Part shown: piece by piece, positions 1 through 64,000 of the stretch
Position numbering within the stretch: position 1 is the stretch's first letter
Layout: the number at the start of each line of letters is the position of its first letter
Origin: Raja brachyura
Taxonomy: Eukaryota
DNA: 64,000 bases
NCBI GenBank assembly: GCA_963514005.1
Contig: OY740790.1
Coordinates: 46,686,001-46,750,000 of the forward strand
Reading direction: 5' to 3'
Position numbers and translations under genes: made by a program
The notes under the pieces: generated by a model
Told to the model about the DNA's origin: nothing
Seen by the model: only the letters and a program-made list of their open reading frames with translations
The model's database searches: none

Positions 1-310
1 CACCACCCTGGCCACACAGTCATCTCCCTGCTACCTTCGGATAGAAGGTACAGGAGCCTGAGGACTGCAACGACCCGGTTCAGGAATAGCTACTTCCACA
101 AAGCCATCAGGCTCTTAAACTTGGCTTGGACAAAACTTTGAACATTAATATCCCTCCATCTGTTATTTGCACTTTATTAATTTATTAATTCATGTGTGTA
201 TTTACGTATATAATTGTAGTCAATGCCTACTGTGTTCTGTTGTGCTGTGCAAAGAAAGAATTTCATTGTCCTGTCAGAGACACATAACAATAAACTCTTT
301 TGACTGACTT
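1..310 (+). mobile_element. 3' end of a Rex1/Babar-type LINE
   Basis: Translates HHPGHTVISLLPSDRRYRSLRTATTRFRNSYFHKAIRLLN, typical of the Rex1/Babar C-terminus; followed by AATAAA and a tgac-type tail. Confidence 0.7.
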
Positions 311-1360
311 TTTTTTTGAGCTCTGGCTTTGTTTTATCAACATTTCCTTCAAAACATAACATACTGATAATGTAGAGAACATCTCTCCAACATCCATGGA
401 CTAAAAGATGATGATAATTCAAATGGAATGCGCTTATCAAAAGGTTCAAAACAATCCAAGGTCGGTCTGGCTGTTTTTTTACACAGACTTGAAAAACACT
501 TTCTGAGTCTCTGTTACATTTGCCGTTTAAAATTAAAGCTTCACATTTTGAAATTCAATGAATAATAATCGATTTGTACTCACAAATCCTGTGATATTGT
601 CTTCAGATAAGTCTCAATGCTGTCGATAGACCTCAAGGCCTCCTCTGGCTGAGATCTATTATCTTCAGTTCCTCCTGGAACCAGTCCTCTGGTTATGTCT
701 CTCTGAGATCTTAGCCTTCTCCTGTGACGGAGGTCTCTCTTCGACAATCTTCTGTCCCACTCTCAGGGACTGGTATTTAACACCCCTGCCGGAGGTTCCC
801 TTCGACTTAATGTAGCAGCAGATTTTCATATCTTTCGAGAAATTAACTCCCTAGCCACTAAATGGATGAGCATGGATAAGGGGGGTGTCTTTGATGTGCA
901 TGTGAGCTCACCCACAGAGGCGTTCAGAGCTTGTTCACAGATATGGCTTCAAAACAGAATTTTGATGAATAAATGCTTTATTGTTGGTAGAAAACAGTAA
1001 GGTACATCCAAATTTCCTCCACTCATTACTACAATCTTCATTGAACTCCAGCTTATTACTTCAAACATTAGAACACTCCTTGTGTCTCCATTATACTTAC
1101 ATGGTCTCCTTTGGAACTGACATGATCTCCTTTATGGCTCACATGGTCGAAGGGTTAACCTTCTCCCTACTCGCTCCAAACTGCACTAAAACCTAAACTT
1201 CTGCGCAAGCATCTTAGCTCCAAACATGCCCAAAAACACGTCATAACTCCCACCCACAATATAACAGCCAGTCTAATATTTAAATGCCATCATCAATGAC
1301 ATGCAAAACAGGCCAAATGGCCACTACTTCCACTGCTTCCACCCAGTGCTTGGTGCCTAC

Positions 1361-1622
1361 TTCCAGCAGCCACTCACTGGTTGTCCTCCAGGATGCATCG
1401 AACCGCAGCCTGGTCCATGCCGGTCACCAGGGTGAATTTGGCGCAGGGACTCTCACGGCAGTGGCGCAATGCTTCCTCCTCGCCTTCGACTCGAGGCCCG
1501 GCTGCCTCCGCCGGCCCAGGACTCTTGCAGTGAGGCTGCTGCGCCATGGCCAGAGCCCTGCAAACACTCACCATCCCCGGCTCCCCGTCCACATCTCCTC
1601 CCGCCGCTGATTCTGCTTCCAT
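1361..1622 (-). pseudogene. TDP2-like first exon (UBA-like domain), frameshifted by an apparent 4-nt duplication
   Basis: RESPCAKFTLVTGMDQAAVRCILEDNQ then WLLE in another frame, followed by donor GAA|GTAGGC; resembles the TDP2 N-terminus (LCVEFASVASCDAAVAQCFLAENDWEME). In-frame ATGs at 1622 and 1547 (gccATGG); GC box near 1631-1640. Confidence 0.5.
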
Positions 1623-1726
1623 CCCTCCCTCCGCCCCGCCTCTCCAACACCCATGACTAGGTTGCTCAGCACACAGCAGCACCTCGTCCACAGCCGGAGA
1701 CACTGAAACATGTCTAGCCAAAATCA

Positions 1727-1958
1727 AAGATTGACAGAAATTGCTGGAGTAACAGTGGGACAGGCAGCATCTCTGGAGAGAAGGAATGGGTGACGTTTCG
1801 GGTCAAGACCCTTTCTCAGACTGATGCCAGGAGAGAGGGACGTAAGGAAATGTAAGGTGTGAAAACAGGACTAAGGGAATTAAGTTCAAGGAAAATGTAG
1901 AATAGATCGTTGTTAGCTTCGAGAAGATGACAACAAAGCGAACAGAGTTAACATTTAA
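1727..1958 (-). mobile_element. Penelope-like terminal repeat fragment with degenerate hammerhead motif
   Basis: gctggagtaac...gcagcatctctggagagaagg...gacgtttcgggtcaagaccc; the same repeat recurs many times in the window. Confidence 0.6.
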
Positions 1959-2093
1959 TCTTCTTCTTGCGTATGGCGTGCATAGCCTAAAGTAGTAGGT
2001 CAACTTGTTCTATTTGATCATGTTTGTGCACTTCGGGTTAATTGCATTACTCAAAACAGGGTGGACCACGTGAACGTTGCAGTCTCCCACCCT
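1959..2093 (-). mobile_element. Decayed copy of the short (AAG)n-tailed retroelement with a 5' HDV-like ribozyme
   Basis: Reverse complement aligns with 9231-9430; tail catacgcaagaagaaga; the putative catalytic C position reads G. Confidence 0.8.
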
Positions 2094-2110
2094 GGGGGGA
2101 CAGTCAAAGA

Positions 2111-3289
2111 CACAGATCATAGAGCGGAGCAAGATACTCCACTTGCCGAAAAAGCCATAATACGTCAAGGGTAATTTTTCACGCCATCTTAATGGGCTCG
2201 TGATTACCGTCATGACGTCCACATCTACATCTCCAGCTCACTGACTGTATGATACGGACGTGCTGACTGAAAATCACACCCTTACGATCAATTATTTTAG
2301 GATAAGCCTTTCTAGAGAACATGCTACTTTTTGCTGCACCCATTTTCAAAAAATAGAATTTTAATTTGCCGTTTCATTGGTACAAGGAGACTGCAAAGCT
2401 CATAAAATCTATTTTCTACCACTGTAACTTTCTACATTTCTACTTTTGGCTATGTATGTAGCAATGATGGCTCATGGTATTTTCTCCCACATTATATTCA
2501 TAACAACATATATAAATAAGTGAAATTTTCAATCTTTCCAGCCCCTTAAAAAATGTCTGAAGAAGGGACCCGACCCTAAACATCACCTAGCCATTCCCAT
2601 AGATAGATGCTGCCTGTTCCGCTGAGTTACTCCAGCTTTTTGTGCCTATGTTCAATTTCAGAGTTAAATAAAAAAACAGAGTGCTAGAAGAACTCAGCGG
2701 GCTAGGCGGCATCTGTGGAGGGAATGGATTAGGAGTTGTTTCGGGCCAGGGTTCTTCTTCAATAGGAAGGAAATGCAGTTGTCTTTGCAAAACGCCAAAT
2801 GATTCCGGGAATGCCGAGGTGAGAGGGTGACAGGGTGAGAGAGTGAGCGAGAGATAGAGAGGGGGAGACAGGGAGATGGGGAGTGGGAGGGAGCACGCGG
2901 GAGAGAGGGGAGGGAGAGAGCGAGAGACAGAGAGAATCAGCGAGAGGAAGAGAGAGAGGGGGAGAGAGACAGGGAGAGAGCGAGAAAGAATGAGATATAG
3001 AGAGATTCCAGCCTCTTAACCCCAAACACCATTGTAGATCAAACTTACAAAGATAATCATCCAGATCTTGATATTTTAAATACTAACATATTCTTTCATT
3101 TTTTAAGCAGCAAGATCTTAAGTCAGTTTCACCAGGTTATTACTTTTCCATTGGCAAGTGGTATGTTAATGAAACAAGAAGTCAGGTTGAGCATTCCAAG
3201 ATGGCGGCCGTTACGCTCTGTTACGTACTACACCTCAGTGCATTGGATTATGCAGGAGTGGAGTATCTTGCTCCGCTCTATCATCTTTG
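2111..3289. mobile_element. Non-autonomous P-element-like DNA transposon (element A)
   Basis: 33-bp TIRs at 2111-2143 and 3257-3289 (2 mismatches) with CANAG termini; 8-bp flanks gtcaaaga/gtcagaga. Confidence 0.7.
2820..3004. repeat. GA-rich low-complexity tract
   Basis: Imperfect (GA)n polypurine run. Confidence 0.85.
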
Positions 3290-4335
3290 GTCAGAGAGCT
3301 CACTTTATTTCATGGAGCCGTCATCATGTTTATCAAAGATCCTATAGCGAGCAAGATAGTTCATTCAACGAAAAAGACGTAGTACGGTCATGGGCAGATT
3401 CATGGGTAATCTTCGGCCCCATTTCCGTAACCGGTTTTCGTCTCCGCCATCTTTGTCCGCCATAGCGGAGCAAAGATAATAGTGTGGAGACAGAAGCCGG
3501 ATACGGAAACATCCTCGTAAAAATCAAACATCTTTGGTAAAAATGTTTTCCTCATTTTCTTTCTGTCTCTCTGCCACAATTAAAGGCAAAATGATGCCTA
3601 TGTTCCTTCCACAACGAGTGGGAAGTATGGCACGGCTGGGACGCCAGGGTAAAGTTGCGGGGAGGTTTGCAGTGTAATTTTATGTAATGGTGTCCCTTGT
3701 CTGGGCCTTGAGTCCAAAGTAAAGTTTATCATCATATATAAAATCTGGAGAAATGTATATGTATGTTATATGATTATATACATCTATATCACATTCATAT
3801 ATGTGTGTATGTGTGTTCTTTCCTACACAATCTAATCAGTGTATGGTCGCTGAATAAACCATCCTTAAGTTATACATCGTATTTTAATCTAGCTCAAAAC
3901 AAATTTTATTTTGTTAAATACTTCATTTAGATAACCCCACCATTACAGACAGATCTCATTCCACTCTCTGGCTATTGGGAAGACCAGATCCATTTTATTG
4001 TTGAAAAACAATTCCATAGACAGGCCCATACGAAACTTTCCAAAAAGGTGGGTGGCATGACAAGATTACAGAAAATTTAACGTGACCAATATTTCAGAAA
4101 TTAACAGGAATCAGGTAGCTTTTTCACACAAAGGGTGCTGGGTGTATGGAACACGCTGCCAGAGGAGGTAGTTAAAGCTGGGACTAAAAAGTTAAGAAGA
4201 AAAATGCATGTAGATAAGTAGAGCAGATTTGAAAGAGGAGTGAAATGTAAAGGCAGAGAGAGGTTTATGGGTGGAAAGGAACATAGGAAAGGAGGGGGGA
4301 GAGTGGGCTTGGGAGATGGGTGAAGGGAAAATAGA

Positions 4336-4555
4336 CACAAAGTGTTGGAGTAACTCAGTGGGTCAGGCAGCATCTGCGGAGAATATGAATAGGCGACGTT
4401 TCACAGAGTACTGGAGTAACTCAGCGGGTCAGGCAGCATCTCTAGAGAACATGGATAGATGACATGTCACAGAGTGTTGGAGTAACTCAGTGAGTCAGGC
4501 AGCATCCCTGGGGAAAAGGTATACATTATATTTTGGGTCAAGACCGTTCTTCAGT
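4336..4555. repeat. Three tandem 66-bp units of the Penelope-like terminal repeat
   Basis: Units start at 4336, 4402 and 4468 (caca(a/g)agt..tggagtaactcag..ggtcaggcagcatc). Confidence 0.75.
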
Positions 4556-4714
4556 AATATTCATGATGTAACATGCATTTATGATTCCTGAATGTTACCC
4601 AAACCATCGTGAGCTAATTTGTTACGGTGCTTGCCCTCTCCTATAACTTGGGTGATGCAGGATAGGACACAAGCTTTGGGACACGGTGTGAAGCTGTTGC
4701 CGTCTGTCCCAGCC

Positions 4715-5960
4715 TGGTAAAGATCTGGGTGGAGTGGATGTTTCCACTAGTGGGAGAGTCTAGGACCAGTGGCCACAGCCTTGGAATTAAAAGACATTCC
4801 TTTAGGAAGGAGATGAGCAGGAATCTCTTAAGTCAGAGGGTGGTGAACTGTGGAATTCATTGCCACAGACAGCTGTGGAGGTCAAGTCAATGGAGGAGAA
4901 TTTTTCAGGAGGAGATTGATAGATTCTTGATTGATACGGGTGTCAAGAGGTAATGGGGAGAAGGCAGGAGATTGGGGTTTTGAGAGGGAAAGATAGATAG
5001 TCATAGAGTGATACAGGGTGGAAACAGGCCCTTCGGCACAGCATGTCCCATCTGCACTAGTCCCACCTGCCCACGTTTGATCCATATCCCTCCGAACCTG
5101 TCCTATCCATGTACCTGTCTAACTGTTTCTTAAATGTTGCGATAGTTCCCGCCTAAACTACCTCCTCTGGCAGCTTGTTACATACACCTACTACCCTTTG
5201 TGTGAAAAACATACCCCTCAGATTCCTATTAAATCTTTTGGCTTCACCTTAAACATATGTCCTCTGCTCCTCGATTCACCTACTCTGGGCAAAGGACTCA
5301 ACCATATCTATTCAAATCATGATTTTATACACCTCTATTAGATCATCCCTCATCCTCCTGTGCTCCATGAAATAGAGTCCCAGCCTACTCAACCTCTCCC
5401 TATAGCTCTGGCCCTCTAGTGCTGGCAACATCCTCATAAATCTTCACTGTATCCTTTCCAGTTTGATGACATCTTTCCTATAACATGGTGCCCACAACTG
5501 AATACAATACTCTTGAATGCGGCCTCACCACCTTCTTATGCAACTGCAACATGACATCCCAACCTCTATACTCAGCCTGACCCACTGAGTTACTCCAACA
5601 CTCTGTGAAACGTCTCAGAACAGGGCAAGATAAGCAAGTTTTCTGATGATACAGAAGTGAGTGGTTTTGCATGTAGTGAAGATGGTTGTGAAAGATTGCA
5701 GCAGCATCTGGATCAATTAGCCAGGTGGGCAGAGGAATGGTTGATGGTTGCATGGTTCTTTGAAGGTCGTGTCGCAGGTGTATCAGGTGGTCAAAACGTA
5801 TTTTGGCACTTTGGCCTTCATCAGTCAAAGTATTGAGTGTAGAAGTTGGGAGATCACGTTGCAGTTGTATAAGACGTTGGTGAGACCGCATTTAGAAAAT
5901 TGTGTTCAGTTCTGGGCACCATGTTATAGGAAAGATGTCAAACTGAAAAGAGTACAGAGA
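4715..5960. mobile_element. CR1/HER1 LINE 3' fragments in both orientations
   Basis: MFPLVGESRTSGHSL; LYKTLVRPHLENCVQFWAP motifs. Confidence 0.75.
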
Positions 5961-6555
5961 TCCCCATCCTGGATCAGTCCAATCAAGGTTGTGTCGTCCG
6001 CAAACTTGAGAAGCTTGACAAAGGTGTCTGTGGAGGTGCAGTCATTGGTGTGGCGAGAGTAGGGGAAAGGGGAGAGTATGCATCTTGCGGTGCTCCTATG
6101 CTGAGCATATGCAGGTCCGAGATATGCTTTCCCGTCTCACATGCTGCTTCCTGTCTGTCAGAAAGGCGGTGATCCACCGACAGAGGGGTTCAGGCACAGT
6201 CAACTCAGAAAGTTTGGAGTGTAATAGCTCTGGCACAATGGTGTTGAATGCAGAGCTAAAATCAACAAACAAAATCCCCGCATAGGTCCCCTGGCGGTCT
6301 AGGTGCTGGAGGATGAAGTGTAGGCCCAGATTGACTGTGTCATCCACAGATCTATTGGCCCAATATGCAAAATGCAGGGGTCCAGCAGAGGGATTGTGAT
6401 ATTTTTCAGCTTGGCCAGCACAAGCCTTTCAACGGTCTTCATGACTACAGAGGTCAGTGCGACAGGCCTGTAGTCATTAAGACCAGTAATCCTTGCCTTT
6501 TTGGGTACAGGGACGATAGTGGAGACTTTGAAGCAGGCAAGGACAGTACATCTTT
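5960..6555 (-). mobile_element. Rex1/Babar LINE reverse transcriptase fragment
   Basis: [25 protein letters not shown]...CRWITAFLTDRKQHV. Confidence 0.8.
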
Positions 6556-6559
6556 GCAG

Positions 6560-6720
6560 GGAGTGGCGGGGGTGGGGGTGGTGTGGGCCCAGCGGGGATC
6601 AGCGGGGGTGGCGTGGGCCCAGCGGGGGTGGCGTGGGCCCAGCGTAGGTGGAGTGGGCCAGCGGGGGTGGCGTGGGCCCAGCGGGGGTGGCGTGGGACCG
6701 GTGGGGGGAGGGGCGTGGGG
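6560..6720. repeat. GC-rich minisatellite, unit about 20 bp (ggcgtgggcccagcgggggt)
   Basis: About 5-6 imperfect tandem copies with dense G-runs. Confidence 0.8.
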
Positions 6721-7772
6721 GGAAGATGGCTTGGGCTCCAGCGGCAGGGGGAGCGGGCCCTGCCGCAGCGGCGTCTGGTGTTGGAGTTACAGCTGCTGGG
6801 TTCAGATTCAGCCACTCCCGCCCGGCGACAGGAGAACGGTCTCCTGGTCGCCAGGCTGGCCGTTGGTGAGGCTCTGACGCCGCTGATGGAGACGCTGGAC
6901 CGGGCGGGCAGACACCGCACCCCGGACCCTCCCCCCCCTGGCCTGGAGAAATGGGCATTCCCTTATCCTGCGGGCCAGATTAGACCCCCTCATGGGTAGT
7001 TTGAACCAAGGATAAAAAGGACTCCCCCTCCTGAAACGCAATATTCCACTACTTACCTGAAGTAGACAACATGAGGCATCGAGCTCAATGTGTGGAGTGC
7101 AAATGGCAGTCTGATCCCACCTGGGCTCACTGCGCACAGGCAGAGAGGCGGTCTCATCTTGTGTCGCTTCCCCAACTGCGCAGGCGCGGATGGTTGCAGT
7201 TTTATTCTCCCAAATCATCCAGTGGCCGGAACCAGAATTTTGGGTGTTTTTCCAACAAATTGGAAACGCTGATTTTTTTCTCCGACTTTTTTTCCTCGGG
7301 ATTTTTTCTTACTTTCGGGCGCTTTTCCGACAAATTGGAAACGCGGATTTCTTTTTTGATTTTTTTATTTTCAAAGTTTTTCCTCTGGATTTTTTCTGAA
7401 AAAGGGAAAAGGGGGGTGCCGTCGCACCCAACGCACCCCCCCTTCGGACGGCCATGATAGACACAAAAAATCATTGAGGAACATTAAGGAACATTCCAAG
7501 AGTAGAGCAACTGGAATCTTCATATTGCTATTATTTTTCCAAATACCACAGTTCTGATTAGATGAATTACAGAGTGCAAGATATAAAAATCAACTCAAAC
7601 AGCACATGAGCCATTTAAAAAGAAAAGTTTAAAAAAAAACATTAAAAAGACAATTAACAGAATCATAATTTGTTAACATATTAATCTTTAACAAGATTTA
7701 ACAGCATTATGAATGAACAGAATTATGAATCTAACCCTCTATCACACACGCAAACTGTTCCCCCGCAACGCT

Positions 7773-7818
7773 GATTACACCAAAGATCCTGCTCCGCTAT
7801 ACGCTCTTTGGATTACAC
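7773..7818. mobile_element. P-like footprint: 30-bp fused TIR remnant between perfect 8-bp direct repeats
   Basis: gattacac-CAAAGATCCTGCTCCGCTATACGCTCTTTG-gattacac. Confidence 0.7.
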
Positions 7819-7934
7819 TGCGAGAGGGATTTACAAATCGGGTCGGGTTACTGAAATGTCCGCTCCGTTGCTACTACACGTCAGCCCATTGCATTTAGCA
7901 GGAGAGGACTATCTTGCTCGCTATAGGATATTTG

Positions 7935-8120
7935 GTGTTTATCAGCCGCAGCGCCCCCTGCTGTGCCGGGGGACTCAGCAATCGCTCGGCCTGCAGAGAA
8001 GGTGAGTTGATGGTTGGCAGGCAACGAGACTGATCGTTCACGGCACTGCCGACGTCCGTGGAAGAAGAAGAAACAGCAGCGGCAGCAGCGGCAGCAGCGG
8101 GCCCGGGGGTGACGGGCATC
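7935..8120 (+). promoter_or_regulatory. IPP: CpG-rich IPP promoter/5' UTR
   Basis: CpG-dense segment directly upstream of the ATG; (GCA/GCG) repeat at 8074-8100. Confidence 0.6.
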
Positions 8121-8442
8121 ATGGCTCACTGCGTGTACCCGAGGCCGGGGCCGGGGTCGGGGTCGATCCCGGTGTTGGAGCAGGTTGGCTGGGCTAGCGA
8201 CAGACACGCACGGATCCTGCTGGCCCAGATCAACCGCATGAGGGCCCGCGACGACTTCTGCGACGTGCGGCTGCAGGTGGAGCAGCAGGTCTTCAGCGTC
8301 CACAGGCTGGTGCTGGCCGCCAGCAGCCCCTACTTCGCCGTGCTCTTCGCAGGGGGCTTGCAGGAAACCGGCCAGAGCCTCGTCCACATCCACGGCATCG
8401 AGGCAGAAATCTTCACGCTGCTGCTTGACTTTATTTACACCG
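8121..8442 (+). CDS. IPP: Actin-binding protein IPP (KLHL27), coding exon 1, BTB domain
   Basis: ggcatcATGG; SDRHARILLAQINRMR...FCDVRLQV...HRLVLAASSPYF...LLDFIYTG; donor gtgaga at 8443. Confidence 0.93.
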
Positions 8443-8475
8443 GTGAGAGGATGGATCAATGTTCTCCTGTCGCGT

Positions 8476-8678
8476 AAGATAGACACAAAATGCTGGAGTA
8501 ACGCAGCGGGACAGGCAGGCAGCGTCCCTGAAGAGAAGGAATTGGTGATGTTTCGGGTCGAGACCCTTCTTCGGACTGCCTGAGGAAGGGTGTCGACCCA
8601 AAACATCACCCATCTTTTCTCGCCAGAGATGCTGCCTGCCTGTCCCGCTGAGTTACTCCAGCATTTTGTGTCTATCTT
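8476..8678. repeat. Palindromic pair of Penelope-like ends (arms about 100 bp)
   Basis: aagatagacacaaaatgctggagtaac... versus ...gttactccagcattttgtgtctatctt; a degenerate hammerhead core on each strand. Confidence 0.8.
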
Positions 8679-9230
8679 CCGTGTAAGCCAGCATCTGCAG
8701 TTTCTTCCTACATGTTTATTTTGTCGCTTCACAGACCCAGTTGCAAACCATCGAGAATAAAGTCATTGCGTTGGGGGAGAAAACATTGGATCACAGATCA
8801 AAGGGAGAATTCCGCTTTAAAGCTTAAAACCATTCTCTTTGATCAAACTATTGGTCACTCTCGTGTGGCTTCACTTCTCTTTTTATTTGGTTAATGTGTG
8901 TGAAGGCCCCCGTCACTTTATTCTGCACTTAAAGGCAAAATAAATGCAGTGTTGTGACCGCATGCCCTTCGACATCATTACACACAGTGAGGTACCCACC
9001 TAATAAAGTCACAACATGGGACTATTTGAATGTTAAACATTAGCCAACATGATCAAAATAAAGATGTCTGTGTTGTATACTATTGAATAATGCAACCAGG
9101 TGACTGAAAGACTGAAGGGAATTATCATGGATTGCAGTATATAAATTGAAAAGATATGTATGAATTAGTTAAAAGATTCTTCAGCTTTAAGAGTGAGTGT
9201 CATTCCAATCAACTTTAGTAAGCAAACTGG

Positions 9231-9289
9231 GGGGTGGGGGGGGAGATTGCAACCTTCACGTGGTCCGTCCTGTTTCGACAAATGCAATC
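9231..9289 (+). ncRNA. Predicted minimal HDV-like (CPEB3-type) self-cleaving ribozyme
   Basis: P1 GGGGUGG/CCGUCCU with G1.U wobble, P2 GAUUGCA/UGCAAUC, P3 ACC/GGU, L3 UUCACGU, then GU, stub P4 UUCGA, J4/2 CAAA. Confidence 0.75.
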
Positions 9290-9430
9290 AACCCGGCGTG
9301 CACAATCAAATAAGATCAAATAGAACAAGTTATCTGACAACTTTAGGCTGTGCACTATCAAATAAGATCAAATAGAACAAGTTATCTTGCAACTTTAGGC
9401 TGTGCACGCCCTACGCAAGAAGAAGAAGAA
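9231..9430 (+). mobile_element. Short non-autonomous retroelement with (AAG)n tail, probably Ingi/Vingi-dependent
   Basis: TSD aaactgg(gg) at 9224-9230 and 9430-9436; internal 52-bp tandem duplication 9298-9401; tail tacgcaagaagaagaagaa. Confidence 0.8.
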
Positions 9431-9485
9431 AACTGGGGCATTTGACTGAGATCAGGTAGTTCTTGGGGCCTGCACTGGTATTAGC

Positions 9486-9800
9486 AGTGCACAGTGGTAC
9501 AGTGGTAGAGTTGCTGCCTCACAGCTCCAGAGACCCGGGTTTGATCCTGACTGAGGGTGCTGTCAGTACGAAGTTTGTATGTTCTCCCTGTGACTGCATG
9601 GGTTTTCTGGTTTTATGGTGCTCTGGTTTCCTCCCACACTCCATGAGGTACAGGTTTGTAGGTTAATTGCTTCGGTAAAAATTGTAAATTGTCCCTGGTA
9701 TGTAGGATAGTGCATATGTACGGGGTGTTCGCTGATCGGCACGGAGTACGTGGGCCGAAGGGCCTGTTTCCGCACAGTAGCTCTAAAGTTTAAAGTCTAA
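9486..9800 (+). mobile_element. tRNA-derived V-domain SINE (HE1-like)
   Basis: A/B-box-like head (gtggtacagtggtag...gggtttgatcc), V-domain (agtttgtatgttctccc...ggtttcctcccacac), CR1-like tail gggccgaagggcctgttt. Confidence 0.8.
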
Positions 9801-10283
9801 AGCTAGTGCGCTGCAGTGGTAAATATGTACGTTTATTTTCATACCGTTCACTTTCCCGCAATCTTACCAAGAGCCAAAGTATCAGCAGTGCTATCTCCAA
9901 GTCACCATGCAAATTGGATATTTTGAATTAATTGTCATTGGGTTTTAATCCAAGAATTCCCATTCTTTATATCATGTCGGAATCCACCATCACTACTTCA
10001 GTCAGATAAGGAATAATTGGACATTTGCCCAAGAACACATACAATTTAAAATTTAGACAGTTCTATTGAACAGAAAGACAGCTAATAGTTTTGGACCATT
10101 TATTGTGAGGGTTGAATCAACTAGATAAGCAAATGAATGTGGGTAAAATTAGTATATACTGATGACTGTGCATTCAAAATATTTGAAGTATTCAATATTG
10201 ACATCAGAACTCTTCTCACAGTTGAATATAGTGAGTTTCAAATGTAGGATTTTAATGGGCACTTTCTTCTATTTTGTCCACAG

Positions 10284-10715
10284 GTGTCATCAGTGTCAGC
10301 ATAAAAAATGTACAAGAGGTGATCCTTGCTGCAGACATGTTGCAGTTAACTGAGATTGTGAACATGTGCAGTGGATTTTTGAAAGGGCAAATTGACCCCT
10401 CAAACTGTGTTGGAATTTATCAATTTGCTGAGCAAATTGCCTGCCATGATCTTGCCGAATTCAGTGAAAGTTATATTTATGTCCACTTTCTGGAGGTCTG
10501 TAAAACTGAGGAGTTCATGGGATTAGCCAAAGATCAATTGGTTAAAATTTTAAAAAGTGAAGAACTCCAGATTGAAGACGAATATCAAGTTTTCACAGCT
10601 GCTATGGAATGGGTTCTCCACGACATGGTCAAAAGGAAAAAGTATGTGATTGAAATTCTGGATCCTGTTCGGTTCCCTCTGCTCTCTTCACGGAGATTAT
10701 TCAAGTATATTGAAG
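10284..10715 (+). CDS. IPP: IPP coding exon 2 (BTB end and BACK domain)
   Basis: Acceptor ccacag, donor gtaatg; NVQEVILAADMLQL...IDPSNCVGI...VRFPLL; 432 nt, phase 1/1. Confidence 0.95.
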
Positions 10716-10997
10716 GTAATGTACAGTTTTGAGTATTCTATATTCCCTAGGTGATGTTGCTGCTCCTTAGGAAATAGCACAGAAAACATTAGTATACAAA
10801 TAAATTTGCAGTACAAATTTGTTTGCTGTTGTCCTCTACAACATTATTAACCCATGTGAATTACATGTTACCTGTGGATTCCTCCCATATAAATAGACAC
10901 CAGGAGCTCATAATGAGATGGGGCCTCTTTATTTCAAGGGTTCTTCACAGCCAGCTCCTTTGAAACTTACTATAAATTTAGTTTACGTTGCTGCTTA

Positions 10998-11245
10998 AAG
11001 GCCCTGTCCCACTTTCCTGAGTTACTTACAAATTCTCCCGAGTTTTCCTCTTGATTCAAACTTGGAGATGCCAGCCATAGGTACTCGGGCCTATATTTTT
11101 TACTCGTGAACATTTTTCAATATGCTGAAAAAACGTCCCGAATTACCTGATGCCCCAAGTACCTATGGCTGGAATTACAAGCCGCTACGAAATATCTACG
11201 GATTCCTACGGACTCACTACGGACATTCACCGAGTTTGAATCATG
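10998..11245. mobile_element. Truncated MITE end, possibly Harbinger type
   Basis: ttaaaggccctgtcccact start with tacgg subrepeats; no partner TIR seen. Confidence 0.35.
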
Positions 11246-11320
11246 GTATAAGAGCTGTTAATTACATGACATAGCTGCCTAGATTAGAAGGTTTCAGCTA
11301 AAGGGAGAGGTTGGATACAA

Positions 11321-12018
11321 TTTTTTTTTTTTTTTTAATATTTTTATTAAAAGTAACCAATTATAATGCTTTTAACAACTTTCCAAACGTCAACTTAATT
11401 CCATTATTTTACAAACAATGCATTAATAATTCTTCTTATACTCTATTTTTTTTGATATATAGATAGAAAAAGAATAGAACAGATATAAATCATTAAAGAT
11501 ATGATTAAATAATAATTTGATTATATATAAGAAAGAGAAAAAAAGAGAAAAAGAAAAAAGTTATCAAAAAAAAAACAAAAAACTGATAGAGTATTATATA
11601 TATATATATGTAAACAAAACAGCAATATACATTATCGATAAAGCTATTACAGATAGTAATATCCATGAGAACATGCATGTCAATCCCAATGTGAAAATGA
11701 GTCATTCCCGCCGAATCCCGCAGGGTGCCCGTCGAGCCGTGTTGCCAAGAACAGCTACTTCTCTAAATACTGTATGTATGGAGACCACATCTGTTCGAAG
11801 GAATTATATTCGTCCAATAGGACAAATCTAATTCCTTCCAGATGTAGCGTCTCCAACATTTCTGCTGCCCACATTTTAGTTGTGGGGATTGATATTCCCT
11901 TCCAAAATTTCAAAATAATTTTTTTCCCAATTATCAAACAGTAATCTAAGAAATTTCTTTGATTACCTGTAAGTGCCAAATTTAAGTCAGGGATTCCAAT
12001 TATTATTAACTTTGGGTC
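11321..12018 (-). mobile_element. 5'-truncated L1-clade LINE inserted in a CR1 fragment
   Basis: Poly(T) at 11321-11336; ORF2 C-terminus DPKLIIIGI...WKG...W..Y..YLEK; 15-bp TSD agaggttggatacaa at 11306-11320 and 12019-12033. Confidence 0.9.
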
Positions 12019-13094
12019 AGAGGTTGGATACAATTGGATTGTTTTCTCTAGAATGTTGAAAATTGAGGGGAGACTTGATAGAAACATAAAATCATGAGAG
12101 GCTTAGATAGGGTAGACAGTCAGAAAGGTCTTCCGTCTGAAGAAAGGTCTCGACCTGAGATATTACCCATTCCTTCTCTCCAGAGATGCTGCCTGCCCCG
12201 CTGAGTTACTCCAGCATTTTGTGTCCATAGATAACCTTTTTTTAGGGTGGAAATGGTCAACACTAGAGGGCATAGCTATCAGGCGAGAGCGGATAGTTTG
12301 ATGGAGATGTGCGGGGCATGTTTTTTATATATGTGGTGGTGGGGTCCTGGAACGCATTGCCAGGGATTGTGGGAGGGGCAAATACGATAGTGACATTTAA
12401 GAGGCTTTTGGATAGGCACATGGAAGTGCAGGGAATAAAGGGATATGGATCATGTACAGATAACATCAGTTTAGCTAGGCATCATGTTCGACACTGCATT
12501 GTAGGACAAAGGGCCTGTTCCTGCCTTGTTTTATGTTCTATAACAATTGCAAAATAAGCTATTGTTGTAAAGCAACCATTATTTATAGTCAATAGTACAT
12601 TTTATTTCTGATTTTGTTCTGATAAATGTTACATATTTTATTGGTCACCAGCTCACTTAATTTCTGTGATCTTCTCACTGGTATAGTGTCACTTACACTG
12701 AGCTTACCAGTTCCCCAGATGTTGTTGGAATGTTGTTCATCTCCCGATTCATGATGTTGCCTTATTGCCGCTGTTGTCTCATCACTGCTGTTGTCAACAA
12801 TATCTCAGGTTGCATTCTTTTAATGCATCAATTGTCTTTGCAATACCTCTGGGAAAAGGCCAGATAATAATTGAATCTATTATCAATTTGTACTAAGTTA
12901 TTCTCAGTCCCAGATACTTTTCACCAGAGCCTCAAAATCCCACATATGGATCCCTTCCTTGTTGGGAGGTACTTGTATGCCTGAAGAAGGGTCTCAACCC
13001 AAAACGTCATCCATTCCTTCTCTGCAGAGATGCTGCCTGTCATGCTAAGTTATTCCAGCTTCTTGTGTCTATCTTCAGTTTATAGAAAATAATA

Positions 13095-14925
13095 GAAAAT
13101 CTATAAAAACATAGAAAATAAGTGCAGGAGTAGGCTATTCGGCCCTTCGAGCCTGCACCGCCATTCAATATGATCATGGCTGATCATTCAACTCAGTATC
13201 CTGTACCGGCCTTCTCTCCATACCCCCTGATCCCTTTAGCCACAAGGGCCACATCTAACTCCCTCTTAAATATAGCCAATGAACTGGCCTCAACTACCTT
13301 CTGTGGCAGAGAATTCCAGAGACTCACCACTCTCTGTGTGAAAAATGTTTTCCTCATCTCTGTCCTAAAGGAATTCCCCCTTATCCTTAAACTGTGACCC
13401 CTTGTTCTGGACCTCCACAACATCGGGAACAATCTTCCTGCATCTAGCCTGTCCAAACCTTTAAGAATTTTGTAAGTTTCTACAAGGTCCCCCCTCAATC
13501 TTCTAAATTCTAGCGAGTACAAGCTAAGCTAATGTCAGAACTTTCCTCATATGAAAGTCCTGACATCCCAGGAATCAGTCTGGTGAACCTTCTCTGTACT
13601 CCCTCTGTGGCAAGAATGTCTTTCCTCAGATTTGGAGACCAAAACTGTACGCAATACTCCAGGTGTGGTCTCACCAAAACCCTGTACAACTGCAGTAGAA
13701 CCTCCCTGCTCCTACACTCAAATCCTTTTGCTATGAATGCTAACATATCATTCGCTTTCTTCACTGCCTGCTGCACCTGCATGCCTACTTTCAATGACTG
13801 GTATACCATGACACCCAGGTCTCGTTGCATCTCCCCTTTTCCTAATCGGCCACCATTCAGGTAATTGTCTACCCTCCTGTTTTTGCCACCAAAGTGGATA
13901 ACCTCACATTTATCCACATTATACTGCGTCTGCCATGCATTTGCCCACTCACCCAGCCTATCTAAGTCATCTTGCAGCCTCCTAGCATCCTCCTCACACC
14001 TAACACTGCCCCACAGCTTTGTGTCATCCGCAAACTTGGAGATGTTGCATTCAATTCCCTCGTCCAAATCATTAATATATATTGTAAATAGCTGGGGTCC
14101 CAGCACTGAGCCTTGCGGTACCCCACTAGTCACTGCCTGCCATTCTGAAAAGGACCCGTTTACTCCTACTCTTTGTTCCCTGTCTGCCAGCCAGTTCTCT
14201 ATCCACATCAATACTGAACCCCCAATACCGTTTGCTTTAAGTTTGTATGCTAATCTCTTATGTGGGACCTTGTCGAAAGCCTTCTGAAAGTCCAGATATA
14301 ACACATCCACAGGTTCTCCCTTATTCACTATACTAGTTACATCCTCAAAAAATTCTATAAGATTCGTCAGACATGATTTACCTTTCATAAATCCATGCTG
14401 ACTTTGTCCAATGATTTCACCGCTTTCCAAATGTGCTGCTATCCCATCTTTAATAACTGACTCTAGCATTTTCCCCACTACCGATGTTAGACTATTTGGC
14501 CTGTAATTCCCCGTTTTCTCTCTCCCTCCCTTTTTAAAAAGTGGGGTTACATTAGCCTCCAATCCTCAGGAACTACTCTGGAATCTAAAGAGTTTTGAAA
14601 AATTATCACTAATGCATCCACTATTTCTGGGGCTACTTCCTTCAATTTACCTAACACCACTTCCCGGCTAACCTGGATTTCACTCAGTTCCTCCATGTCA
14701 TTTGACCCCCGGTCCCCTGCTATTTCCGGCAGATTATTTATGTCTTCCTTTGTGAAGACAGAACCAAAGTAGTTATTCAATTGGTCTGCCATGTCCTTGT
14801 TCCCCATGATCAATTCACAAGTTTTTGACTGCAAGGGACCTACATTTGTTTTAACTGGCCTTTTTCTCTTCACATATCTATAAAAACTTTTGCAGTCCGT
14901 TTTTATGTTCCCTGCCAGTTTTCTG
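13095..14925 (-). mobile_element. 5'-truncated CR1/HER1 LINE, RT domain, disrupted
   Basis: NYRP, YLDFQKAFDKVPH, GVPQGSVLGP, KFADDTKL motifs; several frameshifts. Confidence 0.92.
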
Positions 14926-15639
14926 AATCTGAATGTTGGACTAATTTCAAACATACTTTTCTCAGGCAAATCATGATTATCAAAGAGAGATCTTAATTCT
15001 TCAACTGTACAGTCTACTGCAATGCATGAGCCTACGTATTTGACACCAAACTATTTCAAATGCCTATCAATTAGCCCCAAAGTTTGTATCTGGCTTTCTT
15101 TCAAAGGTTAATATGAATATGTTGTAAAAGTTTTAATTGTTATTTATATTGCCTTTGATGCAATGATTTTTTGCCTTCACGCAGATCTATGTCTGAATCT
15201 ATTTAGCCAATCATTTTGCACTTATAGACTCTGTCAAAATTTAGACTCCTTGTTTACTCCTGGCTCTTTCCACAGTTGTCTACCACAAACATTTAGTTAT
15301 TTGTACATTGTTACTTATTCCTACGGTCATCTTGACAAGACATCTAATATAACATTTTGTATGGTGCTCGATGCAAGCTATCAGAATGGTAGTGATGGAG
15401 TAGTACAGTCCAGACTCAAAATGCTGGAGTAACTGAGCGGGACAGGCAGCATCTCTGGAGAGAAGGTATGGGTGACGCTTCTTCAGACTCATTCCTTCTC
15501 TCCAGAGATGAGGATTGGAGGCTAATGTTTGCTGAGTTATTCTAGCATTTTGTGTCTATCTGGTTTAAAACAGCATATGTAGCTCCTTCCTTAATGAGTA
15601 GTACAGTTTATCTTTACATCACAATAGAAATTACAGATT

Positions 15640-16370
15640 TTAGACCCAGTTAGGTTAGCAGAGTTGTATGGTACAATAGATGGAGCAAAGGGAAAGATGC
15701 AGAGTGCAGAACATAGTTCACAGCATAGCAGAGCACCAGCTCCAAATACCATAAATAATGGAAGGACCATTCAGAAGCCTGATAACAGGGGAAGAAGCTG
15801 TTCCTGAGTCTGGAGATACAGCTTTCAAGCTTGTACACCTCCTACCAGTGAAGAAGGAATGACTGGGATGGAACGAGTTTTTAATTATGTTGGCTGCTTC
15901 TCTGACGTGGAGTGAAGTGTAGATGGAGTCAATGTACAAGTCTGGTCACTGTGATAGACTATGATATATCTATAACTCTCTGAAATCTCTTGCAGTCTTG
16001 AGCAGAGCTATTCCAAAGCCAAGCTGTGATGCAAGCCAACTAGACTTTCTATAGTGCATCTGTAGAAGTTTGTAAGAGTCAATGGAGACATACCGACCTT
16101 CATCAGTCTCCTCAGGAAGTAGAGATGTTGGTGTTCCTTCTTGGCTATCACATCAATTGTGGTTGGTTCACAACATATCACTGGCATTATTACTGCCAAG
16201 GAACCTGAAGCTCTCAACCATTTCCACTTCCTCACAAATTATGCTGATTAGGGCATGATCTCCATCATGCTTCTTGTGGTCTATAACTGGCTCCTTTGTC
16301 TTGCTGGTGTTTAGGGAGCGGTTATTGTCCTGACTCCATACAACAAAGTTCTTAATCTTCGTGTACTCCA
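15640..16370 (-). mobile_element. Rex1/Babar LINE 3' fragment
   Basis: QHLYFLRRL...LTNFYRCTIES; RLRNSFFP. Confidence 0.7.
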
Positions 16371-17068
16371 TCTCATCAATAAAAAGAAGAGGAAAATTAT
16401 CTGAAGTGTGAGAATTAATATTGAGTCATTTTAGGTCTGGGCAGTTTGCAGCCTGCCCAAATGAAACATGAGTGTTGTGTTATTCCTTAAGCTTACGGTA
16501 AACCTCATTTAACAGTGGAGGGGCCACTCTGGGACCGTGGGAGAGGGATGGTGAATTAAAAGGGCAGACAACCTGAAGCCATTCACCAGAAGGGTAAAAA
16601 ATAAGGGATCATTAATTAAAGATTGACAGAAATATCTTTACCCATAACATGGTGGAATCCAAAACTGCCTGCAAGAGTGGTAGAGGCGGAACTGCCTGTG
16701 TTCTTTAACCATTATTGAGTTATTTAACTCATTATTGATCTGCAAAGGTGCAATGGTCAAAATATCTTTGCATCATATAGTCTATTTTAAGAATTATTTT
16801 ATTCCAAACAGGATTGTTACAATGCACAATGATTTACTTTCTGTCTAGCATTGATATAAAAGCTATGTGTCATTGGTTCTGAGGATTAAAGCATTTTGCA
16901 GCTCTAAACCGAGGAACATGGCAGTGGATGCGGACTCTCCTGCCGTAACCATTTCTGGCACTACTTGTACTCGCATGACTCAAAGTCAGTGTTAGAGCTC
17001 CTGCCACTTTCTGTGCCATTTGCCTACATACTGCATTAATGCTAGCATGCTGCGCTAGTCAAAACACT

Positions 17069-17264
17069 TCTATATTTTTGGAGGACAGAGGTGTATTTTG
17101 CATGCTTGTTTGAATATTAGATTTTGCATGTTTTCATCTTGGGCTGGAAACATCCATAAATCCACGCGTGAATTCTTTTGCCAACAAGTGATCCAAGAGA
17201 GTTAGATAGAGCTCTTAGGAGTGGCGGAATCAAGGGATATTAAATTAAAGACAGGAACAGGGTA
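17069..17264. repeat. Left copy of 196-bp direct repeat flanking the L1
   Basis: Matches 21286-21481 except 17259 a / 21476 g. Confidence 0.92.
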
Positions 17265-20200
17265 TATAAGGTATATCACTCTTCATTTATACATAAATCT
17301 AGAGGAGTTGCAATAATTATCCGTAAAGGTATACCTTTTAAACAAAGTACTATAATAGAGGACAAAGAGGGTAGATATGTAATAATTACAGGGGAATTAT
17401 ATTCACAGAAAGTAATTTTGGTGAATATATATGCCCCTAATTTTGATAATCCTTTATTTTTTAAGAAAATATTTAATAATATCCCTATTTCCACTCAATA
17501 TAATGTAGTTATTGGGGGTGATTTTAATTGCACCTTAGATAGCTACCTAGACAGGTCTTCTACAAAAAGGAAAGCTACCTCTAAATCAAGTAAACTTATA
17601 AATTATTTTATTAATACATCTAATGTTAAGGATATTTGGAGATTAGATAATCCATCCGGACGAGAATACCTCTTTTTCTCGCCCGTATATGGAACTTACT
17701 CTAGGATAGATTATTTTCTAATAGATTCAAAATTACTACCTTTTACGTATGATGCAAAATATCACAATATTATTATTTCAGATCATGCGCCACTAACATT
17801 CAAGATAAAATTAAAAGATATACTTAATAAAACTACTACTTGGAGATTTAATCCCCAGATATTAAAGGATAAGGACTGTTGTAAACATGTAGTGGAACAG
17901 ATTAAACTATTTTTTGAAACTAATGACAAACCTGAAATTTCACCATCATTACTTTGGGACACATTTAAAGCATTTATGCGTGGTGCAATAATATCAGCAC
18001 AGGCTTATTTTAATAAAGAAAATAGAAAGATGGAACAAAAGTTAGAAAATGAGATAAAACAACTAGATAGTGAAAACATAAAACACCCTTCTAAAGAGTT
18101 AAGTAATAAAATTGCAATAGTAAAATATAGACTAACTAAAATATATTCTAACCAAGTCATCAAAAGTTTTTCAACAAACCAAACAAGTGCACTTTGAATT
18201 TGGAGACAAACCACAAAAATTGCTAGCACGACAACTTAGAAAATTAGAAGATGAAAAAATGATACATAGAATTAGATCTGCGCATGGAAATATATTGACG
18301 ATACCAAAAGATATTAATGACAGATTTCTACAATATTATCAAAATCTTTATTCATCTAAATTAACAGGACAAACAGATGGTATGGAAACATTCCTACAAG
18401 AATGTCAAACTAATAGTCTAGATCAGGAAGGTAGACATTTGTTAAATGCTGAAATAACAGTAAAAGATATTGAAGAATCAATTAGTTTGTTAAAGAATGG
18501 AAAAGCAGCGGGCCCTGATGGCCTGAGTGCAGAATTTTATAAAAAATTTCAAGATCTGATTTCCCCGAGATTACATACAGTGTATAGATATGCATATGAA
18601 CAAGGCAAATTACCAGAATCTTTAAATGAATCCACAATTACACTCATTCCTAAGGCAGATAAGGATTTGGAAGATCCAGGATCATATAGAGCGATTGCCC
18701 TTCTAAATACAGACCAAAAAATATTAACTAAAGTTTTATCCCGGAGATTAAGTCTGGTGATTTCTAAATTAATACATTATGATCAAACAGGTTTTATTCC
18801 AAAACGCTATTCATCCCATAATCTTAGACGCTTGTTTAATATTATATATTCAAAAAGAGTACGGGACAAGGAATTAGCGGTTGTATCGCTAGATGCAGAA
18901 AAGGCATTCGATCAGGTGGAATGGTTATATTTATTTAATATAATGGAAAAGTTTCAATTGGGGGATAGATTCTGTAAATGGATAAGAATTTTATATTTGA
19001 ATCCTACGGCAAGAATCTTAACTAATCAAATATTATCAGCTAAATTTAAGCTCTCTAGGGGATGTAGACAGGGATGTCCGTTATCACCTTTACTATTTGC
19101 TTTGATGATAGAGCCTTTGGCGGAAAGAATTAGATCTGAACCTGAAATATACGGCTATAATACTGACACAACAACTAACAAAATATCTTTATATGCAGAT
19201 GATGTTTTGATTTATATTACAAAACCGGAAATTAGTATACCTAAGCTGTTTAATGTTATAACTAAATTTGGCACATTTTCAGGATTTAGGATTAATTGGA
19301 ACAAAAGTGATATTATGCCTATAACGGGAATAAATTTAAATATATTACAACAATACCCACTAAAAATAGTTACAGACAAATTTAAATATTTAGGAATTAT
19401 TGTAACTAAATCTTATAATTCACTAATTAAATCTAATTACCCTCTATTACTAGATAAACTTAAAAAAAATATTTTGTATTGGAAAACACTTCCTATATCT
19501 ATGATTGGTAGAATAAATGCTATAAAGATGGTGTTTTTACCACAATTATTATATTTGTTTCAGGCTATTCCTTTTTTTCTCCCCAAGACTTTTTTTTAAA
19601 AAAAGATAATATTATTAATAGTTTTATTTGGGATTATAAAAATCATAGAATAAGTAAAAAACATTTATGTAAATCTAAGATAAATGGAGGATTAGCACTT
19701 CCAAATTTTTTATATTATTTTTGGGCAGTCCAGATTAAGAATATGAATTTCTGGTGGGTAAATATGGATCATGAACCAAATAAAGATGGAAAAGGAAGAC
19801 TGTTTACCTTATAATGTAGGCTCGATTCTCTTTGCCCCAAAGGAAGTACAAAAAAAAATTTATAGGGACAACCCTATAATTTATAATAATAGACGTATTT
19901 GGAAACAAATAGTTAAGACTTTACATCTAGATAATCTTTCACTTAGACTACCAATTACGAATAACCCATTATTTAAACCCTCTATATTGGATGGGGGGTT
20001 CAGACATTGGGATGATTTAGGAATTAAAAGGATAGAGCACCTTTATAGAAAAGGAAAATTTCTTTTATTCCAAGAGTTACAAGATATCTACGGATTGTCT
20101 CCGCAACACCTGTTTAGGTACTTACAAATTAGAGATTATATTAAATCCAATACACAAGATTATAAAAATAAAGAACCAGGATTATTAGATGAATTGTTAA

Positions 20201-21285
20201 TTTGCACCCAAATACAGAAAAACTAATAGCCTATATATATAACATAATTTTGGATAAGGAGAACCCAACAACTGAAACATATCATCAAGCATGGGAAAAT
20301 GAAATTGGTTTATCTATAACAAAAGAAAATTGGGAAGAAAGTTTACAGCGAATACACTGGTGTTCATTAAATGCCAGACATACATTGATACAATTTAGAG
20401 TACTATATAGATTACATTATTCAAAAACTAAATTAAGTAGTATCTTTCCCAATCTCTCTTCAATTTGTGATATATGTAAGAATTTAGAAGCAAATTTAAT
20501 ACACAGTTTTGCTACATGTCCCAAATTGAATTACTACTGGACAGAAATTTTTTAAGTTATTTCTGAAGTTCTTAAAATTAGATTGGACCCTGACCCAAAG
20601 TTAATAATACTTGGAATTTTGGATTCAAATTCGGTACTTACAGTAAATCAAAGAAATTTCTTTGATTACTGTTTGGTAATAGGGAAAAAAATCATATTGA
20701 AATTTTGGAAGGGAACGGTATCCCCCACAATTAAAATGTGGGCAGCAGAAATGTTGGAGACGTTACATTTAGAAAGAATTAGATTTGTCCTATTGGACAA
20801 ATATAATTCCTTCGAACAAATATGGTCTTAATATATACAGTATTTAGAGAAGTAGCTGTTCTTGACATCACAACTCGGCGGGTACCCTACGGGATTTGAT
20901 GAGAATAATTTATTTTTATACTAGGATTAATATGCATGCCTTTATTGATATTATCATTTGTAATAGTTTTAGTTACAATATATTTTGTTGTTTTTCATTT
21001 ATATATATATATATAATATCTTTTTACTTTTTGTTAACCTTCTTTCCTTTCTCTTTTTTCTTTTTCTCTTATATATATAATCAAATTATTATTTAATCAC
21101 TCCCTTATTGATTTAAAACTGCTCTACTCTATCCTTATCTTTATCTCCAAAAAAATAGAAGATAATAACTTTCAACGGGTTATTTGAAAAAATATGGAAT
21201 TAAGTTGATGTTTGTAAATCTGTTTACACTATTGTAAATTGATTACTTCTAATAAAAGAAATTAAATATGAAAAAAAAAAAAAAA
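17265..21285 (+). mobile_element. L1-clade LINE, truncated within the APE endonuclease; ORF2 with frameshifts; poly(A) tail
   Basis: NIYAPN, GGDFN, SRIDY, SDHAP (APE); LDAEKAFD, RQGCPLSPLLF, YADD (RT); C..C...H....C; A15 at 21271-21285. Confidence 0.95.
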
Positions 21286-21481
21286 TCTATATTTTTGGAG
21301 GACAGAGGTGTATTTTGCATGCTTGTTTGAATATTAGATTTTGCATGTTTTCATCTTGGGCTGGAAACATCCATAAATCCACGCGTGAATTCTTTTGCCA
21401 ACAAGTGATCCAAGAGAGTTAGATAGAGCTCTTAGGAGTGGCGGAATCAAGGGATATTAAATTAAAGACAGGAACGGGGTA
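21286..21481. repeat. Right copy of 196-bp direct repeat
   Basis: Begins immediately after the poly(A). Confidence 0.92.
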
Positions 21482-22309
21482 CTGATTGTGGATCAGCCAT
21501 GATCACATTGAATGGGGGTGCTGGCTCGAAGGGCCGAATGGCCTACTGCTGCACCTATTGTCAAAAAAAGTTGGTACTTTTTGTAATTAGTCATCTCCCC
21601 TGACCTTTGATCTTTGTTCATAAACTTGCAATGCTTCACAATTTATGATGGATTGAGATTAAGTGATTTTGTAGCTTATCTATTTTATTCAATGAAGCAC
21701 CAAATGACCTAGCAGGTGCGGTTGGTTGATGTGCATTTGTAAAGTATTTTGTTCTCTTTCCCAAACAAAATTCACATTGTGTTCATGAATGGACTTTGCC
21801 TTCAATTAAAAAAATAAATGTAATATCAGAACTACAGAGCTCTTGTGCTTTGTTGTAGGCTCAGAGACATCTAATTTTGCTGTCAGTGACTATTCTGCTA
21901 TTTTTTACTGTCAACCCTTTCAACAGTGAACAGGCAGGTTTTTTATGAGGGATCAATTTTGTGAGTGCTATCTTGTTTATGTCATGTACGCTTCAGCACC
22001 TCAACACGTCACTTAGGAATTTGTAGACTCATTTAGACTGATCTTGTCATTAGGGATGGTTGTTATCCTTTGTCATAAGATTCTCGTTACCAATGCACAA
22101 CATTGTGGCGTCCTAACATCAAATTAAGTCAATTTTCAGAATATACAGGCAAATTCATAAAAGAGCTGATGGGGTCAAAACAAAGAATATGGTCTTCTAG
22201 ACCACCTCACCAACTTCCTCTCTGAAATAGCCAATAATACATTGTCACACTACATAATAGAATTCTTTATATGATGCACTCTTTAATAAAACCATCTCAA
22301 AGCAACAAG

Positions 22310-22545
22310 GCACAAGAGATTGCAGATGCTGGAGTCTGCCTCCTGTTTCCTGCAAATTAAAGATGTAGCCATGGACACTCACCTAGGCCCGAGCTGTACC
22401 TGCCTCTTTAATGGCTACGTGGAGCAGTCTTTGTGCCAAATTTTCTACAGCACCATTTCCCAACTACTAATTTTGCAGTCCAGATGAAAGGCCTCTACTC
22501 AAAATGTAGCTGTCCATTTCCCTGACTCACTAAGTTGCTCCAGCT
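22310..22545 (+). mobile_element. Penelope-like element remnant with RT fragment
   Basis: FLQIKDVAMDTHLGPSCTCLFNGYVEQSL at about 22347-22433 resembles the PLE RT motif QxxGVAMG..GP.YA.LF; bounded by the recurrent terminal repeat. Confidence 0.6.
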
Positions 22546-22639
22546 GTGCTCCCTTTTTCACTCAAATTGGCACTTATTGATCATAACATTACAAGTTCCA
22601 GAGCTGTGAAGAAATTTGTGATTTGCTTAAGTTGTAAAA

Positions 22640-23050
22640 AATTGTCCTAAAAATGAAAATTATCAACTTCAAGAAGCATGGTGGAGTACATGCCCCAATC
22701 AGTATCAATGGTGCCGAAGTGGAAATGGGTCAGAGATTCAAGTTCCTTGGTGTGAATTTTACCAATCACATGTCATGAACTAACCACATTGATGCAACCA
22801 CAAAGAAGGCATAACAATGCCTTTACTTCTTGAAGAGACTGATGAAATTCGGCATATCTCCAATGAGATCTACAGATGTATCATAGAAAGCATGCTCTTG
22901 GATTGCATCTCAGTTTGAGAAAAGTTGTATGCAAAACCACAAGAAATTCAGAGGGTTGATGTAGCCCAGTCCATCACACGGACCAGACTTCCCACTGTTG
23001 ACTTCATCTGCTCTCCATACTGCTGCTGAAAAGCAGCCAACATAATCACA
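22640..23050 (+). mobile_element. Rex1/Babar LINE fragment
   Basis: Degenerate FKFLGV and LYFLKRL-like sequence. Confidence 0.55.
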
Positions 23051-23664
23051 GACAAAGTGCTGGAGTAACTCAGCGAGTCGGGCACAACTGAAGAACATGG
23101 ATAGGTGACGTTTCAGGTCGGAACCTATATGTGACAATAATAAACCTAAACCCATACTATTTCTTCATTGTGCACAGGCAGCAGTGGTAAAACTCTCCGA
23201 TCTCATCTCAAATGGAAGTGCTAACTAACTTTTATGATAAATAAAATGATCGCAGTTCTATTAGATATTTTAATCGGATACAATTATTAATGCATTTAAG
23301 TTGCTAGTTTTGTTTCAGATTGCTCTGCTGGTGAGCTGGCAGTGAGCAATGATGGAGTTTTAGACCCAGGTTTCTCGCAGCACACCTTTCCCACTCACCC
23401 ACCTCCCTCCCCTTCATTCTCAGCCTTACTAACGTTAAACTGGAAATTGTTTGTCAAGAAGCTCTTTAGCTGTTGGCAACATTACTAATTATTCTATGAT
23501 CTTTGCTCAATAGACCTCACCTTGTATTGTAATGTCCATGGAAAGTAATTCTGCCTAGCCGAGGAATGGCGAGCCCAATATAAAAATATTCCTGCCAAAC
23601 CAGAATCATCTCAGAATTTTCTCACAGGTGGGATGGGGATGGGATGAGCAATATTGTAAATAGG

Positions 23665-23925
23665 GCAACATAGCGGTGCAATGGTAGAGCTGCTGCCTCA
23701 CGTGCTAGAGACCCGGGTTCTGTCTGTGCTAAGTTTGTATGTTCTCCACATGGATTTTTTCCAGATGCTCTGATTTCCTCCCATATTCCGAAGACATGCA
23801 GGTTTGTAGGTTAATTGGATTCTGTAAATTGTCTCTAGTATGTAGGTAATTAGAACTACTGTATGGGGATCAATGCTTAACGTGGTGTCGATGGGCCAAA
23901 GAGCCTGTTTGCACACTGTATCTTT
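23665..23925 (+). mobile_element. HE1-like tRNA SINE, degenerate
   Basis: Aligns by eye with 9486-9800. Confidence 0.7.
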
Positions 23926-24397
23926 CAGCTGAGCCAGCTTAACCAAATTGAAATTTCATGTAGTTCAATTTGAATTCCATATTTTAATTCTGCTTTCCTG
24001 TATACGCAGCCACCTATTAGGAAGTCCAGAAACTTTTTTTTCCATTAAAGATGTTGCATGAGAAAGTTACGATCCACGTATAATTTGTATCGTCTTGGAA
24101 TTGTGGTAACGCAACTTAATTAGAATCTATTCATTACTCCTACCAAATTAAATATCTCAAGGTGAGTAATAACTTAAAAACCAAGAACCAAATGCCTTAA
24201 AGATCTGCATAAATTAATTAATTGGAGGTGAACTCATTGGCACTCATTTACCAGCGGGTTTTATCTGAATTTACAAGTTGCAACATGCTTGCCTACACCA
24301 GTTTATTTTAAAATATTGAACATGTATTGTTGAATGCTTTGGTGTTGTATTTTATGCCATTTGTTTTACACACAGCTGCTTCTGATCTTATCTCCAG

Positions 24398-24553
24398 GTA
24401 TTTCTGATTTTAGTTTACGAGTTGCCCTGCAGAAGTTGCTGGAGGAATACAGGGAAGTCAATAAACCTCAAAAAGAAATCAAGTTTAGTAAAATGCCACC
24501 TGCATCAAAGATTCGTCCTCGAAGGAAAGCCCGGAAGTACCTCTATGCCATAG
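24398..24553 (+). CDS. IPP: IPP coding exon 3
   Basis: ISDFSLRVALQKLL...RPRRKARKYLYAIG; acceptor ctccag, weak donor gttacc; 156 nt. Confidence 0.92.
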   Translation, partial: VFLILVYELPCRSCWRNTGKSINLKKKSSLVKCHLHQRFVLEGKPGSTSMP

Positions 24554-26171
24554 GTTACCAGTTTTTTTGTAATTTCTGTAACCAGATGTAATTATTTTTA
24601 AATGGCCGGTGAGACGTGCCACATCATGCAAGGCTGAATTGATAGATTGTCACCGTTTATTTCTCAGAGTAATATTGATGGCCATCAGGGATCAGGCCAG
24701 AAAGTATTAGTGCATAATACTTATGTCAGAAAGTGAAACAGCCATTCGCCCCATCAAATCCATAGTGGCCCATTGATTGTAAAATAGGATAACTGAAATC
24801 GTAATAGCACAAAGCTAATTCTGTAGAGCTGAGTAAAGTAACCCTTCACCTGAACTTTATTGAACAAGCCAGGCTGCATCTGGTGGAAGGAAAACAGAGT
24901 CGACATTTCAGGTCAAAGAATCATACAGCATGGAAACAGGCCCAATGCTACAACTCGTTCATGCCAACCAAAATGCCCCATTCAAGCTTGTCCCATTTAT
25001 CAGCATTTGTCCCATATCCCTCTCAACCTTTCCTTTCTTTCCAGGTACCTGTCCAAGTGATTTTTAAATGCTCTTTTCGTACCTGCTTCACCTACCTCCT
25101 CTGGCAGCTCGTTCCTTTACCCACCACACTGAGTGAAAAAGTTGTCTCTCAGGTTGGTATTAAACGATGCCCCTCGCGCCTCAAACAGGTCCTTGTGTTT
25201 TTGATACCCTTACCCTGAATAAGAGACTGTGTATTTATCTTATCTATTCTCCTCATAATTTTATACCCCTCAATAAAATCACCCTCGGCCTCCTGTGCTC
25301 CAGGTGATAAAGTCCTAGCCTGCCCAACCTCTTCCTATAGCCTAGCCCCTCAAGTCCTGGCAACATCCTTGCATATCTTCTAGTCCTGAAACATTGACTC
25401 TGTTCCTCAACCCAGAGATATGGCCTGATTTGCTGGGTATTTCCGGCATTTTTTTGTTTTTGTTTTAGATTAAATGCAGTTATTTCTTTTTTAGAACATA
25501 GATCACAGAATATTATAGGAAAGGAACAGCCCCTTCGGTCCACAATGTCTGTGTTGAACTTGATGCTGAGATCAACTGTTATTTGCCTACACGTAATCCA
25601 TATCCCTCCATTCCCTGCAAATCCATGTGCCCATCCAAAAGTCTCTTAAGTGCCACTATCATATCTGGTCCATCGGCACCCTCAGCAGCATGTTCCAGAC
25701 AGACATCTTCTTTAAACTTTGACCCTGTCACCTTAATCCTATGTTGTATTTGATAGTTATATCCTGGAAAAAAGCTTCCAACTGTGTATTCTGTCTATGT
25801 CTCTTCTAATTTTACATACTATTATCAGGTCTTCCATCAACTGTCATTCCAGTTAAAACAATCCAAGTTTGTCCAAACTCTCCTTGTAGCTAATGCCCCC
25901 AAATCAAGACATGGTTCTGGTAAAACTCACCTGTACCCTTTCCAAAGCTTCCACATCCTTCCTGTATCGGGGTGACCAGAACTGAAATTTGATTTCTACG
26001 TTGGTGTGGTGCATTCATTATTAAACACAACCAAATATTATTTCCTGGAACTTATATTGTGTGAATTTTTTCCAAATTCTGGAAGCAACATTTCCCACAA
26101 CAGTTACTTTTTATGAATATTTAGAAGATAGAAAAGGGAAATAGCTTCATAGTTGAAAAAAATCAGGTATA

Positions 26172-27776
26172 CAGTGGCTTGCAAAGGTTTTCATACCCCT
26201 TGAGCTTTTCCACATTTTGTCACGTCACAACCACAAATATAAATGTATTTTATTGGGATTTTATGTGATAGATCAACACAAAGTGGCGCATAATTGTGAA
26301 GTGGAAGGAAAATGATACATGGTTTTCAAATTTTTTTACAAATAAAAAACATAAAAGTGTGGCGTGCAAAAGTATTCAGCCCTTTTACTCTGATACCCCT
26401 AAATAAAATCCAGTGCAACCAATTGCCTTCAGAAGCCACCTAATTAGTAAATAGAGTCCACTTGTGTGTAATCTAATCTCAGTATAAATACAGCTGTTCT
26501 GTGAAGGCCTCAGAGGTTTGTTAGAGAACATTAGTGAACAAACAGCATCATGAAGCCCAAGGAACACGCCAGACAGGTCAGGGATAAAGTTGTGGAGAAG
26601 TTTAAAGCAGGGTTAGGTTATAAAAAAATATCCCAAGCTTTGAACATCTCACAGAGCACTGTTCAATCCATCATCCGAAAATGGAAAGAGTATGGCACAA
26701 CTGCAAGACATGGCCGTCCACCTAAACTGACAGGCCGGGCAAGGAGAGCATTGATCAGAGAAGCAGCCAAGAGGCCCATGGTAACTCTGGAGGAGCTGCA
26801 GAGATCCACAGCTCAGGTGGGACAATCTGTCCACAGGACAACTATTAGTCGTGCACTCCACAAATCGGGCCTTTATGGAAGAGTGGCAAGAAGAAAGCCA
26901 TTGGTGAAACAAAGCCATAAGAAGTCCAGTTTGCAGTTTGCCACAAGCCATGTTGGGGCACAGCAAACATGTGGAGGAAGGTGCTCTGGTCTGATGAGAC
27001 CAAAATTGAAGTTTTTGGCCTAAATGCAAAACGCTATGTGCGGCGGAAAACTAACACTGCACATCACCCTGAACACACCATCCCCACTGTGAAACGTGGT
27101 GGTGGTAGCATCTTGCTGTGGGGATGCTTTTCTTCAGCAGGGACAGGGAAGCTGGTCAGAGTTGATGGGAAGATGGATGGAGCCAAATACAGGGCAATCT
27201 TGGAAGAAAACTGTTAGAGTCTGCAAAAGACTTGAGACTGGAGCGGAGGTTCACCTTCCAGCAGGACAACGACCCTAAACACACAGCCAGAGCTACAATG
27301 GAATGGTTTAGATCAAAGTATATTCATGTGTTAGAATGGCTCAGTCAAAGTCCAGACCTAAATCCAACTGAGAATCTCTGGCAAGACTTGAAAATTGCCG
27401 TTCACAGACGCTCTCCATCCAATCTGACTGAGCTTGAGCTATTTTGCAAAGAAGAATGGGCAAACATTTCAGTCTCTAGATGTGCAAAGCTGGTAGAGAC
27501 ATACCCCAAAAGACTTGCAGCTGTAATTGCAGCGAAAGGTGGTTCGACAAAGTATTAACTCAGGGGGGCTGAATACTTTTGCACGCCACACTTTTCAGTA
27601 TTTTATTTGTAATAAAATTTTGAAGCCATGTATCATTTTCCTTCCACTGCACAATTATGCACCACTTTGTGTTGGTCTATCACATAAAATCCCAATAAAA
27701 TACATTTACGTTTGTGGTTATAATGTGACAAAATGTGGAAAAGTTTAAGGGGTATGAAAACTTTTGCAAGCCACTT
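26172..27776 (+). mobile_element. Tc1-like DD34E transposon, IR/DR type, transposase frameshifted
   Basis: TA then cagtggcttgcaaa; TIRs about 210 bp with inner repeats at 26359-26382 and 27566-27589; GRPPK, WSDETK, QQDND-34-E (SPDLNPTE); CDS remnant 26550-27558. Confidence 0.95.
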
Positions 27777-28831
27777 TTACAAATGTTTCCCCACTCCCAG
27801 CTAACTGTTCCTGCTTATCTTGCTTGAGTGACCAACCTCTCCTTCTTCCCCCCCCGCCCCCCACCCCCCACAGTGCTAACAGAATATTTGCTTGTAAGTC
27901 GTCATGTAGAGGAAAAGCAAAAGTCCAGCAACTTTTTGGTTGGAATATTATTTGACCTGCCATTTCGCTCTTAATTTTTTTCATAATATTTGAAGAATGT
28001 GTAAATGATAATCAAGAACATTTTCTTTTGCCCAGAGTGAGGAAATCGAGAACCAGAGGACATAGGTTTATGGTGTGGGGGAGCAAGATTGTATAGAAAC
28101 CTAACTTTTTCACACAGAGGGTGGTGGGTGTATGGAATGAGCTCCTGGAGGAAATAGTTGAGGCAGCTACTATTGCAACGTTTAAGAAACATTTAGAAAG
28201 GTGCATGGATAGGATAGGTTTACAGAGATGTGGGCCAAACGCAAGCAGGTGGGGTTATTGTAGATGAGGCATGTTGGTCAGCATGGACAGGTTGTGCCGA
28301 GGGGCTTTTTTCTACGCTGTATGACTAAATCATGTAAAATATGAAAACAAAATCAGTTTTGCTTCTCTTTTAATTCATTGCATGAGTGTTTAATTTTTCA
28401 TTTATTTTTGGAAAATGATCCTGTCATGAAAGCTAATTGAATACAGGAATGTTTCATTTCAAAATCCTTCCGAAAATTAATAAATCCCAGGCTCAGTCTA
28501 AATTTTTGAGACATTGCCGTTGGCAATTTCTAAACGAGCCAAGGTCAACACACCTTGTCATATCCTAATTATTGGTTTTCATTCCGGACATTCTAGACCT
28601 GTCCATGCATAATTGATGGGAACATTTTCAAAGATTTCTTTAATTTTAAAAATCATTTAAAAAGTATTAAATGTATTGTTTCTGGTTCCTGAAAATGTGA
28701 AAGTCCTATTGTTTAGTTAGCTCATTGAAATTATTTTATTAAACACTTACACTATCATTGCAACTCAGTACAGAGTTAAATTGAGATTTGTCTCAAGGTA
28801 TAATTTTCACTGTTTCTGTACTATTGACAAG

Positions 28832-28999
28832 GTGGTTACACACGTCTTCAAGGAGGTCGATGGAGTGATAGCAGAACTCTTAGTTGTGTGGAACGTTTTG
28901 ATTCATTCAGTCAATACTGGACAACCGTATCCTCTCTCCACCAGGCTAGAAGTGGGTTGGGTGTTGCAGTACTCGAGGGGATGATCTATGTAATTGGTG
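28832..28999 (+). CDS. IPP: IPP coding exon 4 (Kelch repeats)
   Basis: GYTRLQGGRWSDSRTLSCVERFDSFSQYWTTVSSLHQARSGLGVAVLEGMIYVIG, read directly (not in the ORF track); donor gtaagt at 29000; 168 nt. Confidence 0.93.
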
Positions 29000-29364
29000 G
29001 TAAGTACCATATTGTCTATGTAGTCGGTGGTAAGTACCATTGAGTTTGCATTTGATTTTACTTACTGCTACTATGCAGACATGTATTTTGTCTGAAACAG
29101 CATAAAATGGTTTCATATCTAGGACATGGCATCAATATTGCTCCTTTGTGTTTACTCCCTTTCTGAAGTTCCACAAGACCTGTGGAGGAATGTATTTCTC
29201 CTTTTCTCAGTTTTGTTTTATTTTGACTGATGTGTGGTAAGGAAACCAAATAATGTTTATCGGTTTAAAAAGGAATAGAATTCAATAAGGAACAGGACTT
29301 CAGAGTAAACACTTTAAGACAATGGGAATATTTTAATTATTGTTAAGCTGTTCATTTTTACATC

Positions 29365-30190
29365 TCAAGGTTTCAAGGTCAGTTTATTGTCACATGTACC
29401 AATTAAGGTACAGTGAAATTTGAGTTACCATACGGTCATACTAAATGAAAAGTAACAAGACACACAACCACGTAAACATTAACATAAATATCCATCACAG
29501 TGGATTCCACGTTCCTCATTATGATGGAAGGCAATAAAGTACAATCCTCTTCCTCTTTGTTCTCCCGCCGTCAGAGCAGTCAAACCATCCGCTGTCGGGG
29601 CGATCAAAACACCCGCAGCCGACGATCAAAGCCCCTGTCGGGGTGATCAAAACTCCCGCGTCGGGGGTGGGTTGAAACTCTCTCCGCAGCATGGACCTCC
29701 CGAGTCGGCCTCTTCTTACCAGAGACCGCGGGCTTCATGATATTAAAGTTCACAGGCCCCGCGGTTGGAGCTGCGATCCTGGCAAAGAGATCGCAAGCTC
29801 CAAGCTTTGCGGATTGGAGCACCCGTCAGTCTCCAGGAAAGGCCGCCAACTCCACGATGTTAGGTCACAGTGGGGACGGAGATACGATACGGAAAGAAAT
29901 TGCATCGCTGTCGATGTAAGAGATTGGAAAAAAAACATTTCCCCCAACCCCACACTTAAAACAAACCAAGAAACACTAAAAGAGAGGACTGAAGAAGGGT
30001 GTCGACCCAAAACGTTGCCTATTTCCTTCACTCCATAGATGCTGTGTCACCCGCTGAGTTTCTCCAGCATTTTTGTCTACCAAGGAACACTAAAACATAC
30101 TTTTTAACACAAACTAAAAATAACATAAAAGAAGAGAGAACAGACTGACTGTTGGCGAGGCAGGCACTGCTGGTGGCGCCACCAGGTGGA
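29365..30190 (-). mobile_element. Non-coding interspersed repeat, probably a non-autonomous retroelement; carries a Penelope-end insertion near 29985-30080
   Basis: Colinear with 58475-59095; AATAAA plus short-repeat tail on the minus strand. Confidence 0.65.
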
Positions 30191-30590
30191 AAAATTAACC
30201 TCGTAACTCAAATCTGATGATAAAATATATTACATATAGAAACTGCAGAAGTACTCAGCAGGACTTCATTATAATTGTCAACAATTTATTTTTGTCTCTG
30301 ATTCCAAGTCTCACAGCTTTCCAGTTCAGTTCTTCCTACATTATTTTGTTTCCATGTTATAGTTATCAGGATTCATGGCCCATGGTTACGTGGCATGACT
30401 ACAACATTTGTATTTCATTCTTCATCAACTTTTAACGCAAGACTGATTACTTCACCTGGCTCCAGAGATGTTTGCCTGTCCCGCTGAATTACTCCAGCTT
30501 TTTGTATCTATCTTCAACTATCTGAAGTTTTGCCATACTTTGTTCATCCTTAATCTCGTTGTGCTTGTATTTGCCAAGGCTGATGTTTTA

Positions 30591-31795
30591 TTTCTTTATA
30601 TTTCAAAATAGACTTTATTCAAATAATAAATATGTACAATACATCAACCGTGCGAAAATTCCATCCGACATTTTCGGAGGCTATACAAATTGTTCCATAC
30701 AGTCTATATACATTTCTCAAATTTCGCGAATCGATCCCCCACCCGTGCCACTCATGTGATGCTGGCATGGATACCTTCCCTTATTTTGAGGGGCGTCTCC
30801 ACCATACCGTGCCCCCCATGTCCAGCAGCGGAAGGACCTTTGACTGTGGCCCTCCCCCACCGAGCCTTGGCGTTGGCTGCACCGAACTTCAGTGTGTTCC
30901 TCAGCACGTACTCCTGCAGTCTGCAGTGGGCCAGTCGGCAACATTCCCCGACGGACATCTCACTCTGCTGGGTGGTGAACAACGCTCGGGCAGACCAAAG
31001 AGCGTCTTTCACCGAATTGATGACCCTCCAGCAGCACTTGATGTCAGTCTCTGAATGTGTCCTTGGGAACACAGACATAAATTTGTAAATCACAGAGTCC
31101 TCTGTGACGAAGCTGTTTGGAATAAAGCGTACCAGGGACCCTTGCATTTTTCTCCAGACTCTTTGGGCAAATCCACACTCTGCAAAGAGGTGGGCAACCG
31201 TCTCCTCTCCATAATAGCCGTCCCAAGGGCAGCGTGTGCTGGTAGTAAGGTTCCGACGGTGCAGGAAGGATCTGACTGGGAGGGCTCCCTTCACCACCAG
31301 CCAAGCCAGGTCTTGGTGCTTGTTGGTGAGTTCTGGCGATGAGGCATTTTGCCAGATAAGCTGGGCAGTCTGCTCAGGGAACCACGCCACCGGGTCCATC
31401 GAGTCCTTTCCCTGCAGTGCCTGCAGAACATTCTGTGCTGACCACTGCCCAATGGACATGTGGTCAAAGGTGTTGGTCCGGAAGAACCTTTCCACAGACG
31501 ACAGATGGGGCGGCAGTGTCCAGCTGACTGGCACCTTGCGTGGCATCTGCGCCAGCCCCATCCTTCGCAACACCGGGGACAGGTAGAACCTCAGCAGGTA
31601 GTGACACTTGGTGCCCACGTGCCTTGGCTCTACACTCCGCCTGATGCAGCCACACACGAAGGTGGTCATCAGGATGAGAGCGACGTTGGGCACGCTTTTA
31701 CCCCCGTTGTCTGCTGACTTGTACATTGTGGCCCGTCGCACCTGGTCCATCCTCGACCCCCAGATGAACTGGAAGACGGGTGATCCCTGTGGCGT
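30591..31795 (-). mobile_element. 5'-truncated Tx1-type (L1 group) LINE
   Basis: 332-aa ORF2 C-terminus with DLAW...LPVR and CP....EETVAHLFAEC; 14-bp TSD aggctgatgtttta at 30577-30590 and 31796-31809. Confidence 0.88.
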
Positions 31796-32330
31796 AGGCT
31801 GATGTTTTAATAAGTTTGAACAGACAGTACCTCAGAATTGTGTAATCTTTCGCAAACATTGACTTCTCAGTTTTTGTATAGGGTCAGTTATTTTTCAGCT
31901 AGGGTGATTTTTTGTTTCTGATAAGTAACACACGCCGATTAAGTACCTTGGTCTTTTAGAACATTTCCCATAAGCTACCAGATCCTTTGAAAACTTTTAA
32001 CTCAGTAAATGAGCCAGCAACTGGATAGTTGGGGACATTTAAGGTGAGGTGGGCAAGAAAACAGTTAAATTGGTATTTTTATAGCTTCCATTAAAAATTA
32101 ATAACAATTTAGTATATTTGATTTTGAGTAATTTGGGGGGGGGGGGGTTAAATTCTTTCACAAAAATCACAAATTTTAAGATTGATTAAATTTACCAAGA
32201 TTATTATAAATAATCAAAATAAATGGTTTACATTTTTAATTGTTTTGAAGATGATAGGTTATAAAAAAAACCCCAATAGAATTGGCTGTACAAGTAGGTA
32301 TGTTCATGATGCCTTAATTTTTTTTGCAAG

Positions 32331-32468
32331 GTGAAAGTGATTCCATGATTTTTGATGGTGCTGAGCGATATGATCCAGTTACTAAGCAATGGGCAGCTGT
32401 GGCCTCCATGAATTCTCCTCGATGTGGACTTGCTGTATGTGCCTGTCATGCTGCTATATATGCTCTAG
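32331..32468 (+). CDS. IPP: IPP coding exon 5 (Kelch)
   Basis: ESDSMIFDGAERYDPVTKQW...PRCGLAV...IYALG; 138 nt. Confidence 0.94.
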
Positions 32469-33192
32469 GTGAGAATATAAAATATGATTACTCTTGGTTT
32501 TATAACCAGCTCTGCAAGGGAGGTAGTTTTAATAATGCAACACTGGAGCTAATATATATCATTTTATTGTGGTAAAAATAATCTTCATTCAACTTTGTAT
32601 ACTGACATAATTTACAGCATAGCATAACAATGTTAACTGTGTAGATTGCACAGATTAGCAGGCAATTGGGTTGGCAATAATTATCTTGTATATAGGTAAT
32701 TATCAACTTTTGAATAACGAAACATGGGATCTTCACTGGTAACTCCCTTCAGAGTCAACTACTCAACCACAACCACAGATGGCCCCAAGGCAAATGTTCC
32801 AATGAATTAAATGCCCTGATTTTTTTTTTCCATTATAAATATTTGCTGTTTTAACTGTTTTAATGTGTAACTTGACACTGTTTAAGATTGTGAGTCAAAC
32901 TTAATTTAAAAAATAGTAGAGATGTGAGATGAACAGTTACGCACAAGACCTTTTGGACCTCAAGGATGATATTGTCAGGAGAGTTGCAAGTTCCATACAG
33001 GAAACAATAAAGATTGCAAGTAGAAAACATTAAAAATTAACCTGGGAACTTTATTTTTTTTAAATCAAGCAAATGTAAGCTTTCCTGCAAATTAAAGTGA
33101 GTTCTGAGAAAGATGGGTAAAGTTATGTAATTTTTTTTTAAGGAAAGTCTCCAACTCTCTTCACACAGTGTGCATCTTTTGAATATTTCCAG

Positions 33193-33315
33193 GAGGCTGG
33201 GTTGGAGCAGATATTGGGAAGACGATGGAAAGATTTGACCCTTCTGACAATAAATGGGAAGTTGTTGGTGACATGATTGTCCCTCGATACTTCTTTGGTT
33301 GCTGTGAAATGCAAG
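33193..33315 (+). CDS. IPP: IPP coding exon 6 (Kelch)
   Basis: GWVGADIGKTMERFDPSDNKWEVVGDMIVPRYFFGCCEMQ; ttccag / gtaggg; 123 nt. Confidence 0.93.
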
Positions 33316-34761
33316 GTAGGGATTATAGTTCCTTGTGAAGATAAACAAGTGAGTGTTAAATGAACTTTCTGCTTTTGTATCATTTCTTGTGCCAACTCAA
33401 TTTTATCATGCTTTATGGTTATTATAGTTGAGTAAGTTTCATTATTGTAGATGGACATGGAAATATGCATACCTGGACATTGACTTTATTATACTGTTTA
33501 CAAAATGTTGTATTAAGCAATAACTAATGCATATAAATACTTGCTGGTCTTCCACTATTTTCTCCTTTTTGCCCTGATGTAAAATAATTGCTGCAATCTA
33601 TATCTAAACATGCAAACAGCAAGGCACTAGTAGCCCCCTCTCATATTTTGCTCGAGTGGTCAGGTTTCAGGTATGTACCCTGATAAGGATTTTGGGCGTT
33701 TCAGGACAGTGTTTATAAATTTAGATTTACAGTTAGCAGGGAGACAGAGATTTTGGAATATTGTATATCCTAAGTGATTTTGGCAACAGGAAGATGCCCT
33801 GCATTCACGAGCTGGGAAATCATGTACTGGGATCTGGCAGCACATCAGCAGGTAGATTGAATCTTGACGATTATATCGGCAGCACTAGGCGGGCAGCCAA
33901 ACGTTCTCTCCAGGTTTTCTGGAATGTTTGGAGAATCAGAGCTACATTGCAGTCGGTGCACTTGTTGCAGTTAGGAACAGTGATTGGTAATCAGAAGCAG
34001 CCCAGATTTTTTAAAAAAAGCAATTGGTGGTGTTCATAAGAATACTTCGCTCTGGAAGAGAGCAAACCACCATCAGTTGGTGAGGCTGGATTGGTATTGG
34101 AGAGACCAGGGTATTGGGAAGATCAGAATGAGGATGAAGTAATCGAGAGGCAAAGCAATATGGAAGTATGTAATGTGCGAAGGCAGAATTGAAGGGAGAT
34201 AACTGATGGGGACCAAGAAAATGGAGAAACTAAGGCAAGCAATTGGGAGGGTAGGGGGAATAGAGGTAAGGAGATGGAAGAAAGGGGTAGGTCTGAAGGA
34301 GGGAGATGACATGGGTATGGGAGTTGAGATAGGAACCAAGATTATGTCAATCAGATGATCAGAATGTAACTGTTCATGTGGGGAAAATGTATCTCCAATC
34401 GGCCTGGACCTCTTGTCATAGGACAAAGACCTTGCTGAGCCCAGTTTGTGTGGTAATGTCAGCCTCCCCATGTTAAAGGAATTCATGCTTGGTAATATTT
34501 TGACATGAACTAGAAAAAAGGCAGGTCCTTGTTGACTCTGAAGGATTGCCTTGGAAGAAAGGATAAAGTTCAGTCAAATGTAAATGTAATTTCAGCAATC
34601 CAAACCTATTCTAATGTTTGCAAATTTTTGAACTACCATTCAGGATGCCCACATTTTATGAAATCAAAGCTTATGTAAAATAATGAGTATTGATGATTAA
34701 TTTCATAAAAAGAAATGGAAGCAAGTTGTCAACATGTAAGAAAACTGTAATTGTTTCACAG

Positions 34762-34982
34762 GCTTAATTTATATTGTTGGAGGTTTAAGTGACTCAGGGT
34801 CTGAGCTCAGTTCAGCTGAAATGTTCGATCCCATTGCAAAACGTTGGATGACATTGGAGAGTATGAAAACAAAAAGAGCATATGTTGGAGTAGCAGCTCT
34901 GAATGACTGTGTTTATGCCGTTGGAGGATGGAATGAGACCCAAAATGCTCTACGGACAGTAGAGAAGTACTCCCTTCAGGAG
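34762..34982 (+). CDS. IPP: IPP coding exon 7 (Kelch)
   Basis: LIYIVGGLSDSGSELSSAEMFDP...VYAVGGWNE...EKYSLQE; 221 nt. Confidence 0.94.
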
Positions 34983-35991
34983 GTAGGTGTGGTTTGCCTA
35001 TTGTTTATTATGATTATATCGTGTTCCCAGAAAAACAGAAAGATAAAATTATGTTTCATATTGTTTGGTAAGTGTGCAGTGCGTAAATATAATGGGTTAC
35101 TGTTAAAATTCCTTAAAGTTGCCTTTTGTCTCTACCCCCATTCTAGGAGTTTAGCTATGGCCATTTTGTGAATGTGAAAAGAGGGTCACAGTAACAGTCT
35201 AAATACGAGAAGTAAGAATCCCCAATCCAAAATATCAGTTAGGGTTAGTGGATACTTTCAAATTGTGTTTCATATATTTTTAAACTCATTTTTTCAATAT
35301 TTATATTCAGTTTTATAACTTCCCTCAAAACGACTAAAAATTGGCAAGTCCTTCGAGGACTTGTGTCAAGTAAAGCAGAGAACCATGAAAACTCCCTTTT
35401 GTATCTATGGTATATCTACTGTAAGGTTAAACCACTTTCCTTTCATTACAAAGATCTGCAGAGAACCCTTTGCTGGTCAAGAATCACCGCTTTGGCTTTG
35501 GTAGTTTTTTTGTCCTCATATGATGGATGGGGTTAGATGTTCCATGGCCTTGAAAATGAGGGTACTCGAATACCCAAACAAACCTAATCTCGGACACCAT
35601 CATACTGAATGCAATGGACTTGGAATGTTGAACAGTCTGACTCTCTCGGCGGTACGCACACTGTGCCACTGTTTATCGCCCATCCTTTTTGCCATCCAGT
35701 TGGCATTTTTGCGCAGTTCTGATTTTACCATCAGGATGTCTGGGAAAGATGTGCACCATGATTTTGTCAGAATATTCCATAACTAAAATCTAATTTCAAA
35801 AATAGAATTATCAATATAATTGAAAAAAAATATCGACAGTAATAAACCATTCAAAATATTGAAGTATAACATTACTGTGGTAAGTTTCTAAAGTAACACG
35901 GAGGCGATCTGATGAATTACAGAAGTATAGGAAACTTGCATTATAAATTCAGATTTTTCATTTTCTGTTCTCTTTTCCCATTTTGTTACAG

Positions 35992-36216
35992 GAGAAGTGG
36001 TTTGAGGTTTCATCAATGAATGTGGCAAGGGCAGGTGTTTCAGTCATTGCTGTAAATGGGCTCCTTTATGCAGCAGGAGGTCGAACATCAGGTCGAGATT
36101 CTTCAGCTCCTGTTACTCTAGACTCTGTGGAAGCCTATGATCCTCACACCGATACATGGATGGAAATTGGGAATATGATAACGAGCCGCTGTGATGGAGG
36201 TGTAGCCGTACTTTGA
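35992..36216 (+). CDS. IPP: IPP last coding exon
   Basis: EKWFEV...LLYAAGG...VEAYDPHTDTW...SRCDGGVAVL-stop; the joined CDS is 1785 nt and open (594 aa). Confidence 0.95.
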   Translation, partial: EKWFEVSSMNVARAGVSVIAVNGLLYAAGGRTSGRDSSAPVTLDSVEAYDPHTDTWMEIGNMITSRCDGGVAVL

Positions 36217-37289
36217 TTGTTGATGACTGTTTCAAAGATATTAACTAAGATATAAACTGCCATCACATATTTCCGTTGTAATGAAGGAAATTTTCATGAT
36301 TTTAAACAGCTGTTTTGGGGTTCCAACTTGGCACAGCATAGATTCACTGTCACAATACGTAAATAGAAAGTACAGGCCATTTGCACTTCAAGCAAGCTCC
36401 TCCATTTGATGAGTTATGGTAGATCTCAATCCTTTCCTCACTAGCCCTCTATTCCCAATTACTTCAGTTTAAGAATATTTTCTGTTTTCAATATTGTCAA
36501 TGAATGAGCATCCACAGCTCACTAGAGGTAGAGAATGGCAAATGTTTAAAACTATGTGAAAAAAGTTATCTTCGTCTCTTCTAGTCTTTAAATATGTAAA
36601 ATAAGATGTACCATCCAATTTGTGCACAACACACTTGCACAAATGATAGTGAGACACTGACGTAATAATCTGTTGTAGTGAAATTGAATGAGAGATTAAT
36701 ATTAGCCAGGAATCTTTTTTGAAACAATGTCATTAAACATAGAACATCAGCCAAGATTTACGTACTCCGGTGTATGGAGTGAGATTTCAATGCCTCTCTT
36801 CTGAATTAGTAGCAGATTGGTACCAACTAACTCATAGGTGACACTAATCAAACTTTGACTGAGCATACAATAATTAAATACTGTACATTGAAGTTCAGGA
36901 AAAAAAACTTGAAGCATTATCCAGCATTTTGTATAAGCCTTTAATTTATTGCATATAGGTGTGTGGATGTTTTGAGTGACATTTTCAGGAAGTCATAAAG
37001 TGAAGGAACACGGACAGGCCCTTCAGCCCATGAAGTTCGTGCCGACTACCAGCCACCCACTAACATTAATCGTATATTAATCCCCATTTTCCCTGAATAC
37101 AGCCAGTGAAAGTTTACAATGGGGAGTGTTCAATAATTTAACTAAGCCAGTGCCTTTTTTTAGTGCTCTCCAGTGTCCCTATTGTCTTGAGACAATTTTA
37201 ATAATTATTGCAACATCTAACAGCACACAATATTGTGAATTTAATGGATATTGATATTAATTGTAATTACTTTTTGTAACTATTTTCTT

Positions 37290-37295
37290 AATAAA
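37290..37295 (+). terminator. IPP: Candidate IPP poly(A) signal
   Basis: AATAAA in an AT-rich 3' region; a second one at 37527. Confidence 0.4.
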
Positions 37296-37869
37296 TATGT
37301 TGAACCATGTTGAATTGATTTTGCATATGTCAAAAAATACAAACTAGTGCATTTTGATTTTATTTAGAACAATAGAATTTCGATCATTTAAATATAAACT
37401 GGGACAGTATTTCATCTTTGATTTTAATTCTCCTATAAGGTTAATTCTTCTTGTATCCTTGAACTCCTGTACTCTTGCAAACACTCAAAGTATTTAACAT
37501 TTGAATTTACCGTTATCGATCACCCTAATAAATATGCCTGCATTCCTGACAAACAGACCCTTCAGCCCACCTTGTCTGCACCAACCATGATGCCAATCTA
37601 ATTCAATGCCATTTGTCTTCAGAAGGTCCATATATCTGCCTACCATATACCTACCATGTGCCTGTCTAAATGCTTCTTAAAGATTGTTATAATTTCAGAT
37701 TCTACCAGTTTCCCTGGCAGTGCATTTCAGACACCTACTATCCTCTGCTTGTAAATATTAACTTGCTTTGTACTTAAAATATTTAAGACCTCCTTTAAAT
37801 ATATTCCCTCACCTTAAATCTATTCACCCTAGCATTTGGTATGTCCATCCAGGGAAAAAGACTGACCAT

Positions 37870-39000
37870 CTATCTAGCTGTATACTCAAAACCTGGACCA
37901 ACTGGCTATAATATTCACGGACATCTTCAACCTCTATTACAGTCTGAGATCGCCACCTGCTTTAAAAGGATGCCCATAATACTAGTGCCCAGGAAGAGCA
38001 AGGTGACATGCCTCAGCAACTGCTAACACTTAAGTCCATAATGATGGAAGTGCTTTAAGAGATATTGATGCAAACCAATGCCTGCCTCAGAAAAGACTTG
38101 GATCCACTGCCACAAAAAATCACTAGAGGGTGCAATCTTCCTGGCTTTCCACTCTGCGGTGGACCACTTGAACAAATGAATAACAACAACAGCCCAGCGC
38201 TCATTACCATCATCCTTCCCAAACTCAGGGTATTGTGTCTCTGCTTCTCCCTCTGCAACTGGTCTGCAACTTGTTCATCGGCAGATCTGTCAGCATGGAT
38301 TAGCAATATCTTCTTTTCATTGACCATTAGCTGAGGGGTACCTTAGCACTGCCAGCACAGTCTCCTGCTCTTCTCTCTCTATATCCAGGGCAGTATAACC
38401 AGTAACAGTTCCACGCCATCTTTAAATTAGTTGACAATTCCGTCGAATAATGGATAATGATAAGTCAGAAAACAGGAGGGAGATAAATCATCTGGTTGAA
38501 TATACCAGAATAACAATCATGCTCTCAATGTAAACAAACAAAGACCCTCGCCACTTTGGCCATGCTATCATCTTGCTGCAACCATCAGGAAGAAGGTACA
38601 GGAGCCGGGGAACTTTTGCCTCCAGGTTTGAGAACAGCTTCCTCCAACCGTCTGGTTCTTGAACCATTCCGCAAAACCCTAAATATAATCTTATCTCAGC
38701 ACCAAACCATTACACACTTTTGAACAAAGTGCTGACTCAGCAGGTCAGGCAGTATCTCTGGAGAACACAGGTAGGCAATGTTTTGAGTCGTGGCCCTTTT
38801 CTACGTTACATACTTTTCTCTGCATGCTTTGTTTTTTGCTGTATCATAGTCTCGTTTACTTAGAATAACTGATAATTTATTGTATATTTATTTTTGTTAT
38901 TGTTACATCTAATGTGGATGTAAAGCCGCAGCAAGTTAGAATTTCATTGTTCTAGTTCATATCCAGTGCATTTACCATATAAACACTCCTGAATCTTAAA
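37870..39000 (+). mobile_element. Old Rex1/Babar LINE remnant
   Basis: TCFKRMPIILVPRKSKVTCL; LCNW; 3' end like 1-310. Confidence 0.65.
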
Positions 39001-40559
39001 TGTCATATTATTCCGTCACTCTCCATCTTCAATTGGTGGATTTAAATACAATTACTAGACGGAGGCTCAGACCAATTTAAAACACGAATCTGGATAGCAA
39101 TAATTAACAAATAGGTTTGTGAACAAAATTATTTGGAGTAATTACAAGTTTTGAAATGCTAAACTTTTTTTTAAATCCACTATACTCTGCGAAAACTTTC
39201 AGATTCATCCTTGGAGTACCCACTCATCTAATGGATTGTCAAAAGTTTTAGTTCAGTATTTAGACTAACTTCAGACTCAGTCTCTGAGTTGATATGGAAA
39301 AATAGCTTCATGAATATAGAATTGTCTAATAAATAAACTTGAACAAATCATACCATTGCCCCCACACGGGTAGTCCCAAATAAAGTTGACCATTGTCAAT
39401 CACCGATGAAATCCAGAATTAAGTGAAACTCTGCAGTTTATTGATCTCTACTAGCTACACTGCTTCTGGTCCAGATCTCCAGATCCTTTCTTGTTCCTTC
39501 ACCTCTTCGAAGACCTGGGTTAAGAAAGATTTGCTGCTGCACTATTTGTGGTGTGAGAGATGTTGGTGCATTACTTTTTTAAAAATGGGGTGGCACATCA
39601 GCTACCACACAGACTTAACAAACCAAAGGCTTAGTCCAATACCCAGGATGATTCGAGACCAAGTTCTCCGGCACAGATTTGGCACGTTTATGTTTTCATG
39701 TCCACATGTGATCTTGCCTGCACCCCTTAATTTTCCTCTTGCACTGCTTCAGTCCCATCATCTCTGACCACCTCCACTCTTCCCCATCGCTCCCTCAGCA
39801 GTTGTACAGGCCTAGCTCAGTCGATCAAACCTCTCCCAGAAAATGTCTGGGGAATGCTCCAACAACAGAATGGCACTACATTATATCAGCAGATTGCAGT
39901 CTCTGTGTTTTGCCGGTGGGATGGTGGTTCCTTATGCATGATTTCCCAGCTGACAGGCACATTCATTTTGGAGAAGCAGGAACATTTCAATCAGCTGCCA
40001 TTATCCCTCAGCATAAAAAAAAATCCTAAATGTATATGCTTCTATCTCCCAGGCTGCTTTTAAACTACCATGAATATTTTAGTTTGTATCTTTAATGTAA
40101 CTTTTTTATTTTTAGATCCTGATGTGCAAATATTGGCCAAACTTTAATGTTAGTTATATCTAGTTTGTATAATTAATTTACTTAAAGTGGATTGCATCCA
40201 GTAATCAAAACACCAATGAATGATCTCATGACCAAATATACTTTAACATAAAGAATTCTGTCCAGGATAAATTGGTTCACTTTAAAATCTATTTTCCTCT
40301 TTGTTTGATCATGTTTTCATCAACCTTTTGCATTGTCAGTAAAAAAGACTTAAAACTCAAAAAGGAATATTACAAATGCTGATAAAACCAACTTTAGATT
40401 TCAGATTTTCATCCTGCCCTAACTATTATATAGGCATGAATTATTTGTTAATCCTCTCATCTGGATTTATTTTGTACATGATAGTTTATTTGAATTAAGA
40501 AGACAGATTCTCTACTGTTACCCAATTTGAAGAAACTATAATATTGACTTCCTTTAAAT

Positions 40560-41270
40560 TTATTTTTCATTTGAAACTAACTTTTTCTCAGGATATGTAT
40601 TTTTTACTATTATTAAAGCAACCAAAGAGAATGTTGCTACCACAGTCAGCACTGTTCGAAGTGCTCTAAACCAATTTGGATAACCTGGGAGTAAGTTTAA
40701 GTCATAATGTAATGCTATACCAAGACCCATGATAACCAAAATAGCTGCCTCTGTGAGATTGTCATGAAAAAGTAGGGCTATCCAGGCAAGTAAAGGAGGA
40801 ACCAAACTGTTTCCCAGATTCAGCCAGTCAGGTTTTGCAGGGCTGTTTTCTGGAATTGAAAATCCCCACCGTACTCCTCCAAGAAAAGAGAGTATTGCTG
40901 CTCCATATGCTATTTGGGCAAAAGCTACTTCAGGGAAATATGTTTCCGTAATGGCCATGATCAGAGGAGCCGAGACAAAAGGAATTAATCCACCACAACC
41001 AAGATAGAGGGCAGCTTTGGGACTGTTCTTCAGTTCTTTAAAGTCATATCTTATCAAGTCTAATTCACGTTTCTCTGGTTCCTGTACTTTCTTCATCTTG
41101 GATGCTTGAGAGGACACATGAAAAGAGCTCATCTGAATTCGGGAAGTTGCTGATCTTTCGAGACACTTAATGTTTTGGTGCAAAGGAATTCTTTGCATAT
41201 AAGGCATCAATAAATGATAGGTAGTGATTTTTCTCGATTCATTTGGAAACCATGATCTCAATTTCTCAAT
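40560..41270 (-). CDS. TMEM69: Transmembrane protein 69, main coding exon
   Basis: SPKAALYLGCGGLIPFVSAP...QIAYGAAILSFLGGVRWGF...PDWLNL...YPNWFRALR; acceptor ttccag at 41271; phase 0. Confidence 0.93.
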   Translation of the reverse strand: MEKLRSWFPNESRKITTYHLLMPYMQRIPLHQNIKCLERSATSRIQMSSFHVSSQASKMKKVQEPEKRELDLIRYDFKELKNSPKAALYLGCGGLIPFVSAPLIMAITETYFPEVAFAQIAYGAAILSFLGGVRWGFSIPENSPAKPDWLNLGNSLVPPLLAWIALLFHDNLTEAAILVIMGLGIALHYDLNLLPGYPNWFRALRTVLTVVATFSLVALIIVKNTYPEKKLVSNEK

Positions 41271-41744
41271 CTGGAATACACAGCAAAAATAATTAGTAAA
41301 ATTAGTATATGTTATTCTGTTTGGCTGCAAAACATGAATCCAAAATTCATGATAAACTTTCAAAACAAATCTCAATCGTCCGCAAACTAGGTTTGCAAAA
41401 AAAATTGTTTTCTGAATTAAATATAGAACACATTTTTCAGAATTAAAAACTACAAATAATCAGTTTCACACATGGAATTGTTTAATACCGTTTCTGCGGA
41501 CGACAGAAAGTTCAACGGACTGAATTAACAAATTTATCGACTTTTGGTTTGCTGGGTAATTAATAAATAACAAAAAACATTAATCAAATATACAAGCACT
41601 AGAAGTGTTTCCATACACATCAAAACAGTACCATTGGAAGCTAGAGGAAGAACTGAAATAGACTGTTTCATGTTTCCCACAATAGGTCACGTACAGCTTG
41701 AACTCATCTAAGTTCCCAAGGTCACGCCTTTCATCTGGTGAGGG

Positions 41745-42160
41745 GTGCAGTGGTAGAGTTGCTGCCCTACAGCGGCAAATGTGCAGGTTTGTAGGTTAAT
41801 TGGCTTCTGTAAATTGCCCCTAATGTGTAGGATGCAAAACTGGAATAGCGTAGAACTAGTGTACGGGTGGTTGTTGGTTGGTGTGGTCTCGGTGGGCTGA
41901 AGTGCCCGTTTCCATGCTGTATCTCCAAATGAAAGTGAATGGAATTGAAGGTACAGTGGCGCAGCGGTAGAGTTGCTGCCTCACACCACTAGAGACCCGG
42001 CAGTTTCCTCCCACACTCCAAAGATGTAACGATTTGCAGGTTAATTGGCTTTGGTAAAAGATTGTAAATTGTCCCTAGTGTGTAGGATAGTGTTAGTGTG
42101 CGGGGTGATCACTGTTAGCACGGACGTGGTGGGCCAAAGGGCCTGTTTTTATGCTGTATC
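41745..42160 (+). mobile_element. Two adjacent internally deleted HE1-like SINEs
   Basis: gcagcggtagagttgctgcc heads; ggttaattggct...gtaaattg cores. Confidence 0.7.
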
Positions 42161-43029
42161 TCATTGTGACAATAAGTTGCTCAATGTGCAAACATGTTCA
42201 GCAAGGTGAATGAATGTGTTAATGGAGAGGAACTGGTCGTCCTCTGTTCAAGGAAGAAGCTGAACAGAGGACAATTATATATTTCTTGTATGTGATGCAG
42301 GTTTTGAGGAATAAAACATCCATGGCAAAGATGAAGCAGATGGACTAGCATAAGGATGGAGCTCAAATAGGTATCATGGGATTGGACACGACTCTGGGGA
42401 AAAAATTATTTGCGTCCAGGTTGGAAGAAATAGGTTTCATTAAAGGGTGCGTGCAAGCTGAAACAATATATTTATCTGCACAGCTCTGGCTAAACATCTG
42501 CAATATTTCCACGAATAGTAGCTCTACTCAATAACCAAAAATCTGTAGCCTCCTTTTGCTCTGGTATTTTATTTCATTCACATGTATAATCAATAATGTT
42601 TTATTATTAATGTTTAATGTTTTATGTGTCATTCCTAACTGTCACTGTATGTCGTTGTCACTTGCGGGCAGAGCACCAAGGCAAATTCCTTGTATGTGAA
42701 TGCTTGGCCAATAAACTTATTAATTCATTCATTCATTCATTTTCTCTCTTAACTAACCACCTCATCTTTTGGCTATTTCCCCACAGCTCTGACCCACTTT
42801 TCATAGCTTTTACAAATTCTTTAGTTCGCTCATACGAACTGAGCCTATCAACCAGGTGGTTTCAGCAAACAGTTTATCTTCATGGCAACCCTGACTCTCA
42901 ACCCCATCAGTGATAGTCTGTTTGCCCAATCTATGTCTTCACAATTCTCTCTGCAGCTTAAAGCTAATTGGCTTTCTCACTTTCCCGTTCTGACAAAGGG
43001 TAACCTGTGTCTGTTTCTTTCTCCAAACT

Positions 43030-43520
43030 TTCTTTTGAATGCATCCAGTGAATCAGCCTCCACTGCCTTCTGAGGCAGAGAATTCCACAAATTCACAACT
43101 CTCTGTTCTAAATGGCCTACCCTTTATTCTTAAACTGTGGCCCCTGGTTCTGGACTCCCCCAACATCGGGAACATGGTTCCTGCATCTAGCGTGTCGTGT
43201 CCAATCCCTTAATAATTTTATATGTTTCTATAAGGTTCCCTCTCATCCTTCTAAATTCCAGTGAATGCAAGCCCAATCATTCCATTGTTTCATCATATGA
43301 CAGTCGTGCCATCCTGGCAATTAACCCCGTGAACCTACGCTGCACTCCCTGAATAGAAAAAATGTCCTTCCTCAAATTAGGAGACCAAAACTGCACACAA
43401 TATTCTAGGTGTGGTCTCACCAGGGCTATGTGGAACTTCAGAAGGACCTCTTTGCTCCTATACTCTACTCCTCTCGTTATGTAGGCCAACATGCCATTAG
43501 CTTTCTTTACTGTCTGTTCT
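43030..43520 (-). mobile_element. CR1/HER1 3' fragment
   Basis: KKANGMLAYITRG...LVRPHLEYCVQFWSP. Confidence 0.85.
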
Positions 43521-44109
43521 AAAATGCTTCCAATAGTTTTTTTCTGGGTTTCTTGCAACATAACTCTGTACTCATACCTATTGCTAAAATATTATATCAA
43601 TAATTGCATCCATTGTAGATGGGAACTCTGCAGCTCTTTCTCTAAATGCCTGTTAAACCAAAGGTTCCCATCACCTTCAGTTTTGTAACACCCTTCTACC
43701 TTTTACCAATCCCCATTAAGTAGTTTGTTACATTAAAAAATATCATGTTGATGTTTTTGTTGTCTAGAGACAAGAAATACTTTTCTTCAAGAAGCAAGAG
43801 AGCAAATCATAATCTAAAACTCTGACAAATTATACTTATATGCTGTGTTACTGCTATCTCATCCCATCTGCTTTATTTTGAAATTGACTATTTCCCAGTG
43901 TATGATTATTCTGCAACTTAAAAGTTTCTGTAGTTTCAGTTTGGTTCATTTGTTAATCTTTTTTATTCCATTTTTTGCACATTTATGAGTTAATATTATA
44001 CCTCTATTCTGCTGATTGTCATTGAAAAAGTTGCATGCTTTAACATAACTCTGAAATCCAGTCTGTATTGTGCTGATAATTCTGTTCTTGAAACTTGTTT
44101 AACACTTAC

Positions 44110-44154
44110 TTTCTTGGTTGTTTGGAAACATCTCTGCATTAAAGAAACAAACAT
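44110..44154 (-). CDS. TMEM69: TMEM69 first coding exon (whole exon 44110-44170)
   Basis: atttctccag|gtgtccaggactcaacATG MFVSLMQRCFQTTKK|gtaagt; 45 nt, phase 0, joins the main exon to give 251 aa. Confidence 0.82.
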
Positions 44155-44952
44155 GTTGAGTCCTGGACACCTGGAGAAATGAAATGAGATCTTAATGTGT
44201 CTCTACAATTAGACAATAGACAATGGGTGCAGGAGTAGGCCATTCGGCACTTCGAGCCAGCACACCGCCATTCAATATGATCATGGCTGATCATCCACAA
44301 TCAGTACGCCGTTGCTGCCTTCTCGTCACATCCTCCAACTCCGCTATCTTTAAGAGCTCTACTAACTTTCTCTTGAAATCATCCAGAGAATTGGCCTCCA
44401 CTGCCTTTTGAGGCAGAGAATCCCACAGATTCACAACTCTCTGGGTGAAAAAGATCTGCACTAGCAATGGTTGTTAGTTATTAAAAACCTCATAAAAGGT
44501 TTCTATCCAGACCATCTCCAGGTGGTCAAACAGGGGTTTGGCTTATGCAAAAGTAGATACTATATCTTCTATCTCCCTCCACTAGGGCTGCTACTACATT
44601 AGCAGCCAGGGTCATGTACGTTCCACTGGACCACACCCTAGCGGCTGCAGGATGGTCAAGCAAATGAACTTTCCAATATTTTATAATAACCCATTGCCAG
44701 ACCAGGGGTATTTGCCAAATTCCATTTATGCTTTGTATTATAGTTTCCACCAGGATGGAAGGGGTCACTATTATTCTCCTTTGATGATTAAAGCATCAGC
44801 ATTTTTAACAAACTATGTCATGGCTGAATGCATTAATCTTTTTCACTCATCCGTGGTCAATTGATGCAGTGTGTGACGCCTGGACTTGTATCCGGCATGA
44901 AATCACAGAGCTTTGAAGTCTTCACGGAATCACTCACGTGACTCCGAAATGA

Positions 44953-45249
44953 AATAGTACGATTAAATGAGAACTTACCAGTTTGAAGTTTGATCTTTAT
45001 TTTATGAGGAGTTACGATGAGCGATTACGTGCCCACCACTCCCAACCCTCGTATCATAAAGGTCATCTGGTAGTTCTCTCCAATCTTACTATATTCAGGT
45101 CAACAACTGTTATCTGTGATTTCACACAGTTGCTTTGAAGATTGACGCGCATGCGGGCTGGTGGCTTCTTCACATAATCGCTCAATGTAACTCCTTATAA
45201 AATAAAGATCAAACTACAAACTGGTAAGTTCTCATTTAATCTTACTATT
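44953..45249. repeat. 79-bp inverted repeat pair (MITE or DIRS-type end)
   Basis: 44953-45031 versus 45171-45249, about 6 mismatches. Confidence 0.8.
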
Positions 45250-45859
45250 CTTAAACTGTGGCCCCTGGTTCTGGATTCTTCCAACATCAGGAACATGTTT
45301 CCTGTAACTAGTTTAAAGATTATTATTCTATAGATGAAAGAATTAAGATTTTTATAAATTTATATTGACAGTTTCATAATCATTGATAATAAGCTTCAAC
45401 TTAACTTTTATCGCTCTAAACGCTTTAATTTTCCCATTTGATACATATTCCCATTACTGATTATCAGAGGAAGCAGATTCTCTATTGCTGTTTAATTCTA
45501 ATATTTAATTAGTTTCCTTAAGTCAAATGGCCCAATCCTGTTCATGTTTTTTTTATGTTCTTACATTGGAATTGGTACCTTTTTGTTTCTATCTCACATT
45601 TTGTGTTCATGACACATTTTGGGTGCAGGGATGCAATTTATCTTGTATTGAATTCATCATGTGGGAAAATCACAAACAACGATTTAAATAATATTACAAA
45701 TATAGCTGCAAGCCATAACTCAACAAAATAATTATATTTAAAAGTAAACAGTCATAGAATTAGAGCATAGATATAGGCCTTTCAGCCCTACTCATCCATG
45801 CCGACCCAGTTGTCTCAGTGACCTAGTGACATTTGCCTGTTTTTGGCCCATATCCCTCT

Positions 45860-46460
45860 TAACTGAGATGCAGTCGAGAATGCATCTCAGTGCTGGGCAT
45901 TTCTTTACTATCTGTTTCGGCTGCCTGGACCTTATCAAATCACAATCTGGCCAGAAAATCAGGGTTTTCAGTTGGATGGCTAGGAATTTAATCCAAGTAT
46001 TGAATATTTTAGAACATGTACTCCCACTGAGTTCAAACAAAGTCGCAAGAAACAACATTGACAGCCCAAGGCACAGCTTCACCGACACGAGCTGAGTTTT
46101 GGTCTGGGTCCAAACTTATTTGGCGTTCATTTAAATTATCTTGGTACTTTAGTACTGATTACCTTTTTCTCCCCTTCCCAATATCGCATTTTCTTTGCTT
46201 CATATGCTCGCATAGGTTGTCTGTCTTCCTTTGAAGAAAGCCCTGTCAATCTTTTCACATTTTTGTCGGTCTTGATATTGCTACATAAAAGCTATTTAAC
46301 TGAAGCATTCTTCAGTTTTAGTTTCAATTCTTCTACCTTTCCTTCCAACAATTCTACTTTGTCTGTCAGTTTGTTTTTATCATTCTGTTTTTGGATGCAT
46401 CCCGTCCAATAACAGTTCTCTTGACAGCTGCATTTGTACACATAAGCATGATCTACAGCG
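45860..46460 (-). mobile_element. ISL2EU/Harbinger-related transposase remnant
   Basis: DHAY plus coiled coil, MRYWEG, KFGPRPKL, LATLFELSGSTCSKIFNTWIKFL...IFWP...RCILDC; stops present. Confidence 0.7.
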
Positions 46461-46964
46461 GGGGTGGGGAACCTTTTCATGTTGGAATGCAACATTAACT
46501 TAACTGTAATCTAATAAGGCCGCATCCAAGAAACTTCAATTAGATATACTTCAAAATGTACAATAGTTTGTAAAAATCTAATTACTAACTATGCAGCAAC
46601 TGTGCAGGGAATTGCACAGTGGATATTTAGGGTCAGGATCTTTATCCGGATTGATGGAGTAAAGTAGTGAGAGCTGGTAGGAGAGATGAGAAGGGGCAGA
46701 TCAAGAACTAGCAAATGATAAGTGGATCCAGATTACAATTGATTGATTTGCAGCAGTAGCCATTCCACCCCTTTTGCCTGCATGGACTGTGTCAAGCCAC
46801 GTTAGAATGCTATACACTCTCTGTTTCATCTTCCACAAAGTCAAGAAGCCTTTGTGGAAGATGAAACACAGTTAACATTTCAGACCAAAAAACTAAAAAT
46901 TAAGATGAAGCAAGCTTTGGCTTTCTGCTTCATGGGAGGTTTGTAACCTCCCCGATCTCACCTT

Positions 46965-48287
46965 ACAACATCTGTATTATGGCCCAGCTGTTGACTGTCT
47001 TCTTGGACCTCACAGCTGCATATGATACCGTCTGGCTGTGTGGGCTACACATGAAGCTTCTGGAAACCATCCCAGACAAGCACATGGTGAGCTTCATCAT
47101 GGAGATGCTGAGCAACCACAGCGTCAGGCTGCACACCAGCAACGGGCAATGCAGCAGGGTGAGGAAACTTAAGAACGGCGTCCCACAGGGCTCAGTGCTG
47201 GCACCAATGCTGTTCAACATCTACATCCATGACCTGCCTGCAACCCAGTCAAAGAAGTATGGCTATGCTGATGATCTGGCCTTCCTGGGAAGCAGCAGAA
47301 GAGGGCCTCTCTGAAGACATGAACATCCTGTCTTCATACCTGAGAAACTGGCACCTCAAGCTCAGCATGTGTAAGACAACATCTTCTATGTTCTACCTCA
47401 ACAACAGGGAAGCGACCTGCGAGATGAAAGTCACGGTGGATAATGCCCGGTTACGGTCCCAGCCTGTCCTCACGTACCTCGGTGTGAAGCTCAACAGAAC
47501 GTTGTAATTCAAACAAAGCCTGGAAGGTGCCAAGGCAAAGACAAGCGCCTGTGCTGCACTGATATGCCGCCTGCGCATGCCCACAGTGGCCCTGGTGTTC
47601 TCAGCCGCCGAGTACTGTGCCCTGGTCTGGTTCCGTAGCCCTCACGCCAAGAAGCTGGATGCTGCCCTCAACAGCACCCTGCGGACTGTCTCCGGATGCC
47701 TACGTGCCACCCCAGTAAACCAACTGCCCGTCCTCGCTGGTATCGCCCCAGCCAACATCAGACGAGAAGCACCCACGCTGGCCCTCTCTCGAAAGGCGCA
47801 GATCAGTGAATCCCACCTCCTCCATCAGATAGTCACAGAGACAACACGACGAGTGCACCTCAAGTCATGGCACCCCTTTGCCACGCAAGCTGCTCTGCAC
47901 AACACCGGCTGACACTCCTAAGGCCGCCTGGGTCAAGGCGAGATGGAGAGACCAGTGGAAGTCATTGGAACCATCTAGGCTACACCATTACATCAATGAC
48001 CCCATGGACATCCCTGGCCAGGACTTGCCCCGAAAGCAGTGGACAGCCCTCAACCTCTTGAGGGTGGGCGTCGGACGCTATGGAGTAGCGATGAAGAGGT
48101 GGGGCCTCGTGGACAGCGCCTCCTGTGAGTGTGGGGACCCAACACAGACAGTGGAGCACAGTCACCAGTTGCCCCAAACACCGGCCACCGAATGGTGAAC
48201 GAGGTCTGATTAACCTGGACGATGACACGTTGGCCTGGCTCGCCTCAACGGAGCTGCTGGTCTAAAAGACATACGACAGAAGAAGAA
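46965..48287 (+). mobile_element. 5'-truncated Ingi/Vingi-like LINE
   Basis: LDLTAAYDTVW, GVPQGSVLAP, YADD, W..LN.LRVGVGR...CECG...QT.EH; no RNase H seen; tail catacgacagaagaagaa. Confidence 0.75.
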
Positions 48288-49534
48288 CCAGAGAGCAGTG
48301 CTGAACTACTATGTACCTCATTGGTGACCCTTGCACTATCCTTGATCTGACTTTGCTGGCTTTACCTTGCACAAAACGTTATTCCCTTATCTATCTTAAC
48401 ACTGTAAATGGCTCAACTGTAATAATGTTTTGTCTTAGTGCTGACTGATTAGCACACAAAAGCTTTTTACTGTATCTCAGTACACGAGACAATAAACTAA
48501 ACTAAAGGTGTACCACACCAGTCAAATTCCCCATCTATCACTCTCTCAGTATTTTGTCTTTTTTTAAGCTAATAAAATAGTGATTCAATCAAGCCAAATA
48601 CAAATATAATAGGTAGAGTAAATGAACAAAGGAAAAGTTTGCTTGATCATATTCTATATCCCTCCCTTCTCTGACTGTTCACTGTCAAAGATCCTTCGCT
48701 GACCATGAATCATCTCATCTGGTGAGTATACTGATCTCATCAGTGTGGCCGAGATTGATCTTTCCCATGGCATAATGCCTTATTTCAGTGGGTGTTACAT
48801 GCTCTCTGTGCATAATCTATAGATGTGTTAGATCATAAGTGATAGGAGTAGAATTAGGCCAATTGGCCCATCAAGTCTACTCCGCCATTCAATCATGGCT
48901 GATCTATCTTTCCCTGCTAACCCCATTCTCCTGCCTTCTTCCCATAACCTCTGCAACTGTACTAATCAAGAATCCATCTCTGCCTTAAATATATCCACTG
49001 ACTTGGCCTCCACACCCTTCTGTAGCAAAGAATTCCACAGATTCACCACCCCATGAGTAAATAAATTCCTCATCTCCTTCCTAAAATTACGTCTTTTAAT
49101 TCTGAGGTTATGACCTCTAGTCCTAGACTCCCACGAGTGGAATCGTCCACTCTATCCAGGTTTTTCAGAGCTATCCCAAACCAGGGACTGTGCTCACCGA
49201 GTGAGGATGACTGCTCTTTCTGTGGCCACAAATGCGCTCGCCCAGTGAGCGTAACTGATCTCCAGGGTTACCCATTGCCTGTAATGGTCCCCTCCTTGGT
49301 CATGAGCATCACTGGCCCTTCATTGGGAGTGAACCTTTCTCACAGGGTTGGTGTCATGGATCATTCCATGATCGTGAACAAGACGAACGTAAAACGCAAA
49401 TCCTTACCTCCGCCGATAAAAAAAAAAGCCACTTTCAATTTGCCAAAGAACAAAAGAATATCGCATACACCATTAAAACTGCATCCCACACACACGTGAA
49501 ACTCAAAGAGCAACCTTGGAAGCAACAAATTCAC

Positions 49535-49600
49535 CGATGCATACTGTCGCCCGGGTAAACGCACCGGCCGGCAACATCAGAATCAGAGATCGGTTCCGGG
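49535..49600 (-). other. Possible non-coding first exon of TMEM69
   Basis: Small CpG cluster, CCGGAA motif and donor tcg|gtgaat on the minus strand; unverified. Confidence 0.25.
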
Positions 49601-50599
49601 CATTGCATTGAGCTGTTGAATATGCAAGTAATTGTTCAGAAATTGAATGATTGATAATTTGAATTATCTTCCCGCGTGATAAATTTAGTTGTGAGCCACA
49701 AAGGAAAAACAAAGATTCCTGGGCAGTGATTAGGTTGAGCAGCAGGAGCATTGATAATTTGGGAGATTTGCGTCTTCTGTTTTACTTAGGGCTTTTTTGT
49801 TCTATCGTAAATGGACTCAAGGTTCTCAATGCCACCTTGAATGGTCCTTCTATATTTTGAACTGTCGAGCAAGCCATCCTTGATGCCTAAGAAAACGTTA
49901 TTTTTCTGGACATTGCTGTAAAATATGTTTTTTTTCCATTTTGGTATGTCCTGTTTCAGATTGCCTCCAAAGAAGTGTTAATTCAACAAATCGTTCTTGA
50001 CTATTGTTGATGAGTGCATGAAGCTGTTTGAATAGTACTCGAATGGAACCGAACTTCCTTCAACTTCTGAACACCAGCAACTTGAAAAAAACTTGAAAAC
50101 AAGAAAAGCATACTAACTTGACCCATTCAGTGTCAATCTGCATCAATTTCTTTTCCCAAAAGGTGAAGTATATTACACCTCACAATTTGCTTCATTATAC
50201 TTTATAAAAATATGGATTCTGTTTTCACACACACACCAATTTCCACAAAAGTTGAGATGGTGCATTCACTCTTTCCACAGGTTGTAAGTAGCAGTAAACA
50301 GGTATCTCCACAGTGATTGCTTTGGAACCAGGTTACATTTCAGATCAAACCAGGGAAAACATTTCCTATGAACTTGACTGCATGTTAATATGAAAAGCCC
50401 ATCTTATAAGAGACGCCGCACTTTCATAACCTTAACACAATAATCGTAACTTATAACAGTTTTCCGACACCAAATAAACAGAGGGAACACGACAACATCG
50501 AGAAATGCCGATCCCTAATGCATTGGTAGTTAAATAAATAAAAATATTTTGTTTTGCCATCTCGTTTCAGGTGAGAAAGGCAAGTCACACAACTGGGGG

Positions 50600-51300
50600 G
50601 GGGGCGTGCTGGCGATTGCACTCAAAGATAATCGCACTACTCTTGCACTGGAGGCCACCTCCCTTCCTTCAGAGTTCCAATCGCTTGTGACGCCGGAGAG
50701 CCTGACGGAGCACGTGACCCTGCTGCGAACGCTTCCTTCCGCCCCCCCCCCCCCGTGTACGCGTGCACGAGGAGCGTCTCAGGACGACCGAGAGCAGGCA
50801 CGAGCACGCGGAGCGTCTGAGGGGAGAACGAGCGAAGGCACGAGCACGCGGAGCGTCTGAGGGGAGAACGAGCGGAGGCACGGGCACGCGGAGCGTTTGA
50901 GGGGAGAACGAGCGCGGGCACGAGCACGCGGAGTGTCGAGTGCGAGCAACGAAGGGGGGCGGGGGAGAGAGAGAGAGAAAAAACTGCGGCGCAGAGCTGT
51001 GGGCAGTAGGAGAGAGAGAGAGAGTGTGTGCACAGCAGTAGAGTCGATGATTATAAACAAAACAAAACACCTCGGAAATACCTTGGTTAGGGAGACAGAG
51101 AAAAGAAAAAGCTCCAGGCCCTGAAGTAAGGGACCGACGCTGACCCATTGCCTCCTTCCCCGTGTAGGTAGGCAGCCAATGTTATTACCCTGCAGCTGCT
51201 TTGTCGCCATTTTGGCTCAGTGTTTGTTGTTATTATCATCGTGGGCTTCACCAGCCGCCTTACGCCGTCCTCTGCCTTTTATTGTCGTTGCATTTTATAA
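50600..51300. promoter_or_regulatory. CpG island promoter, probably bidirectional (TMEM69 on -, next gene on +, likely GPBP1L1)
   Basis: High CpG density; E-box CACGTGAC at 50711; YY1 motif GTCGCCATTTTG at 51203-51214; human gene order IPP-TMEM69-GPBP1L1. Confidence 0.65.
50797..50933. repeat. 40-bp tandem repeat, about 3.4 copies
   Basis: cg(a/g)gcacgcg at 50801, 50841, 50881 and 50921. Confidence 0.9.
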
Positions 51301-52944
51301 CCAAATGTGCAATTAATTTTATCTTTTTCTCCATTGTGCCGTGCAACCTGTGCTAAATGTAACGGAAGGTTTCTCCAGCGTCAGTTTATTCGTGTTTTGT
51401 GGCATTTGTTTTGTGGCCTAAACTTGCGCCATATATTTGTTAGTCCACAGTTCCTATTTGTGCACCGCAAAGTGGATTGTTGGAAATCTACTTTTGTATA
51501 ATATTTTCTTTTGACGTGGGGTATGGTAGCGGCTTGTCTATTAGGACTGAGATAGAATTATTATTGTGGAAGCTGGAACCTTTTGATTTGGGTTTCTTTT
51601 ACTTATAAACATGAACTCCCCGCAAATTATATGTTCAATACGGTCCTGTTTGTTCTCGTCTGTGGACTTTGCCAGAAATGGCAGCCGTAGATGGCTATGT
51701 GGAATATTATCTCTCCCCTCGCGTGAAGGATCCTAAACCATTTACATTTTTAGGTCATATATTTATATGATGGTATGATAATTCATTTCCATTGCAGTCT
51801 TTTGCAATTGTTTACATCGACTTCTAATTATATTCACAACTCTTAAATTATTTATGGAAGTTTTATTCTAATTTTATCTGCTTCTATGTATGTCATTGAC
51901 ATGTTAATTTCAGTGGAACTAACAAACTGTAATAGTTTCAAAATGTATTTTGTGTTTTTTACTTATTTGGATTAATGAGTTGTAGAGAGCAAGCTTACAA
52001 AATTGTATACTTTAAATGTGACTAGAATAGTCTTTCGGAGTGTTGACCTTTTTATTACCTCAGCATCACAATAAAATTATGGAGAAAGCTCCCAATATTT
52101 ATTCATGCATAGGCAACACATTATACTTAAAACTATCTTGGTGGTTTCTGTCATTAAGATGTATTATAACCTTGCATGGTAATTAATGAACCAAAACATT
52201 AATGGAGTATTTTTTCCATTTTTAGCCATATTATCAAGAGTGAAGAGTTTCCATTCCCCTGTTAGTATGCAGTACTATTATTAATCATCTGTATCTGTTT
52301 CTAACAGTTCATCTTCTACCGTTGCCCTGAATTTGTATCAAGGATACAATGCTGAATCCATGCTGAAATTGACATGATAGAAAAATACTAATTCTCAATC
52401 AGGTGGAAGGTTATATATTACCATATGAACATTGGCCCTTGAAATTTATGGCAACTTAGATCAAAGCCATCTCCACAATTCCTAGTTATCATTTCTTTCA
52501 CATGTCCATTAACTCCCCCTGTTTCTCTCATCGGGCACATGTGTAAGGATAACTTGCAGTCACCAATTATCCAAACAATCGGGGGGTATGGAGGAAACGG
52601 GAGTATTTGGGCAAAATCTATCTGATCACACGAGAATGCACCAAAGGTAAGAATCAAGCCATGTTGTTGGAGATGCAAGACAGCAGTACCTGCAAGAGGT
52701 GGCCAATGTTGCATGGGATAGATCCATAAAGTAATTTGTAAATTAGCATTTTGATTTGCTAGCCAAGACACCATTGGAATATTACAACAGTAAAAATGAC
52801 AGAGAATGAAAGTGGGGTCTAGTGTGAGAGTGGTAGTTTGGAAAAAGTTATCATATTTACTACAATGTTGAAGATTGGTTTATGTTTTGAAAAGAAGACA
52901 TAGGTAGGTGGATTTTCGTAGAACATTTCGTATATATATTAGAA

Positions 52945-53450
52945 TTGGATCAGTTTGATGCAGGAAAAATGTTCCCAATGTTGGGGGAGTCCAGAACCAG
53001 GGGTCACAGTTTAAGAATAAGGGGTAGGTTCTTTAGGACAGATGAGGAAACACTTTTTCACCCAGAGAGTTGGAAATCTGTGGAGTTCTCTGCCACAGAA
53101 GGCAGTGGAGGACAATTCACTGGCTGTTTTCAAGAGAGAGTTAGATATAGCTGTTGGGGCTAACAAAATCTAGGGATATGGGGAGAAAGCAGGGACGGAG
53201 TACTGTTTTTGGAATGTCAGCCATGATCATATTGAATGGCTCGAGGGGCCGAATGACCTACTTGTGCATCTATTTTCTATGTTTCTATTATAGGTTGATG
53301 CAACGTTTAAGAAACATTTGGACAGGTACATGGATAGGAATGGTTTGGAGGGATATGGGTCAAACGCAGGTAGGTCGGACTAGTGTAGATAGGGCAGTTT
53401 GGTCGACATGGGAAAGTTGGTCCGAAAAGCCTGTTTCCAGGCTGTATGAC
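52945..53450 (+). mobile_element. CR1/HER1 3' ends
   Basis: DAGKMFPMLGESRTRGHSLRIRG; tail ttctatgtttctat. Confidence 0.8.
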
Positions 53451-55004
53451 TATTTAATTACAGTCACTTTGAGCAGAGGGAAATTTGGTGACAATAAAAA
53501 TGGTGACTTTGGTGAGCTCAGACGCATGTCACTTGATTTGCATCCCATCTATTATTGTAGAAATAAGGAACTGCAGATGCTGGTTTATAAAAAATATATA
53601 TACAAAGTGCTGGAGTAACTCAGCAGATCAGACAGCATCTCTGAAGAACATGGCTGGGTGAAAGGTCCTGACCCAAAACCTAACCTATCCATATTCTCCA
53701 GAGATGCCGCCTGGCTCGCTGAGTTACTCCAGCACTTTTTGTCTTTTTTTCCTCCTATCTTTTATCTCAACCTTGAGCATACACAACTGCTGATCATCCA
53801 CAGTCCTTTGTTGTAGAGAATTTCAGTCGAGAAATCTCTCATCTGGATTTAAATAGTAGATGACCTTGACCGTACCCGTGAATCCGGGTTCTGGAACCAT
53901 CAGAAACAGCGTATCAACATCTAGTTGTCAATCTCTTTCACAGTTTGCATAAATTAATACAGAAATCTCTTTCTACAATGATCTCGTGAATCTTTTGCGT
54001 GGTTTTAAACCAGATATTTTCTTTATGTTATTGGTATTAATATCAGTTTATTATTGTCGTGTGTATTAATATACAGTGAAGAACATTGTTTTGCATGCAA
54101 TCCAGGCAAATAATGCCATATGGGAGTACATCAATTAGTGCAGAATAGTGTTACAGGTAAATTTTAAAAATTCAAACGCCGCAATGAGGCAGAGTAAAAG
54201 ATCAGAAATTCATCACTGGCATGAGATCTGTCCCAGATTCTTAACAGTGGGGAAGAGGTTTTTTGCTCATTTCATAGATACAGAATGACCGACCAACTCA
54301 ATGCTGATTAAAGATGACCTGTACACTAGTTTTATGTTTCCCAGTTACGCATCCAGCACCCTAGGGGCAATTAAAAAAAAGCCAATTAACCTACAAACCC
54401 GCACATCTTTGGAATGTGGGAGAAAACTGGTGCATCCAGGGAAAATCCACGGAGAATGTGCAAACTCCACACAGACAGCACCCGTAGTCAGGATCGAAAC
54501 TGGGCCTCTAATACTGTAAGATAGGAACTCTACCGCTGCCCAACTGTCCCTGTTCCTGAATCTTGTGGTACATGCCTTCAAACATTGTATCTGTAAAGGC
54601 CTTGCAGTATGGAGATGTGTTCTCTCTCATATTATTGTATGTAGCCACAAGGCTTTTTTAATCTTGCACTCCAACCCCTTGCAGTGAAGGACAGCATACC
54701 ACTTTGCCTAACTAATTGTATTCTGTGCTTGCGTGATAACTTTTTGAATCATGCAAATCTACGTATTGAGTTCATTTTGCCAATATTAATTGGTTTTTCA
54801 TTCTTAACATTTTTTCTAATATTTATCTACTTTGGTGAATGATTGCACATTTTCCACATTATTCTGACTGTCACTGCTCACTTATTTCAAATGTCCGTAA
54901 ACTTGTTCCTCATAACTTACTTTCTTTTCTTCTTTTTGAGTTATAAGAAAAGGTAGGTACATTGTTGATTTTAGTCAAAAAGACAACATAGTATCTTGTG
55001 GTGT

Positions 55005-55770
55005 ATAGTATATGTGGGGTGGGAGGGGTGTGTGTAGACGGGGAGGTGGAGGGGGGGGAAAGAGGGTGGTGTGGGGGGAGGGCTGTGTGTGGCCGGGGGG
55101 AGGGGGAGTAGTTGTGGGGGGAGAGGGGTGTGTGGGCGGGGGGTGAGCTCTGAGAAAAGACGGTGGAAGAACCATGGGGAGAGGGGGGCGTCACGGGGGA
55201 GGAGCCAGCGAGGGGGTCCAGGGGGGTAGTGGCTGGAATCTGCTGTGCGATATGGACGCACAGCGGGTGCTGGTCGCTGGTCGTTCTCCGCCGGGATCAA
55301 AGTCTCTGCTGTCTTTTTGGCAACAACAGCGATTCCGGGCTGGGCTCGGTCTCCGACGCTGGGCTGGGTTGGGTCTCCCATGCTGGGCTGGGTCTCTGAT
55401 GCGGGGCTGGGCTGCTTCGGCTCCCTCTGAAAGTCTGGTTGGAAACCTCCGCCGGCCACCCTCAGCTCTAGTAAAGACATGGTGGCGCAGGAAGGGGTGG
55501 GCCGTCCCAAGGAATGACAGGGGAAGGGACTAATCCGTGCGGCGCTGACTGGCAGGAGAAGAGATCGATCTGCGCATGCGCGTTTTTAAGGTTTTTCTAC
55601 GGCGTTCAACCGATCGGAACGAAACTTGGTGCACTCGCAGCACAAGAGAACGGTGATTGAACTGGCGTAAAATCGTAGCGCTATCGCAAACTGTTTTTGC
55701 GCAAATAGAAAGGCTGTCGAAACGGAAGATAACAAGATCAGAGTTTTAGTTATGTATGTATAGATAGATG
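55005..55770 (-). mobile_element. CpG-rich non-autonomous element, possibly Helitron-like
   Basis: Minus strand begins tctatacatacataactaaaactctg; G-rich tract 55010-55230; no CTRR end found. Confidence 0.35.
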
Positions 55771-57271
55771 GATACAAACAAACATATTTTGCGCCCTTTA
55801 TCAAACTTCTAATTGAATCCACTGTTACGAACTAAAGTAATGCTCAACAGACCTCACCAGTGGTTGATCTGAAATTGGTTACTGCATGGTAAATGGGATT
55901 TTATCAGGTTCAGAATTTCCCGTCATAATTCTGTCACTGAAATATGCTTCCAATTTTATCAAAATTAATCAGGAGCAAAGGAAATTGTAAAATATGTCTT
56001 ACAATTGGACAAGGCTGTCAGCATGAACAAAACATAAGAGGTTCACTTCCAGTTATGAGCAGGTTCAAACCGAAAAGTCTGAGTCTTGTAGGTGTCACAA
56101 TAATCTGTTTCTAGCAATTTTATGTAAACTGTTATATAAAACATTCCTACAATAAAAATATAGATCAATGGTAATTGCAGTTACATCATATCTGTAATGT
56201 TTCCTGTTAAATCAGTAACATCTTTATTTCACATAACAGCTTGAAGATGCTTTCAATATTGGACATCTGATTGTATGCTTAGGAGTGGGTTGGACCTTTA
56301 CTATTCTAATAACAAGGTTGGCTACTGTTAAAAAAATATGTATTTTCATTTTGTCAGTGTAAAAGAAATCAAAAACTGCCGATGCTGGAAATTTGAAACC
56401 CAAACAAAACGCGAGAAGCGCCCAGCAGGTCAGGCAGCATCTGCAAAAAGAAAATTAAAATCTCAGGTGCTTTATTCTCTCCTAGTTCTACCTGCCTTGC
56501 TGTGTCTTTCCAACATTTTCTGTTTTTGTTTCATTTTGTCACATATGGTTGGAAAAAAATTGTGATTTCCTAATTTCAATATTTTTCACTAAGACTTAAA
56601 ACCACAATTAACTGGTTTATTTAATTACAGCAATAATTTTTTACCACATTAACAATGAGGTCTTTATAATCTTTCATAAGTGATAGGAGCAGAATTAGGC
56701 CATTCGGCCCATCAAGTCTACTCCACCATTCAAACATGCCTGATATATCTCTCCCGCTTAATTCCATTCTCCTTTCTTCTCCCACAGATTCACCACCCTC
56801 TCACTAAAGAAATTCCTCCTCATCTCCTTCCTAAAGGACCATCCTTTAATTCTGATGCTATGACCTCTAGTCCTAGACTCTCCCACTAGTGGAAACATCC
56901 TCTCCACATCCACTCTGTCCAAGCCTTTCACTAGTCGGTTCGTTTTAATGAGGTCGCTCGCTCATTCTAAACTCCAGCGAGTACTTTCCACAGAGTGAAT
57001 TGTCGATTTTCCTTAGTGTGTTGTGAATTCTGAGGACAGCGTTTTGTAACTAAATGGCCATGACAAGGGGCTCACCTGCATGCTATTAACAGGTGTATTT
57101 GTGTTGGATTTTATTATTTTTGTAATATTACTGCAGCTTGTCTGCAATGGGGATGACTTTCTTGGGATTAATGTTTTCTGGTTGCATAAAGTTTAACTTA
57201 CTTGTGGGTAGACAAAAGTGCTGGAGAAACTCAGCGAGTGCAGCAGCATCTATGGAGCAAAGGAAATAGGC

Positions 57272-57299
57272 AACGTTTCGGGCCAAAACCCTTCTTCAG
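57272..57299 (-). ncRNA. Minimal hammerhead-like core in a Penelope-like end
   Basis: CUGAAGA-A-GGGUUUUGGCCC-GAAACGUU; helix I only about 2 bp. Confidence 0.45.
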
Positions 57300-58474
57300 G
57301 CTCTGAAATTTCCAGCATCTGCAGTTCCTTCTTAAACACATTAACTTAATTGTGCAACTTAATTGTGTCTTGGTAGGTTACATTAGAAAATTACACTTTG
57401 CTTTTATCACAACACAGAAGGAAGCTGTTTGATCCAACAAGCCATTGTTGGTGTCCAGCAAAGCAATCCTACCCATTTCAGTCCCTTCTCTTATTTCCTT
57501 ATAACCTACACATCTGCAGACTCCACACAGCCAAAGTGGAGTTCAGGATTGAACCCAGGTTCCTGGAGGTGTAAAGCAAGTCATCATCTACTGAACAAAA
57601 AGCTTCCATGTTTCTGTATCTGGATACAATCAACACAGATTTAAAAAGAACAAAACAGAAAATAATTGAAATAGTTGTCTAAAAAGTTATAGCCACAGCT
57701 AACAATGAGTTATGTAATGGAACTAATGAATGATAATTTCTTAGATTATATAGGTATTACTTGCCAAAATGTATTAGCTGGAAAAGATTTAAAAGAAAGA
57801 TGCCTTATTGTGGGAGCCATAGCTATTTAAACTAAAGGGTTTGAGTTGATTGCTCCAAGTCTCTTGTCAAAGTTCGTTTCTTAAAAAGCAGATAGCAACA
57901 AACGTTAAAGATAGACCATGGCAATCTTTAATTGATTCGTCAGGTGGGAATGGCAAAGATTACTATGAGCACAAACGTTGCTCAGTGCTTCTCGGGCTCC
58001 CACTCACAGAACAAAGGAGAGTTAGCACAATTATACATTTTTCTTATCAGTAAAACACTCCTACCAAGTCTGAATATGGCATGACTGAAAGATTATGTAG
58101 CCTTTCACAATATAGGAAAGCTGGGTCCAAATCAAGCTCATCCAATAACAAGTTATTACTTATCTCTGGAGCGTCAGCTATTTTTTTTTTCAATCCTGGC
58201 TTCTTTATGGCCTTGAATGAAGCACATGTTATTTATGCATGCTGCCATCTTAATGTATTTATGGAAAGACAACCTGTCCTCCATATGGTGTTCCATATCA
58301 TTTACAGAGTCATTCAGACGTGGCACCGAACCATTCTTTTGTTCTCCTTGTCCATACTTTTGTAGAAGAACAACTCAATTTTAGATTTGACTATTAGCTC
58401 TTTCACTCTTCATGATGTACTGTTGCAATCGCTATTATTACAAATTTGGTCATCAGTAAACTTGAATGCGGTGA

Positions 58475-59095
58475 TTCAAAGGTCTTTTATTGTCACATGT
58501 ACAAATTAGGGTACAGTGATATGCAAATTACCATGCAGCCATACAAGAAAAAAGCACCAAGGCACACACATACATAAAAGTTAACATAAACATCCACCAC
58601 AGCGTATTCCTCACTGTGATGGAAGGCAAAAAAAGTCCAATCTTCTTCCTCTTTAATTCTCATGCAGTCGGGGCAGTCGAGCCATCCGTCGGGGCGGTTG
58701 AAGCTCCCACGTTGGGGCGGTTGAAACTCCCGCGGCTTGGAGCTCCCGATCGGTCTCTAAGCAGAGACCGCAGGCTCCCGCAGTTGGAGCTCCGAGGTCG
58801 ATCCCTGACAAAAGGATCACGAGCTACACGATGGTAAGTATGCAGACTCCCACGGTGTAGCTCTCAAAGGTTGGTCTCCAGCATAGGCTGTCAACTGCTC
58901 GTTGTTGGACCGCAGTGCGGACTGAGATACGATATGGAAAAAAAATCGCATCTCCGTCGAGGTGGGAGATTAGAAAAAGGTTCCTCCAACTCCCCACGTA
59001 AAACAAGCTAAAGAACACAAAACTATATATTTAACACATACTATTTAAACACAAAGATGGAAAGGACATAGTGTTGGCGAGGCGCCACCCGGTGG
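58475..59095 (-). mobile_element. Second copy of the 29365-30190 repeat family
   Basis: Shared blocks tttattgtcacatgtac, gatggaaggcaa, gttggcgaggc, ggcgccacc. Confidence 0.7.
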
Positions 59096-61880
59096 TTAAT
59101 GTGTTCATTGGTTTCCTTTAAGTAGTGTCCACCATTTTGAATAAACGCGAGCCGTATGTATCTTAAGAATATAGATACAGGGGAACATAAAGTATAGGTG
59201 ATGACATGCTAAGTAGTTGTTTAATGTTGGTCTACCCAGAAGTAGCTTAGTTTGACCAGCTATAAGTAAAAGCCATCTGTTTTCTTTTTCTTAAAAGTAG
59301 AGAGCCCATTGAAAGTAAAGCCGGTCAAACTGGTTCTTGACTTGGACAGCGATTACATTATATAATTGTAGCACGAAGAAGCAGTCTAGTCCATCAGGCT
59401 TATCCGGCCACTTTAAAACAGTGAACCATTTAGGCCCATTGTCCTACCTCTGTTCATGATGCTTCAGCTTTATTTCTTTTTATGTACACTACCTGTTCTG
59501 TTTTGAGAATGTAGCTTTAAATCTGTGTCTATTATCTTATTAAGTAGTATCGGCCAGACGGGTAATTTATTATAAAGGAAAATCCCTCAACTATCCTCTG
59601 GATTTTCGAGTGAACTAATATCTGTAGCTTTTGGTTTTTATCCTTCCTGGCAGTAAAAAGTATAATTCCATCATAACTTTATAATAGCAAATACTCTTGA
59701 TAGAATTGAATATCTCTAAATCTCTTCAGAAGCTTAAATGCAACCTCTTCAGTCTCTACAAAAATTAAAAAAATTATGGAAAACATAATTTATGGTAAAT
59801 ATCTGTTGCCACCATGACAGGGTTTAAACATCCTTTTTTTAATCAATTCCTAGATTTGAACCCATATCCTAACTGTGGAGTAACAACCAATTTATATATT
59901 GTTAGCAAAACTGCTGTTTTTTTTGTAAATTAATGCCATAAGCCAAAAATAACACTATGCTTTTATTTTTAGCAGCTGCTTATCTTGTTTTGCCACTTCA
60001 TCAAATCTGAATATATAAATAAGTGTTCTTGTAACCCTTGAATATATTGCTTTTATTTAAAAATTTCTTCCAAATTATTTCTTCAAACCATTTAGCATTA
60101 AGTTGTTTGCTTATACAATGCAAGTATTTGTTATGAACTACTGTACACACTGACCATAGTTACAAACTTTATCATCTATGAACTTAAATGCAGTGATTCT
60201 AATGTGACCACTGGTTTTGATCACTGAGTATCATCCACCAGTTTGAATTGTAATCATACATCGCAATACTCTGATTTGCATCTTAGCCAATCATATATGC
60301 ACACAGCCTCTGCTACTTAAATTCTATAAAATTCAAGACTGACAAATTTACTCTACTAAATCCAAACAGTAACCATAGGCAATCCCACATTTTTTCAAAG
60401 GAATCTCAAAAGTTACTGGCAGTGATTCATTGTTTTGACTAATTAGAAGTGTTTTCCATTGGTTTTGAGGGAAATCAATTTAATCAAATGAACATTGATA
60501 TATTCACAATGTTACCTTGTAATACTTCTGAAAATGTTAGGCTTTGTTGCATGAAATCAAAATGAGCTTACACGTGGTGTGCTTAGCAAAATATCTGGCC
60601 TGGAAAAATGTATGCAGCATAGTTTCCTCTGATATACAAAATGTAATTAAGTATAAATAATGAAATGGGTATGTCCCAGTTTTTCGATGTCTTCAGCCCC
60701 ATCTGTTATGAAGTGCATTGGTTGAGATTGTCAGATATGATTTCTTTCATAAAATGCTTGTTAATTGTCATATTTGCTCAAATAACAATTAATTGTGTCT
60801 CCTTTTCACAAACGCGTTTGAATTAGCTGGAATTTTTTTTGATTTTTATTTCGTCTGCAGTCCTGTTTTCTTGGGGATTTCTGTGTAGCAGAAGATGATG
60901 TAGAAAAGGGAGTTTTGGGACATTTTTGTCATGATGCTTGAGATATCACATGGGTTAGTCAACTGGTCCAACTGTCATTAGCGTGTATTCATAAACTTAA
61001 ATTTGTGACTCCATTTCACTGTGTTAGATGACATGGATGTACCCAATAATTTCTCTAGTGAGGAATTCTACTATTTCTATTCCTATTTAGGCTATTCTTT
61101 ATCAAGGATAGGTTCATAAATTAAGTCGCACTTGATTGGCTTTGTGCACCATCGTGGGCCAAATAGGCAGTATTTGTATATAAATTGGGTGACTTCCTTT
61201 TTCTTGCCTGGAACATTGATATTTGTATGTGAAAGAGGGGGGAAAATGCTTTTAATTTGTTTGCACTTATGTTCTGTAATCTGAGGTATTTAAATTAAAA
61301 CTGGGAAAAGTTGATACTTCAAAACTGCATTCCAAAGCGTAATTCTTAAGAATGGTTTCCAAGTGCATTATTGGCCAGGTATGCATGCCTAAAAATGCCT
61401 AAACTGACTTGTTTACCTTGTGTGGATGCAGAGTCCATGTCACCAGCCCTCAACTTTCTCTTGTGTATGGTCTTGTTAGAAAGTAAAGGGTGATGATGCC
61501 TTTCTCTTAAATTCCTATGTTAGCTAGCAAAACGGAGGCCTACATTTTGCCATCTCTCAAAGCTGCCATTGATTTAACACTTTACCACCTCTCTACGTAG
61601 ATAAAATTATAATTTAAAACTGAAGTAATTGATTATACATTTTAAGGAGTATCAGGACAATAATAACATTCAAGTCACACAAAAAAAATTTGGACAAGTC
61701 ACTTGTCTTCCTAAATCTTTGCCTGCAAGTTCAAGAAAGCTAGAAAGCTAAGACAACTGACACAGCTGAAGACAGGGAAATCTCAGCAAGACTGGGAACC
61801 AGACTTTGCGCATATGCACAAACGTGGACATACACGCCCTCTGAGTACAACAGATGCCCAATGATCAAGCACACGTATAG

Positions 61881-62370
61881 CAGGGCTCGAAATTAACGGT
61901 TGCCTAGGTGCTAATGGCGACCTAAAGTCCCGCCGGGCAACCTAATAGCCGTGCCATTTTGCCTGGCTTGGCAAGCACCAAGGACATCTGCTGTTCAACT
62001 CTGAGCAGGCCCCCCTCTCTGTCACTTTCCGTCTCCGCCCGTCATCCGTGTCCGGGCCGCCGGTTCTCCGCTCTCCGCCTGCTTCTCATCCGCCGGCGTG
62101 GCCGGCCGCCTTGCACATGCGCACTGCCAAGGCCTGCACATCCTCTCCCTGCACATGAGCACTGCAACTGGTCGACGCCGGGCACTTTCTCCCTCCCTTT
62201 GCATTGTGGGAGATCTGGCCGCCATTGCGGTCCGGTCGCCGCCTCGCTAAAAACCAACGCAGAATCACTCCCTGGAGTAACTCTTACTTCTTGGTTTCCT
62301 GGTCCTCCAAAAATATTCCAAATGGAATTTAAACTGGAGTCGACCCTCCACCACAAACCTCCACACTCTG
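61881..62370. mobile_element. hAT-like non-autonomous element, one end only
   Basis: Starts cagggctcgaaatt; CpG-rich body; no matching TIR seen. Confidence 0.4.
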
Positions 62371-63309
62371 AAAAATAACAGCCTACTGCACTTTATCTGT
62401 TTATTTATTGTGTGTGTGTATATATATGGTATATAGGTACACTGAACTTTTTTCTCCTGTTCTGTATTATTTTTACATATTCTGTTGTGCTGCAGCAAGC
62501 AATAATTTTATTGTCATATCTAGGACACATGACAATAAAACTCTTGACTCTTGACTTGGACTTAAGCGAAAAAGGGTTCTTGGGAGAAAAGAGCTATCTT
62601 AAATTTAGTTGTGTCTGGCTGGGTAACTGTGGTAGGGTGAAGACTATTCCATGCTTTAATTGTGCGGGGGAACTCCATGGAGCAGCCAGCATCTCTGGAT
62701 AGAAGAAATTGGGTGACGTTTCGGGTAGAGACCCCTCTTTAGATCTCCTCTGGTTTTAGTGTTTTTAGTTTAATTTAAAGATACAGCGTGGGAGCAGGCC
62801 ATTCGGCCCAACGAGTCCACGCCAACCACCAATCACCCGTACACTAGTTCTATCCCACACGTTAGCGACGCAAGTCAAGAGTGTTTTATTCTCTCACGCC
62901 CCAGTTAGAGCAATGGGATTAATAAAGTTCTATCGTATAGTATCGTGTGTGTAGGAAGGAATTGCAGATGCTGGTCTCAACTGAAGATAGACACAAAAAG
63001 CTGGAGTAAATCAACAGGTCAGACAGAATCTCTGGACAAAAGGAAAATATTCTGTTTTGGATTGGGTCTGAAAAGGGTTCCTGCACACCATTGGAATGTG
63101 GAAGCAAACAAGAGCACCCGGAGAAAACCCATGCGATCAAAGCGAAAAGGAGCAAACTCCATACAGATAGCACCCATATTCAGGATCAATTCCGGGTCTC
63201 TGACACTTAGGCAACAACTTTATGGCCAATGTACCGCCCCATAGTCTTGAATTGATTTAAAACATACAGTAGCTGTAAAGGGGGACATAGCGAAGGGAAG
63301 ACATAGGGA

Positions 63310-64000
63310 CTGATGAGGTAGAGTCACTGTGGATTGAGTTGAGGAATTGTAAAGGCAAGAAGACACTAATTGGTGTTATTTACAGACCCCCAAATAGTAG
63401 CCCGGATGTAGGGTGTAAGTTGCAGCAGGCGTTAAAACTGGCATGTAACAAAGGTATTGCCACTGTGGTGATGGGGGATTTCAATATGCAGGTAGACTGG
63501 GAAAATGAGGTTGGTTCAGGACCCCAAGAAAAAGAAAGTTTGTAGAATGCCTCCGAGATGGATTCTTCGAGCAGCTTGTAATGGAGCCGACCAGAGAAAA
63601 GGCAATTCTGGATTTAGTGTTGTCCAATGAACCAGATATGATAAGAGAACTTGAGGTAAAGGAACAGCTTGGAGGTAGTGATCACAATATGATTAGTTTT
63701 TATCTGCAATTTGAGAAGGAGAATGGTAAATCGGAAGTGTCAGTGATGCAGTTGAACTAAGGGGACTATGAAGGCATGAGAGGGGAGCTGGCCAAGGTAG
63801 ACTGGAAAGGGATCCTAGCAGGAATGACGGTGGAACAGCAATGGCAGGAATTTCTGGGCATAATCTGGAAGATGCAGGATCATTTCATTCCAAAAAGGAA
63901 GAAAGATTCTAAGGGAAATAGGAGGCAACCGTGGCTGACAAGAGAAGTTAGGGATAGAATAAAACTAAAAGAAAAGATGTATAACACAGCAAAGAGTAGC
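63310..64000 (+). mobile_element. CR1 LINE ORF2 endonuclease region, runs off the window
   Basis: ESLWIELRN...GVIYRPPNS...MGDFN...DW; LDLVL; SDHN. Confidence 0.88.

Follow-up and report, generated by a model that had tools for sequence, protein, structure and literature searches.

Probable members of a P transposon family and their probable excision scars in the genome of a skate

The P element of Drosophila melanogaster, for which a 17-nt staggered cut is a distinguishing feature (PMC7776569) and GTCCGGAC the target core (PMC2577343), encodes in a spliced gene a transposase (DmTNP, 6P5A) with a THAP domain and an RNase H/DDE core carrying a GTP-binding insertion. Its terminal inverted repeats (TIRs) of ~30 bp, unlike ends, 8-bp duplications of the target site (TSDs), GT....AC target core and donor scars in which TIR stubs lie between TSDs (PMC2895639) all find counterparts in the skate family described here. 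The skate family differs, however, in TIRs that are unrelated past the initial CA, stubs that end at 20 nt and not at 17, a lack of promoter enrichment as judged by a CpG proxy, old and fixed copies numbering in the thousands, and a vertebrate host. Zebrafish Pdre/zfTHAP9 is likewise a vertebrate P-like system with 8-bp TSDs and internally deleted copies (PMC10983969), but Pdre2 has 13-bp TIRs of another sequence and distant 12-bp subterminal repeats (PMC10983969). At least 50 homologous sequences have been reported for Pdre (PMC10983969), whereas the skate family has TIRs of 26-33 bp and several thousand ends; it is by this description of ends and copies that we set the two apart. A preliminary description of the present locus had called the described vertebrate relatives few, which is too strong given the unnamed teleost P-like proteins in NCBI.

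A precedent for assigning non-coding elements to P is the BuT5 MITE of the Drosophila repleta group, which, according to the available passages of PMC3698922, was placed through ends shared with a transposase-bearing element, but differs in its 8- and 9-bp TSDs, insect host and other ends. For cartilaginous fishes, section 17 of a preprint survey of the THAP9-CTD (10.64898/2026.08.31.747927) includes no such class, a literature search on elasmobranch P elements yielded no description in the portions of text available, and passages of the skate genome paper mention LINEs only, while its supplements may list DNA/P families. The skate family may already stand in Repbase or Dfam.

Two elements and a putative footprint upstream of IPP

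The window, that is, the whole 64,000-nt stretch analysed, contains the following features near its left end:

2103..2110, no strand: left TSD of E1, matching 3290-3297 at 7/8 positions
2111..3289, + strand: E1, a probable non-autonomous P-family element of 1,179 bp, with TIRs at 2111-2143 and 3257-3289
2212..2244, + strand: remnant of transposase THAP exon 1 in E1 (a start codon, 10 codons and a terminating stop)
3290..3333, no strand: 44-bp host spacer, comprising the right TSD of E1 (3290-3297) and the left TSD of E2 (3326-3333)
3334..7934, + strand: E2, probably belonging to a non-autonomous P family of ~1.15 kb, with TIRs at 3334-3360 and 7908-7934 and native parts at 3334-4021 and 7463-7934
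4022..7456, no strand: later nested insert or inserts of common repeats, not of the P family, with a 5-6-bp duplication at the flanks
7773..7818, no strand: putative P-type excision footprint within E2, built of an 8-bp TSD, 10 nt of one TIR and 20 nt of the other (7781-7810), and an 8-bp TSD
7935..7942, no strand: right TSD of E2, matching 3326-3333 at 7/8 positions
7969..8442, + strand: CpG-rich 5' UTR and first coding exon of IPP, with its ATG at 8121 and a GT donor at 8443

The two TIR-bearing elements of the preliminary description, 44 bp apart and each with an 8-bp TSD matching at 7/8, proved to be real. The TIRs of E1 span 33 bp and are 94% complementary, and those of E2 span 27 bp with 26 positions matching; the flanks are 7/8 identical in both E1 (GTCAAAGA/GTCAGAGA, where among lengths of k=4-12 only k=8 stands out) and E2 (ATGTTTAT/GTGTTTAT). 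The pattern exceeds chance, as the E1 TIR pattern has 3,059 matches in the genome against 1 for a control. Two further observations were upheld in part: the four ends begin with CACAG, CAAAG, CAAAG and CAAAT, such that a CANAG terminus holds for three and the fourth has decayed, and the subterminal regions are indeed related (76-79% identity), but over 61-76 bp only.

Each element belongs to a dispersed set of copies. The first ~500 bp of E1 have relatives across the genome (the best 10 at 84-89%), its ends match those of transposase-bearing relics, and its THAP remnant aligns with the THAP start of relics L043/44 and L059/60. The left 689 bp of E2 have 39 other genome matches over most of their length (81-90%), seven of 12 E2-family copies examined measure 1,111-1,173 bp, and the E2 interior is 72-77% like a transposase-bearing relic on C10. 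An origin of E1 by a hop from E2, or the reverse, was rejected since they represent two different, separately amplified MITE families, and local hopping as known for Drosophila P does not explain their proximity; a second TIR within 1.5 kb outside family ends was found at none of 60. The window had also been described as lacking a transposase, and tblastn with the family transposase P0001 gave no match in its 64,000 nt at E 1e-3, but the first 10 THAP-exon codons survive in E1.

Two features of E2 had been overlooked. One is a nested insert that came later and makes up some 3.4 kb of it; none of the 12 other E2-family copies examined has this insert, and pieces of it match many unrelated loci. 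Separately, the 30 bp at 7781-7810 are flanked by an 8/8 TSD, are missing from all eight aligned E2-family copies and share the build of stubs found genome-wide and of Drosophila donor-site junctions (PMC2895639); we consider them a putative P-type excision footprint, and hence the trace of a third event.

Transposase-bearing relics and an open copy

The preliminary description had proposed looking for a partner transposase bounded by the same TIRs. Such a partner was found and is P-type: four relics carry family TIRs on both sides together with TSDs (8/8 on C10, C13 and C14; 7/8 on C34). Family ends in the orientation predicted by the gene were located at six of ten PF21788 loci, no correctly oriented end was found within 8 kb at the other four, and two relics on C12 with TIRs on both sides showed no matching TSD. 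The gene layout read from the relics places THAP exon 1 ~100-140 bp from the left end, followed by THAP exon 2 and a long exon that encodes the RNase H/DDE core together with the GTP-binding insertion; THAP was recognized both in exon 1 translations and as PF05485 matches above cut-off inside or beside relics on C12, C3, C14, C34 and C48.

P0001, on C3, is an open copy of 672 codons that lacks TIRs and THAP and has an intact relative elsewhere; a CpG island lies upstream of it. It contains three TNP-like Pfam domains (PF21787/21788/21789), its sole PDB match is the Drosophila P transposase (6P5A, E 1.4e-29), and its catalytic D, D and E align to D230/D303/E531 of DmTNP. Across 12 aligned proteins D149, D239, E468, D272-x2-H275 and D383 are invariant, and the family transposase appears to retain equivalents of DmTNP D444/K400 and a GTP-binding domain. 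To judge from its sequence, P0001 is derived from the skate P family and looks domesticated. It resembles THAP9 as a TIR-less open P-transposase gene, but differs in being ~80% identical in DNA to the family relics, in nesting among them in a quick tree and in having lost THAP; no named vertebrate THAP9 appeared among its best 120 matches. Residue-level purifying selection on P0001 was considered and is unsupported, with a branch dN/dS of 0.8 against the majority of paralogues.

Probable excision scars and assignment to the P superfamily

CANRG-initial TIRs typify the P superfamily. Searching the genome with the TIRs and tabulating TSDs, as had been suggested, returned thousands of matches (4,746 against 20 for a control); most of the 100 listed matches to the E1 TIR pattern start with CAAAGAT, and so with a CAAAG that conforms to CANRG. 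The available passages of PMC3698922 do not use the term CANRG. At 60 loci, 24 of 29 facing TIR pairs have TSDs matching at 6/8 or better with k=8 (13 at 8/8), and the five pairs without one comprise three 180-bp pairs, one base-shifted pair and one with a broken end. The target motif over 60 ends has T at -7 in 44 and A at -2 in 43.

Head-to-head TIR stubs of the TSD type gave 2,301 strand matches genome-wide against 0 for the control, a figure inflated by symmetric scars counted on both strands. An 8-bp TSD matching at 6/8 or better was present at 39 of 44 footprint sites examined; 47 footprint sites reduce to 31 flank clusters, some scars having been copied inside other repeats. As 20 sites were picked for retaining at least 20 nt, the histogram of the sample is biased, and the true test is the genome-wide count, in which 262 stub matches retain at least 20 TIR bases and 4 at least 22. 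This drop points to staggered cleavage at ~20 nt and implies that the predicted family transposase cut with about this stagger. Two 40-mers from different subfamilies split exactly 20+20 with no microhomology, and a small number of joins give 21 nt, for which reason the offset is best stated as 20 plus or minus 1. A retained length of 25 is a probable scoring artefact of locus L191 (strict count 21), and L204, read separately, is a 58-bp internal deletion and not a stub. TSD-flanked stubs across the genome thus suggest long staggered cleavage that left TIR tails at the donor, with an apparent offset unlike the 17 nt of Drosophila, as stubs reach 20 nt and stop by 22.

To judge from the relics, the autonomous element had TIRs of ~26-33 bp starting with CAAAGAT, subterminal regions that differed between left and right, and a spliced gene. 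Its target was weakly palindromic and GTnnnnAC-like, and insertion there gave 8-bp TSDs. In the excision mechanism we propose, a staggered cut would leave the donor chromosome with tails of ~20 nt from each TIR, and their end joining, often through a 2-nt GC microhomology, would yield TSD-stub-stub-TSD scars, as the structure of the scars suggests. No full-length intact P element was found in the genome.

These observations bear on two other readings. Hobo/Hermes-type hATs share a CANAG-like start, 8-bp TSDs and a GTnnnnAC target, which is why the ends and TSD previously taken as a P hallmark, while true of P, are in combination not diagnostic, and why E1 and E2 could in principle be hAT-family MITEs with P fragments as mere passengers. 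Excision of hATs is not known to leave TIR stubs at donor sites, so that over a thousand TIR-stub sites would be unexpected; moreover, the relics are collinear, THAP exon 1 lying just inside the left end, and the four TSD-bounded P relics already largely refute this reading, which we regard as extremely improbable. The 24-40-bp stubs might alternatively be tiny mobile MITEs or ordinary internal deletions whose 20-nt limit reflects the choice of microhomology, as identical junctions of 28 and 38 bp are seen repeatedly at unrelated sites whose TSDs differ, and GC at TIR positions 14-15 and 19-20 favours such joins. However, the junctions are diverse and contain fillers, exact 20+20 joins lacking microhomology occur in two subfamilies, the search pattern reached 59-bp stubs and still returned only 4 with at least 22 nt, the subterminal sequence kept by longer copies is missing, and the build equals that of Drosophila donor junctions (PMC2895639), which together make this explanation improbable. 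The P assignment is decided by transposase and footprints and not by end sequence. E1 and E2 are probably internally deleted members of a large, apparently extinct skate P family that excised with a ~20-nt stagger; the P superfamily, 8-bp TSDs, former mobility, non-autonomous state and elasmobranch host of the preliminary description are borne out.

Target choice at IPP and what the scars may record

The region upstream of IPP would have been struck three times independently, E1 and E2 using target sites separated by 36 bp, and a third element entering the right subterminal region of E2 and later excising; a nested insert of 3.4 kb would then have been gained by E2. We read the cluster as a local hot spot. 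Empty E1 and E2 sites were sought in four sequencing runs and none was obtained, the joints being dominated by repeats; one contig of run X15, which may be of the same species, bridges the left junction of E1.

The preference for promoters ascribed to this family previously was not recovered. Compared with random windows, the outer flanks of 60 ends show no excess in maximum CpG per 300 bp (13.4 against 13.9, p 0.68) or in CpG-island-like flanks (13/60 vs 29/120 windows). The adjoining 500 bp hold 30 or more CpG at 0/60 ends against 18/360 controls (IPP has 43), with an upper 95% bound of 4.9% that still allows ~10-fold enrichment over an assumed promoter share of 0.5%. This comparison concerns surviving copies and excludes strong enrichment alone; its power is low, with ends drawn from C1-C3, controls from C1-C2, and CpG-rich control windows that are probably repeats. 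The family could nonetheless target promoters genome-wide, as Drosophila P prefers them (PMC7776569), with selection having purged most other promoter insertions: three independent events lie at one CpG-rich 5' end, and three within 200 bp by chance would have a probability of ~1e-4 genome-wide (a rough figure from ~3,400 events in 2.7 Gb). Against this stand the element flanks, no richer in CpG than random, and those of footprints, expected to be less purged, which are CpG-rich in 4/48 against 18/360 (p 0.55 on counts), and we consider genome-wide targeting doubtful.

Somewhat less likely still is that the right end of E2 was exapted as the proximal promoter of IPP. Coding exon 1 of IPP is 95% identical to that of Leucoraja erinacea, which marks the host as a skate or close relative, and the first 500 bp beyond E2 hold 43 CpG. 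Runs X1 and X3 yield RNA-like contigs that begin at 7969/7984 and reach 8445, and a contig of run X15 spans 7908-8501. E2 ends ~35-50 bp upstream of the 5'-most RNA-like contigs, and its right end retains 9/9 consensus CpGs against 69/93 in eight other copies. A TE-derived (LTR) alternative promoter is also reported for mouse Ipp in the available part of PMC3501640. However, 9/9 at a base rate of 74% corresponds to p ~0.07, non-CpG divergence of E2 (3.1%) is near that of other copies (3.3-5.4%, one 10.7%), and the contigs, from runs only guessed to be RNA, cannot reveal a start site.

On the reading of a high-copy P family separate from Pdre and THAP9, the joint proposition of a 20-nt-stagger transposase and the independent domestication of a THAP-less copy is evenly balanced in our judgement. 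Two vertebrate cases have been described, domesticated THAP9 and zebrafish Pdre, the transposase of which excises without integrating (PMC10983969); the skate family would add full cut-and-paste P activity, in a cartilaginous fish and at copy numbers in the thousands. Compared with the elements themselves, scars may record more insertion sites and have probably been purged less, which would suit them to testing promoter preference on an annotated genome. If the proposed reading is true, genomic excision scars would document the chemistry by which an extinct vertebrate P transposase worked, and for any P family the cleavage offset could be read from scars by sequence alone, making the universality of 17 nt directly testable across genomes.

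TIR elements upstream of IPP and their genomic relatives

Just upstream of IPP lie two non-autonomous elements 44 bp apart, for which re-measurement bore out the preliminary description:

E1, 2111-3289: TIRs of 33 bp (94% identical), 8-bp flanking repeat matching at 7/8
E2, 3334-7934: TIRs of 27 bp (26/27), 8-bp flanking repeat matching at 7/8

Among flanking repeat lengths of 4-12 bp, 8 bp alone stood out for both. The sequence relationship proposed between E1 and E2 held over 61-76 bp at their ends, with no likeness beyond, and the two have separate sets of dispersed relatives. The E2 family is about 1.15 kb long (1,111-1,173 bp in 7 of 12 copies examined), and window positions 4022-7456 inside E2, missing from all 12, are a later insert; its ends are weakly inverted with a 5-6-bp duplication, and within it lie GC-rich 20-bp tandem repeats (6600-6707) and pieces resembling SINEs or LINEs. 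At non-CpG sites E2 departs by 3-5% from the majority sequence of its family, so the family is old.

Genome-wide, the E1 TIR pattern with at most two mismatches gave 3,059 matches (control, 1). Exact matches to the E2-type pattern numbered 1,030, and with a looser pattern 4,746 matches were obtained (control, 20). As had been proposed, TIR copies carry 8-bp TSDs: sampling 60 loci of 3 kb each yielded 29 facing pairs, with TSDs at 6/8 or better in 24 and perfect in 13; the five failures were three 180-bp pairs, one displaced by a base and one broken end. Those 180-bp pairs (L011, L013, L021) are possibly inverted arms inside a larger element. TIRs at L004, L015 and L029 have one common outer flank and atypical inner sequence, and thus probably lie inside another repeat. 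Sixty target half-sites gave a GTnnnnAC-like motif, resembling the core of the Drosophila P target ATRGTCCGGACWAT as excerpted from PMC2577343.

The word GTAGTACG, repeated at most ends, could be a THAP binding site. Subterminal positions 3197-3208 and 7872-7892 contain words that we take to be YY1-like, CRE-half-site-like and CCAAT-like.

A P-type transposase partner

Termini starting CANRG are the rule in the P superfamily, and hAT elements overlap P in TSD length, CANAG-like start and target motif. A genome search with PF21788 returned 10 transposase loci, six with E1/E2-type ends in the orientation predicted by the gene, three without such ends within 8 kb, and one with a left-type end downstream. 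Four decayed copies (relics) are enclosed by both ends and matching TSDs:

Transposase relics bounded by E1/E2-type ends
C10 (6.8 kb): both ends, TSD 8/8
C13: both ends, TSD 8/8
C14: both ends, TSD 8/8
C34: both ends, TSD 7/8

Two further relics on C12 have both ends and no TSD match. THAP matches lie within or adjoining several relics, with THAP exon 1 starting about 100-140 bp in from the left end; E1 retains its first 10 codons, and the E2 interior is collinear with the C10 relic at 72-77% identity. The longest open family protein, P0001, carries PF21787, PF21788 and PF21789, has Drosophila P transposase as its sole PDB match (E 1.4e-29), and aligns with D230, D303 and E531 of that enzyme (reference residues from the portion of PMC7776569 consulted), which are invariant in 12 proteins. 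Because the transposase between these same ends is P-type, comparison of sequences settles membership of P rather than hAT, as first suggested: this is a real P-superfamily family, with the same architecture as Drosophila P.

At least 74 genome matches were obtained with tblastn; all copies examined except P0001 have stops or frameshifts, or are partial. Two less decayed copies (L045+L046, position 9884, and C26, L151; dN 0.03, dS 0.2 versus the majority) have a common extra left end and identical flank 3' of the gene, forming a composite subfamily. Many dispersed THAP matches (model positions 1-60, ~100-aa frames) lie away from P-transposase matches and probably represent another THAP-carrying repeat family.

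Skate-family TIRs differ in length and sequence from those of zebrafish Pdre2 as extracted from PMC10983969, and in a quick tree teleost P-like proteins from NCBI form a clade apart. Among papers listed in literature searches aimed at elasmobranch P elements, none described one; the family itself may already be catalogued, for instance in Repbase or Dfam.

Excision footprints and the IPP site

Within the right end of E2, perfect 8-bp repeats enclose positions 7781-7810, in which 10 nt from one TIR and 20 nt from the other face each other; this insert is missing from all eight aligned E2-family copies. Scanned for places where 15 TIR bases precede a facing 7-base end at a distance of at most 30 nt, the genome yielded 2,301 strand matches (control, 0). 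The number fell to 262 when 20 bases were required and to 4 at 22, one of these being a 58-bp internal deletion and two lacking a TSD. An 8-bp TSD at 6/8 or better was present at 39 of 44 inspected sites, namely the 24 that came first in the 15-base scan and 20 from the 20-base scan, the latter being every second site among the matches listed on C1-C4. That such stubs are mini-MITEs rather than excision scars seems to us improbable. Stubs are often joined as 15+15 or 20+20 with a GC overlap of 2 nt; two 40-mers, which belong to different TIR subfamilies, consist of 20+20 exactly. From this scar structure we infer a cleavage stagger of 20 ± 1 nt. In Drosophila P, by comparison, PMC2895639 describes 17-nt 3' tails that stay on the donor, and its junction table has end-joined products in which up to 17 nt from each side, bordered outside by the TSDs, meet at filler or microhomology.

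Since 47 sites collapsed into 31 flank clusters, roughly one site in three was copied passively within another repeat. Single footprints lie in other CpG-rich repeats copied genome-wide (L180, L182, L183, L185, L189, L195, L200; L193, L196, L208, L218, L220, L226), and because the footprint was copied along with them, these repeats amplified after P activity. At L058:5531-5734 a 45-bp footprint plus 8-bp TSD forms four tandem 53-bp units, a scar turned minisatellite.

The promoter preference proposed for the family is unproven. Outer flanks of 60 ends did not differ in CpG content from 120 random 1.5-kb windows (p 0.68; CpG-island-like, 13/60 versus 29/120). At least 30 CpGs in the nearest 500 bp occurred at 0/60 ends versus 18/360 controls (IPP, 43), and 24 unclustered footprints gave a like result (4/48 flanks, p 0.55). 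The resulting 95% bound of 4.9% on IPP-like ends excludes a majority at promoters among survivors and allows roughly 10-fold enrichment. For none of the 60 ends did the outer 1.5 kb contain a further TIR, so the E1-E2 pair is unusual, and three events in such a small space are unlikely by chance (rough estimate ~1e-4 genome-wide). Because footprints and whole elements recur inside other family members close to their ends, the third event may have been drawn by ends already in place.

Coding exon 1 (8121-8442) of IPP, the gene 3' of E2, is 95% identical to that of Leucoraja erinacea and 94% to that of Rhinoraja longicauda. Contigs from two RNA-like runs begin at 7969 or 7984 and reach the IPP splice donor, whereas that of a large, probably genomic run extends past both sides, a weak hint of a transcription start just downstream of E2. 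The E2 right end keeps 9/9 CpGs versus 69/93 in other copies, an apparent retention that is suggestive only. The LTR-derived alternative promoter of mouse Ipp, as outlined in part of PMC3501640, is a parallel to the E2 right end, not evidence. In intron 1 of the skate IPP, a short and very common repeat forms an inverted pair of 100 bp (8473-8681), and at 50765-50937 a CpG-rich 40-bp unit is repeated in tandem (4.3 copies).

A probable domesticated transposase

P0001 (G000:C3:19710281-19712380; L035, L049-L050) has no family ends around it in 32 kb, retains only the tail of exon 2 of THAP, and has a CpG island ~3.5 kb upstream. From Met29 onward its frame stays open for 672 codons; upstream, the frame shifts at a 12-A run, which may be genuine or come from a fault in the assembly. 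P0001 has an intact relative in an unnamed cluster of 32 proteins, 81-82% identical to it (677 aa in all 15 listed). The cluster has the same Met start, early stop and private insertion, and a quick tree of 25 rows places the two together with a support of 100. P0001 has no stop in 586 scored codons, and most paralogues that have diverged to a similar degree carry frameshifts in addition to 2-5 stops. The dN/dS on the P0001 branch is 0.8, and we read this as a frame kept with residues relaxed. Domestication thus appears fairly likely, and was probably independent. The results of interest are this probable independent domestication and the 20-nt offset read from the footprints.

Follow-up and report, generated by a model that had tools for sequence, protein, structure and literature searches.

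The IPP locus and its L1 copies

The window analyzed here, a 64-kb stretch of the Raja brachyura genome, harbors the BTB-kelch gene IPP, of which eight coding exons were mapped on the plus strand between positions 8121 and 36213. The exon at ∼10280–10729 was 99% identical to a named IPP protein of Leucoraja erinacea (little skate), and the next-best matches to it came from other skates, rays, and sharks. An intron of 13.7 kb (10730–24396, limits approximate) separates the second from the third coding exon and contains an L1 copy in the sense orientation. A later IPP intron harbors a Tc1/mariner-type DNA transposon (26173–27775) whose inverted ends measure 210 bp (91% complementary) and whose Sleeping-Beauty-like transposase is broken. 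Just past the first IPP coding exon, two SINE-like fragments placed head to head form a 100-bp inverted repeat (8473–8681; 87%, 9-nt spacer), and a similar inverted SINE-like pair (79 bp, 92%) is present at 44953–45249. Just downstream of IPP and convergent with it lies a minus-strand exon of a DUF3429 protein (40560–41459), which is probably TMEM69. The window also contains non-LTR remnants at 13103–15050 (a long RT-bearing minus-strand copy, presumably CR1-type), 30752–31831 (a zf-RVT-bearing ORF), and 46904–47912 (an RT fragment), as well as short tandem arrays at 4333–4534 (three SINE-derived units with 66-bp spacing), 6570–6719 (a GC-rich 20-bp unit), and 50762–50960 (a 40-bp unit).

The intronic element at 17265–21285 is a 5′-truncated, poly(A)-tailed copy. 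Its ORF2 remnant (17265–20855, plus strand) comprises an endonuclease domain cut ∼65 residues in, a reverse transcriptase with the YADD motif at 19192, and a CCHC knuckle at 20466–20519. It is followed by a 3′ UTR (20856–21270), which aligns with that of a sibling copy and carries AATAAA at 21251–21256, and by a tail of 15 A residues (21271–21285). Among the six ORF pieces scanned, two matched PF03372 (2e-07) and PF00078 (7e-40), and the other four matched no family. Comparison of the reverse transcriptase with solved structures (a ranking among the 10 PDB sequences matched) placed L1 ORF2p first with an E value of 1e-99 and R2 at 1e-23. Judged by these sequence characters, i.e., an endonuclease followed by an L1-like reverse transcriptase, a CCHC knuckle, and a poly(A) tail, the element is an L1-clade non-LTR retrotransposon; its identification as L1 in an earlier note on this DNA was thus borne out by the domains and the reverse transcriptase comparison. 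Similar to the skate copy, fish L1-clade elements possess an apurinic-type endonuclease, a reverse transcriptase, a CCHC knuckle, and a poly(A) tail. The named relatives of the element are teleost and Xenopus proteins, with no named skate family member found among them; full-length relatives were ∼50% identical and one unnamed fragment ∼87% identical. ORF1 and the 5′ UTR have been lost by the 5′ truncation; three of the listed relatives carry PF02994, an L1 ORF1 family.

Frameshift-aware alignment with five intact relatives revealed the same six disabling lesions in ORF2 against each of the five, namely, four frameshifts (near 18160, 19598, 19779, the last with a 5-nt loss, and 20195) and two premature stops (20553–20555 and 20829–20831). 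Three of the frameshifts and one of the stops lie at homopolymer runs, as judged by eye. The element is a dead copy carried by the intron as a passenger, and no function is evident for it. Eight AATAAA hexamers are present in the sense-oriented L1 between 17826 and 21256 and could prematurely polyadenylate IPP transcripts. A search for structured RNA in 16500–22000 gave a single Rfam match below the gathering score (Yfr11, E 0.03), which was taken as chance.

The same intron contains a related short L1 copy on the minus strand (11306–12033, body 12018–11321), which serves as an internal control. It is flanked by an ordinary 15-bp duplication (12019–12033 and 11306–11320) identical at 15 of 15 positions, confirming what the earlier note had stated, and its 5′ junction probably includes a 2-nt microhomology. 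No T-tract was found at its primer end. The two copies, the only members of this L1 group in the 64 kb, are identical at 565 of 720 positions (78%), and the term sibling is therefore appropriate in the sense of a related L1 subfamily but not of a near-identical sister. Both lie in or beside older LINE fragments in opposite orientations and form an inverted pair of ∼700 bp with 78% identity, ∼8.6 kb apart.

A long duplication of host DNA around the element

The L1 element is flanked by two direct copies of a 196-nt block, on the left at 17069–17264 and on the right at 21286–21481 (both plus strand). The earlier note had reported a match at 195 of 196 positions, and the self-comparison of the window reproduced it exactly. 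The probability of such a match by chance is negligible (log10 P of about −99), and the block pair was the sole repeat pair with >95% identity among the 96 alignments listed for the 64 kb, the neighboring repeat pairs being mostly 65–90% identical. The single mismatch is an A at 17259 in the left copy and a G at 21476 in the right copy. The right copy adjoins the run of 15 A residues without a gap, and the end of the left copy meets the onset of L1 ORF2 homology; the direct repeat thus abuts both ends of the element, as is characteristic of a target-site duplication. Extension of the match leftward by 8 nt gives 204 nt at 98% identity, since the left flank terminates in four A residues plus four other bases.

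The block consists of 127 nt that are unique in the window (the two copies apart) and a final 69 nt that form the start of an older LINE 3′-end fragment (21413–21562, plus strand), presumably of CR1 type. The older fragment crosses the right-hand breakpoint unbroken, running on to 21562, and aligns across it with three other copies in the window at 74–79% identity, whereas the L1 interrupts it in the left copy. This continuity on the right and interruption on the left indicate that the duplicated block is pre-existing host DNA. As the older repeat is cut only in the left copy, the right copy is the native one, and the breakpoint 17264/21481 was made by this event. The possibility of 3′ transduction was ruled out, as the right copy continues into the host repeat and no second poly(A) tail is present downstream. 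A kelch-like YIFGG reading at the block start, noticed by eye, raised the possibility of a duplicated IPP exon, which was rejected, as no IPP exon maps there; none of the eight coding exons mapped in the window is duplicated.

From these features, the block is best read as a long target-site duplication of about ten times the usual length. The claim of the earlier note that it far exceeds an ordinary L1 duplication was sustained, and even when junction microhomology is allowed for (191–196 bp, see below), its length falls outside the 7–30 bp of canonical mammalian L1 target-site duplications. The sequence where the left flank meets the block is unique and matches no repeat in the window. Hence, no paralog is available for comparison there, and the left copy could in principle have been supplied by a template switch combined with a target deletion, the true site having had other sequence between the flank and the block. 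Such an origin is very improbable, as it requires an extra event and the two copies start at exactly the same base. It is just as improbable that same-orientation L1s inserted 196 bp apart on two alleles later recombined, or that an L1 entered a prior duplication that was subsequently partly deleted. A model of this type has been proposed for long HERV-K flanks in the available text of Kahyo et al. (2017, PMC5488345), and it would explain the allele-like difference between the copies. It nevertheless demands two independent insertions of the same family within 200 bp, or a precise second event, in a window where this L1 group numbers two copies per 64 kb.

A single difference between the copies is also what would be expected of two alleles; nucleotide diversity in the epaulette shark is ∼0.2% (available text of PMC10587355). 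The structure could thus represent an assembly artefact in which an empty and a filled haplotype were joined, the block being written twice and the apparent 5′ truncation being a contig edge. The position of four of the six ORF2 lesions at homopolymer runs, typical of consensus error, and a slightly younger appearance of the copies than of ORF2 (see below) would fit such a mis-join. Against it, the 64-kb window contains no N, and each of the eight IPP coding exons gives one in-frame alignment block, at 91–97% identity apart from one at 74% that results from an overrun of the alignment into the intron. Moreover, the duplication begins exactly at the poly(A) tail, and the 5′ junction shows a short in-frame microhomology typical of biological 5′ joins. 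A mis-join is therefore considered unlikely, with only a small chance of being correct.

Junctions and the proposed course of insertion

Across the 5′ junction, the ORF2 frame reads R-V-Y-K-V-Y-H. The column occupied by R is Trp in 73 of 96 anchored relatives (24 of 120 were not anchored), and the column after it is Val or Ile in 62 of the 96; the closest relative (∼87% identical) reads W-I-S-K-V-Y-H. The codons that L1 lacks here are compatible with the last five bases of the block (17260–17264) at 4 or 5 of 5 positions; a four-base fit has a chance probability of ∼0.01. Judged from the protein alignment, the 5′ junction probably includes a microhomology of 2–5 nt between the end of the host block and L1 ORF2, i.e., 2 nt if the codon was Trp and up to 5 nt with Val/Ile. 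As the closest relative has Ile and not Val, the match was possibly 2 nt perfect or 4 of 5. Since the last 5 nt of the left copy are in the ORF2 frame and fit the conserved Trp-Val/Ile, the 5′ edge of the element is ambiguous by 2–5 nt. The exact abutment claimed by the earlier note accordingly held to the base at the poly(A) tail but not at the truncation point, and the length of the duplication is put at 191–196 bp on the strength of the same protein alignment. Over the 500 nt that follow the inferred nick, position 192 is where the five-base motif is first encountered. A 7-nt word is present twice, 2 nt apart, across the junction (17261–17276); it may reflect slippage during 5′ joining or simply the sequence of the source L1.

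At the other end, the block starts without an A-tract, and a first nick of the TTTT/AA type is not seen at the 196-bp boundary; if this boundary is correct, the primer end was therefore not a T-tract of the mammalian type. Immediately upstream of the left copy, eight bases (17061–17068) begin with four A residues after TC, forming a possible canonical-type endonuclease site (TTTT/GA type). This site, 8 nt upstream of the block, was noticed after the fact, and a comparable one occurs within 10 nt upstream of ∼2% of window positions. Its use, which is possible, would make the duplication 204 bp long and mean that four bases next to the poly(A) tail were lost. The absence of a T-tract may also be normal for this L1 family (n = 2), as the sibling copy lacks one and yet has an ordinary 15-bp duplication.

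The missing T-tract would also be expected if a collapsed fork or a double-strand break had led to tandem duplication of the block and to capture of the L1 cDNA at the junction, without cleavage by the endonuclease of the element. Break-induced replication has been proposed for small tandem duplications at L1 inserts in the available text of bioRxiv 10.1101/2024.12.14.628481. The sibling, however, shows a normal duplication in spite of the same lack, and the present element has an intact poly(A) end with AATAAA, whereas the endonuclease-independent inserts described in the available text of PMC5223499 were tailless. In addition, no DNA hairpin above background was detected at either breakpoint, 18–34% of background tiles being equally stable. 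Capture at a break thus appears an improbable origin for the structure.

It is likely that the locus arose by a single germline target-primed L1 insertion, apparently inherited, in which the 5′ end was joined 191–196 nt downstream of the first nick, a distance that is usually ∼15 nt. The order read along the DNA is flank, block, truncated L1, poly(A), block, and flank. From this anatomy (the element order, the host origin of the block, and the in-frame microhomology), we infer the following course of events. The bottom strand would have been nicked at the block start, and a cDNA of ∼4.0 kb made from there, halting inside the endonuclease-coding region. The cDNA end would then have paired with the target top strand at the 2–5 nt match and been elongated, with strand displacement, back over the block. 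At the pairing point, the top strand would have been broken by a distant or pre-existing nick, by flap cleavage, or by a passing fork, agents that cannot be told apart from the sequence, and would subsequently have been extended across the cDNA. Later, one CpG would have decayed in the left copy, and ORF2 would have gained its lesions. The earlier note had taken the duplication to imply a distant second-strand nick. That inference was not upheld, as such a nick is one route only, and the microhomology is no less compatible with a cDNA that annealed to the top strand of the target, or jumped onto it, and used it as a template before the branch was resolved.

The mismatch between the copies is a CpG transition in the left copy (CpG to CpA at 17259); the ancestral CpG is retained in the right copy at 21475–21476, and G is found there and in two of three paralogs, the third also having A. 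The duplication clock gave a divergence of about 0.2–0.3% per copy (95% interval ∼0.005–1.4%), namely, 0.26% (0.01–1.4%), or 0.19% when CpG sites were weighted by an assumed factor of ten. At the mutation rate of 7e-10 per generation given for the epaulette shark, and not for a skate, in the available text of PMC10587355, the point age is ∼3 million generations (0.07–20 million). One or two ORF2 stops correspond to 0.5–1.4%, with wide limits. The six ORF2 lesions and the one copy difference are mildly discordant (P = 0.03–0.12, depending on the assumed indel rate), and the discordance disappeared (P = 0.4–0.5) when the four homopolymer lesions were set aside as products of slippage or consensus error. 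Of 290 columns invariant in 13 relatives, the element has a different residue in 30, and 16 of these changes are conservative; its identity to the relatives is 50% as compared to 52–59% among them, and these changes therefore give only an upper bound of ∼3% (95% limit 6%). The comparison with the closest relative showed 51 differences, split 24, 20, and 7 unpolarised. The description of the insertion as young thus stands relative to the neighboring repeat pairs (65–90% identical) but is weakened by the six ORF2 lesions and by the nature of the mismatch, and the element is probably not young in years.

Comparison with known long duplications

The second-strand break and the 5′ join are the least understood step of L1 insertion, and long duplications at this step are known mainly from cultured cells. 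In the available text of Servant et al. (2017, PMC5223499; citing Gilbert 2002/2005 and Symer 2002), target-site duplications of >100 bp accompany up to 10% of L1 inserts in HeLa cells and 57–91% in NER-deficient cells, with tabulated examples of 242, 275, and 277 bp. Similar to the skate copy, these inserts are 5′-truncated and poly(A)-tailed with a duplication >100 bp. They derive, however, from engineered L1 of human origin in cell lines and mostly occupy TTTT/A-type sites, whereas the skate insertion is endogenous and presumably inherited, and its duplication starts without an A-tract. For the fish LINE ZfL2-2 in chicken cells, one of 25 inserts had a 1228-bp duplication according to the accessible part of Suzuki et al. 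(2009, PMC2666801), and the long-TSD (L-TSD) class with an annealing route was defined in that of Yamaguchi et al. (2014, PMC4245944). The skate case shares with this class a duplication >20 bp and the microhomology-annealing route for 5′ joining; the class differs in that it was described in reporter assays with zebrafish L2 or human L1 in chicken or human cells and not from natural insertions.

Extremely long duplications have been noted to accompany 5′-truncated inserts in the available text of PMC2912911, the genome survey of which covered duplications of 5–30 bp only. Tandem duplications of 1–10 kb have been treated as large target-site duplications arising from break-induced replication (bioRxiv 10.1101/2024.12.14.628481, text as available), and the accessible part of a long-read study of human L1 insertions gives duplications of 1–31 bp (bioRxiv 10.1101/2024.04.18.590093). 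With cell lines as the main source of long duplications, and with at least one survey limited to 5–30 bp (PMC2912911, as available), the number of natural inherited cases may be underestimated. For HERV-K (HML-2), long flanking duplications have been described at natural, inherited insertions, with loci of 111, 250, and a putative 450 bp (available text of Kahyo et al., 2017, PMC5488345). HERV-K is, however, an integrase-based LTR element that does not use target-primed reverse transcription.

No long natural L1 case appears in the available portions of bioRxiv 10.1101/2025.10.25.684559, PMC13141329, bioRxiv 10.1101/522623, and PMC3747384. The literature searched, which included few subscription papers and excluded supplements, gave no natural inherited L1 duplication >100 bp, in cartilaginous fish or elsewhere, no link to Okazaki fragments, and no study of skate L1, which constitutes weak evidence of absence. 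Long natural cases may be present in supplements (Tables S1–S2 of PMC5223499, the length distributions of PMC13141329), and natural inherited L1 cases with long duplications look rare. The structure is real and unusual, of a kind already known from cultured cells, to which the locus adds a natural example. Since only one dead copy in an intron is involved, no model is changed by it. Its value lies in two readable junctions, a nested older repeat that fixes one breakpoint, and a 15-bp control 5 kb away.

A more general reading, which we regard as a long shot, is that skate L1s regularly leave inherited duplications of 100–200 bp through a pre-existing discontinuity in the top strand, with microhomology choosing the exact base. 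As part of the same improbable reading, candidate discontinuities would be an unligated Okazaki-fragment end or a nucleosome-spaced break. The nucleosome repeat is about 200 bp. If this were true, a second mode in duplication lengths, or a sharp upper limit near one nucleosome repeat, would be expected, and the slowly evolving skate genomes would form a natural archive of what makes the second break of L1 and would supply revertant alleles that look empty. A single locus is not enough to show that long duplications are regular, and the duplication of the one further copy in the window measures 15 bp.

The earlier note had also pointed out that the two copies form a substrate for recombinational excision of the element, a reasonable proposal that stands here as a prediction. 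A distal nick and insert loss by recombination between long copies have both been proposed in the available text of PMC5223499, and empty-looking HERV-K alleles may arise by recombination between the flanking copies according to that of PMC5488345. In the skate, the sole base that distinguishes the copies sits 6 nt from where the left copy ends, and the product of such a loss would therefore almost always equal the ancestral empty allele. If recombination does remove the L1, an empty-looking allele of this type would mislead presence/absence phylogenetics.
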